Part shown: piece after piece, positions 1-64,000 of the stretch
How the letters are laid out: each line of letters opens with the position of its first letter
Numbering within the stretch: the stretch's first letter is position 1
Assembly (NCBI GenBank): GCA_038087875.1
Contig: JAXLNO010002965.1
Span: forward strand, 1-64,000
Origin: Malacoraja senta
Lineage: Eukaryota
DNA length: 64,000 bases
Direction: 5' to 3'
Translations under genes and position numbers: made by a program
The notes under the pieces: model-generated
What the model saw: only the letters and a program-made list of their open reading frames with translations
Databases searched by the model: none
What the model was told of the DNA's origin: nothing

Positions 1-645
1 ACTTTCACTTGCAACTGCAGGAAATGCTACACTTGTCGCTTTATCTCCCCCCTTGACTCCATTCCAAGGGCCTAAGCAGTCTTTCCAAGTGAGGCAGAAG
101 TTCACCTGCCCCTCCTCCAACCTCATCTATTGCATCCGCTGCTCTAGGTGTCAACTGCTCTACATCGGTGAGACCAAGCGCAGGATTGGCGATCGCTTCG
201 CCCAACACCTCCGCTCAGTCCGCATTAACCAACCTGATCTCCCAGTGGCTCAGCACTTCAACTCCCCCTCCCATTTAGAATCCGACCTTTCTGTCCTGGG
301 TCTCCTCCACGGCCAGAGTAAGACCCTCCGCAAAATTGGAGGAGCAGCATATCATTTTTCGCTTGGGTAGTTTACACCCCAGCGGTATGAACATTGACCG
401 CCATTTTCAGGTAGTCTTTGCTTTCTCCCTCCTTCCCCTCCCCTTCGAAGCTCTCCCACAGCCTACTATTTCCACCTCTTCCTTTCTTCTTCCCGCCCCA
501 CACCCCCATATCAGTCTGAAGAAGGGTCTCGACCCAAAACGTCACCTATTCCTTTGCTCCATAGATGCTGCCTCACTGCTGAGTTTCTCCAGCATTTTTG
601 TCTACCTTGGATTTTTCCAGCATCTGCAGTTCTTTCTTAAACATG
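1..645 (+). mobile_element. Penelope-like element 3' fragment (GIY-YIG endonuclease plus terminal repeat)
   Basis: ORF 53-370 contains FTCPSSNLIYCIRCSRCQLLYIGETKRRIGDRFAQH (GIY-YIG with the CCHH-type Cys pattern of PLEs). It is followed by the ctgaagaagggtctcgaccc terminal repeat at 516-545. Confidence 0.85.
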
Positions 646-1050
646 TACTTGTTCCTTGTACTTTTCCTGAGTGTATGGTGGGGGTAATATGGAGTGAGCT
701 TTACCCAAAATCAAATGCGAGGTAAGAGTTGTTTAATTGTCATATGTATCAACAATAGAACAACAAAATTCTGACTTGCTGCAGCTTCACCTGCATGTAA
801 CTGCAATAACACAGAGATAATATAAAACAACCAATAAAACAATAAATTAATAACTGTAATACTGGACTATCATAATAGTGCAAAAAACTTAATTCATATT
901 ACATTCAAAGACAGTCCGTAGATGATCATAGATGCTGAAGTTAGTTTTGTGTGGTGTTGAAGAGCCTGATGATTGCTGAGAAGAGACTATTCTTGAATCT
1001 GGTTGTCACGGTTTTCAGGCTGCTGTATCTTTCCCTATATCTATACTTAG

Positions 1051-1356
1051 GGGCGGCAGGGTGGCGCAGCGGTAGAGTTGCTGCCTTATAGCACCAGACA
1101 CCAGGGTTCGATCCTGACTATGGGTGCGGTCCACACGGAGTTTGTATGTTGGGTGAACGCATGGGTTTTCTCCGGGTGCTCCAGTTTCCTCCCACACTCC
1201 AAAGACGTACAGGTTTGTAGGTTAATTGGTTTGTAAATTGTAATTTGTACCTAGTGTGTGTAGGAAAGTGCCAATGTAAAGGGATCATTGGTCTTCGCAA
1301 ATTTGGTAGGCCGAAAGGCCTGTTTCCATGCTGTATCTCTAAACTAAACTAAACTA
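1051..1356 (+). mobile_element. tRNA-derived V-SINE (HE1-like). Representative copy; others at about 1965-2272(-), 15609-15935(+), 27030-27325(+), 27380-27680(+), 28855-29150(+), 31720-32025(-), 38525-38825(+), 54620-54780(-), 60990-61195(-)
   Basis: tRNA-like head with A box (ggtggcgcagcggtagag) and B box (gggttcgatcct), V-domain (gggttttctccgggtgctccagtttcctcccaca), CR1-type tail ending in (ctaaa)n. Confidence 0.85.
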
Positions 1357-1402
1357 ATTCTGCCCTGAGAGTGTGTGCTTGGACAACGCAGACACAGCTT
1401 AA

Positions 1403-1720
1403 AGGCCCTGTCCCACTGTACGAGCTAATTCAAGAATTCTCCCGAGTTTCCCCTGATTCGAACTCGGAGAATTACGGTAATAGCCGCTCGTAGGTACTTG
1501 GGGCTCTCGTGGACTTTTTTCAACATGTTGAAAAATCTTCACGAGTCTTCACGAGCTTACCGCGTTTCCCGAGTACCTGCCGTTAGCGTTACGAGCCGCT
1601 AGGAGATGTCCCGAGCTCCGACGTACCCGCTACGTACCATCTACGTGCTTACCACGAGTTTGATTTTTTTTTAAAACTCGGGAGAGCTCTTGAATTACCT
1701 CGTACATTGGGACAGGCTTT
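1403..1720. mobile_element. Palindromic MITE, probably PIF/Harbinger type
   Basis: Long imperfect TIRs (aggccctgtcccactgtacgag ... ctcgtacattgggacaggc), TWA-like flanks, no ORF. Confidence 0.7.
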
Positions 1721-2499
1721 GAATTTTCTTTTTAAAAGGCAGTACATTGAGGCAACTGGCAGAATTGGTGCCCCTCTGCTACAGCAACTTGGATTCAATC
1801 CTGATCTCGGGTACAACGTGTATCATTTTCTTGTTCTCCCTATGACACGTGGATTTCCACCAAATGCTCCGTTCCTCCTATATCTCAAAGACATGCGAGT
1901 TGGTTGGTTAATTGAATTTTGTAAATTGCCCAGTGTGTGATTGGATGACAGATGTTGTCTATGTTTAGTTAGTTTAGAGATACAGTGAGGAAACAGACCC
2001 TACAGCCCACCGGGCCTGCACCGACCAGCGATCCCCACATTTTAACACTACCCTACACACACTAGGGGTAATTTTACCTTTTATACCAAGCCAATTAACG
2101 TACAAACCTGTACGTCTTTGGAGTGTGGGAGGAAACCGAAGATCTTGGAGAAAACCTACGCAGGTCACGGAGAGAACGTACAAACTCCATATAGAAAAGC
2201 ACTTGTACTCAGGATTGAACCCAGATCTCTGGCACTGTAATGCAGTAGCCTTACGACTATGCCACCATGCCATCCTTCAGCAAGGCCCCACATGGGTGGC
2301 TGGTCCATTAGGTTGGAAAACATGGGATCCAGGGTGAGCTAGTCAATTGGACACAAAGTTGGCTTGGTGGTAGGAGTCAGAGAGTGGTAGTGGAGGGTTG
2401 TTTTTTTTACATAGGAAGCCTGTGACCAGTGGTATGCCTCAGGACTGATGCTCTGATGTCATTCAGTCACACACAGTGCTCTCAGACTGATTAATGATT

Positions 2500-2650
2500 T
2501 CAATTTGCAGAAATGAAAGAGATGAAGGAAAGAGAGATAGAGCTGAGGGATGAGAGATGGAGAGATAAATAGATGGAGGGAAATAGGGAGATAGAGAGAG
2601 AGAGATATATAGTGAGATGGAGAGAGATGATAGATAGAGAGAGGGATAAT
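2500..2650. repeat. GA-rich low-complexity tract
   Basis: Degenerate (GAGAT/GA)n run. Confidence 0.8.
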
Positions 2651-3518
2651 GTGATTGATACTTGTTGAGAGCAGAGCTGAAAATAGGTGAGGTGCCCTTG
2701 GGAAAGTGTGGACACAGGATGTCTGGGGATGACCAGTTTATTAAATGGACTACAGTATGAAGCAAAATAGATCAATGTTAAGAGTTCTCAAGCCAGATAA
2801 GCAACACTAAGATGTGTTTTGTTATTCAGTCCCTGGATGAGTGGCAACTTGAATTTCTTGATTTTCTTTTCGGAGTTCAGAACTTGGATTAGAGTCTATT
2901 GTGCAACAAATCAGCTGAGCCCCTGGACAGATTAATGGTTGCCTGTTCAACATTCTGTACAACTGTAACACGACACCCCAACCCTAGTCCTCAGTACCAT
3001 GGCTGAGGAAACAAGGCACAACATATACTCTGTGTAGGAATGAACAGCAGATGCTAATGTAAACCGAAGATAGACACAAAAAGCTAGAGAGACTCAGCGG
3101 CAATATTTCTGGAGAGAAGGAATGGGTGACGTTTTGGATTGAGGCGATTCTTCAGACATATATTCCCTTCACTACCCTATCAAACTATGATGCCATTTTC
3201 AGGGAACTATGTAATTGTACACCAAGGTACAGCTCCATTTACAATCCTGCAATAGATTTGGCCAGTCATGATTTCAATTCCCAAAATGCATCAAATCACA
3301 CTTGTTTGAGTTAGATTTCAACTGGCATTCCTTCCCCCCCCCCCTCACCTCCCATCCCCTCACCTCCATACCTTTCCGGTTGATCAACATTATTTTGTAA
3401 TCTTAGATAACAATTTTCATTACCTAATATACTTATCAATTTTGTTGTCAACTCTGGCAAAGAAGAATCCAAAGATACTTTATGTACATTCAAGAATCAA
3501 TATTGTTTTATTGTCATA

Positions 3519-4035
3519 CCAGACCAAGTGCAGACCCGTTGGGTCTGCTCCCCCAACGCAATATTCCAGCACTCACCCGTTCCCCCAACGCAAACCGTTT
3601 GGCTTAAAAAAACACTTTAATCATGATGAGGGCAGGGGGTGTGGCACTCGGCAGCTTGAGAGCCCATCGTGATTGGTGCACTGGAGGGGGGTGGGGAGGG
3701 GGGAAGGAGGGTTGGAGCACTGGAGTGTCCGTCCCTCCTGGAGTGGCCCTGTCCTGCCTCGCGAGTGCATTGTGAAGTCACTTGGATTTTGTTTCCAAAA
3801 TGGAAGAGTTTGAAGAAATCAAACTGTTTTTAAAATTTAACGATTAATAACTTCGGAAATATAGGGGGAAATGTGATGGGAAGATGTTTATTGCCACCAC
3901 GGGAAAAATGTGAGTAAGATGTGTGAAAATAGGAAGGCTGTGGCCTAGCATTAGGAAGAAGACAGGAATTTACCAGATTGACACACAGACACATCGTGGG
4001 CACAAACAAGCCAAAGACTTTTAGTTATATAGAGA
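3519..4035 (-). mobile_element. Non-autonomous Helitron
   Basis: Minus strand starts TC(TC)TATATAACTAAAAG and ends with a perfect hairpin (gcagaccc-gtt-gggtctgc, 3530-3548) followed by CTGG. It sits between A and T with no TSD; removing it restores tttattgtcata|tgtcctagatagaac. Confidence 0.75.
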
Positions 4036-4559
4036 TGTCCTAGATAGAACAATGACATTCTTACTTGCAGCAGCACAACAGAATATGTAAACATAGTACA
4101 CTGTAAACAATATAAGAAACATGAAATAAAAATATCTGGGTGTGTATGTATACACATACTCACAAATACACATATATAGAGACCATATTCGTATATATAT
4201 ATACACACACACACACTCATATGTACACACAAAAAACAAACAATAATGGTGCAACAATAACAATAATAGTCTATGTAGTTAAGAGCTTGTTTAAGGCTGT
4301 AGTGTTTAATAGCCTAAAGGCTGTAGGGTAGAAGTTATTGCTGAACCTGACGTTACAATTTTCAGGCTCCTGTACCTTCTACCCTATGGCAGGGGTGAAA
4401 TAAGTGTGTGGCCAGGGTGGTATGGGTCTCTGATGATCCTTGCTGCCTTTTTGAGCTTCCTTCGATGGTGGGGAGGTCAGAACCCGTGATGGACTGGGCA
4501 GTGTTCACAAGTTTTTACAGTCTTCTTCGCTCCTATATTAAATGAATGAGGGTAACTTG

Positions 4560-5465
4560 ATAAAGAATAAATCCACTCAGAAAATAAAAGCTGTCATCTC
4601 TGTGAGGAGCTGCATGAGATGAGCAAGATTTTCAATGAGTATTTCTCCCCTGTTTTTACTGTGGAGAAAGATTTGAAGATGAGGGAGCTTGCAACAGGAA
4701 ATGGAGATGTCTGGAGGACAGTCCGTGTTATGGCCGATGATGTGCTGGACATCCTAAGACATATGAAAGTAGATAATTCACCCAGACCTGATCAGATATA
4801 TCAGAGGACACTGTGGGGAGCTAGAGAAAAAATTGCAAGCGCCCTGACTGAGAGATATGAATCATTGTTAGAAGGACTACAGGGCATAGCCTAGAAACTA
4901 TAAATCAGTGGGCCTACAATCTGCAGTAGGTAAGTTACTGGACAGGATTCTGAGAGATAGGGTAAATATGCATTTGTAGAGACAGGGGCTGGTCAGTGTG
5001 GTTTTGTACGTGGGAGATCATGCATCGCCAATCTGGTAGTTTTTGGAAAAAGTAACCAAGAAGGTTGATGATGATAAGGTCATAGACATTGTACATATGG
5101 TCTTTAGCAAGGCCTTTGATAAGTTTCTGCATGGTAGGCTGCTCTGGATGATTAGAGCTCATGGAATTCAGGGAGAACTAGCTGCCTAAACAAAGAATTA
5201 CGTTCATGGTAGCATAGGGTGATAGTGGAAGTGCTTTTCACACTGGAGGCCTGTGACTAGAGGTGTCCCTCAGGGATCAGTGCTGGGCCCATTGCTGATT
5301 GTGGTTTATATAAGCAACTTAGATGAAAATGTGCGGCATGATTAGAAACTTTGCAGATGACATTGACCTAGTTGGTATCATAAACAGTGAACATAGTTAT
5401 CAAAAATTACAGCTGGATCGTGATCAGTGAGACAAGTGGGCTGAAGAATGGTTAATGGAGCTTCC
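4560..5465 (+). mobile_element. Decayed CR1 (HER1-like) LINE ORF2 fragment
   Basis: Translations MSKIFNEYFSPVFT...DNSPRPDQIYQRTLW and degenerate RT motifs (DFSKAFDK-like, GVPQGSVLGP-like). Confidence 0.8.
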
Positions 5466-5469
5466 AGGC

Positions 5470-5990
5470 CTGACCTACTGACACTGTTGATCATGCCACC
5501 ATCGGCCCACAAAGCTTCCAGGCCATGTTTGCCGCCAACCTTTACCTGTACTCTAGCCACTCGTGGGCCCATTGACTCCGCCGATCCTCGCCTCTTCACC
5601 GGCCACCAGTCGGCCAAAGACATCAACACATGGTTTGCAAGCCCCTTTTCCGGCCTTGGGCCTCTACGCTGCTGGCCCCGACAATATACAGTAAAGCTCT
5701 CCGGGGTCCTTCCCCCCCGACTTCCTTCTGATACAGAACAGTCAGTCTTCAACTGAGGCCTTATCTTTGTATCCCTACGCCCCCACCTCAACAAATTCAG
5801 GGCTCACCATGATGTAGAGATCTTCTTCAGTTGCCTCCGCCTCCAAGCCTTTTTCTACGGGAAGGAGTCCTCACCTCCCGGTGAAAACACAGTCCTCCTT
5901 ATCCTACAAACCCCATCCTCTTTGACCCCCTGTGCCAGCCTTCTACCCTCTCCCGACCTGTTTATTTCGAACTGCTGGCATGACATATCT
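5470..5990 (+). mobile_element. Penelope-like element 5' ORF fragment
   Basis: Degenerate LPSDTEQSV...FVSLRPHLNKFRAHHDVEIFFSCLRLQAFF segment typical of the PLE ORF N-terminus. Confidence 0.55.
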
Positions 5991-7789
5991 CTAAACCAAA
6001 CTCAATTATGAACAAATGGTGATTCATTTCTAAGTCAGGATGGATCCCAGGTCAGGTTCCCACACATCTGCTGACCTTGTTGTTCTTGTGCTTGAGATGT
6101 TGAGTTTGGAATGTTCTGATGGACTAGATGACACGTATCTGCAGTGTGTTTTGTCACTGGTTGAAGCTTGTGGTGCAGTGAATAAATGAGGAAATGAAAT
6201 TGAGCATTGTGCAATCAACAACAGACAATCACTTTTGACTTTATAATGGAAGGAAGGTCACTAAAGTACCAGATCTTGATTATTGAGTACTCCACATCTT
6301 CCAGGCACCTAACATTGATTTACCTTGATTGGGTTACTTGGATCTGCATAAGGAATGGGAACAGCTTCAAACAATCTACTTGATTGTTGTTAATTAATTT
6401 TATTAATAATATCATAGAGTCATAGAGTGATACAGTTTGGAAACAGGTCCTTCGGCCCAACTCGCCCACACCGGCCAACAATGTCCCAGCTACACTGGTC
6501 CCACTTGCCTGCGATTGTCTAACTGTTTCTTAAAGGATAGGATAGTCCCAGCCTCAACTACCTCCTCTGGCAGCTTGTTCCATACACCCACCAGCCTTTG
6601 TGTGAAAATGTTGACCCTCGGATTCCTATTAAATCTTTTTCCCCTTCACCTTGAACCTATGTCCTCTGGTCCTCGATTCCCCTACTCTGGGCAAAGTCTC
6701 TGTGCATCGAATAACAGTTGATTGCGTTATCATTTCAATGTGTGCTGATCTTTCAGGAAACTTTCCAAGTCAATCCATGTTCACCACACTCATAGTCACT
6801 TTGAGGTAACATTGGCAGGGCAGGTTGTCCCTTATGGTAATCTTGATAAGGAATGTCTGGCCAAGTGTACAATGGCCAATTAATTCATGAAATCAGATTC
6901 AAGTTGGGGTTGTGGACCAGTGTCTGTTCCATGCAAGAATAATCCTGATATTATGAACTTTACACTAATACCAAACATTGTGGGCTAAACCCTGCAGCTC
7001 CAAACCGGTGCTGCCACCAAAGCAATAGGTTATCAGGTCAAGTTAAATCTCTACATTGTTTATAACTTTGGAGTTTTGATTTATGCAAAATGTTAGTGGA
7101 AATCAATACAAATTGTGTATTGTCTCAATGTAATCTATATTTCCTGTAGTCTTGTACTAAAGTATGATTGTCCTTGTGTATTGTAAATGTTTGACAGAAC
7201 TGTAGGCAAAAAGGAATTTCACTGAACCCAGGTATATGTGACAATAAAGTACCATTGAACCATTGAATCAATGCACCCACTGTCACTTGAATACATAAGC
7301 AGGTTATAGACAAGAATTATTTTAAAATTCATTTGCCCAGGTTTATGCACAGGTATGAAGTATTAATAGTCTCAGTTCAGTTTAGTTTATTGTGAAATAG
7401 TGAAAGCTGTTTACAGTGAAAAGCTTTTGTTGTGTGCTAACCAGTCAGCAGAAAGTCAATACATGATTGTAATCGATCTGAAGATAGACACATAAAGCTG
7501 GAGTAACTCAGCAGGACAGGCAGCATCTCTGGAGAGAAGGAATGGGTGACGTTTCAGGTTGAGACTTTCTTCAATTCTTCTCTCCAGAGATGCTGCCTGC
7601 CCCGCTGAGTTACTCCAGCTTTTTTATGACTATCTTCTGTTTAAACCAGTATCTGCAGTTCCTTCGTACACATTACAATCGATCCATTTACAATGTATCA
7701 CAGCAACTGGAGAAAGAATCTCATCCTTTAATCCCATTTTTTCCCTCAGTCCAACACACTGAACACAATGGAAATTAGCTGACTGACCG

Positions 7790-9060
7790 GAGATGTGTTC
7801 TCCATGACTTTGCACAACTCAAGCTGTGGAAGCTCTACAGAGCTGTAGATGTTGTGTACATGGATTTCAGAAAGGTATTCGAAAAGGCTCCGCATGGTAG
7901 GCTGCTCTGGAAGATTTGATCACATGAGATCCAAGGAGAGATAGCTGAATGGATAGCAAATGGCTCCATGGAAGGAAGCAGAGGGTGATGGTGGAAGGTT
8001 GCTTCACTGATTGGAGGCGTGTGACTAGTGGTGTGACTCAGGGTTCGGTGCTGGGCCCGTTACTGTTTGTCATCTACATAATTGATTTGGATGATATAAT
8101 ACGGGGCAAGATTAGCAAGGTTGCTGATGATAGAAAAGGGAGTGGTTTTGCAGATAGTGAAGATGGTTGTGAACGGTTGCAGGTAGACAATGGTTGTGAA
8201 CGATTGCAGCAGGATCTGGATCGATTGGCCAGTGGGCCGAGGAATGGTTGATGGAATTTAATACAGAGAAGTGTGAGGTGTTGCTTTTTGGGACGTCTAA
8301 CACAGTAAATGGTCGGTCTCTGGGGAGTGTTGAGAGGAGAGGGATCTAGGAGTACAAGTGCAAGGTTCCTTAAAGGTCGAGTCATAGGTAGATAAGGTGG
8401 TCAAAAAGGCTTTTGGCACATTGGCCTTCATCAGTCAGAATAATGCGTACAGAAGTTGGGAGGTCATGTTGCAGTTGTATAAGATGTTGGTGAGACCGCA
8501 TTTAGAATATTGTGTTCAGTTCTGGGCACCATGTTATAGGAAAGATATTGTCAAGCTTGAAACTGGTCAGAAAAGATTTACAAGGATGTTGCCAGGACTA
8601 GAGGGTGTGAGTTATAGGGAGAGGTTGAGTAGGCTGGGTCTCTATTCCTTGGAGCGCAGGAGGATGAGGGGTGATCTTGTAAGAGGTATACAATACCATC
8701 AGAGGAATAGTTCGGGTAGATGCACAGAGTCTTTTGCCCAGAGTAGGGGAATCGAGGACCAGATGACATAGTTTCAAGGTCAATGGGATAAGATTTAATA
8801 GGAATCCGAAGGGTAACGTTTTCACACAAAGTGTGGTGGGTGTATGGAACAAGCTCCCAGAGGAGGTAATTGAGGCTGGGACAATCCCCTCGTTTAAGAA
8901 ACAGTTAGACATGTACATGGATATGACAGGTTTGGAGGGATATGGACCAAAGGCAGGCAGGTGGGACTAGTGTAGCTGGGACATGTTGCCCAGTGTGGAC
9001 AAGTTGGGCTGAAGGGCCTGTTCCCAAACTGTATCACTCTATGACTCCATAACTAAAAGT
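7790..9060 (+). mobile_element. CR1 LINE 3' part (RT and C-terminal region, frameshifted)
   Basis: ORFs 7949-8251 (GVTQGSVLGPLLFVIYI...ADD) and 8397-8771 (LVRPHLEYCVQFWAP); CR1 3' UTR ending gggcctgttccc...ctatgac. Confidence 0.9.
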
Positions 9061-9600
9061 CATGGAAGGAAGGAGATAATTTTCATTGGAGATGGGTTGT
9101 ATGATGTGAAAGTGTTCATCGAATGTAAAATTTCTGTTTGCATTCGACTAGGTCAGTTTATCTTGGCATTACATTCGGCATATACATTGTGGGCCAAAGG
9201 GTGAGTTCCTGACCTGTAATATTCTGTATCTGATAGTCTACAAATCACACATTCACCCTGCCTCTGTTCCTGTACCTCTTCTGACTGATCTGTTGGGCTG
9301 AGACTCCAACCCCAACCTCTTACACAATGTGAGATTTGTGGAATGACAAATACATTTCCATCACTTAGTGACTGGAGCACCTCAGGCACTGGGCCAAGTG
9401 TTTGCTGATAAACTGTCCACTATTGCCTGGGTTCTTGAGTGAACAAGGAACTCTTTCAATACCTTCTCAACTATCTAAAAGATCAAGTAACAGGGTGGAA
9501 CGTAATTAATTCAATTTGGTTCATATTTATGTTATAAAATTAGATATGATAAATATAGATTAATTGCATAAATGTATCTGTCATTGATAAACTTGATCTG

Positions 9601-9755
9601 TTCACACCATTTTGAATCACATGCCCGTTCAAAAATTCCTCCATTCACACCATTCTGAATCACATACCCCATTCAAAAATGCCCCCACCAACACCATTCT
9701 GAAGCTTATACCCATTCAAAAAATTATCCATTCACACAATACTGATTCACATACC
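9601..9755. repeat. Minisatellite, about 44-bp unit, about 3.5 degenerate copies
   Basis: Repeated ttcacaccattctgaatcacatacccattcaaaaat. Confidence 0.7.
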
Positions 9756-11204
9756 AAATGTGTAGGAAGGAACTGCAGATGCCAGTTTACACGGGAGGCA
9801 GACACAAAATGCTGGAGTAACTCACAGGCAGCATCTCTGGAGAGAAGGAATGGGTGACATTGTGGGTCGAGACCCTACTTCAGACCAAGATGTGTTCAGA
9901 TCCAATAGACTACTTTTAAATTCTGTGCATTCACATTTCCATCCAAATCCCACTGACTCACATTTCAGTCAACATCTCCATTCTCATTGACATGCGATTT
10001 ACACATAGGCCAGGATGATTTTTTCCCCAAAGGATCTCAATCCAAAACATCACCCATTCCTTCTATCCAGAGCTGCTGCCTGTGCCTCTGAGTTACTACA
10101 ACATTTTGTGTCTATCTTCAGCTTAAACCAGCATCTGCAGTTCCTTTGTTTACATTAAGAATTCCTTGGACTTGTTTAGCATGGTTTGAACTCATTGTTT
10201 GAAAGCAGAATTCATTAACATTGTCCAATAGGGAGTGTGAGTATTTCTTGAAGTAAATGCCACAATTTGTTTGCTTTTCCTTGTGAAAGGCTGTGTTTGG
10301 TATTGGGTTTCCTGAATTCAACTGTAATCAATATCAGACTGACAGACAAAAAGCCTTGATCTCACCATTAACTATAGAGTAGCATGCAGTCTAGTTCAGG
10401 CTAGGCTGTGATGTCTCCCAGTAAATGGAAATAGCTCTCAAACATACCATGTGCAAACTGATCCTCAAAGTTCGGTCGTGTGAGAAAGGTATTGTAGAGA
10501 GTGTGTCTACTTACAGCTAAAGCAGAACAAGAGGTCAGTGCACTTGTATCAGAGAAATTGATTAAAACATTTTTAAATAACCTACGCCTTTCCAGAGAAT
10601 GCCATCTTGTAACAAAAGGCCTGTTATCAATAGATTATGAGAGGTGGCTGTTGATTGAATTGAATTGAATACTTTATTGTCACATGTGACAAGTCTCAGT
10701 GACATTCTTTGCTTGCATACACAAGGTATGGAAATATTTGCTCATAAAGGGCGTTTACAAAGTTACAAATCTCCGTCCCCCACGCCGGGTCCTCCTTTGC
10801 TCCTTCCCTCAGCAGCGGCGTCCTCAATTCCACGAGTCCGTTCTCGTCCATTGGTCGGCGCCATCATCGACCGCCACACTGGCCTTTTCATTAACGCTGC
10901 CGGGTCCTCTCCGGACACCTTTGTGGCACTGACCCAAGCCCCCGCTGCGGGCTCCATCCACCCAGGCAAGAAGTAACTGTGAGTTGTGTGCAAAACATTT
11001 TTTTCATGCGGTGTCAGCCACAGCATATCTCCATTCTCAGTCAGAGAGCCACGGGTCAATATCCCACCAAAGAAACACCAGTGGAATCTAGTGCTATACG
11101 GGACGTTCTGCAGAGTTTGTGATGCAATTTTACAACCACATGTTAAAACAAAATACTACCAGGCCGGCACAATGGCACAACTGGCAGAGCTGCTCCCTCA
11201 GTGC

Positions 11205-11755
11205 TAGAGAATATTGTGAGCAATTTTGGGCACTATATCTGAGAAAGGATGTCCTGGCTCTGGAGAGGGTCCAGAGGAGGTTTACAACAATGATCCCAGA
11301 AATGAGTAGATTAACCTATCATGAACATTTGTTAGCACTGGGTCTGTACTCTCTGGAGTTTAGAAGAATGAGGGGGGACCTCATTAAAACCTACAGAATA
11401 GTGAATGGTTTGGATAGAGTGGATGTGGAGAGGATGTATCCACTAGTGAGAGGGTCTAGGACTGGAGGCCATAGCCTCAGATTTAAAGGACGTTCTTTTA
11501 GGAAGATGAGGAGAAATTTCTTAAGGCAGAGGGTGGCAAATCCATGGAATTTGTTGCCACAGAAGGCTGTGGAGGCCGTCTGGATATTTTTAAGTCGAAG
11601 ATAGATAGATTCTTGATTGGTACAAGTGTCCGAGGTTATGGGGAGAAGGCAGGAGAATTGGGGTGAGGAGGAAGAGATAGATCAGTAATGATTGAATGGT
11701 GGAGTGAACTAGATGGGCCGAATGGCCTAATTCTACACCCATTCCTTATGACCTG
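11205..11755 (+). mobile_element. CR1 LINE 3' fragment
   Basis: EYCEQFWALYLRKDVLALERVQRRFT...LYSLEFRRMRGDL in ORF 11119-11604. Confidence 0.9.
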
Positions 11756-14304
11756 GCCTTGATCCTGCCCTCAAGTACTGTCCGTGTGGAGTTTGCACCT
11801 TCCCCCTGTGACTGCGCTGGCTACCTCCAGGTGGTCCAGCTTCCTCGTACACCACATGCTGGCTTGTTGCTTAATTGGCCTCCGTGAAGTCAAAATGTGA
11901 TGCATAAATGTGATAACTCTGAACTGGTGTGAACGGATGGTCAATGACTGGTGTGGATTCGCTGGGCTGAATGGACTGATATATATTTCAGCCCTCTAAA
12001 AAATAATCCCAAAACGTTATTTAAGGAATACAGGTTAATCCCAGAATCCTCATTGATATTTATCTTGCAGTTGATACCACCGAAGAACACAGATCATCTG
12101 TCGCTCATCACATTTCCCTTTGAATGAAAATTGAAAGCAGTGTTTGAGAGTGTCAGCTGTGAGGACAGGTTGGACAAACTTAGATCATTTGCTCTTGTGG
12201 AGTTGGAATATGAGGGGGGTGGGGGACACCTGATGGAAGTATATATAATTATGAGAGACACAGAGTAGAGAGGAGTAAATCTTAAATGATTTTTTACACA
12301 GAGAGTGGTGGGTGCTTGGAGCATGCTGTCAGAGGAAGTAGTGGAAACAGATATGATAGCAATGTTTAAAGGCATTTAAACAGGCATGTATGTGGTACTG
12401 CTCTATGTTTTATGTTAACTAATAAATTGATTTTGACTGTCGCGCCACACAGTGGCTCTTTTATTTTTTATTTTTATTATTATCTTGTTTATCTATTTAT
12501 ACTCTGTTTATGGGCCTGTTAGGCTGCTGCATGTAATAATGTAATTGTTCTGTTGTTGGAACATTTAATTAGACATTTCATTAAAGAAGCTTTCTCTTGT
12601 CTCTCTTGGGTCGTGACATGTGAACAGAGAGGAAATGAAGGGGTGTGTGGAAAGGAACAGCAGATGCCGGTTTAAACCAAAGGTAGACACAAAAATCTTG
12701 AGTAACTCAGCGGGAAAGGCAGCATCTCAGGAGAGAAGGACTGGGTGATGTTTTGGATCGATGCCCTTCTTCAGTCTGGATAGACAATGTGCAGGAAGAT
12801 GGGATTAGTTTGTAAAGGCAACATAGCCAGCACAGACGTTGTGATGCTAGGGCTTATCCCTGTGTGATCCTGCTCAATGTTCTCTGTTTATTCATTCAAT
12901 AGTGTTTACATTTCAAGAAATACTCAGTGGTTCTAAATGTTTTTAAAATGTTGTGAAAGGTTTTACAAGAATGAATCTATATATTTTACTTTTTTCTCCG
13001 TTTTTCATATTCTGATTTACATTGTAAAGAATCTCATTGTGTACGCACACAGAAACCAACCAAACAGTATCATACTTCAAGGCCAGAGTTTATGTTGCAC
13101 TTGAACCTGCAAACACCCTTGTTGGTATAACTTTATCAGTGTAACCATCTGTTGGCTTGTTAATTATTTGTTTATCGAAGCAGCTTGCTGTTAAATAAAG
13201 GTGATATATTTACCACAGCTTCTCACTATGTAGCAGATCTCCCCCCTTGTCAATCTTTTCCGAGAGTCTCCCTTCTTTATCTCTTTCCTTTGCTGCTACA
13301 TTTTCCTTGATCTCCATTCCCTTTGTCCTGTTTTCACATCTTACACGTCCTTATCTATACACTTCCTTATCTATCGACCTCCCATTCCCCTGACATCAGC
13401 CTGAAGAAGGGTCTCGACCCAAAATGTCACCCATTCCTTCTCTTCAGAAATGCTGCCTGTCCCGACGAGTTACTCCAGCATGTTGTGTCTATGTTCTGAT
13501 TGGATCTCTTGTTGTTTCCTTGCATTCTTATTTTGATTGTCATTAAAGTTGTTGGCGTTGCCTGTACTGGATCCCACCCCTGGCCCAAGACAAGCAACAA
13601 GACACAATGACATAAAAGTTAACATAAACATCCACCACGGCAGATTCCCACATTACTCACTGTGATGGAAGGCAAAAAAGTCCAATCTTCTTTCTTTTTA
13701 TTCTCCCGCGGTCGGGGCAGTTGAAGCACCTGTGTCAGGGCGATAGAAGCTCCTGTGTTGGGGTGGTCAAAGCACCTGCGGCTTGGAGCTCCCGAGGTCG
13801 GTCTCTGACCAGAGACCGCGAGCTCCGTGATGTTAAGTCCGCAAGCACCCACAGTTGGAGCTCCGAGGTCGATCCCTGGCAAAGAGATTGTGAGCTGCGT
13901 GATGGTAACTCCGCAGGCTCCCGTGGTGGAGCTGTCAAAAGTCGGCCTCCACCAAAGGACGGCAACTCCTGGATGTTAGGCTGCAGTGCGGACCGAGATA
14001 CGATACAGAAAAAAATCGCATCTCCATCGAGGTAAGATATTAGAAAAGGTTTCCCCCAACCCCACACCCCACCCCACGTAAAACAAGCTAAAGAACACTA
14101 AAAACATACATTTAACACATGGGTCAGCATCCTTGTTCTGCACAGGAGCCAGGACCCATGTCTGTGAGTGGATGGAGGGCCACATCTGTCACCATAGTTA
14201 ATAATTAATTCATTATAGTTTTAAAAAATCGTAACAAAAAGACAATTACCCCCGGGACAAATACGACTAAAGTGCAACACTGTGGCCGGAGCGGAATTGC
14301 TCAC

Positions 14305-14460
14305 CGACCTCGCTGATGCTTTGTTTTCCTCCAGCCCGTCCACCGCTGGGCTCCCGAAGAAACCGCTCCAGCACAGCGTTGTCGAAGTCGCTCTCATCCC
14401 GCTGCAGTTTCACACAAGCCGCAGCACCGAGGTGGGGGGGGGGCGCTTTCACTTCGGGAG
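14305..14460 (-). other. CpG-rich candidate first exon/promoter of an unidentified minus-strand transcript
   Basis: CpG-rich segment not recognisable as a repeat. Strong donor TCG|GTGAGC at 14304, ATG at 14397 giving a 31-codon phase-0 exon, and an IRF-like GAAGTGAAAGC at 14445-14455. No downstream exons identified. Confidence 0.35.
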
Positions 14461-14512
14461 GTCGGGAGGATGGAAGAGGGGGTGGAAGAGTAGGGACGGG
14501 GAGAAAGATTTA

Positions 14513-14828
14513 AGGGCCTGTCCCACTGTACGAGGTAATTCAAGAGCTCTCCCGAGTTTAAAAAAAATCAAACTCGTGGTAAGTACGTAGAATGTACGTA
14601 GCGGGTACGTCGGAGCTCGGGACGTCTCTTAGTGGCTCGTAATGCTAACGGCATGTACTCAGGAAACGCGGTAAGCTCGTGAAGACTCGTGAAGATTTTT
14701 AAACGTGTTGAAAAATGTCCACGAGAGCCCCGAGTACCTACGAGCGGCTATTACTGTAATTCTCCGAGTTCGAATCATGGGAAACTCGGGAGAACTCTTG
14801 AATTAGCTCGTACAGTGGGACAGGCCCT
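14513..14828. mobile_element. Second copy of the Harbinger-like MITE, inverted relative to 1403-1720
   Basis: TIR agggcctgtcccactgtacgag / ctcgtacagtgggacaggccct, flanks TTA/TGA. Confidence 0.75.
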
Positions 14829-14859
14829 TGAGTCGACAGGTATTGTGATATGGAATTGG

Positions 14860-14860
<1 letters not shown>

Positions 14861-14893
<33 letters not shown>
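14861..14893. repeat. (GT)n microsatellite
   Basis: Run of about 16 GT units. Confidence 0.95.
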
Positions 14894-14896
<3 letters not shown>

Positions 14897-17800
14897 AGAA
14901 CTACTCTCGGATAAGTGTTGTGTGTGTTTTGTGTTACGCCTGCGTGCCGGATGATTTCGAGTTACAGACCGGATCTGGGCCGTAGGTTGCCAACCCCTGA
15001 TTTAACACAAACTGTTAAAACACAAAGAAGGAAGGGACAGACAGACTGTTGGCGAGACAGCCATTGCTGGCGCCACCCAGTGGTTGGGTTGGTTAGTTAG
15101 TTTGCAGGCGCCACCAACATTGATGGAGTTGCGAACAGTGAAGAAGGCTGCCCAAGTGTACAATGGGAAATACATCAGATACAGAAATGGGCAGAAAATT
15201 GCAAATGGAGTTCATTTTGAGCAAGTATGTTACACTTTGAGTGGTCGAATGTAAAGGAAAAGTATACAGTTATTGGCAAGACCCTTAACAGCATTAATCT
15301 ACAGAGAGATCTTGGGGTTGAATCTTGGGTTTCTAGAGACAGGAAGTCATAATACAGTTTTATAGGGCTGGGTAGTCCACATTTGGAGTATTATGTGTAG
15401 TTTTTGTTGACCCATTACATAAAGGATGTAGAGGCATTGGAAAGGGTGCAGAGGTTTACAAGAATGATGCCTCAACTAGGGTGTGTTGGCTACATGAAAC
15501 ATATGGACAGACATGGATTGCTTCCGCTACAATGCCGGAGTTTGATGGGACACCGGATAGAAGTACATAAAATTATGAGAGGTATAGATAGGATAGATAG
15601 TCAGAACAGGGGCAGTCACTGTGGCGCAGCGGTAGAGTTGCTGCTTTACAGCGCTTGCAGCGTGGGAGACCCAGGTTCGATCCCGACCACGGGTGCTGTA
15701 CGTGTGGAGTTTGTACGTTCTCTCCATGACAGCATGGGTTTTCTCCGAGATCTTCGGTTTCCTCCCACACTCCAAAGATGTACAGGTATGTAGATTAATT
15801 GGCTTGGTGTATGTGTAAATCGTCCCGAGTGTGTGTAGGATAGTGCTAATGCCCAGGGATCACTAGTCGGTGCGGACTCGGTGGGCCGAAGGGCCTGTTT
15901 CCACGCTGTATCTCTAAACTAAAATAAACTAAACTCAACATGGATGGAAACATTAAATACAAGAGGGCATAGTTTTAAGATGAATGTTTAAAGGAAATGT
16001 GCAGGGCATGTTTTTTCACAGACAGTGACGAGTGCCTGGATGGCACTGTCTGAGGTGCGGTTGAGGCTGCTTGTAAATATATTGTCTTGCCTTCAGAGGT
16101 GTTGGGTCAAAATCTTGCAAACCCCTCCAAAAAGTCTGTAACAGTCAGGTTTCTGCCTCATCTCAGTCCTTGCGATGAATCTCACACCTAAGTAATAAAT
16201 TCAGGGTCACCCAGATTGCAAACACTGATGGAAACAAGCCAATTACCATTTGGTGTAACATTAAACTCACAGTTAAATATTAACAGAAAATAAATATCAG
16301 TACATCAAGAAAGTTGATGTTTCATGCTGACTAGGGTGTGGGAATTAGATGACTCGGGAATGGAATTTAGTTTTGTCTGAATATTTAATGTACCTAGTAA
16401 ATACACTTAAGATATCAGCAATCAAGTAATTATTATGTGTTTTCACAATCACCACAATAGATCAGTACAACACAGGAACAGGCCCTTTGGCCCACAATGT
16501 CTGTGTTGAACATGATGCCAAGACCAACTCCTATCTGCCGGCACATAATATACCTCCATTCCCTGCACATCCTACAACAATAAGGGCAACATGGTGATGC
16601 AACACTGGAGTTGCTGCCTTATGTGCCACACAGCCGGGTTTGATCTTGACTATGGGTATGTAGGTTAATTGGGTTGGTATAAATGTAAACCTGTTCCAAG
16701 TGTGTGTAGGATAGTGTTAGTGTGCGGGAATTGGTGCGGACCCTGTTTCCACCCTGTATCTCTAAACTAAACTAAACTAAATGTGCTAACCAGTCAGTGG
16801 AAAGACAGTACATGATTACAATCGAGCCATCCATAGTGTACAGATATATGATAAAGGGAATAACGTCAATAACGTTTGGTGCAAGATAAAGGCAGTAAAG
16901 TCCGATCAAAGATTGTCCAAGGATCTCCAATGCAGGAGACAGTAGTTCAGGACTGCACCCTGGTTGTTGGTAGGATGGTTTCAGTTACCTGATAACAATT
17001 GGGAAGAGACTGTCCCTGAATGTGGAGGTGTGAGTTTTGACAATTGGTTATATGAAGAGTAAAGTTGTTGTTATTCTGTTCAAATGAGCATTTGACGGCA
17101 CTAGGCCTCTACTCGCTGGAGTTTAGAAGGATGAGGGAAACCTCATTGAAACTTACCTGATAGTGAAAGGCCTGGATAGAGTGGATGTTGAGAGGATGTT
17201 TCCACTAGTGTCAGCATCTCACCAGAGGGCAAAGCCTCACAATTAAAGTACACTCCTTTAGGAAGGAGATGAGGAGGAATTTCTTTATTCAGAGGGTGGT
17301 GAATCTGTGGAATTCTGCCACAGAAGGCTGTGGAGGCCGTCAATGGATATTTTTTTATGGCAGAGATAGATAGATTCTTGAATAGAACGGGTGTCGGGGG
17401 TTATGGGGAGAAGGTAGGAAAATGTGGTTTGGAGGATAGGATAGATCAGCCATGATTGATGGGACGAATGGCCTAATTCTGTTCCTATCACTTATGATCT
17501 TATGAACTTATGATTGAGTAAATAGCTGTCTGTAGTATTAACAATGACAAAACAAGTATATAGGTCAATGTAGCATGCTAACGTCTTGGTAAAACTCATT
17601 CAAAAGTATTTTATTAAATGCTCATAATTCAGAAATGACACTGTTGGATATACAATGACATTCTCAGTCTGTTGCACATAAAACACTTCCACAGCTATTA
17701 CACCACAGCTTTGATAATGAGTATTGTTCCCAGTGATCTGTCAGGTCAACAAAACACAGCCCCCATACGTTACCATGTTCCATAAATATTCACATGACAT

Positions 17801-19136
17801 GGTACTGGGATGTTGTCTATGTGGAGTTTGCATGTTCTCCCTGTGACCACGTGGGATTTCTCCCGGTGCTCCGGTTTCCTCGCACATCTCAGTGATGTAC
17901 AGGTTTGTAGGTGAGTTGGCTTTTGTAAAATTGCCCTAGTGTATGGAAAGAGGATGTGAAAGAGGGATAACAGAACTGGTGTGCAAGATGGTTGGTATCA
18001 ACTCGATGAGCTGAAGGCTCAGCATCCATGCTGTATCACTCAACTAAACTAAGCAATATTATCTAAGCTGTGGTGTAGAGCGTGGTTCGTATTGAAAACA
18101 AAGATCCTTGTTGACTGGCCCATCAAATACTTGAAGCACTGAGTGAAGCATTAAATGCAAAGGCAATTACTTCTCCACTACACCATCAGGTATGTGAACA
18201 AGGAATGCAGGTTACAGTATGTGACAAAGAGAAGTGGCAAAATAACTAGGAACGAACTGCAGATGCAGGTTTAACCCGAAGATAGGCTCAAAAAGCTGGA
18301 GTGACTCAGCGGGTCAAACAGCATTTCTGGAGTCTGAACAAGGGTCTCATCCCGAAATGTCACCTATGCCTTGTATCCAGAGATGCTGACTGACCCGGTG
18401 AGTTTCTCCAACTTTTTGTGTCTATCTCTGGCAAGATATGTATATGATGTTTGAGAGGCTTTTAGATCGACAAACTGATCTGCAGGAAATAGAGGGATAT
18501 GGATCATGTTGCAGTTGGATGGGATCAGTTTAGCATCTCATCATGTTCACCACAGACATTGTGGGCCAAAGGGCCTCTTCCTGAGATGAACATTTTTATG
18601 TTTTATATAAAATAAGATTAGTAATCAGCTGTAAGCCCCCTTGAACAGACTGCATCATTCAATAACATTATGTCCAATCTGATTTTGATCAGTTTACTGC
18701 ATAATTCCTGCAATTTTTGATTCATTTCTGATCTAAAATTCTCTATATCTCAACCTAGAAAATATTCATTCACCTTGTCTTCACAGCTGGAATAGAAAGT
18801 TCAGGCAAATCATACACCTCCTGGAAAATAAATCTTCTTCGTAACTATTTTAAAGAGGGACCCAACATGGGAGGACTGCCGAGAACAAAGATAACAAAGA
18901 GGGTCCCGGGGTTGGGGGGGAGGGGGCGCGGATAACACAGGTGAACCCAACATGGAGGGGCTGCCGAGAACAAAGAGGGACCATTGGGGACTGTAATGAT
19001 TACTTTGTAACTGTGTCGACACCCTATACATGGTGACTTGTGTATGTATACCTTGTGTATGTTATGCAAAGCAAAGAATTTCACTGTGACATGTCACATG
19101 TGATAATAAAGTATCAATCAATCAAATAGGCGACCT

Positions 19137-19142
19137 TTTATT
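19137..19142 (-). terminator. Candidate polyadenylation signal (AATAAA) of the MHC class I-like gene
   Basis: tttatt on the plus strand, about 570 nt past the stop codon, in unique sequence beyond the CR1 insert. Confidence 0.4.
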
Positions 19143-19254
19143 CCAAAATGTGGCGCAATGTATGACTTTGGAATCACAGGGTAACTGCAGTGAAGACAGC
19201 ATTTGAAAAATTAATGGCTGAATGTAAAGTCATCAGTCAGCATTGATACAATAA

Positions 19255-19740
19255 AGAGCATAGAACAGTACAGCACAAGAACAGGCCCTTTGACCCACAA
19301 TGTTTGTGCCGAACATGATGCCAAGACCAATTGTTATCTGCTTGCACATAATCCATATCCATCCATTCCCTGCATATACATGTGCCTATCTAAAAGTCTC
19401 TTAAATGCCACTATCATATCTGCTTCCACCACCACCTCCAGCAGCACATTCCAGTCACTCACCACCCTTGGCGTAAAACACTTGTCCTGCACATCTTTTT
19501 TTAACTTTGCCACTCATTGTAAAGCAATACCTGCTCTTATTTGATATTTCCTTCCTGGGTAAAAAGTCTGATGGTCTACCCTATCTCTACTCCTCCCAGT
19601 TTGATATATTACTGTCAGGTCTCCCCTCAATCCCCGACATTCCAGAGAAAACAATCCAACTGTCCAGTCTGTCCAACTTCTCCCTGTGGCTAATACCCCA
19701 CTAATCCAGGCATCATTCTGGTAGACCTCCTCTGCATCCC
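19255..19740 (-). mobile_element. 5'-truncated CR1 inserted in the terminal exon of the MHC class I-like gene
   Basis: Minus strand reads gggatgcagaggaggtctaccagaatgatgcctggattag ... gggcctgttcttgtgctgtactgttctatg (CR1 ORF2 end and 3' UTR). Confidence 0.8.
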
Positions 19741-19933
19741 AAAGGAAGCTGATTGTGCTTCATGGTCCTCTCCTGGTCTCTGCTGTTGTCAGCTGGTACC
19801 TGTTCATTGAAAGGTTTTCTCTTTTTCCTCTTCTTCCAGCAACCAATTCCAAGGATGATCCCCAGGAGAATGAGAGGAACAATTACAGCTCCAGTCACGA
19901 TCCTAATCTTCATATCTTCTTTCACTGCCCTCT
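19713..19933 (-). CDS. MHC class I-like exon 5: connecting peptide, transmembrane helix and cytoplasmic tail
   Basis: Acceptor ccaacag|AG, phase 1. (E)RAVKEDMKIR-IVTGAVIVPLILLGIILGIGCW-KKRKKRKPFNEQ... is a 22-aa hydrophobic helix plus polybasic stop-transfer. The 3' end is uncertain (possible CAG|GTACCA donor). Confidence 0.8.
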
Positions 19934-20250
19934 CTGTTGGCATATACAGTGGCTTGCAAAAGTATTCATACCCCTTGAACTTTTCCACATTTTGTCACGT
20001 TACAACCACAAGCGTAAATGTATTTTATTGGGATTTTATGTGATAGACCAACATAAAGTGGCACATAATTGTGAAGTGGAAGGAAAATTATACATGGTTT
20101 TCAAATTTTTTTACAAATAAAAAACTGAAAAGTGTCGCGTGCGAAAATATTCAGCCCCCTTTACTCTGATACCCCTAAATAAAATCCAGTGCAACCAATT
20201 GCCTTCAGAAGTCACCTTATTAGTAAATAGAGTCCACTTGTGTGTAATCT

Positions 20251-20593
20251 CGGGACGACAGATGGCGCAATGGGCTAAGTGTTCGGCTGGCAACCGGAAG
20301 GTAGCCGGTTCGAATCCCGCTTGGAGTGCATACTGTCGTTGTGTCCTTGGGCAAGACACTTCACCCACCTTTGCCTGCGTGTGAATGTGTGTGAGTGATT
20401 GGTGGTGGTCGGAGGGGCCGTAGGCGCAGATTAGCAGCCACGCTTCCGTCAGTCTGCCCCAGGGCAGCTGTGGCTACAGAAGTAGCTCACCATCACCGAG
20501 TGTGACTGAGGAGTGAATGAATAATGCGATGTAAAGCGCCGAGTATTAGAAAGGCGCTATATAAATCCCATCCATTATTATTATTATTATTAT
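20251..20593 (+). mobile_element. tRNA-derived CORE-SINE (resembles teleost AFC-type SINEs) nested in the Tc1
   Basis: A and B boxes (tggcgcaatgg; ggttcgaatccc), CORE-like gtgtccttgggcaagacactt, L2-type tail ggcgctatataaat...(tta)n, TSD taatct at 20245-50 and 20594-99. Confidence 0.75.
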
Positions 20594-20674
20594 TAATCTA
20601 ATCTCAGTATAAATACAGCTGTTCTGTGAAGGCCTCAGAGGTTTGTTAGAGAACATTAGTGAACAAACAACATC

Positions 20675-21696
20675 ATGAAGCCAAAGGAACACACCAGACA
20701 GGTCAGGGATAAAGTTGTGGAGAAGTTTAAAACAGGGTTAGGTTATAAATAAATATCCCAAGCTTTGAACATCTCACGGAGCACTGTTCAATCCATCATC
20801 CGAAAATGGAAAGAGTATGGCACAACTGCAAACCTACCAAGACATGGCCGTCCACCTAAACTGACAGGCCGGGCAAGGAGAGCATTGATCAGAGAAGCAG
20901 CCAAGAGGCCCATGGTAACTCTGCAGGAGCTGCAGAGATCCACAGCTCAGGTGGGAGAATCTGTCCACAGGAAAACTATTAGTCGTGCACTCCACAAATC
21001 GGGCCTTTATGGAAGAGTGGCAAGAAGAAAGCCATTGTTGAAAAAAGCCCATAAGAAGTCCCGTTTGCAGTTTGCCACAAGCCATGTGGGGGACACAGCA
21101 AACATGTGGAGGAAGGTGCTCTGGTCAGATGAGACCAAAATTGAAGTTTTTGGCCTAAATGCAAAACGCTATGTGTGGCGGAAACCTAACACTGCACATC
21201 ACCCTGAACACACCATCCCCACTGTGAAACATGGTGGTGGCAGCATTATGCTGTGGGGATGCTTTTCTTCAGCAGGGACAGGGAAGCTGGTCAGAGTTGA
21301 TGGGGGAAGATGGATGGAGCCAAATACAGGGCAATCTTGGAAGAAAACCTGTTAGAGTCTGCAAAAGACTTGAGACCGGGGCGGAAGTTCACCTTCCAGC
21401 AGGACAACGACCCTAAACATACAGCCAGAGCTACAATGGAATGGTTTAGATCAAAGCGTATTCATGTGTTAGAATGGCCCAGTCAAAGTCCAGACCTAAA
21501 TCCAATTGAGAATCTCTGGCAAGACTTGAAAATTGCTGTTCACAGATGCTCTCCATCCAATCTGACTGAGCTTGAGCTATTTTGCAAAGAAGAATGGGCA
21601 AAAATTTCAGTCTCTAGATGTGCAAAGCTGGTAGAGATATACCCCAAAAGACTTGCAGCTGTAATTGCAGCGAAAGGTGGTTCTACAAAGTATTGA
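20675..21696 (+). pseudogene. Tc1 transposase with one nonsense codon and one frameshift
   Basis: MKPKEHTRQVRDK... with TAA at 20750-52; paired-like HTH; DD34E motifs [22 protein letters not shown]; frameshift near 21303 (extra G run). Confidence 0.93.
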
Positions 21697-23056
21697 CTCA
21701 GGGGGGCTGAATACTTTTGCACGCGACACTTTTCAGTTTTTTATTTGTAACAAAATTTGAAAACCATGTATCATTTTCCTTCCACTTCACAATTATGCAC
21801 CACTTTGTGTTGGTCTATCACATAAAATCCCAATAAAATACATTTACGTTTGTGGTTGTAACGTGACAAAATGTGGAAAAGTTCAAGGGGTATGAAAACT
21901 TTTGCAAGCCACTGTATAGTGCATTTTAAACATTTAGTGATCAATAACAACATTGTAATGATTTTATTATCTAAATTAAAGTAGCACTGTTCATATCTAA
22001 TTAAAAAGTAATAACGTTTTAGATTTAAGTATTTATACAGAGGATGGATGTGCTTAAAATGATCAATGAAAAATCATTAAGTTCATATTAGCATTGAGGT
22101 ATTGAGATTTTATCTGCAGCATTTAATTAAGAATTTAAAGAATCAAGTACGTCAGAAATATATGACTATTTACAGTGTAGAGGTCAACAAGGCCATTTTC
22201 TTATGTTGATTGTTATTATAGCAAATAAAAGTGAACCCATTTATAGTTGATAAAACTTCAAAGGTTTTAATCTTTGCTGATATTTCAATGATATCTGAGT
22301 TTAATTTTCTCACATACACATGCTCTCTCTTTCTCTCTCTCTCCCCCTCACTGTCTCACACACATGAGCCCACACACACACACATAGGCACACACAAACA
22401 TTAACACTACTGTCTATTTGTACTGACCAGCAATCTTAACCATGTCAGCTTGGCCCTGGTGTGAAGATCTTTGCAGAGGTCTTGTCTGGAACAAATAAGT
22501 CAGCTACAGAACAGGTGCTGCTACTTCAGCCTGATAATATGGCACCACTATTGGTCTTTTGTGTAACTAGCTACTATCAGAAAATTAGCTAGATGCCCAA
22601 GGAAGAAGATAAGAGACCTTGTCCAGGATCAGCCTATCTTGCTTCCACTGTTCCTACATTTGGATGGGTGAGTTAAGGGTGACATAAGAATAATTTTGAC
22701 CATAAGATATTGGAGCGGAATTATGCCTTTCAAGTCCATTGAGTCTACTCCACCATTCAGTCATAGCAGATCTATTTTTTACCGCTAAATCCCATTCTCT
22801 AGCCTTCTCCCTGTAACCTTTGTCACCCGTACTCATCAAGAACCTATCAATCTCTGCTTGAAAAATATGCAATGACTTGACCCACACAGCTGTTTGTATC
22901 AATGAATTCCACAGATTCACCACCCTGTGACTAAAGAGATTCCTCCTCATCTCCATATTGAAGGTAGGTATTTTTATTGTGAGGCTGTGCTAGACTCTCC
23001 CATTACTGAAAACTTCCTTTCCCATCAACTAACCAGGCATTTCATTATCTGGTAGG

Positions 23057-26000
23057 CAGGGCCGGATTTACATATAAGATGGACAAGCTTCAGTTTAGGG
23101 CCTGGAGATCTAGGAGGGGCTCGCAGAGCCGGATTTACCACTAGGCTTCATAGGCTGAAGCCTGGGGCCCTGAAATATAGGGGGCCTCCGGCCAAGGCAG
23201 GACACCAGCCGTTCAACTCTGGGCGGGGTGGCCCCCCTCTCTATCTCTATCTCCGTCTGTCACTCTCCGTGTCCGGGTCTCCGTTCTCCGCTCGCTCCTC
23301 ATCCGCCGGCACGGCCGGCCGCCTTGCACATGCACACTGCTACGGCCAGCACGTCCTCCCCTGCACATGCGCACAACCACAGCCCGCACGTCATCGGCCG
23401 CCCTGCGCATGCGCACTGCCACGGCAACTGGTCGGGGCTGGGCACTTTCTCCCTCGCTTTGAATTGTGGGAGATTTGGCCGCCATTGCTGCCTCGCCGCA
23501 ACCGCTGAAAACTAACACAGAATCACTCCCTGACCCTGGATCAGGAGTATCTCCCTGGAGTAACTCTCGCTTCTGGTTTCCTGATCCTCCATAAATATTC
23601 TAAAAGGAATTTAAACTGGAGGTGGTAGAGGGCTGAACAATAACAGCCTATTGCATTTTATCTGTTTATTTATTGTGTATATATATGGTCTATGGTATAT
23701 AAACACACTGAACTTTTATCTCTTGTTCTGTATTATGTTCACATATTATGTTGTGCTGCAGCAAGCAAGAATTTCATTGTCCTATCTGGGACACATGACA
23801 ATAAAACTCTCTTGACTCTTGACTTGGACTTAAGCAAAAAAGGGTTCTTGGGGAAAAAAGAGGTACCTTAAATTTAGTTGCGTCTGGTTGGGTAACTATG
23901 GTAGGGTGAAGACTATTCCATGCTTTAATTGTGCGGGGGAACTCCATGGAGCAGCCAGCAACTCAGGATAGAAGAAATTGGGTGACGTTTCGGGTAGAAA
24001 CACTTCTTTAGACTCCCTCTGGTTTTAGTGTCTTTAGCTTAATTTGAAGATACAGCGTGGAAACAGGCCCTTCAGCCCTCCGAGTCCACGCCGACTATTG
24101 ATCACCCGTACACTAGTTCTTTCCCACACATTAGCGAAGTAAGTCAAGAGTCAAGAGTTTATTCTCTCACGTCCCAGTTAGAACAATGAAATCCTTACTT
24201 GCAGCAGCACAACAGAATATGTAAACATAGTACTCTGTAAACAATGTTATAAACGAGAAAACAAAACGGTGTATATTTATAGCTGTGGTGGAGACAATCG
24301 CTGCTGCTACCCGACCCCCGGAGATTCGGAGGCTACAACCGCGGGTCTGGCGGACGGCAACACCGGAAGCCCGTGGGTCCCCTGGTGGGACACCGCTTTT
24401 CAGGGCATCCGCAGCGGCGACTTCTCCCGCCCGAGTTGCGGGGTTGAAGAGCACCTGGAGGGGAGCTTTACATCACCGCCCCGCGCGGCTTGGAATGGCC
24501 GCCGGACTTTGCGAGCGCGCGCCGGGGCTCTAACACCAAGACGCGGTGCGCGACCCTGCATTAACCGGCGTGGCTTTAATGGCCGCGGGATAATCACCAT
24601 CGCCCGCCGGGGGCTTTGACTTTGACTCTGACATCGGGGGGGTGGGGGGGGGGGGAGTGCAGTGGAGAGATACGTTTTTTTGCCTTCCATCACAGCGCTG
24701 TGATGGATGTATGTGTAAATTGTGTTGTGTCTCGGGTCTTCTTCGTTTTGTAATGTATGGCTGCAGAAACGACATTTCGTTTGGACCTCAACGGGGTCCA
24801 AATGACAAATTTGTCCAAAAGACAAATAAAATTGTATTGTAATTGTATTGTATATATATATATGTGTGTGTGTGTGTGTGCATAGTATATATACCCACAC
24901 GCACACACACACAATTTCCCTCCTGGGATTAATAAAGTTCTATCGTATAGTATCGTGTGTGTAGGAAGGAACTGCAAATGCTGGTTTAAATTGAAGATAG
25001 ACACACAAAGCTGGAGTAACTCAACAGGTCAGACAGAATCTCTGGACAAAAGGGAAATATTACGTTTAGGGTTGGTTCTGAAATAGGTTCCTGCACACCT
25101 TTGGAATGTGGAAGGAAACAAGAGCACCCGAAGAAAACCCATGCGATCAAAGTGAAAAGGAGCAAACTCCAAACAGACAACACCCATATTCAGGATCAAT
25201 TCCAGGTCTCTGGCACTTTTAGGCAGCAACCTTATGGCCAATGTACAGCCCCATTGTCTTGAACTTAATTAAAACGCCAAGTGTAGCATTTCCTGCAGTT
25301 GCAATGGAAAGTGCCAGGAGCGGGGGTGGTTTGGGTGGGAAGGGACGAATTGACCAGGGAGTTACGGAGGGAGCGGTCTCTATGGAAAGCCAACAGGGGA
25401 GGAGATGGGAAGATGTGGCCAGTTGTGGGATCCCATTGGTAGACAAAAAAGCTGTAGAAAATCAGCGGGTGAGGCAGCACCTGTGGAGCGAAGGAATAGA
25501 CGATGTTTCGGGTCGAGACCCTTCTTCAGATTGATGTCGGGGGGGGGGGGGGATGACATGAAAAATAAAGGAAGAGACGGAGACAGTAGGCTGTGGGAGA
25601 GCTGGGAATGGGAGGGGAAGGAGGGAGAAAGCAAGGACTACCTGAAATTAGAGAAGCCTATGTGCATAGCGCTGGGGTGTAAACTACCCAAGCAAATATG
25701 AGGTGCTGCCCCTCCAATATGCGGTGGGCCTCACTCTGGCCATGGAGGAGGCCCAGGACAGAAAGGTCAGATTCGGAATGGGAGGGGGCGTTGAAGTGCT
25801 GAGCCACCGGGAGATCAGGTTGGTTATTGCGAACTGAGTGGAGGTGTTGTGCGAAGCAATCGCCAAGCCTGCACTTGGTCTCACCGAGGTTGATCATACG
25901 CTGAATAATCCAACCACATTTTTTTTTGGAAGTGGAAAGAAATAATAGAAATTGCATTCATTGCAACGTGTAAAAAGAGTTAAGATACAGTATTATAATT

Positions 26001-26576
26001 GTGCTGCATGTCATTGTGGTATATCTCATGTCCTGATTGGTGAATATGTTTAGTTTGTGGCTTTATTTGAAGCAGAAATAATATGTGAATGCTTCATTGA
26101 GCATAATTCTGACTGGTCGTCCGAGCACATTATCGCACGTGTCATGCAAGCCATCTTAAATAACCACCTAAACTGTCATTTGGCAACTTAAAAAGCTACC
26201 AAGGTTGCTCGGCTGACAACAGAGAAAAAAAATTAAGTGAGAGCCCTGCAAGGTGTATAATATTTTTGACACTGTCATAGGCCTTTCTTACATATGCTGT
26301 CACAACGCACTGTAGTCTCTAAACAACACTTCAGTAATTTTCCTTGCCCTCCATTTCAGAATAATAGTGTTTTAAGCCAATAACTCGACACTAGCAGTGG
26401 CAATAAATAAATAAATAAAGCCCAGCTTTCCAGCCCCTTATCTCATTGGCCACGCTCGGCTGCAAATCGGTGTCAATCTGGTGGACCATCTTCCTCTGGT
26501 CGTGGGGTGGGGGACTGGGGGGGGGGGCTCACAAGTGGAACAGCTTAGGGCCTCTCTTCATCTAAATCCGGCCCTG
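23057..26576. mobile_element. Non-autonomous hAT element carrying nested SINE, PLE and LINE pieces, inserted in a CR1
   Basis: TIR cagggccggattta / taaatccggccctg; exact 8-bp TSD ctggtagg at 23049-56 and 26577-84. Confidence 0.85.
25265..25895 (-). mobile_element. Penelope-like element 3' fragment
   Basis: ORF 25658-25957 GETKCRLGDCFAQHLHSVRNNQPDLPVAQHF, homologous to 53-370, followed by the same terminal repeat. Confidence 0.85.
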
Positions 26577-27770
26577 CTGGTAGGTTTCAATGAGATTCCC
26601 ACCTCATCCTTCTAAATCCCATGAGCACAGGCACAGAGACTTCAAACACTCCTCATACGTTAAATCAATCATCCCCAGGACATACATCCTCTCGACCCTC
26701 TCCAAAGCCAGCACATCCTTTCTAATATGGAGCCCAAAACTGCTCACAATATTCCAAATGTGTCTTCACCAGTGCCCGATAAATCCTCAGCATTATATCA
26801 TTGTTTTTATATTCTACGCCCCCCGAAATGAATGCTGGCATTGCATTTGCCTTACTTACCACTGACTCAATCTGCAAATGAACTATTTGGGAATCCTGCA
26901 CTAGTACTCCCACTTTGTAGCTCAGGTTTCTCAATTCTCTCCCCATTTAGAAAATAGTCTATGTCTTTATTCCGACTGCCAAAATGTAAAACCAGACACT
27001 TGCTACACTGTATTCCATTTGGCTCTGCTTTGCCCACTAGGTGGAACTGCTGCCTTACAGCGCCAGAGACCCGGTTCAATTCTGACTACGGGTCCCGTCT
27101 GTACAGAGTTTTGTACCTTCTCCCCGGGACTTGCGTGGGTTTTGCCTGGATCTCCGGTTTCCTCACTCAGTCCAAAGACATACAGGTTTGTAGGTTAATT
27201 GGCTTGGTATAATTGTAAATTGTCCCCTAATAAGTAAGATAATGTAAGTGTGCAGGGATCGCTGGTTGACGCAGACTCGGTGGGCTGAAGGGCCGGTTTC
27301 TGCGCTGTATCTCTTAAACTAAAACCACATTCCATTGACTATCAATAATTATGAGCAATTAGATAACCACAAATTAATAATGGGTGGCACAGTGGCGTAG
27401 CGGTAGAGCTGCTGCCTTACTGCACCAGAGACCTGGGTTTGATCCTGACTACAGGTGCTGTCTGCAAGGACATTGTATGTTCTCCCTGTGACTGCGTGGG
27501 TTTCCTCCCACACTACAAAGACATACAGGTTTGTAGGTTACTTGGCTTAGGTAAAATTGTAAATTGTCCGTACTGTGTAGGTTAGTGTAAATGTATGGGT
27601 TGATCACTATTCAGCGAGGACTCAGTGAGCTGAGGGGCCTGTATCTGCAGCATATCTCTAAAGCCTAAAGTCTAAATCCACAGCTTAGTTAAGAGTGTGA
27701 GTTGAGACTGTTATCTCAGTCCAGGAGGTTTATGGTCTCAAGTGATCAGCCTCATTGACTTGCCACTTAC

Positions 27771-28043
27771 CCTGTGGAACATTGACTCCCTGCAGCAGAG
27801 TTGCATGTTCGATGTAACAGGAGAATTTTGCCACATCTTCTCTATTCAGTTGAATTGTATTCTTCAGCTGGTAAGTCCCATCCCAATTGGGCAACAGATC
27901 ACTGGATTCAGACTCATGGACCCCCTCACCATCTCTCAGCCACGTTACATCGATGGCCCGTGGCTAGAAGCCTGTGACAAGGCAGGAGAGTCTCAGTGAT
28001 TGCGACCCATCACGTTTAATCCCAATAAACACCTCAGGGGTTT
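27771..28043 (-). pseudogene. MHC class I-like exon 4 (alpha3, Ig C1 domain) with premature TAG
   Basis: cttgcag|AA...CAG G|GTAAGT. Reads ETPEVFIGIKRDGSQSLRLSCLVTGF*PRAIDVTWLRDG...LLPNWDGTYQ...FSCYIEH, with both Ig cysteines and the Trp present. Confidence 0.92.
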
Positions 28044-29247
28044 CTGCAAGTGTAAGAAGAGTCAGAATCAGTGAAGACATGAACAAAAGCCTTCAATTGT
28101 AAGATCACTGCAACTCACCACTTTCCCAATCAGAGTTTTTTCTCTGGCTGAACTAAGTTTTCAGCCTAGACCCAAAATGCTGGAATAACTCAGCAGGTCA
28201 GGCAGCATTCTGGAGAGAAGGAATGCCCAGAGATGCTATCTGACCCACTGAGTTACACCAACATCTTCTATCTTCAGTGTAAACCAGCATCTGCAGTTCT
28301 ATCTTGCACAAAGTTTACAGCCTTTTCTCTTTTCATTTTGCATTTCTGGCAAAACAACAAAACATTTAGCTTTAATATCACTGACATGCTCCTTATCTTT
28401 GCTCCAGACTTTAACTGACAGCACAGATGAAAGGGGAATGCAGGCCCAATGGAGGAGTATAACTCACCATTGGGATTGATACTGTAGACATGATTGCTTC
28501 TACCTGTTCATGAATCTCTGCTGAATAATAACACTAAATATTCCAAGAGGGAATGGGAGGAAGAAGTTCTTCAAATAGAGAACTGTTGGAAATTGAATGT
28601 CACCATCCCAAGGAGTAATAGAGGCAAATAGAGAATCTGATTGGGTTTCTGATCAGTTCAGCAACAGACCCTTCAGGCCACAAGGTCGGTGCTAAACATA
28701 AGACCAAGATACATATTCCTCCATTTCCTGAATATCTATATGACTGTGGATAAAGGACACTGGTACAATATTTATCTTTCACTTGCACTTCCTACCCACT
28801 GGTTCCATCTAAGAGGCACGTTGCCAGACAATTTACTGAGACCCACGTTGTAGAACAGGGTGGCGAAGCGGTGGAGCTACTGCCTTACAGCGCCAGAGAC
28901 CTGGGTTTGTTACTAACTACGGGTGCTTGTCTTTACAGAGTTTGTACGTTCTCCCTGTGACCTGCGTGGGTTTTATCCGAGATCTTCGGTTTCCCCTCAC
29001 ACTCGAAAGACGTACGAATTTGTAGGTTAATTGGATTGGTATAAATGCAAATTGTCCCTAGTGTGTGTAGGATAGTGTTAGTGTGCGGGCATGGCTGCTC
29101 GGTGCGGTGTCGGTGGGTTTCCGCGCTGTATCTCTAAATTAAACTAAATAATTACTCAAGTGACAGCCTGACGTGCATGATATTTCCCACCTGATCTATC
29201 CAGAGGATATCCTCTGGCCCATCAGTCAGAGTGCCTACGTCGTGTAC

Positions 29248-29523
29248 CTCTCCTCTGTAGTGCTTCTTGTCCACACTCCAGATATATCCGCAGCCACTTC
29301 ACACAGTCCTTCTCCAGGAGATCTTTAAAATACTTGTTCATGAAGGTGTTGACGTTCCACCGATCTGCTAGCATCTGGAAATCTGGACGTAGTGCAATCC
29401 AGCGCATTCTGTCCTTGTCAAAAGCACAGGCATCCTCCCCATCATAACCCAGTCTGACAAACCCATCAGTGAAATTGTCACTGTCCACTTCACAGCCGCA
29501 GAAACCCTGCACAAAGCAAACAG
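29248..29523 (-). CDS. MHC class I-like exon 3 (alpha2 domain)
   Basis: ccccag|CT...AGA G|GTACAC; 276 nt; QGFCGCEV...YDGED...RW...EKDCVKWLRIYLE (C101/C164 pair, YDG motif). Confidence 0.95.
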
Positions 29524-30539
29524 CTGGGGCTGAGGTAGGGGTGGAGGATTTGTGTTGGGGAGAGTGGATGGAAGGGAGAGGCAATTTACAAATCAGTTCT
29601 CAGCATGGTACAAACAGGCATAACAGAACACAACATGGAGCTGTACAGCACAGGAGCAGGTTTAGCTCAGAGATACAGCGCGGAAACAGGCCCTTCGGCC
29701 CACCGAGTCCGCACCGACCAGTGGTCCCCGCATATTAACACTATCCTACACAGACTACTTTTCTTTTCCAGCTTTCTCCACTCTACCCCATCACTCTAAA
29801 TGGTCCTGGTCTCATATGTTTTCTGTCCATTTTTCCACAGCATGCTGCCTGACTCGTTGAGTTCCTCCTGTTTGTTTTAAATTCAGATTGGCAGCATCTG
29901 CAGTTTGCTGTGACTCCATCTTAGCACAATGGATGATCAATGTGGATTCAGTGAGCAGAAGGGCCGGTTTCCATGCTGTGTGACTCAATGACCCTTGGTC
30001 TATATACTGAGGGCATGGACTAACCTCAAGTGTTATGGGGGGGAGCTTTACTGTTGCGGATGTAACACTAAAGGAGTTCTGCTGTGTCAGAAGGGTAGAA
30101 CTCAGATTCTGCACTGTCGTACATAAAGAACAGAGGAAGAAGTGCATTGTCAGATGGGCAATGTTATACAGTGAACAGGTCAGTCTCAAGGTTAAGGCAA
30201 TGCAGATGGGAAGTACATCAAGGCTGTTGCACTGTGTGGGATTGCTACACCCTCTGAGGATTGTTGCCAATATTGAGGGGATGCTGGATTAACACAATAT
30301 TATTACTGAGGGAATACCTCATAGTCACCATCAACCAGCTTAAATCAAGATCCCATCTCTAGATGATCAGGCTATAAATAAACTAATGGTTTCTCCCTCA
30401 TTCCAGCCCAACAAAACAGATGATCCAATCCATCCACTTATTACTGGTGTTGAATATCAAATGCTTAACCCATAAAGAGACTATCACCAGCCAACTGTTA
30501 TGACTGTGTGTTCAGCAGTTAGGACACATTAAATATAGA

Positions 30540-31210
30540 CGATGGGCCGTGTCTCTATCAAAATGTTATGGAGTAAATGTCTGAAACAGCATCAATGGTG
30601 CTGAAGTGAAAAAGGTTGAGAGTTTCTGGTTCCCCTACTGCCTCAGGAGACTAAGGAAATGCGGCATCTCCAATGACTCTTACAAACTTCTACAAATGTG
30701 CCATAGAAAGCATACTGACAGGTTGCATCACAACTTAGTTTGGAAAGAGTTCTGCCCAAGACCGCTGGAAATTGCAGAGAGGTGGAGATGTAGCACAGTC
30801 GATCACACAAACATGATTCCCCACCAGTGAATCCATCTGTATTTCAACTGGTTCAGGAAAGCAGACAACATAATCAAAGATTTGTCCCGTTCTGGTCACT
30901 CCTTCTTCCTGCAGAAGGTACGTAAGCATTAAAGCGTGCACCACCAGACTCAGTAACTGTTTCCTCCCCTATGTTATCAGGTTTCTGAACAGTCCTCCCT
31001 TATGCTAGGGTTCACCTCAACCCCATTGTAGACACTGGACTTTGTCTCTGGCACTGGTACATTACAATGCTGAGAACTACATTCTGCACTCTTTGCTCTA
31101 CCTATTGTACGAGTTTGGTTTGATTGTATTTATGAATAGTTTTCTTTGATGTGATTGACTAACGCAAAAAAAGTGTATCAGAGAATCATGTGTCAACAAT
31201 AAAACTAAAA
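30540..31210 (+). mobile_element. Decayed Rex1/Babar-type LINE 3' fragment in intron 2
   Basis: YCLRRLRKCGIS...KLLQMCHRKH resembles the LYFLRRLRKFG motif; HHIIKDLSRSGHSFF resembles the HPGHSLF motif. Confidence 0.65.
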
Positions 31211-31267
31211 CAAAATCCATCTGTGTCATCACTGAGTGTCTACCCCAGGTCCGCTCACGACACTTAC

Positions 31268-31528
31268 TCGAGATACCATGTTGCTGTTGGTAGACTATCT
31301 CAGCATTTCCTCTGACAATCCCATGAAAACCTGCAACTGTGATGGCCATTGAATCCCAGTGATCCTGCGGGAAAGACTGGGCCATCCATCGCTGTCTGGG
31401 AACAGCCCGCTCTAGTGTGCTGTCAAAATATGCTATCTGGACGTCATCCAGCATTGCTACCATACTGTACTCAGGCAGCTCATTCAATCCATGGTTCAAC
31501 AGGTAGTAAAATGCAAGATGGTGTAAAT
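31268..31528 (-). CDS. MHC class I-like exon 2 (alpha1 domain)
   Basis: ttgcag|AT...TCG A|GTAAGT; 261 nt; DLHHLAFYYLL...LPEYSMVAMLDDVQIAYFDS...PRQRWM...DHWD. Confidence 0.93.
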
Positions 31529-34500
31529 CTGCAATGCATAAACAAAAATAAGTATGATTGTATCATTCACTGAAAATAACTAAGTTATTAATGCTAAAAC
31601 TGATAACAATACAATAACTTTGAATAAGGGAGTCACAAGGACCTGCAGATGCAAGTGCTGGATGAACTCAGTGGGGCAGGCAGCATCAATGATCAGGTGA
31701 CAATTTGGGTCAGGAGCCTTTAGTTTAGTTTTTAGCTTAGAGATACAGCATGGAAACAGGCCCTTCGTGCGAGTCCACACTGACCAGCAACCCCCACACA
31801 ATAACACTATCCTACACACACTAGGGACAATTTACATTCTAGACCAAGCCAATTAACCTACAAACCTATACGTCTTTGGAATGTGGGAAGAATCCGAACA
31901 TCTCGGGACAAACCCACACGGTAATGGGGAGAATGGACAAACTCCGTACAGACAGCATCCGTAATCAGGATCCAACCTGGGTCTATGGTGCTGTAATCGA
32001 GTAAGTCTACCGCTGCACCACTGAGCCTTCTTCAAGAGTTGGCATGATGGGCTCTGATACCTACTCCACCAATTATGGTCGAGGTATTGAATGATCCTAC
32101 TGGATTGTTTCCCATCTTCAAAGATCTATTATTGTCTATCATGTCGATAGGTTCTACTAGTTACAATATTCCAAAGTTTGAAGAATATTTTATTATATTA
32201 AGAAACTGGACAATGTCAAGGAGACTTTATAGAATCATAGAGAGGTAAAGTCAAAGAGTCATACAGCAGGGAATCAGGGCCTATGGCTCAACTTGCCACA
32301 CCAACCAACATGCCTCATCTACACTGCCTGTATTTCATCAGTACATAAGTTCTAGGAGAATAATTAGGCCATTCAGCCCATCGGCCATTCAATCATGGCT
32401 GAGCTATCTCTCCCTATCAACCACATTCTCCTGCCTGCACCCCATAACCCTTGAAACCCATACTGATCAAGAATCTGTTAATCTCCACCTGAGAAATATC
32501 CATTGATGTGGGCTCTACAGCTGACTGAGGCCCATATCCTTATAAGCCTATCCTATCCATGTACCTGATTAAATGATTCTTAAATGTCGTGATAGTACGT
32601 GCCTGAACTACCTTCTCCGGCAGTTCATTCAGTACACCCACCACCCTTTGTGTAACAATGCTATGCCTCAGGTTCCTATTAAATCATTCCCCCCTCATCT
32701 TAAACTTATGTCCACTGGGTACAGCACATAAAAGGCCCTTTAGCCCACCAAGTTCGTGGTGACCATCAAACACCTATTTATACCTGTGGTACGCTAACCC
32801 TTTTAATATTTGCCAATCTCCCATTAACACCTCCCTCATCCCCTCCACCAATTCTAATACATATGCATGACCAATTCACACTGGCCAATTTACCTTTCAG
32901 CCCGGCATTTTGGGGACGTGCGGGGAAACTGGAATAACCATAGCAAACACACGTTTGCAGGTGGAAAAAAAAGCCAGGTTGTAAGAGATCAGGATTGAGT
33001 CCAGGTCCTCATAGGCAGCTGCAACACAGCTCATAGAGATGGGGGGGGGGGGGGTGGTGGAGACTGAGATAAACAGGGCCTAAATTGAAACTCGACACAA
33101 AATACTGGAGTAACTCAGTGGGTCAGGCAGCATCTCCGGAGAAAAGGAAAAGGTGACGTTTCGTGTCGAGACCCTTCTTCAGAATGAGAGTCAGGGGACA
33201 GAGAACCGAGAGATATGACAAAGTACAATGAAATATATGCACCCCCGACTCTGTCTGATGCAGTGTCTTGACCTGAAACTCCACCTATTCCTTTTCTCCA
33301 GCGATGCTGCCTGACTTGCTGAGTTACTCCAGCCTTTTGTATCTATCTTCGGTGTAAACCAGCATCTGCATCAGCAGTCAGAAGAAGGGTCTCGACCCGA
33401 AACGTCACCCATACCTTCTCTCTAGGGATGCTGCCTGTGCCGCTGAGTTACTCCAGCTTTATTGTCTATCTTCGGTTTAAATCAGCTTCTGCAGTTCCTT
33501 CTTACACATCTGCACTTCCTTCCTACACTTGTGTCAACTGAAACATCACCTAACCATGTTCTCCAGACATACTGCCTGACCTGCTGAATTACTCCAGTAT
33601 TTTATGTGTATTAACCAGCATGTGCAGTTTCTTGTTTCCACATGCATAAGCAGTATTTGTTCTGTGATAAAGATTACATGCAGCACACCAGACAGTGTCA
33701 AAGTTCATGTGTTTAAGTGAAGTGAGAAGGGGCCCCGAGGGCAGAGTTAGAAGTGTCTGTTTCAGTGTTACCAGGAGAAACATAAGACGGCTAAGAGTGG
33801 AATACAGTAACGATAAAATCCATGTGGCTTCCCAAAACACTCCACAGCCAAGGATTTTTGTTTTATATGTTATTATTTCAACATGGCCATCACCATTATA
33901 TGGTTTCGGCCCGAAACGTTGCCTATTTCCTTCGCTCCATAGATGCTGCTGCACCCGCTGAGTTTCTCCAGCATTTTTGTGTACCTTCGATTTTCCAGCA
34001 TCTGCAGTTCCTTCTTTAACACCATTATATTTACTTTCATTTGATAACAATGGGATGAAACTTTCAGGACGAGTAGGTTTGTAATCTCCAAGCCTTGACG
34101 AATGTCAGAATAGTTAGAAAGGTACCATTGTGTGGGAAGAAATTGCTCATCAGATTCCCATTCAATCTTTCCCCCCTCAATTTAAACCTATGTCCTCTGG
34201 TTCTCGATTCTGTAATCTGTTGAATATGTTGCCCACTTGAAAATTTCCAGATTGAGATTGATAGATTTTTGTTCATTAAGGGTGTAATGGGCTGGAGTTC
34301 GACCACAATGTCTGTGCCGAACATGATGTCAAGTTCAACTAAACTCTTCATGCTTGTAGATGATTCATATCCCTCAATTCCCTGCATATCTACGTGCCTA
34401 TCCTCAAGCTTCTTAAATCTCATTATCGTCTTCTGGGGAAGTGGTGATGGGGTAATGGATAGGGTCTGCAGGACAGGAAGCATGCAACAAACAACAAGAT

Positions 34501-35127
34501 GGCAACAACATTAACACAACATTGATTGGTCATTTAATGCAGGCTGAATTTTACCATCATGTGGGTGTCTAACACCAGCTGAGGAAATCTTGGAGAGGTG
34601 GAACACCTACTAATGCAGAAGTCACTTCTTTATTGAAAGTGCACATCACCTGAATTCTGTCTGAGGCATTAGTGCAAGGACAGATTGGACAAACATGGAT
34701 TGTTTTCTCTTGTATACTGGAGGTTGAAGGGAGACCTGATGAAAGTGCACAACATGGTGAGAGGCACAGACAGAGTGGACAGCCAGAACCTTTTTCCCAG
34801 GGTGGAAATGTTGAAGACCAGAGAACATCACTTTAAGGTTGGAGAAGCAATGTTCAAAGGAGATGAGCGGAGCAAGTTGTTTTATGTGGAGGGTGGTGGA
34901 CATCTGTAACGCGCTGCCAGTGGTGGTTGTGGTGATGGTGGCAGATATAACAGTTACATTTCAGAGGCTTTTAGATAGGTACATAGATAGGCAGGGAATG
35001 GCCGGATACAGATCACATACAGGTAGAGGAGATTAGTTTAGTTTGTTCGGCACAGACATTGTGGGCCGAAGGTAGACAAAATGCTGAGGTAACAGCGGGT
35101 CAGGCAGCATCTCTGGAGAAAAGGAAC

Positions 35128-35162
35128 GGGTGACGTTTCGGGTCGAGACCCTTCTTCAGACT
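35128..35162 (-). ncRNA. Minimal type-I hammerhead ribozyme motif in a Penelope terminal repeat
   Basis: Minus strand gt-CTGAAGA-a-GGGTC-tc-GACCC-GAAAC-GTC-ac: intact CUGANGA/GAAA core, 5-bp stem II, palindromic ACGT helix III, GUC cleavage triplet. Confidence 0.6.
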
Positions 35163-35462
35163 GAAGGACTGAAGGACCTGCTCCTGTGCTGTATTGTACT
35201 ATGTTCTATGTTCATTATTTACATGTATTCAGTTCTTCTGTTCAATGGATTGCCAAGGTAACCATAGTATATATAACTTCCCACAGGAGCCTTTACAACT
35301 AAGGAAAGACCGTTACCCAAAATTATTAATACATTCAATTCAATCATTCAATTAATACATCCAAGACAATGAACCCAGGGCAAACACAGGCACTGTGCAA
35401 CAGTAAATATAATCAGTTTTGTTGTTTCCTCAAAGTTCACAGGTTGAAGCAGTATTGCTTAC

Positions 35463-35514
35463 CAGAGGAGACAGTGGCCACACCGTAAGTGTTCAGTAAG
35501 GTAAAAAGAAGCAT
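35463..35514 (-). CDS. MHC class I-like exon 1 (signal peptide)
   Basis: aacATG CTT CTT TTT...TCC TCT G|GTAAGC; MLLFTLLNTYGVATVSS, phase 1, joins alpha1 as G|AT (Asp). Confidence 0.8.
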
Positions 35515-35652
35515 GTTTAACAGCCGCCCACAGCACTATTTAACCAGCAGAGTAAATGCAGCAACAGTAACATAATCTCTTGTACGTTTTTAACAGAACT
35601 CTGGTGTGAAGGTAATTATTGGTCCATGTATACACAAACCTGATAACCAGAT

Positions 35653-35696
35653 CCAATGGGAATGAGAGGACTTGTTCTCGTCACTAATTACCAGTG
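35653..35696 (-). promoter_or_regulatory. SXY-like (X1/X2/Y box) MHC promoter module
   Basis: Minus strand cactggtaattagTGACG-21 nt-ctcattcccATTGG, about 140-180 nt upstream of the ATG; order and spacing resemble the class I X2-Y arrangement. Confidence 0.55.
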
Positions 35697-38600
35697 AATA
35701 CAGTTTACGGATTGGGTTTTATGGTAGGGATTATATTGGTGTTTTAAGGACAACAATTACAAAATCATATTTCACATAGCATCTTACAGCCGAATAGATG
35801 TTTCTCAAAGTATAATGATTTTACAATTCAGAATGCAGTCAATTCCACAAACTGCAGTGTTAGATAAACCAGATAGTCTACTTTACTGTGTAGGAAGGAA
35901 CTGCAGATGCTTGTTTTACTGTAGGCAGATGCAAAAAGCTGGAGTAACTCAGCGGGTCAGGCAGCATTTCTGGGGGAAAGGAATAGGTGACATTTCGGGA
36001 AGGGTCTCAACACAAATCGTCACCTTTTCCTTTTTCCCAGAAGTGCTGCCTGACCTGCTGAGTTACTCCATCTTTTTATAAGCATAGAAAATAGGTGCAT
36101 GAGGAGGCCCTTCGGCCCTTCGAGCCAGCACTGCCATTCATGGTGATCATGGCTGATCGTCCCCAATCAATGCCTGCCTTCTCCCCGTATCCCTTGATTC
36201 CACCAGCCTCTAGAGCTCTATCTAACATTTTTGTGTCTGTCTTTAGTCCACTTTACTGTTATTGCTTAAGTAATAAAAATTGGACAATGCATGTGTAATA
36301 ATTTCCCAGCCCTTATTTGAGGTAATACCATGCGTCTTTTTTTTCAGCTGGGAGGAGAGACATGAGCTCAGTTTAAAGTTGTGTCTAGGTGTAAATGTGC
36401 AGCTCAGTCTCAACATCAGTGCAGAAATCTCTCATTGAGCCTTCTGTTAATACATGGCCCTTTACACCATGTCCCACTCACCTGAAAACTATGCTCTCCA
36501 TTACTTTATATTTACACCCTGTGGAAAAGATTCTGACTCTCTATCCCATCTATGCCTCTCATAGTTTTATATACTTTTATCAACCTCCAGCATTCTAGCG
36601 ATTACAATCTAAGTCTGTCCAACCTCTCCTTCCAGCTAATATCTAATCTGTGCATCATTCTGGCAAACCACCTCTGCACAAATTCCATGCTTCCAAATTC
36701 ATCCTGCATTGGGGCAACCAGAAATGCCGATAATATTCTAAAAGTGGCCTATCTGAAGTTCTATTCTCCGACCAGTCTGACTGTCCCCCTGATTAAAAAT
36801 TATCTATGTATGCTTCTTTCACACCTACTCCTGGCTAATAATGATCTATTCTACATTTTCCTTGAACTACATCTCATTTGATGTCATTCTTTCATACCTT
36901 ACACTTCCTTATCTCCATGTCTCCCTTTCCTCTTCAGCCTGAAGGGACTCAACCAGAAATGTCAGCCATTCCTTCTATCCAGAGATGCTGCCTGTCCCAC
37001 TGAGTTACTCCAGCATTTTGTGTCTATCTTTGAAGTTCCATAAAGCAGCATATGACTTCCTGACTCTTATACTCAATGCTATGAATAGTGTCTTTACCAC
37101 TCTGGCTTTCAATTGATTGAAGGCGGAAAGGAGCCAAAGAATTATATAGCAAAAAATCTCTGTGGTGGGACTGGAACAGAATGTTTTTTTTTAAAGCAAA
37201 AAAATCAAGGATATTGTTCAATAAAAAAGTAAAATATTTCTTTTCCCGGTATGGCGGGACTAACATTTGATGAAAGAATGGACTGACTGGGCTTATATTC
37301 ACTGGAATTTAGGATGAGATGGGATCTTATAGACGCATATCAAATTCTTAAGGGATTGGACAGTTAGATGCAGGAAAAATGTTCCCGATATTGGGGGGAG
37401 TCCAGAACCAGGAGTCACAGTTTACGAGTAAAGGGTAGGCCATTTAGGAATGAGATGAAGAAAAACGCTTTCACCCAGGTAGTTGTGAATCTGTGGAATT
37501 CTCTGCCACAGAAGGCAGTGGAGGCCAATTCACTCGATGTCTTCAAGAGAGAGTTAGATCTTAGGGCTACAGAATCAAGGGATATGGGGAGAAAGCAGGA
37601 ACAGGGTATTGATTCTGGATGCTCAGCCATGATCATATTGAATGACGGTGCTGGCTTGAAGGCCATAATTTTCTACTCCTGCACCTGCTTTCTCTGTTTC
37701 TATATTGCTGCAGATGGATTGTTAAACGTCCATTCTTTTAAAAGTTCTGCCCCAGTGACTAAAATGCAACAGGTTGTTCATGCCGAGGAATTTGAAGTTC
37801 TTCACCATTCCCACTTCAGCACTCGCACTTCTACAGTATTGATTCTGACTTCAATGTTTCAATGATTCTTTATTGTCACTTATGCACTGCACAGTGAAAT
37901 TCTTGCTCCCGTCGCCGTAATTTGGCAGTATTTACAAAAGAAAAAGAAAAAGTCCAATGTCCGGTCCGTATGTTGGATTTACTGGAGCGCCCCCGATCCA
38001 CGTAAGCTCAGTTAAACCCCAGGCTATTGCCAGGGGGGCCTCCTCCGTCACCCTCGACCAGCTCGGCCAGCCAACAGACGTCCCTCTCCTCGCCCAACTG
38101 GCTCTGTGTCCCGGGAGGCAACTCCTCTCCTGGAGGTAATACCTCAGTCCCTCTCTTAGCGGCCCATTCCTTGCGTCCGTCGGCGGCAGCGGCTCCCTCC
38201 TCCACGACTCTCCGGGTTTCGGGGCCAAGCTCAGCAGCTTCCACCGGGTTGCTCTTCACACCGGCGAACCAAACCTGCCGCCACATATGGCTGCAGGCGA
38301 CCGGCCGAGTCCATCTTCGTTCTCGGCGGCCGCCTGGTCGATTCGTGTTGGGTTCCGTGGGGCGATCCGTGGTCATTTGCTTCTGCCGCTGCGGTGCATC
38401 CCAGAAGCTTATGGCTTGTACACCATCTTCCTTCCAGCAGTCGATAACTAGCTCCTTCAAATTCACCTTGCTGACATTGAGGGAGAGATTGGAGATTCTG
38501 CAATAGAATAGTGAACATATTTAGGGGTGGCACAATGGCGCAGCGGTGGAGCTGCTGTCTTACAGCGCCAGAGACCCGGGTTCGATCCTGACAACGGGTG

Positions 38601-39391
38601 CTGTCAGTACGTTCTCCCCGTGATCACATGGGATTTCTCCGGGAGCTCTGATTTCCTCCCACACTCCAAAGACATACAGGTTTGTAAGTTATTGTCCTTC
38701 GGTAAAAACAATGGTAAATTGTCTCACCTGTGTCGGATGGTGCTGGTTTATGGGGATCGCTGGTCGGCGCGGACTCAGTAGGATGAAGGGACTATTTCAG
38801 CGCTGTATCTCTAAAACTAAACAAAATGGTCTGATTTTCTTTTTTGTGTTTTTGGAAGGAATTCTGTCCCTGATTTGTGTATTGGCCTTTATAACTTATT
38901 TTTTTAATTCTGATTATATGTTAACCATAAATCTCTGTAAGGTGTCCTTGAGACCTCGGTATAAGGCGCCCATAAATAAAATTCATTATTATTCCCCGCA
39001 CTTCCATGTGCCTATCTGAAAGTCTCTTAAATCCTACTATCATATCTGCACTACCACCACCCATACAGTGCGTTCCAACCCCCCCCCCCCGCCCACTGTA
39101 TAAAGAAACATGCCCTCTACTTCTCCATTAAACCTTCCCCCTTTCACTTTCTAGCTCTGGCCTCTAAAGTTGAGCATTTCCAAACTGGTGAAATGGTTCT
39201 GACTGTCTACGCCTCTCATAATCTGGAGCAACAAACAAACTGCTGGAGCCTAGGGGAACTCAGCGGTCGAGCAGCATCTGTGGGGAGGGAGGAAATTATT
39301 GACATTCCGGGATGAGACTCAGCATCAATTTTGTTGTTCCAAATTTGTAATAAAATATCTGTGGACAGCAACCGCCAGATTACTGTAACTT

Positions 39392-39410
39392 TGACCACAA
39401 GAGGGCACCA
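39392..39410 (+). promoter_or_regulatory. CTCF-like motif
   Basis: TGACCACAAGAGGGCACCA matches the CCAC-AG-GGC core, in unique sequence. Confidence 0.5.
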
Positions 39411-39589
39411 GGTGCTACAGGGGCAGTGACAACATTGTTATGCACCTCCAGAACAAAGGAGATATTTTACAAAAAGTTGTGCTTCCTGTCAGTTACGCAT
39501 CAATTGTCGACATTGTTTAATCCCACTGCAGCATTCACATAATATTTATTAACCACCCTTTTGCAAGCTATAGCTTACACTGAAGATAG

Positions 39590-40260
39590 ACACAAAAAGC
39601 TGGAGTAACTCACCTGGTCAGATAGCATCTCTGGAGAAAAGGTGACATTTCGGTTTGAGACCCTTCTTCAGACTGCGGAAAGGGAAGGGAGTTATAGACG
39701 GTGATGTAGAGAGCTATAGATCAAATCAATGAAAGATTTGCACAAAAGTAATGATGATAAAGAAAACAGGCCATTGTTAGCTGTTTGTTAGGTGAGAAGG
39801 GACTTTGAAGCTGGTACGACTTGGGTGGGGGAGGGATGGAGAGAGAGGGAATGCAGGGATTACGAAGTCAGAGAACTCAATATTCATACCACTGGTTGTA
39901 AGCTGCCCAAGTGAAATATGAGATGCTGTTCCTCTAATTTGCGTTTGGCCTCACTCTGACAAAAGAGGAGGCCCAGGACTGAAAGGTCAGTGTGGGAATG
40001 GGAAGGGGAAGTAAAGTGTTTGGGAACCGGGAGATCAGGTAGGTCCAGGCGGAATGAGTGAAGGTGTTCAGTGAAACAATCGGCCAGGCTTATATCAAGG
40101 GCTTATTCAAGTTTTCGTTTTTGGACGGCAGCTTTCTTTTCCAGCTTTCTTCCCCCATACTACAATCAGTGTGAAGAATAGTCCCAACTAAAAATGTTGT
40201 CTGTCCATTCCCTCCACAGATGCTGCCTGACCTCTTGAGTTTCTCCAGCATTCTCTGTTA
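39590..40260 (-). mobile_element. Penelope-like 3' fragment with terminal repeats
   Basis: Same family as 1-645 and 25265-25895 (gaggaggcccaggactgaaaggtcag..., terminal repeat at 39641-39672). Confidence 0.75.
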
Positions 40261-41034
40261 TGCAGTGATAGATCTGTCCCTATCAGTACACACTGCTGTG
40301 CCAGGACTAAACTGTACTCATCAGTACCATCTCCCAGTGCTACACAGTGGCTGATGACCTGTAAAGCACCAACATGCCTTCCTAACTCAGTCCCGTACGA
40401 AGCTTTTCAAAAAGGGGGGTGGCATGACAGGATCACAAAAAGATTGTAATGTGAAATAATGTGCGCGCTGTGCATGATTGTAATGTGAAATAATGTGCGC
40501 GCTGTGCACATCACGAGCGTGAAGTGTGAAGTCCCTCGATGCCAGGGTCCAGGGGTTTTAGATGCTCTCTGATGCATTCTGAGCCTTATTTTGGAGCATT
40601 TTTGCATCAAATTCATGACCAATATTTCAGAAATTAACAGGAATCTGAGAGGTAGCTTTTTCACACAAAGGGTGGTGGTATATGGAACAAGCTGCCAGAG
40701 GAGGTAGTTAAGGCTGGGACTATCCTAATGTTTAAGAGACATTTGGACACGTACATGGATAGGAGAGGTTTACATGGATATGGGCCAGACGCGTGTGAGT
40801 GGGACTAGTTTAGATGGGACATGTTGGTCGGTGTGGGCAAGTTGGGCTGAAGGGCCTGTTTCCACACTGCATCATTCTATGACTAAAAAGTTAAGAAGAA
40901 CAGTGCATGTAGATAAGTAGAGCAGATTTGAAAGAGGAGTGAAATGTAAAGGTAGAGATAGGTTTATGGGTGGAAAGGAACATAGGAAAGGAGAGGGGAG
41001 AGTGGGCTTGGGCACATGGCTGAAGGGAAAATAG

Positions 41035-41290
41035 ACACAAAGTGCTGGAGTAACTCAGTGGGTCAGGCAGCAACTGTGGAGAACATGGATAGGTGACATG
41101 TCACAGAGTGCTGGAGTAACTCAGTGGGTCAGGCAGCATCTCTGGAGAACATGGATAGGTGACATGTCACAGAGCGCTGGAGTAACTCAGTGAGTCAGGC
41201 AGCATCTGCGGAAAACATGGATAGGTGACATTTCACAGAGTGCTGGAGCAAATCACTGGGTCAGGCAGCATCTCTGGAGAAAAGGTATAG
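41035..41290. repeat. 66-bp tandem repeat (about 3.7 copies) derived from the Penelope terminal repeat
   Basis: agtgctggag recurs at 41041, 41107, 41173 and 41239. Confidence 0.85.
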
Positions 41291-43470
41291 ATTATATTTC
41301 GGGTCAAGACCCTTCTTCAGTTATATTCATGATGTGACATGCATAGACATTCCTGAATGTTACCCAAACCATCGTGAGCTACTTTGTGACGGTGCTTGCC
41401 CTCTCCTATAACGTCTCTGCTGCCTGGGTGAAGCAGGACAGGACACAAGCTTTGGGACACGGTGTGAAGCTGTTGCCGTCTGTCCCAGCCTGGTAAAAAC
41501 CTGGATGGAGTGGATGTGGAGAGGATGTTTCCACTAGTGGGAGAGTCTAGGACCAGTGGCCACAGCCTCAGAATTAAAATACATTCCTTTAGGAAGAAGA
41601 TGAGCAGGAATTTCTTAAGTCAGAAGGTGGTGAACTGTGGAATTCATTGCCACAGACAGCTGTGGAGGTCAAGTCAATGGACACTTTTCAGGAGGAGATT
41701 GATAGATTCTTGATTGATACAGGTGTCAGAGGTAATGGGGAGAAGGCAGGAGAATGGGTTTGAGAGGGAAAGATAGATAGTCATAGAGAGATACAGTGTG
41801 GAAACAGGCCCTTCGGCCCAGCATGTCCCATCTACACTAGTCCCTCCTGTCCACATTTGATCCATATCTCTCCGAACATGTCCTATCCATATACCTGTTT
41901 AAGTGTTTCTTAAATTTTGCGATAGTCCCTGTCTGTACCTCCTCTGGCAGCTTGTTCCATACACCTACCACCCTTTGTGTGAAAAATATACCTGTCAGAT
42001 TCCTATTAAAGCTTTAGCCCTTCACCTTGAACTTATGTCCTCTGTTCCCCGATTCACCTACTCTGCGCAAAAGACTCAACCATATCTATTCAAATCATGA
42101 TTTTATACACCTCTATTAGATCATCCCTCATCCTCCTGTGCTCCATGAAATAGAGTACCAGCCTACTCAACCTCTCCCTATAGCTTGGCCCTCTAGTCCT
42201 GAGGCAACATCCTCGTAAATCTTCACTGTACCCTTTCCAGTTTAATGACATCTTTCCTATTACATGGTGCCCAGAACTGAATACAATACTCTAAATGCGG
42301 CCTCATCAACTTCTTATACAACTGCAACATGACCTCCCAACTTCTGTACTCAGCCTGACCTCGCAATATTACTCCAGCACTCAGTTACTCCAGCACTCTG
42401 TGAAACGTCACAGAACAGGGCAAGATTAGCAAGTTTGCTGATGATACAGAAGTGAGTGGATTTGCAAATAGTGAAAATGGTTGTGAAAGATTGCAGCAGG
42501 ATCTCGATCAATTAGCCAGGTGGGCAGAGGAATGGTTGATGGTTGCATGGTTCCTTGAAGGTTGAGTCGCTGGTATATTAGGTGGTCAAAAAATATTTTG
42601 GCACTTTGTCCTTCATCAGTCAGAGTATTGAGTAAAGAAGCTTAAAGATGTTAAGGGAAAAAGAGTAGCAAAGTCAAATGTGGGTCCCTTGAAGGCAGAC
42701 ACGGGTGAAATTATTATGGGCAACAAGGAAATGGCAGAAGAGTTGAATAGGTACTTCAGATCTGTCTTCACTAAGGAAGACACAAACAATCTCCCAGCTG
42801 TACTGGAGGACAGAGGATCTAAGGGGGTAGAGGAACTGAAAGAAATTTTCATTAGGCGAGAAATAGTATTGGGTAGGCTAATGGGACTGAAGGATGATAA
42901 ATCCCCTGGACCTGATGGTCTGCATCCCAGGGTCCTCAGGGAGGTGGCTCTAGAAATAGTGGATGCATTGGTGATCATTTTCCAATGTTCAATAGATTCA
43001 GGATCAGTTCCTGTGGATTGGAGGATAGCTAATGTTATCCCACTTTTCAAGAAAGGAGCGAGAGAGAAAACAGGGAATTACAGACCAGTTAGCCTGACTT
43101 CGGTGGTGGGAAAGATGCTGGAGTCAATTATTAAAGAGGTAATAATGGGGCATTTGGATAGCAGTAAAAGGATTAGTCCGTCAACATGGATTTATGAAAG
43201 GGAAATCATGCTTGACTAATCTTCTGGAATTTTTTGAGGATGTGACAAGTAAATTGGATGAAGGGGTGCCAGTGGATGTAGTGTACCTGGACTTTCAGAA
43301 AGCATTTGATAAGGTCCCGCACGGGACACTGGTGACTAAAATTAGAGCTCATGGTATTGGGGGTAAGGTGTTGACATGGATAGAAAATTGGTTGGCAGAC
43401 CGGAAGCAAAGAGTAGGAGTGAACGGGTCCTTTTCAGAATGGCAGTAAGTGGCGAGTGGAGTGCCGCAAG

Positions 43471-46400
43471 CAGTGGCGGACTGGGTCTAAAAATATTGGT
43501 TGCCAGGAGACAAAGGGGGCCCACCCACAACTACAATGCTATCATTTAATTTTCATAACGAATAAATAATATTTTCAAAAAATACATATGGAAAAAAGGG
43601 TACAATTTAAAAAATTTGTGAAAAAAATGGTTCTTAGTAATTACAGTGTACATGTACTGTACATATTACTGGCAGTAGATACCGAATGTAAATACAGAAT
43701 GTTATAATTTTTTTTTTTTTTAATTTTAAGTAATTGGTTGATATTTTAAAATAATTTACTGCACAATTTACACATTAACAGATAGTTGAAAAGCACAATA
43801 GAGCATTGCATGCAGTCCACTATATTAAGAGCAATCGTTTGTGTTCGCTAGATGATTGTGCGAATCTACCAATAATTGCTTCTGCATCCAATTCATCTAA
43901 CAATTCCTTTTCAATGGTTAGCAACATGTATGATTCCAAATTCTCCTCAGACAGCGAATTTCTTAACCTTGTCTTTATGATCTTTAGCTTTGAAAATGTC
44001 CTCTCACATTGGACTTGAGTAACTGATAGTGTGCAGATGACTTTATAAAGTTGATAAAGGTTATCATATGCCTTGTCATGAAGTCTGTTGGATGCCAGAA
44101 TGTTTAGTACACTCGATGGGCAAGTGCTGCACATTTTACAATTGTTGCAACTGGAATCCATATTCTCACCATCATTAAGCAACTTTAATACATCAAAGTT
44201 TGAAGCAAAAGAAAACAATTCCAATATTACTTGATCTTTGCTGATTTGTGGAAACAGCTTAATAATACCTTCCAATGCTTCATCTTCAAGGCCCTTCTCT
44301 GCAATAGTTTTAAACTTTGCTGGGTCCAAGCAGGACAAATCTTTATACAACTGTTTGTGTTGTACAAAGCGTGATTCTAGTGACTGGACAATGCGATCCA
44401 TTATTGGGTTAAACACATTTACTCAAAAATCAGCTAGAGAATCTGAGGAATTTCTTTTATCATCAATAAGCTCATCTGCCATTATTTTCTTCTTCCTCTG
44501 CCTCTTAACTGGCAATGCTGTTTCCAACGCAATAATTTCCAATGTTTGATTTTCATCCATATTCATCTGTGAAATCCTGTCATTACATTTCTTTACAAAT
44601 TCCAAAGCCTTGCTGTGAACGTTATTAAATGTTCTTGTCTGTTCCTTCAACTTTGTTGTAGCTGAATCTACCAAACTCCATGCAGTAAACATATCTAACC
44701 CACTTGTCTGTAGATAACTTGATAACGGAGTTGTAGTTTCAAATATATACAAGTAAATAAATGCTGTCAATATGGTTTCAAACTTTAGAAGACTTTGAAG
44801 TAAAACATTTGCTTCATGTTTTGTTTTTGCATCAAACTTTTCTGAATCTTGTATCATTGATAATCATGTCAATAGATTTACGAAAGTACTGGCAGCGGCA
44901 TCATCAAAACTTCCAAATATAGTTGTTGCTGCATTGGATTTTCCTGACCATCTGGTCTCACCAATTAGCTTTAATCGTTTCATTTTTTTCTTATCCAAGA
45001 TGTTTTCCAACAACTTCTATCCATACAGCCATTCTCTTGTATGATGCTTTCACAAAAGTTGCTCTATTCTGGAGCAAATTGAAAAAAGAAACTGCAGGCT
45101 CACAACATTTGTTGTTTCAGTTATCACCAAATTCAAGATATGGGCATAGCACCATTTCACTTGCACTTTATGTGCAATGTGACGAATAAAACCGTATTGT
45201 ATTGTATTGTATATGAACATGTTGATCAGCCACATCAGCAATTTTACTTTGTAAACCATTATACTGGCCATAGTAGCTTGCAGCGCCATCTGTGCTATCA
45301 GATAAACATTTTTTTTTTTGTGATATAAATTTTTATTAGAAGCAAACATATTACAATGTAGAGTAACATATTATAATAGAAGAAAAAACTTTTCATATAC
45401 ATCAATCACTCATACATTATTAAATTTGTCAATTGTCAGTTATTTCTGCTTCTAGTGTTTTTTTTTATATAGATAGAAAAAGAAAAATAGAGAGAAAGAA
45501 GAAAGAAAAGAGAGAAAGAAGAATTACAATATCAAAAAAGAAAAAGAGGTGGAATGAATAACTTCTAATACGTCATAGGAGATAAGTTCGTAGGTTATGA
45601 AATATAATTACATCTAATCCTGAGTTCAAGCTTCAGTCGGGCTTTCGCGCTGGGCCACTCTATCCCTTCAAATAGGCAATGAATGGAGCCCATATTTTAA
45701 CAAAAAGTTCTTGCTTGTCCATTAAGACAAGTCTAATTCTTTCTAGATGTAGGGTCTCCGACATTTCCACAATCCACATTTTAATTGTGGGGGTTGTAGG
45801 GCCTTTCCAGAATTTTAATATTAATTTTTTCCCAGTTATTATACTGTAGTCAAGGAAGTTTCTTTGGCTTGTTGTGAGTGTTAAACTTTGTTCTGATATC
45901 CCAAGTATTATTAATTTTGAGTCTGGAGCCAATTTGGTATTAACAACTTCAGAGATTATTTGAAAAATATCAGTCCAGTAATTTTTAATTTTTATACAAT
46001 TTGCAAAGGTATGTGTTAAATTGGCCTCTAGGTGCAGGCATTTATCACATATAGGAGAAATATGTGGGAAAATTCTATTTAGTTTTATTTTGGAATAATG
46101 TAATCTGTGTAAGACTTTAAATTGTATTAAAGCATGTCTGGCATTTAACGAACATTGATGTATATGTTGTAAACTTTCGTCCCAAATATCTTTCGTAATA
46201 GGATAACCTAACTCATTTTCCCATTTATGTATATATAGTTCCATCGGTGGTTCCTCATTATTTAGGAGAATGTTATAAATATAAGCTATTAATTTTTCAG
46301 TGTTAGGATGCGTATTCAAACATTCATCAAGAATTTCTGGTTCCCTAGTCCTATAAACTTGTGTATTGGATTTAACATAATCTCTAATTTGTAAATATCT

Positions 46401-48512
46401 GAAAAAGTTATTTGAGTGTAGTCCATGATTCTGTTGTAACTCTTGAAATGACAGAAAGATGCCTTACCTATAAAGATGTCCAATCCTTTTAATTCCCTGA
46501 TTTTTCCATTGTATAAAACCTCTATCCAATATGGATGGCTTGAATAGAGGATTATTTACAATGGGAAGGCATAGTGGTATATTATTCAGTTTTAAAGCCT
46601 TTTTTAATTGTTTCCAAATTCGTATTCCACTATGTATTATAGGGTTTTCCTTATAGGTTTTTTTATGCAATTTTGTGGTAGCAAATATAATCGAACCTAT
46701 TTCAAAAGGTAAACAGTCTTCCTTTTCCATCCTTAACCATTCTGGTTGTTGGTCCATTTCTTCCAGCCAGAAATTCATGTTTTTAATATTGACTGCCCAA
46801 AAATAAAATAATAAATTTGGCAAGGCCAAACCTCCGTTGCTCTTTGACTTCCATAAATGTTTTTTACTTATTCTATGATTCTTATAATCCCAAATAAAGC
46901 TTGAAACAATGGAGTCGACTTTTTTGAAAATGTTTTTTGGAATATATATCGGAATTATTTGAAATAAATATAGTAGTTGCGGTAAGAAAATCATTTTTAT
47001 AGCATTAATTCTACCAAGCATTGAAATAGGAAGTGTTTTCCAGTACTGAATATGTTTGTGTAATTTATTAAGTAAGGATGGAAAATTTTGTTTAAATAAA
47101 GAGGTATATGTCTTAGTTACATAGATTCCAAAATATTTAAGTTTATCTTTAACTATTTTAAAAGGGGATTGTTGTATTGTATTTAAGTTGAATTTTGTTA
47201 TTGGCATAATTTCACTTTTATTCCAATTAATCCTATATCCTGAGAACTGACCAAATTGTGTTATTAGATTTAATAGATTTGGAATACTAGTTTCTAACTT
47301 TGTAATATAGTTAAACATAATACAGATAAACATTTTTGGGGGTCAATTTTAAGATGCTGTAATGTTTCAATCAATAGATCAAAAAGTCCCTGTCCTGTAC
47401 CATCATTACTTGGCACAACTGAAAGTAGTCGCTCACAGATAATACCTTTAAGCACATACCGAATAATAATTGTGGACGTTTTATACATTTAGCATCAATG
47501 AGTCCTGCTGCTGCATCGCTGATGACACATATTTTATATCCGGTTTATATTTGTTAACCTTGAGAGATATGCAAGCACTACTAGTTTCATCTGTAAGGCT
47601 ATTACTTTTACGATACTTAATGTTCATCACTGAGAACAATGATTCACAAGAATATATACATGAAAAAATCCTGAATATTGATAATACCTCTCACATAGCT
47701 TTAACAATAACTTATGTTTAAGCACATATGCTGAAGAACAGGCTTCATTAACTTTTCATATAATATTTTCAATGCAGTCACTGATAACCAGATAATTACT
47801 ATGGATAACTGGAGCCTACCCTGGTGTAACAATTACGTTTTTCTAATATCTAAATTTGAACTCACATGTAGCTGAATTTGGATATTGTTTACCGATAATT
47901 TTTTTTTACGATCCTTGAAAAACTATATAAAAAGAATGGTAAAGGAGCCACGCCACGTCTGGCCGCCTGGTGAATGATGCAACAAGAAGTTATATGCAAC
48001 AATGATCTTTTATACATATACAAAAACTAAAAATTAAAAACATCTCTTCAATAAGGGGGGGGGGCAGGCTGAGGCTTTTCAAGTGTGTGTGACAAAAATA
48101 CGGACAAATCTTTGATACAAAATTTTCTCACTTGCCAACCGAAATTTTTTGGGAGTATATTATTATTTGGTGTCTTTTAAGTATTGGGAGAACCTTTTCA
48201 AAGAATTAAAAATCACACTGGAGCGGTAAAATCTGAGAATATTGTAAGTAATTATTATAAGATAAGTCCTGTGAGATTGAATGAATGTAAATTTTTGTGA
48301 CTAATTTTAACTCAAAAGTAGTTCGTCCCTGTTGATACCGTGGATATTTTTTAAAATTAAACTTTCAGTGTAATTCTAGCTGCCAGATACATCTTATTCC
48401 TTTTCATTACTAAAACAGTTATCTGTGTTTGGTTCTACATTGCATTTTTATTTGATATGGGGGGGGCCCACTTGCCATCGGGCAAGCTGACATCCTGGCC
48501 AGTCCGCCACTG
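43471..48512 (-). mobile_element. hAT DNA transposon (ZMYM1/DUF4371-like transposase), degenerate and interrupted by L1
   Basis: 14-bp TIR CAGTGGCGGACTGG / CCAGTCCGCCACTG; 8-bp TSD gccgcaag at 43463-70 and 48513-20; ORFs 43820-44416 (CERTFSKLKIIKTRLRNSL dimerisation motif) and 44423-44857. Confidence 0.92.
45314..47322 (-). mobile_element. 5'-truncated L1-clade LINE inserted in the hAT
   Basis: ORFs 46464-47333 (GRINAIKMIFLPQLLYLFQ) and 45660-46319 (CDKC...HTFANC zinc knuckle); poly(A) end; 15-bp TSD cagataaacattttt at 45299-313 and 47323-337. Confidence 0.92.
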
Positions 48513-49873
48513 GCCGCAAGGCTCGATGTTGGGGCCGCAATTGTTTACCATATATATTAATGATTTGGAAGAGGGAATTAGGAGCAACACTAGCAAGTTT
48601 GCGGATGACACATAGCTGGGTGGCAGTGTGAACTGTGAAGAGGATGTTAGGAGGTTGCAGGGTGACCTGGACAGGTTGAGTGAGTGGGCAGATGCGTGGC
48701 AGATGCAGTATAATATAGATAAATGTGCGGTTATCCACTTTGACAGCAAAAACAAGGGGGCAGATTATTATCTCAATGGGGTTAGGTTAGGTAAGGGGGA
48801 GCTGCAGCGAGACCTGGGCGTCCTTGTACACCGGTCACTGAAAGTTGGCTTACAGGTACAACAGGCAGTGAAGAAAACTAATGTAATGTTGGCCTTCATA
48901 ACAAGAGGATTGCAGTATAGGAGTAGAGAGGTTCTTCTGCAGTTGTATAGGGCTCTGGTAAGACCACATCTGGAGTATTGTGTACAGTTTTGTTCTCCTA
49001 ATTTGAGGAAGGACATCCTTGTGATTGAGGCAGTGCAGCGTAGGTTCAAGAGATTGATCCCTGGGATGGCGGGTTGTCATATGAGGAAAGATTGAAAAGA
49101 CTAGGCTTGTATTCACTAGAGTTTAGAAGGATGAGGGGGAATCTTATAGAAACATATAAAATTATAAAAGGACTGGACAAGCAAGATGCAGGAAAAATAT
49201 TCCCAATGTTGGGCGAGTCCAGAAACAGGGGCCACAGTCTTAGAATAAAGGGGAGGTCATTTAAGACTGAGGTGAGAAAAACGTTTTCACCCAGAGAGTT
49301 GTGAATTTATGGAATTCCCTGCCACAGAGGGCAGTGGAGGCCAAGTCACTAGATTGATTTAAGAGAGAGTTAGATAGAGCTCTAGGGGCTAGTGGAGTCA
49401 AGGGATATGGGGAGAAGCCAGGCACGGGTTATTGATAGGGGACATGATCACAATGAATGGCGGTGCTGGCTCGAAGGACCGAATGGCCTCCTCCTGTACC
49501 TATTTTTGATGTTTCTATGTTTCTAACATTAGCAAATTTGCAGATGACACAAAGATGGGTGGCAGTGTGAACTGTGAGGAGGATTTTATGAGAATGCAGG
49601 GTGACTTAGACAGGTTGGGGGAGTGGGCAGATGCATGGCAGATTAAGTTTAATGCGGATAAATGTGAGGTTACCCACTTTGGTAGCAAAAACAGGAAAGC
49701 AGATTATTATCTAAATGGCGTCAAGTTGGGAAAAGGAAGTACAACCGGATCTGGGGGTCCTTGTACATCAGTCTATGAAAGTATGCATGCAGGTACAGCA
49801 GGCAGTGAAGAAAGCGAATGGCATGTTGACCTTTATAACAAGAGGAATCGAATATAGGAGCAAAGAGGTCCTC

Positions 49874-50195
49874 AGATTCAGATTCAGATTCAGATTCAAC
49901 TTAATTGTCATTGTGCAGTGTACAGTACAGAGACAACGAAATGCAGTTAGCATCTCCCTAGAAGAGCGACATAATTATGAGCAGTAAATAAATAAATCTA
50001 ATAAATCCTGGTGGGAGGAGTGTCTGGGGGGGGGGGGTGATTGGCAGTCACCGAGGTACAGTGTTGAGTAATGTAACCGCCGCAGGGAAGAAGCTGTTCC
50101 TGGACCTGCTGGTCCGGCAACGGAGAGACCTGTAGCGCCTCCCGGATGGTAGGAGGGTAAACAGTCTGTGGTTGGGGTGAGAACAGTCCTTCGCA
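49874..50195 (-). mobile_element. Rex1/Babar-type LINE 3' end with (tctgaa)n tail
   Basis: DCSHPNHRLFTLLPSGRRYRSLRCRTSRSRNSFFPAAVTLLN. Confidence 0.8.
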
Positions 50196-50854
50196 ATGCT
50201 GAGCGCTCCTTGGCGATGCTGAGCGCTCAGCATTCTGCAGTTGTACAGAGCCCTAGTGAGACCACACCTGGAGTATTGTGTGCAGTTTTGGTCCCCTAAT
50301 TTGAGGAAGGACATTCTTGCTATTGAGGGAGTGCAGCGTTGGTTTACAAAGTTAATTCCCGGGATGGCCGGACTGTCATATGCTGAGAGAATGGAGCAGC
50401 TGGGCTTGTACACTCTGGAGTTTAGAAGGATGAGAGGGAATCTCATTGAAACATATAAGGGCTTGTTAAGGGCTTGGACATGCTAGAGGCAGGAAACATG
50501 TTCCCAATGTTGGGGGAGTCCAGAAGCCGCAGTTTAAGAATAAGGAGTTAGCCATTTGAACGGAGACGAGGAAACACTATTTCTCACAGAGTGGTGAGCC
50601 TGTGGAATTCTCTGACTCAGAGGGCGGTGGAGGCAGGTTCTCTGGATACTTTCAAGAGAGAGCTAGATAGGGTTTAAAGATAGCGGAGTCAGGGGATATG
50701 GGGAGAAGGCAGGAACGGTGTACTGATTGGGGATGATCAGCCATGATCACATTGAATGGCGGTGCTGGCTCGAAGGGCCAAATGGCCTACTCCTGCACCT
50801 ATTGTCTCTTGTCTATTGTCTTTAGCGTTTTGAAACCAAAGGCAGCTTTAGCGG

Positions 50855-52300
50855 GTTTTTTTATTTTTGAATTTCTTTTATTAGAAGCGATTGTACAAGG
50901 ATAAGGCGATCGACATAACACTTATACAATTATTGTACAGCTTCATTTTTAACGTTAGAACCTAAATCGGAAAAAAAGAGAGAAAAAGGAAAGAATGACG
51001 AAAGAGAAGTAAAATAAGAACAAGCTAGAAAATAGACCCTAAGGTACCAAAGAAGTGCAAGAGAAAAGAAAAGAAATAAGAAAAAAAAAGATGGAAATAT
51101 ACCTTCCCCCCTCACCTATCCCTGACATCAGGTTTAAATTTGTGTTTAACCATTCTGTTGTTGCAGAAATTCAGTAAAAGGGAACCATGTCTTAAGAAAT
51201 TGATCTGCTTTTCCCGCCAAGAAAGCCTAATATTTTCCAAATGTAGTGTATCGGACTTATCAGTATTCCACATCTTCACTGTAGGGACTGTTATCTGTTT
51301 CCAGAATTTGAGTATTAATTTTTTCGCCGTTATTAGGCCATAGTTGAGGAAACGTCTTTGGAATATCGTTAATTTAGAGCAGGTATCTGACATACCTAAA
51401 GTGATCCGTTTTATATCTGGTTCCAATTTAATGTTAAGTATTTTGGAGAAGATATCAAATATTCCCCTCCAGAAGTTTTGTAACTTTATACAGGAGGCAA
51501 ATGAATGGGTTATAGTCGCGTTTTGGAGGAGACATTTATCACAAATAGGAGAGACATTTGGGAAGATCTTGTTTAATTTGGTCTTTGAATAGTAGAGTCT
51601 ATGCAGTATTTTAAATTGTATCAGGGAGTGCCGAACATTGAGAGAGCAGTAGTGTATGTATAGAAGGCTTTCCTCCCAGCTATCTTTTGAAATTAATAAA
51701 CCCAATTTGTCTTCCCATGTTCGCCTATGCCTCTAAGAAGATGGGATGTATGCAGTTAAAAGAGTATTGTAAATGTAGGATATTAACTTGCTTGTATCAA
51801 CATGTCTTTTCATGCAGTCATCTAGTATATCTGGACCCAAAGAGTGACAGTCTTGTGTATATGTTTTCACATAGTCTCGGATTTGAAGATATCTGAAAGA
51901 ATTACTTGCTTTCGTGATATTTCTCCTGTAATTCTTGAAACGAGAGGAAAACCCCCTTCTCGTAAAGATCTCCCACCGTTTTAATTCCTGAGTTTTTCCA
52001 TTGTGCAAACGCCTTATCTAAAGTAGACGGTTTAAACAAGGGTTTATTAGCGATTGGTAAAAGGAGAGAGAAATTTCTCAGTTTGAGGTTTGATTTCAAC
52101 TGTTTCCAAATGCGTAGGGTACTGTGTATTATCGGATTTTGCTCAAACATTGATTTATTCAGATGTGTTGGAGAAAGAAGAATTGCGCCTATATTAAAAG
52201 GCAAACAATCTTCCCTCTCCATTTTTAACCAGTTTACCTGTTGGCATGTGTCATCCATCCAGTAGATTAAGTTTTTGATATTAGTCGCCCAGTAATAGAA
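50855..52300 (-). mobile_element. Second 5'-truncated L1-clade fragment (frameshifted)
   Basis: ORFs 51902-52258, 51733-52008 and 51112-51705 are homologous to the 45.6-47.3 kb L1 (LNVRHSLIQFKILHRLYYSK, CDKC). Confidence 0.88.
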
Positions 52301-52304
52301 AAGG

Positions 52305-52665
52305 CTTTAGCATTTCGAAACCAAAGGCAACTTTAGCATTTTCAAATCTTAGGCAACGATAGCGTTTTGGAACATTGCCCATTTCCTTCACTCCATAGAT
52401 GCTGCTGCACCCGCTGAGTTTCTCCAGCACTTTTGTCTACATAGCGTTTTCAAACCTTAGGCAACTTTAGCGTTTTCAAACCATAGGCAGCATTAGCGTT
52501 TTCAAACGAGACAGCTTTAGCGTTTTCAAACCAAAGGCAGCTTTAGCTGTTTTCAAACTAAAAGCGGCTTTAGCATTTTCAAACCAAAGGCGGCTTAACG
52601 TTTTCAAACCAAAGGCAACTTTAGCGTTTTCAAACCAAAGGCGGCTTTAGCGTTTTCATACCAAA
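52305..52665. repeat. About 26-bp minisatellite (about 12 units, plus 1-2 more at 50820-50852)
   Basis: Unit ctttagcgttttcaaaccaaaggc(a/g)(a/g). Confidence 0.88.
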
Positions 52666-53255
52666 GCCGGAGCACCTGGAGAATGTCCACGCAGGTCACG
52701 GGGAGAATGTACAAACTCCGTACAGATAGCACCTGTAGTCGGGATCGAACCTGGGCCTCTGGTTCCACCATGCTGCCCCTCAGCTGCTCTGCCTTTCAGT
52801 CAGACCATTTATCTCGGCACCATTTAAGGCCATACTCTCAATTCCGTAATATTAAGGCCAGTCATCTCGGTGTTGAACTGGTCTCAAGTCTGGTCTCCGT
52901 AGCCGCTTGGGCAGAGAATTCCCTGCATTTCCCATCCTCTGGGTGTTAAGCTGCTACAGTTCAGTGAAGTTTGCTTTCAATTGAATGGTGGATTCTGCGG
53001 GCAATTGATGGGAATTTGTGAGGAACTAGTTTCAAGGAGTATTTGTGAAGGACTGGGATTCTCTGAGAACTGGCATTGATTTGATGGGCTGAAATGGCCT
53101 ATGTCATAAGGAAATATGAAATATGGAAAAGTGACTTTTCTGCATTACATATTTGTAAATTTGACGTTTATGTTGTGAAATAAGTAGCTGCGAGTAGAAT
53201 TAAAAAGCCTCCGAACTTAAAAATAAACTTGTGTGTTTCATTTCTATTCCTAGAT

Positions 53256-54207
53256 ACATAGAAACATAGAAAATAGGTACAGGAGTAGGCCATTCGGCCC
53301 TTCGAGCCTGCACCGCCATTCAATATGATCATGGCTGATCATCCAACTCAGTATCCCGTACCTGCCTTCTCTCCATACCACCTGATCCCTTTAGCCACAA
53401 GGGCCACATCTAACTCCCTCTTAAATACAGCCAATGAACTGGCCTCAACTACCCTCTGTGGCAGAGAGTTCCAGAGATTCACCACTCTCTGTGTGAAAAG
53501 TTTTTTCTCATCTCGGTCTTAAAGGATTTCCCCCTTATCCTTAAGCTGTGACCCCTTGAATTGAATTGAATTGAATGCTGTTTATTGTCATTCAAGCCTA
53601 GGCTTGAACGAAATTTCATTCCTACAGTTTTGTTTTACATTACAAAAAATCACAAGACCCACACTTAACACAGTTTACATAAACATCCAAACATTGTCCT
53701 GGACTTCCCCAACATCGGGAACAATCTTCCTGCATCTAGCCTGTCCAACCCCATAAGAATTTTGTACGTTTCTATAAGATCCCCTCTCAATCTCCTAAAT
53801 TCTAGCGAGTACAAGCCGAGTCTATCCAGTCTTTCTTCATATGAAAGTCCTGACATCCCAGGAATCATTCTGGTGAACCTTCTCTGCACTCCCTCTATGG
53901 CTATAATGTCCTTCCTCAGATTTGGAGACCAAAACTGTACGCAATACTCCAGGTGTGGTCTCACCAAGACCCTGTACAACTGCAGTAGAACCTCCCTGCT
54001 CCTATACTCAAATCCTTTTACTATGAAAGCTAACATACCATTCGCTTTCTTCACTGCCTGCTGCACCTGCATGCCTACTTTCAATGACTGGTGTACCATG
54101 ACACCCAGGTCTCGCTGCATCTCTCCTTTTCCCAATCGGCCACCATTTAGATAATAGTCTGCTTTCCTCTTTTTGCCACCAAAGTGGATAACCTCACATT
54201 TATCCAC
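53256..54207 (-). mobile_element. Young 5'-truncated CR1 inserted at a splice acceptor
   Basis: ORF 53665-54207 (DKCEVIHFG...LVRPHLEYCVQFWSP); flanked by agat at 53252-55 and 54208-11. Confidence 0.88.
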
Positions 54208-54209
54208 AG

Positions 54210-54484
54210 ATGTTGCTGCAGAAGGTGAAGGAAATTGAATCTGCTGTGGAAATCAGTTGTGAGCAGCTGATGCAGTCTGGAAACTGCAGAGCTGCGCTGC
54301 AGCAGTTTCCAGACTGCATCAGCTGCTCACAACGATAGAGATAAATAACTCATTTAAGGGCCTGTCCCACTAGGCAATTTTTTCGGTGACTGCCGGCGTC
54401 ATATCAGTGTCATCACGCCACAAATGTTTTGGTGTTGATGTTGTCGGCCACAATATCTGCAGATGCATCAAGATGCCCCTGGGG
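54210..54484 (+). pseudogene. Probable SUN-gene luminal coiled-coil exon disrupted by a 154-bp insertion
   Basis: MLLQKVKEIESAVEISCEQLMQSGNCRAALQ | insertion with in-frame TAG at 54336-38 | MHQDAPG. The ctgcag duplicated at 54297-302 and 54457-462 brackets the insert. The exon end is uncertain. Confidence 0.5.
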
Positions 54485-55066
54485 TGTGGCACAGCAGCAG
54501 GTTTGCCTGTGGCTGAGCTGTGTGCAGTATAACGCTGATGCTGTGTGTTTACAGCCATGAGTGGAGTAGCAGTAGACCTGGGGAGGGGGGCTTCGTCGGT
54601 TGCTGCGTGAAACCGGTCAACGTTGTTTTTAGTTTAGAGGTACAGCGTGGAAACACGCCCTTCGGCCCACCGAGTCCGTGCAGACCAACGATCACCCTTA
54701 CACCGGTAGTCAGGATTGAACCCGGGTCTCTGGCGCTGTAAGGCCGTAGCTCTACTCTGCACCACCATGCTGCCTCTGCTCCTGCACCCTGATGACTTGC
54801 TTTGTCCTGTATAGGACAGATTTTGTCTGGGCCACAGCCAGACATAAAAACAGTATTTTTCCACAAGCAGTAGCTCGACTCAACAGCCAAAAGTCTGTAG
54901 CCTCTTTTAATCTGGTACTTTATTTCCACATGTTTAAATTATAATGTTTTATTTTTAAATGTCCACTGTATATCTTGTTTTTATCCTTGCAAGCAAAGCA
55001 TCAAGGCAAGTTCTTGTATGTATGCATACTTGGCTAATAAAATTATATTGATTATTATTATTATAG

Positions 55067-55223
55067 GTTGACAGATGAGCAGAAGCAGCTACTGACTGCA
55101 CTGGTGCTGCTGGAGGAGCAGCTTAGCCAGACACGGCTGGAGCTGCAGGCTGTACGTGCGGCACAGAAGGACATGGACTCCAGCATGCAAGCTTTGGAAA
55201 GCAGACTTAAAAGTATGACTGAT
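55067..55223 (+). CDS. SUN1/SUN2-like protein, coiled-coil exon
   Basis: ttatag|G TTG ACA...GAT|GTAAGT; LTDEQKQLLTALVLLEEQLSQTRLELQAVRAAQKDMDSSMQALESRLKSMTD, in frame with the next exon. An alternative acceptor at 55075 is possible. Confidence 0.8.
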
Positions 55224-57842
55224 GTAAGTTTTCCCAAATAGTTTTTTATTTAACTGTAAAAGGCCACAATTTAGCACTTCTTCTGCCTTGGAGATGATCA
55301 AAGAGATTGAGGTGAAGAGGAAAGTGTGGAAAGTATCTTGCCCTCTTTCCTCCCCTTCTTTAACACCCAACTCTCACTCTCTCCCTCCCTCTCTACTGTG
55401 TTCTTCCCTTTCTCTCACTGTCTCTCCTTTCCCCCCTCTGCTCCTTTCCCTGTGTTCACGACGTGGTGTCCTCAACATTGGAGATACCAAACAGGCACTG
55501 GGTTCAATCCAAGGGGCACTCCTGAGCTTCCTGTTATCTCATTCTGACTCTTGGATGTGGGAGTGACTGAACAGTCTGTGACTTCCTGCACTGTTGCAAT
55601 GAGGCTCAAAGCAATCTTGAGGAATGGCATCTCACCTTCCATTTGGGCTCATCGCAGTCCTCTGGGCTTGAACAGAATTTGATAATCTTGGGTAACTTGA
55701 TTCCTCTGTTAGTATCAGTTGTCCATTTGTGATAATTGCGTTGGTTTGTTTTTTTAAATCTCTATCCAAATGTGGAGGGCATGTCCATGCTGACCTGCCA
55801 GACATGTCTTGTCTGAAAAGCGTCTCCACCAGAAACGTCACCCATTCCTTCTCTCCAGAGATGCAGCCTGTCCCGTTGTCTATCTTCGGTTTAAACAGCA
55901 TCTGCCATTCCTTCCTAGACATGTCTTCTTGCTCTGCATTTTGCAACTGCTACGATCTTTGTCTATTTGTCTCATCACCTTACCGCTCCTATTCACTCCT
56001 TGACCAGATAACTTTGTGTGCAGCTTATCCCCATGGTCACCTGGTTTGACACTATCAGAGCCATCCACCCACCTGTGCAGCTTTACAAGTTTCTTTTGTC
56101 ACCTCCCCAGTTCTGACGAAGGGTCTTTGACTTGAAACATGAATTCTGTTTCTCTGGCTACAGATGCAGCCTGACCCGAGTCTCCCAGCATTTTGTTTTT
56201 CAGATTTATTCCATCTGCAGCTTTCACGCATTTATTCTAACTTGTTTTTCTATATGACTGCCACCTTTCAGTCCATGTTAGCACATGTGCCCTCATATGT
56301 GGCAAATGCCTTTTGGAGATCTAAATACACATTACATTTACAGGAGATCAACACAAAAAGCTGGAGTAACTCAGCGGGTCAGACAGCATCTCTGGAGAAA
56401 ACAAATAGAAAAGTCCTTTTTCCAGAGATGCTATCTGAGCCGCTAAGTTACTCCAGCTTATTGTGTCTATCTTTGGTTTAAACCAGCATTTGCAGTTCCT
56501 TCCTCCTACATTTACAGGTTTCCCTTATCAACTCCCTATCACATCCTGTCAAGTTTTGTCACACATGATTTTCATTAAACCATGTCGGCTACGTTTGATT
56601 AGATGCAGCTTACCAAATGATTAGTTATTTCCTCTTGTGAACTATGAGTGCTGGATGAATTATAATCATAGAGTGATACAGTGTGGAAACAGACGCTTCG
56701 GCCCAACTCGCCCACACCCACCAACATGTCCCAGCTACACTAGTCCCACCTGCCTGCGTTTGGTCCATATCCCTCCAAACCTGTCCTATCCATGTACCTG
56801 TCAATTGACCTCTAGTTCCCACCTTCTGTTTTATATGCTGGGAGGCCAGGTGAATCTCACTCACAGCCTCTTCTACTGCTGGTCCAGGTGCCCAGTAAAT
56901 GTGAGTTCTGCTTCCAACAACCATTCAGGCAGTGAACCCTTGGCCCACTGTACTAATTGCATCAAACCCTTGTGCTAATTGAATGACATTTCCAACTTTG
57001 TGCAGGAAAGATGGTTACCTTGTTTACTCTAAATGGACTAGTCAGAATATCATAACCTTATGTGTAGGAAGGAACTGCAGATGCTGGTTTACACCGCAGA
57101 TAGACATCAGCGAGACAGGCAGCATCTCTGGGGGAAGGGGGGGATGGATGACATTTTGGGTCGAGACGTCTGAAGAAGGGTCTCAATCCTAAACATGATC
57201 CATTCTTTCTCTCCAGAGATGCTGCCTGTCCCGCTGAGTTACTCCAGCATTTTGTCTTTTTTTCTATAATATTATAACCACTCAAACAATCTACCTGCTG
57301 CAATTCCTGACGACTCTCTCCTTGCAACCTTTCTTCTCCAGTCCTGCCAATGTCGTAAACCTTTCTTGTGCCTCTCTAGTGAACTTCCATCAATCCTGTA
57401 GGGAGGCAACCAGAATCCACACAATGTTACAGGTACGGCTGAGCTAACATTTTCCACAGTTCCAAGATGACTGTCCCACTACCTTCAAAGATCCCACAAC
57501 AAGATAGACACAAAATGCTGGAGTAACTCAGCGGGATGGACAGGATCTCTGGAGCATTAGATGCTGCCTGGTCCGCTGAGTAACTCCAGCATTTTGTGTC
57601 TATCTTCAGTGTAAACCAGCATCTGCATTTCCTTCCTACACAACAAGCTCTCCAAGATCTTTCTGTTCCCCACCACAGTTCAGTATCCTTTCAGCTATAA
57701 TGTATTCCCTTGCCTTGTCTCCCTCGCCAAAGGATCAACAATTGTAAAATAATATATTTTTTAAGATGACAAAGATACTGCTTTGCATTGATTTCAATGT
57801 CTACAAGGAGGAACACTGACTATCCAGCTCTTGTGTGTTTAG

Positions 57843-58055
57843 AAGGAGACGGCATTGCTCCCACTTGTCCACAAGCTGCTCTTCAGTTCATCACAAGACA
57901 GCACAGGGGAACCACTGACAGAACAGCTGGTGCATCACAAGGAACTCGAGGCCCTCCTCGCTGGCTTGGAGAAGAAGATCCTCTCAGATGCATCACTTTA
58001 TCCTCGTCCGGCAATGGAGACACACTCGGCAGCTGTCAGAGCAGGGATTATTAAG
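57843..58055 (+). CDS. SUN1/SUN2-like protein, pre-SUN helical exon
   Basis: gtttag|AAG...AAG|GTACAA; 213 nt, phase 0-0; ...HHKELEALLAGLEKKILS... Confidence 0.85.
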
Positions 58056-58133
58056 GTACAAGCATGCAAGCAGCCAGTGGCTCTAACTCTGGAACACATC
58101 ATTGTATTTCAGAAATGTAATTTATTGATAATA

Positions 58134-58950
58134 CTAGACTAAGTGGGTCCCGTTGGGTCCCATGTTCACACGGGAGGGCTGGTCCACCAATGCAATATTC
58201 CACCTCTCCACCAATTCTAATATTGGTGGCCGGTGGGAGGGGGAGGGGCTTTCTGGGTGTTGTGGGCTGAAGGGACTGGTTTCCAAAGGGCTAGTATGGA
58301 CATTGTGGGCCGAATGGATTATTGGGCTGGCAGCTCAGTCACTCAAGCCTGGTGTGCTGGCAGCTCACTCACTCACGGCTGGTGGACTGGCAGTTGACTC
58401 GAGGCTATTCCTTTAAATTCCATTTCAAGCAGAGTGCAGGCCACCAAATTCAAATGAAGTTTCCTACTATTTCAAGCAGAGAACAAGGCCACCAAATTCA
58501 AATGCAGTTTCCTACCATTTCAAGCAGGGTGCAAGGCCACCAAATTGAAAAGCAGTTTCCTAGGGCCAAGATGGCCTGTTTCCGTGCTGTTATGGTTATA
58601 TGGTTACCATTTCAAGCAGGGTGCAAGGCAACCAAGGTGACCTCTCCCTCCCCCATCTTGCAGAGACTGAGCCATTCCCACAGTTCCGAGTTTTATAGTC
58701 CCTCCCCCTCACACCAGAAGGGGCGTGGCCTTCATGGCAGTGATTGACAGGAGAGAGAATCTCAACATTTTTTAAACACAAATAATTCTTTTATTTTTCA
58801 TCGATGGGAAAAATCCTCTTGCCCTGTGCAGCGGAAGGGGACTCTGAGTAAGATGACTAAAAATCACAACCGTAAGTGGTAGCGTTTTTTCTAAAATCAA
58901 TATGCAGTGCAAACAGGAAGTGGTCAAGATGAGACTTTTAATTATATAGA
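58134..58950 (-). mobile_element. Non-autonomous Helitron with an internal 47-48-bp tandem array (58422-58630)
   Basis: Minus strand begins A|TCTATATAATTAAAAG and ends with a near-palindromic hairpin followed by CTAG|T; no TSD. Confidence 0.75.
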
Positions 58951-59039
58951 TATATAGTAATGAAATTGGGGCATGTCTTGCTCTACGTTCCATCAATTCA
59001 GCACTTTCGCTTGCAATGTGTCAATGAACACCACATCCT

Positions 59040-59690
59040 TAAACAGTGCTCCTATGAAGTGTCTGAGAGTCCCTCAGTGTCTAGTGGTGGCCGGACCTTA
59101 GACCAAGGCCACTCCCCCACAGCCTCTGTGGTCACTGCACTGAGCTTCAGTGTGTCCCTCACACCACATATTCTCGCACCCTGGAATGTGCCAGTCGGCA
59201 GCAATTCATTTACCCACATCTTATGCGGGAAGATCAATTTTTGGGCAGACCAAAGTGAGTCTTCCGCTGAGATAATGATCTTCCAGCTGCAGTTGAAATT
59301 TATCTTGTTGTGTGTCCCTGTAAACAGTTCCTAGATCACTGATGCACAACTGCACAGGATGAACCATGACAAGAGCCCTTGCATTCTCCTTCTGACCTTC
59401 CTGTCAAACACCCAGTGCATAAGGAGGTGAATGTTGTCCACACCACAACCATCTCAATGGCAGCGTGCAGTGGGGTGCTTTTCTGACAGAGCAGGCAGGG
59501 TCTGACTGGGAGGGCTCCTCACACTACTGTTGGCGAGTTCCTCTGTCTGATTGGGGAGCCATCTGATGGGATCCATCGAGTCCTTCTCCCACAGTGCCTG
59601 TAACTCGTTCTACCTTGATCACGTGGTCACGGGTAGTTTTCTTCAGGAACCTTTCTGTGAAGGACAGGTAGTAAGGCAATGTCAAACTGA
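59040..59690 (-). mobile_element. Decayed Tx1-like LINE 3' fragment
   Basis: Degenerate FLKKTTRDH...EKDSMDPIRWLPNQT and LWSAQKLIF...VRDTLKL segments resemble the Tx1 ORF2 C-terminus. Confidence 0.5.
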
Positions 59691-60048
59691 ATGGAACATT
59701 GCATAAGTTAACACCGGCCAACATGTCCCAGCTACACTAGTCCCACCTGCCTGCGTTTGCCCCAGATCCCTCCAAACCTGTCCTATCCATGTCAATGTAC
59801 TGTAATAATTATTGACCTGATCACATAATCCTGCAGCCTTCTATGCTGTATACTTGGGCTCTCCATCGCTCACTTTTATTACACCTTGCTAATTCCAGAT
59901 TATGGGAATGGATAAGAGGGATCATTTTGTGGGAACTGTTGAAGGGAGCATTGCCCGTCTGGTTTCTGTATGTGTGTGGGCTCTGCACTCTATTGCCCTC
60001 TACTGCCCCCTTCTTATCCCACATTATTGTTATTTTATCCTTTGGTAG

Positions 60049-60133
60049 GAAGTGAAAAGCATTGTGGAGCAAGCCCTGAAACTGTACAGCGCTGACAGGG
60101 TTGGATTGGTGGATTATGCACTGGAATCTGCTG
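60049..60133 (+). CDS. SUN1/SUN2-like protein, start of SUN domain
   Basis: tggtag|GAA...GCT G|GTAAGT; EVKSIVEQALKLYSADRVGLVDYALESA (SUN hallmark DYALES). Confidence 0.95.
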
Positions 60134-60729
60134 GTAAGTATCAGACAAAAGCCCGGGCCAAGTAAAACTCTGAATGTAACAGACTGAAAGGGTGTTGTGT
60201 GGGCAGGCACTTTAGTCATGTTTGACTTGCTCCTGTGGAATGGGGTCTCTTTCACACTGGGCAATATGTCCTGAATAGGCAAGTACAGATCTATGTTGAC
60301 AGTACAGGTTTCCCCAGAGCTGCTGAGGTTCACACTGCTGAATGTTAATTTAACTTGTAACTGCTTGATGTTGCGCCAGCAACAACTCATTTAAAGGCCG
60401 AGCCATCGGTGGGATGGCCTTGCCCTGGGGCACCATCGGCCATCTTTATTCTGTCCACTGCTCCACCATCCCTTCAAACACATTGGTTACTCTCGTGTAC
60501 ACTCTCTCCGAAGCTTCATGCCTTTCTGAGGGCAACGCAGCCAGGACTGGATGCACTACTCCAGCTGTGGCCAAGCCTGTGCTTTACAAAGTTCCCCATC
60601 ACTTCTTTGCTCTTGTACCCTGAGCCGTTATTTATAAAGTACAGGCGTTTTTAAACAACATCCTAAACTTTCTTCTTTCAGTAAATTAGGCACATATATC
60701 ACCCTCGTGTGTAAGAAGGATGTGAAGGT

Positions 60730-60757
60730 CTGATGAAGGATCTCGACCCGAAACGTC
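60730..60757 (+). ncRNA. Hammerhead-like motif with canonical CUGAUGA core
   Basis: CTGATGA-a-GGATC-tc-GACCC-GAAAC-GTC-a, with one stem II mismatch. Confidence 0.45.
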
Positions 60758-62288
60758 ACCCATTCCAGAGACACTGTTGTTTCTTCACTCCTTTTAGAAT
60801 TGTGCCCTCTAGTTTACATTACCTTATTCCTCCTCCCAAAATGAAATATTTCACATTTGAATTACAGCTGTTCAAACCATATTCTGTATTTGCCTCCAAT
60901 TCCATGAATATCCCCAGTTCACAGTATCGTCTGCAAATCTGAAACTCCAAGTCATTTAATGTGTATGAAGAAAAGATGGGTCTTATTCTGCCCTCTGGCC
61001 AATTTTACAACTTACAATTAACCTACAAACCTGTACATCTTTGGAGTGTGGGAGGATACAAGAGCACCCGGAGAAAACCCATGTGGTCACAGGGAGAATG
61101 TACAAACTCCGTACAGACAGCACCCGTAGACAGGATCAAACCCAAGTCTCTGGTGCTGTCAGGCAGGAGGTCTACCGATCCGTCACTGTGCTGCCCTGAT
61201 TTAATTGCTCCCCTCTACTGTTGGATGGCCAGTTTTATTCCGTGAAGCAAAGTTTAAGTTGCAGAGAAAGTGAGAACAAAGTAGATAGACTGGAGACCAG
61301 GAGACATTTGAGATGAATGTCGATACCAGCTGGATCGGTGAAGATGCAACTAGTGGTAGACGAATGAAATCTTAAACACCTGTAGAAGTGCAAGAAAAGA
61401 AGACAAGCTCATGGTTTGAAATGTGGATAGAAGCTTGGTTCTTCTCAAGCTAACATTGGACAATTGGAATTGTGTAGAAAGCTGAAGATCTACTTTAGGT
61501 TTCAGCCGTCTGCAGAATGACCAGGATGCTGCCTGGATTAGACAGAATGTTAGAATAGAATATTAGCTATAAGGGGAGGTTGGACAAACGGAGCATCAGA
61601 GGCTGAGACGAGACCTGATAGAAGTATATAAAATTATGAGAGATATATAGATGGAGGAGGCAGTCTTTCCCCAAGGTGGAAATGTCAAATACGCCAGGGC
61701 ATAGAGTTAAGGTGAGAGGGGGGATGTTTAAAGGAGATGTGTGAGGCAAGTTTTTCTTGCACAGCTGTAGGTGTGTTGTCGGGAGGTGGTGGAAGCAGAT
61801 ACAATAGTAATCTTTAAAAGGCATTTGGACAGATACATGTACAGACAGGGAGTAGAGGGATGTAGACCATGTCCAGTCAGATGGGATGAGTTAGGCAGAC
61901 ACAGTGGGACAAAAGGGCCTGTTCCTGCGATGTAAATATATGTTCTACAATATTTTTAAAATATATGTTCTACAAGATAAATTGTCCTTTCTGGTTAGTC
62001 TCTAAACTAGGTCAGATGTAATGCTAAATGACTTTATATAATTGAGAAAAAGAACCTATGCAGACAGCAGTCGTTGGTTGCACACGTTCCCAGCTAACTG
62101 CCCACAAATAACAATATTTTTATATCTTGGTCAGCGGGTAGAAGTTTTACTCCCATTTTATGTTACAGAAATCTTTCTCATTGTGCTTAATTTTTGCAAA
62201 AACAGCTCCTTGTTTATTATAGTTGTATTGAATGGAAAAATGATGAGAGCAAGTAAATGGTTGAGATTTGGGAGGGTACTTATCCAAC

Positions 62289-62307
62289 CACTGCCACCTG
62301 GTGGCCA
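62289..62307 (-). promoter_or_regulatory. CTCF-like motif (near-consensus)
   Basis: Minus strand TGGCCACCAGGTGGCAGTG. Confidence 0.6.
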
Positions 62308-62730
62308 TTCAGCTGCGCATTGAAAGTTTCAGCTGGATTCTGTGCTCCAACATTAGGTGATGTCTGTACGGAGTTTGTACGTTCACCCCGTGACCTGCGT
62401 GGGTTTTCTCCTAGATCTTTGGTTTCCTTCAACTCTCCAAAGACGTACAGGTTTGTAGGTATATGGCTTGGACATTGTATGAAAATTAGCTTTGAAGTTT
62501 ACTTAAACAATTGTGATTGTAACATTAAATTATTTCTGCAGTTGTGCTGGATGTGTTGAGTTCTTGGACAAATTGGAAAGTTCTTCTTAGTGGTCAGCAC
62601 TCAAGCAAAAACTTTCCAATCCCTCTGCCAGAGTTTTGCAGTTCCCTGCAAACCTGCATATTTCTTGAAGGATTCATGATTAACTTTGTCCATTCAGTGA
62701 TATGATAATGATTCTGTTTTCTCTTGTTAG

Positions 62731-62846
62731 GTGGCAGTGTGATCCACACACGCTGCACAGAGACGTTAGAGACCAAGACTGCTCTTCTTACTCTGTTTGG
62801 CTTTCCACTGTTGTACCAATCTCACTCACCTAGAGCTGTCATTATG
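62731..62846 (+). CDS. SUN1/SUN2-like protein, SUN-domain KASH-lid exon; the gene continues beyond the window
   Basis: ttgttag|GT GGC...ATG|GTATAT; GGSVIHTRCTETLETKTALLTLFGFPLLYQSHSPRAVIM; 116 nt. Confidence 0.95.
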
Positions 62847-64000
62847 GTATATAATCCTTGTACTGCTGCTCCCTTCTGTCTTGAAAGCAGTCACCTTTGA
62901 ATCCTCTCCTAGAGGTAGCAAGGGACAGGGACGCTATAGGTCCACAGCTTCAAGATTTGCTGCTGGGGGCACCACAACTAGTGTGTGTCTTCTGCTTTCC
63001 ACAGGTTTATGTGAAACATAATCTGTCTGCATAACAGTTCTTCCCAGTCAGAAAAATGCAAGGTATTGATATATATGTAAAAAAAATCATGCAATGGTCC
63101 ACCATGCGTGCTTGTTCAGTACCACAGTTGTGGGATATGGAATAGAAACATGGAAATTATGAACAGGAGTAAGCAATGTGGCCCTTCACGCCCACTCAAC
63201 CCCTCAGTGTGATAATGGCTGATCATCCAAATTGTGTCCCCAGTTGGGGGACTCCCCATACCTTTATCCCCATACATCTTGGTCCCTCTAGCTACAAGAA
63301 CAATATTTAACTCATGAGTATATTCAACGATCTGATTTCAATTGCATTCCATGATAGAGAATTCCTCTGGCTCACCACTCTGGATGAAGAGATTTCTCCC
63401 CCACTGAGTTCTACATGACCTCACCTTATCCTCGCACTGCGATCCTGGTCCTGAAACTCCCCAGCATCAGGAACATCTTACCTCGAATCTTTCCAGTCCT
63501 GTTAGAACTTTGTTGTAGGTTTCTATAAAATGATCATTCCTTCCAAACTCCAGTGAATATTGACCAGATTGTTCTTCATACGTCGGCTCTGCCATCCCTA
63601 CAGTTAATCTGCTGCACTTCTGATGTGTTCCCTCCATAGCAAAAATATCCTTCCTTAAGGAAAAGTGGGCTCCTTCCATCTGCTTTAACCAAACTCTGAC
63701 ACTTTCTGCTCCCCATTCCTCCCACCTGGATGTAGATTGCCAGTGTGTTTGTCAAATCTTCAATTGAGTTCAGATTTTTAAATCCACTTGTGGAGGCATA
63801 TAGCACAGAAACAGGCCCTTTGTGCCCAACACGTCCACTTCAACCATCAGGTACCCATACAACTAATCCCATTTGCCAGCATTTGCCTGTAGCTTACAGA
63901 GGTGCCTAAGTCCAGAGGGTTGAGGTTTTAAAACAAAGAAAGATTTAGAGGAAATCAGAGAAAGCATATTTTGGGTTGCATTTGATCACACTACCCGAGA

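Follow-up and report, generated by a model that had tools for sequence, protein, structure and literature searches.

A probably inactivated skate copy of an unnamed elasmobranch MHC-Ib lineage that appears to be the tandem sister of UGA

In CD1 molecules, deep hydrophobic pockets accommodate the lipid tails, and most isoforms carry an endosomal sorting motif, YxxZ. In sharks, one type of non-classical class I molecule is represented by PDB entry 8GM8, which we take to be UFA. Closest to the gene described here is another shark molecule, the subject of PDB entry 9CH4 (entry title 'shark nonclassical MHC class I, UGA'). Both UGA and UFA have been reported to bind lipids, a statement that PMC12562908, in the part available, cites as a personal communication; our literature search for a primary paper on UFA/UGA gave secondary mentions only.

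The window analysed in this work is a stretch of 64,000 nucleotides from Malacoraja senta (contig JAXLNO010002965.1, positions 1 to 64,000). It holds just one class I gene, composed of five exons and running on the minus strand from the ATG at 35514 to the stop at 19713. The splice sites of the gene are canonical and all internal junctions are phase 1. The features to which we refer below are the following.

35463..35514, minus strand: leader exon, beginning with the ATG at 35514 and encoding MLLFTLLNTYGVATVSS, with a GT donor, phase 1
31268..31528, minus strand: alpha1 exon, 261 nt, with the lineage motif ITVAGFHGIVRGN, F7, H59 and no N86 sequon
29248..29523, minus strand: alpha2 exon, 276 nt, with C101, C164, an extra Cys99, L143, R146, W147, L159 and Y171
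27771..28043, minus strand: alpha3 exon of 273 nt (Ig C1-set), phase 1-1, in which the DGTYQ motif and the two Ig cysteines are present
27964..27966, minus strand: in-frame TAG where the G-F-Y-P motif of alpha3 should have its Tyr codon (G-F-*-P); the Leucoraja ortholog has TAC
19713..19933, minus strand: last exon, which codes for the connecting peptide, the transmembrane segment and the cytoplasmic tail and ends in the stop codon (19713-19715)
19947..21914, no strand assigned: Tc1-like DNA transposon (about 1.97 kb) whose terminal inverted repeats start CAGTGGCTTGCAAAAGT; a TA duplication is present

The gene belongs to the MHC class I superfamily. Pfam recognised MHC_I on alpha1 (1.4e-5) and on alpha2 (2e-16), as well as a C1-set domain on alpha3 (6.9e-9, matched on the part after the in-frame stop); the disulfide cysteines are present, and each domain occupies one exon, with phase 1 junctions. 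The leader exon is 95% conserved with respect to the Leucoraja locus L001, the alpha1 exon is 95% identical to P0001, and the last exon is also read through to its stop in the P0001 gene model. The predicted structure of the ortholog matched class I structures with a probability of 1.00. A previous sequence-only reading of this DNA had described a complete leader/alpha1/alpha2/alpha3/TM structure; all five exons are indeed there, but the reading frame of alpha3 is broken by the TAG, which that description did not mention.

The window is collinear with the XP_055486430 locus of the little skate (Leucoraja) at 88-93% nucleotide identity, introns and flanks included, and the encoded protein shows 90% identity with the ortholog from little skate. 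A second little skate copy (P0182/L009), a partial alpha2-alpha3 duplicate, was rejected as the ortholog, being less similar to the window than L001. The P0001 search retrieved relatives in 11 further species of sharks and rays, with identities of 54-72%; the next relatives reached only 33-36%. In a careful tree, the gene fell within a clade that spans 12 species of sharks and rays (13 rows, support 100/100), mirrors the species tree, with the batoid/shark split visible, and is sister to the UGA clade (support 99/90). Taking XP_051899694 (sawfish) and XP_055486430 (little skate) as type members, we consider it likely that the stretch carries, in an inactivated copy, the skate ortholog belonging to an old but unnamed MHC-Ib lineage of elasmobranchs, the tandem sister of UGA.

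The kinship with UGA emerges at several levels. The best PDB sequence match of the alpha1 domain was 9ch4_A (2.4e-22), and 9CH4 was also the best structural match of the ortholog's predicted structure (TM 0.79/0.85, 37% identity). The two lineages have in common the alpha1 helix motif I/F-T-x-A/T-G-F-H-G-h-h-K/R-G, and both have lost T143 and Y159. However, they are only 37-42% identical, and the Stegostoma member of the lineage scored only 214 bits against 9CH4. UGA retains Y7, Y59 and K146, where the lineage has F7, H59 and R146; it also keeps the N86 sequon, which the lineage lacks, and its F99 corresponds to an invariant C99 in the lineage. Among the groove residues, the lineage has 11-12 aromatic and 2 charged positions, versus 18-19 and 4-7 in UGA. 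We rejected the possibility that the gene is UGA itself, because it is sister to the UGA clade rather than nested in it, and a separate UGA-type gene adjoins it in the same genomes. The 8GM8-type molecules, which are likewise non-classical elasmobranch class I proteins, have a related alpha1 domain (E 2.6e-12) and group with UGA and this lineage in the same tree with weaker support (93/69). They nevertheless lie outside the clade formed by the other two, so that identity was rejected as well. Furthermore, the 8GM8-type representative P0021 has a short hydrophobic end and no cytoplasmic tail, whereas this lineage has a TM segment and a tail.

The genomic position tells a consistent story. In the available part of Verissimo et al. 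2023 (PMC10751288, supplementary file 1), the sawfish ortholog (LOC127585976, NC_067438.1:13956125-13977896) is tabulated as 'MHC-Ib' and lies between BRD2/B2M and COL11A2/RXRB/HSD17B8. A UGA-type gene follows downstream on the same strand, 42 kb away in sawfish and 28 kb away in zebra shark. As for skates, two parts of the window resemble the DNA found upstream of UGA-type genes: bases 1-1400 match this flank in Amblyraja, and bases 1955-2813 match it in Rhinoraja; these flank matches and the shared contig suggest that here too the gene would sit directly upstream of a UGA-type gene. Given the sawfish MHC map and the UGA-type neighbour, the proposal that the gene represents a lineage translocated outside the MHC fails: the supposed 'orphan' is neither an orphan nor outside the MHC, but belongs to the MHC-Ib cluster of elasmobranchs as the tandem sister of UGA. 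The accompanying suggestion of an uncharacterised lineage stands in part, as our literature search turned up neither a name nor a function published for it, yet the sawfish ortholog had already been catalogued as MHC-Ib. The gene thus nests in a lineage at an MHC-linked location, and this lineage is only partly a described one because it is catalogued but unnamed.

The residues that line the groove had been read correctly from the sequence. Upon alignment to a classical-type shark sequence, we found F7, H59, Q84, A123, L143, R146, W147, L159 and Y171 as listed, no N86 sequon, and V114 and L116 on the floor, as well as the alpha1 helix stretch SMAITVAGFHGIV and the beta2m-contact motifs (Q96, D119-G120-E121-D122 and P-N-W-D-G-T-Y-Q). 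When the classical anchors Y7, Y59, Y/R84, T143, K146, W147, Y159 and Y171 were considered, only W147 and Y171 were retained (two out of eight), F7, H59, Q84, L143, R146 and L159 being found at the others. The non-classical status proposed for the gene was therefore borne out, and the gene does not fit a classical peptide-presenting molecule, six of the anchors being lost. The hydrophobic groove was confirmed too: over 45 groove positions, assigned by alignment with slight uncertainty at positions 150-156, the hydrophobic fraction was 0.64-0.67 in the lineage, compared with 0.47-0.58 in every other class I group examined. Only 2 of the 45 positions are charged; of all the class I groups compared, this one has the groove that is most hydrophobic and carries the fewest charges. 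Of the 45 positions, 25 are invariant in the set analysed for groove composition. Cys99, on the groove floor, is unpaired and lineage-invariant.

With classical UAA (PDB 6LUP), the lineage shares exon structure, fold, disulfides and beta2m-contact motifs, but it is only 29-33% identical and keeps just W147 and Y171 of the eight anchors. For the alpha2 domain, the best match among PDB sequences was MR1 (4e-16); both molecules have His at the position equivalent to 59 (D-H-W), and both are of a conserved, non-polymorphic type. However, Lys43, through which MR1 captures ligands as Schiff bases, aligns with Ala in the lineage (comparison with the K43A chain 4lcw). The absence of this lysine, together with a tree and a synteny that place the gene with shark UGA, led us to reject an MR1 ortholog. 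CD1 resembles the lineage in having a hydrophobic groove without peptide anchors and in being apparently conserved and not polymorphic; for these reasons we use it as a working analogy for function. In sequence, UGA, MR1 and classical class I are nonetheless far more similar to the lineage than CD1 is (2.4e-29 for CD1c vs 2.9e-62 for 9CH4). This gene is also MHC-linked and devoid of a tyrosine sorting motif, and its lipid binding is only predicted.

In species where the gene is intact, its product would probably be a beta2m-associated, membrane-anchored class I-like molecule, whose groove has lost most peptide-terminus anchors and is very hydrophobic, almost uncharged and strongly conserved. 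By analogy with UGA and CD1, its most likely role would be to display one conserved hydrophobic or lipid-like ligand to lymphocytes, the type of ligand being suggested by the residue composition and by the sister molecule UGA. The main competing idea, unlikely in our view though a serious contender, is that the lineage binds peptides, or serves as a ligand-free receptor ligand, its hydrophobic residues merely packing a narrow or closed groove. This would agree with a sequence less similar to CD1 than to either MR1 or classical class I (P0175 matched MR1 chains at 4e-52 to 1e-39 and CD1c at 2.4e-29) and with a cytoplasmic tail that contains no tyrosine motif for endosomal sorting, the tails of the lineage having no conserved one; moreover, a lipid or small-molecule role for the lineage is itself only a prediction. 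On the other hand, six of eight classical anchors are gone, lipid binding is reported for the sister lineage UGA, and the 25 invariant groove positions (of 45, in the set analysed) point to one conserved ligand. We therefore keep display of a hydrophobic ligand as the preferred role. Its boldest version, rather unlikely as a whole, would make this sister of UGA a third monomorphic non-peptide presenter beside UFA and UGA, with a single hydrophobic ligand possibly tethered via Cys99, and would make the present skate a natural knockout. In any event, the useful lead is the lineage, conserved in 16 shark and ray species, and not the broken skate copy, which adds little; intact orthologs, such as those of sawfish and little skate, may bear on early non-peptide antigen presentation.

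Two lesions are observed in the skate copy. The site of the TAG is Tyr in all relatives, and the intact open reading frame of the lineage is interrupted here. The Tc1-like element, whose transposase ORFs span 20765-21696, lies in the last intron, 11-13 nt ahead of the acceptor of the last exon, where it may well affect splicing; judging from a collinearity gap with respect to L001 and from the junction sequences, the insertion is missing from Leucoraja. The rest of the gene has changed little: divergence from Leucoraja is 3.4-5.1% in exons and about 7-12% in introns, and only 3 window-specific changes occur at otherwise conserved sites. We obtained a dN/dS of 0.47 (dS 0.072), which, with so few changes, does not distinguish constraint from early relaxation. 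Since the little skate has neither lesion and the remaining coding sequence has stayed well conserved, we read this copy as most likely a pseudogene or null allele that was inactivated recently and would have lost its function. Our search of sequencing runs for the gene retrieved no RNA run; the runs that contain it span introns and exons evenly and are genomic.

It could be argued that the gene remains functional by way of an alpha3-skipping isoform. The length and phases of that exon would allow this, as an exon of 273 nt with phases 1-1 can be dropped, stop included, with the frame preserved, leaving an alpha1-alpha2-TM protein; a similar arrangement occurs in the alpha3-less MR1B isoform of mammals. 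Also, alpha1 and alpha2 are still well conserved (dN/dS 0.37-0.51). Skipping alpha3 in frame is however a generic property of class I genes and no evidence of use, the resulting protein would forfeit the main beta2m and co-receptor contacts, and the transposon next to the acceptor of the last exon would hit this isoform as well, so that we regard such a rescue as very improbable. Alternatively, the stop codon, and perhaps the transposon too, could belong to a null allele or assembly-specific haplotype, with an intact allele or a second copy persisting so that the lineage is not lost in the species. The almost undamaged coding sequence is compatible with this, as are variant contigs within the alpha2 exon in run X2 (e.g., G>A at 29354, accounting for about 40% of the depth). 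Yet the genomic contigs of both runs (X1 and X2) hold the TAG, neither run has an alternative letter there among the differences listed, an X2 DNA contig crosses the codon unbroken, with zero differences and at full single-copy depth, and the class I gene is alone in the window. These two runs may include the assembly's own sample, and contigs lose rare variants, which is why a segregating intact allele is conceivable; all considered, we deem persistence of an intact gene quite improbable, and recent inactivation of the copy is the reading that we prefer.

The sequence-only reading had also placed a SUN gene head-to-head with the class I gene, a neighbour that we were unable to confirm: no SUN match was found among the upstream ORFs. 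Ten upstream plus-strand ORFs gave nothing relevant in Pfam, and a pair of exon-like ORFs on the plus strand, at 55066-55223 and 57843-58055 and bounded by canonical splice sites, showed no SUN similarity in Pfam, PDB sequences or the ESM Atlas, the PDB sequences giving no match and the ESM Atlas only weak, unrelated ones. The word 'SUN' is also absent from the MHC gene tables in the available part of PMC10751288. Searches by tblastn and tblastx against the loci of related species returned repeats only, and a repeat-masked ORF survey of the 35.6-64 kb region, while yielding nothing SUN-like, revealed transposon remnants, both hAT-like and of LINE reverse transcriptase.

The class I gene comprises five exons with canonical splice sites and extends from position 35514 to 19713 of the window, on the minus strand, with phase 1 at every internal junction:

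35514-35463, minus strand, leader exon (splice-site gene model)
31528-31268, minus strand, alpha1 exon (Pfam MHC_I, 1.4e-5)
29523-29248, minus strand, alpha2 exon (Pfam MHC_I, 2e-16)
28043-27771, minus strand, alpha3 exon (Pfam C1-set, 6.9e-9)
19933-19713, minus strand, single last exon with connecting peptide, transmembrane segment and tail (splice-site gene model)

The Pfam matches are far above chance level. When residues were numbered by alignment to a shark sequence of classical type with every anchor retained, the anchor positions called in the sequence-only reading (F7, H59, Q84, A123, L143, R146, W147, L159 and Y171, with the N86 sequon absent) were all recovered, as were the floor residues V114 and L116 and the motifs Q96, D119-G120-x-D122 and DGTYQ. 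That reading had also described the gene as complete, which proved incorrect: the G-F-Y-P motif of alpha3 has TAG in place of the Tyr codon, at 27964-27966.

Judged by its sequence, the window copy is a genuine gene, of a type already known, that has been disabled. The TAG triplet corresponds to TAC in the little skate, Leucoraja erinacea. Genomic contigs from two sequencing runs of the same species carry the window sequence, although one of the samples may be the assembly's own; the TAG site is crossed by one contig from one of these runs (X2), with zero differences and at single-copy depth. The look-up of sequencing runs for transcripts of the gene yielded no RNA run. The window gene also contains a 1.97 kb Tc1-like transposon (with terminal inverted repeats, a TA duplication and transposase ORFs), an insertion that the little skate lacks. 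Because this element sits 11-13 nt upstream of the last-exon acceptor, the original polypyrimidine and branch region has been replaced. Divergence from the little skate is 3.4-5.1% in exons and about 7-12% in introns, with dN/dS = 0.47 and dS = 0.072, and only three window-specific changes fall at sites otherwise conserved in the lineage alignment. The low exon divergence, the dN/dS value and the paucity of such changes imply that the damage is recent.

When the alpha1 exon was compared with the full library, a single close match was found, the little skate protein XP_055486430 (95% identity), in which G-F-Y-P is intact. The window is collinear with the locus of this protein, at 88-93% nucleotide identity across introns and flanks, and hence represents the orthologous locus of a different skate species. 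A second little skate copy (P0182; Leucoraja JAMYXN010000412.1:53058-77289) is a partial duplicate with alpha2 and alpha3 only, whose annotation is a 263-aa protein padded with non-homologous sequence. Being both partial and less similar to the window (84-90% identity) than the main little skate locus is, it was rejected as the ortholog.

The little skate protein, used as a query, brought up relatives from 11 further shark and ray species at 54-72% identity, below which the next matches drop to 33-36%; cluster look-ups added further members. A careful maximum-likelihood analysis of 40 sequences united the window gene and 12 orthologs in a 100/100 clade, with the batoid/shark split as in the species tree. 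This clade was sister (99/90) to one containing relatives of PDB 9CH4, whose title reads 'shark nonclassical MHC class I, UGA', while the 8GM8-type sequence (another shark class I structure type) and the chimaera sequences fell outside. The little skate ectodomain, modelled with AlphaFold (pLDDT 84.8), had 9CH4 as its best structural match, with TM 0.79/0.85 and 37% identity. Tree and structure together place the window gene in a lineage that is sister to UGA; the tree position led us to reject its being UGA itself.

In the sevengill shark Heptranchias perlo, a cluster look-up gave 11 near-identical lineage products on at least 7 contigs. Either the lineage is multi-copy there or the assembly has many haplotigs, so that 'single copy' cannot safely be assumed for every species. 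The sawfish ortholog has, between its alpha3 and last exons, an additional alpha3-like fragment (28618-28752 of the sawfish locus L003) with 60% identity to residues 297-339.

The proposal that the gene is translocated and lies outside the MHC was not supported. The sawfish ortholog XP_051899694 (LOC127585976; NC_067438.1:13956125-13977896) is flanked by BRD2/B2M (13.03-13.09 Mb) and COL11A2/RXRB/HSD17B8 (15.1-15.6 Mb); 42 kb downstream of it, on the same strand, is a UGA-type gene. A same-strand UGA-type gene also lies 28 kb downstream in the zebra shark, and in the little skate both genes are on a single contig. Over its first 1.4 kb the window matches the upstream flank of an Amblyraja UGA-type gene, and over 1955-2813 that of a Rhinoraja one. 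This recurring arrangement in sawfish, zebra shark and skates indicates an old tandem duplication, before the shark/ray split. The lineage is already catalogued in a published map, LOC127585976 being labelled 'MHC-Ib' by Verissimo et al. 2023 (PMC10751288) in a gene table of their supplement; in the literature searched, we found no published name or study of it. The window copy itself is ordinary, and the lineage a modest lead.

In many genomes, automatic annotation names members of the lineage 'MR1-like', which is misleading. Among solved structures, alpha2 (29249-29521) has its best sequence match in mammalian MR1 (4e-16), with UGA 9CH4 second (5e-13), and D-H-W at the position 59 equivalent is common to the lineage and MR1; these two similarities probably lie behind the names. 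MR1-type chemistry is unlikely, since the alignment has Ala at the Lys43 equivalent.

The hydrophobic groove that had been proposed was borne out across 45 groove-lining positions mapped by alignment. The hydrophobic fraction was 0.64 in the window gene and 0.62-0.71 in the lineage, versus 0.47-0.58 in UGA-type, 8GM8-type and classical-type sequences and a large F10-like group, and charged positions numbered 2 in the lineage versus 4-7 in the two UGA-type and one classical-type sequence tallied. Within the lineage, 25 of the 45 positions are invariant, and conservation is slightly higher in groove columns than in the rest of alpha1-alpha2 (0.87 vs 0.81). At floor position 99, UGA-type genes have Phe and classical genes Tyr, whereas the lineage has an unpaired Cys (in G-F/I/M-C-G-C, alpha2 exon, 29224-29523) that does not vary across the 16 shark and ray species examined; no conserved partner for it was found among the 16 aligned. 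Batoid members carry additional cysteines near positions 124 and 174. In the alignment, the tails lack a conserved tyrosine sorting motif. UFA and UGA are stated to bind lipids like CD1d (personal communication in a review, PMC12562908). Groove composition and conservation, Cys99, the tails and this report favour a single conserved hydrophobic ligand, which the lineage molecule would hold in its groove.

Upstream of the gene, ORF searches of the window did not confirm the SUN gene that had been read there. What was called SUN may be two exon-like ORFs on the plus strand (55066-55223 and 57843-58055), whose splice sites are a canonical acceptor and the donors GTAAG/GTACA; they encode helical, coiled-coil-like peptides with no family match and are not repeats in the compared loci. 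About half of the 35.6-64 kb region recurs at other places in the window or in further elasmobranch loci. Long minus-strand ORFs with the hAT-type transposase C-terminal signature C-E-R-T-F-S-x-L-K (43823-45370) sit within an AT-rich block where GC is 0.31-0.33 (44-48 kb), and several LINE reverse-transcriptase fragments occur at 42632-43445, 48361-50483 and 53668-54252. Two GC-rich segments with many ORFs on both strands, 13600-14600 and 37900-38600, gave no family match and may represent promoters or CpG-island-like sequence; the second is located 2.5-3 kb upstream of the ATG of the class I gene.
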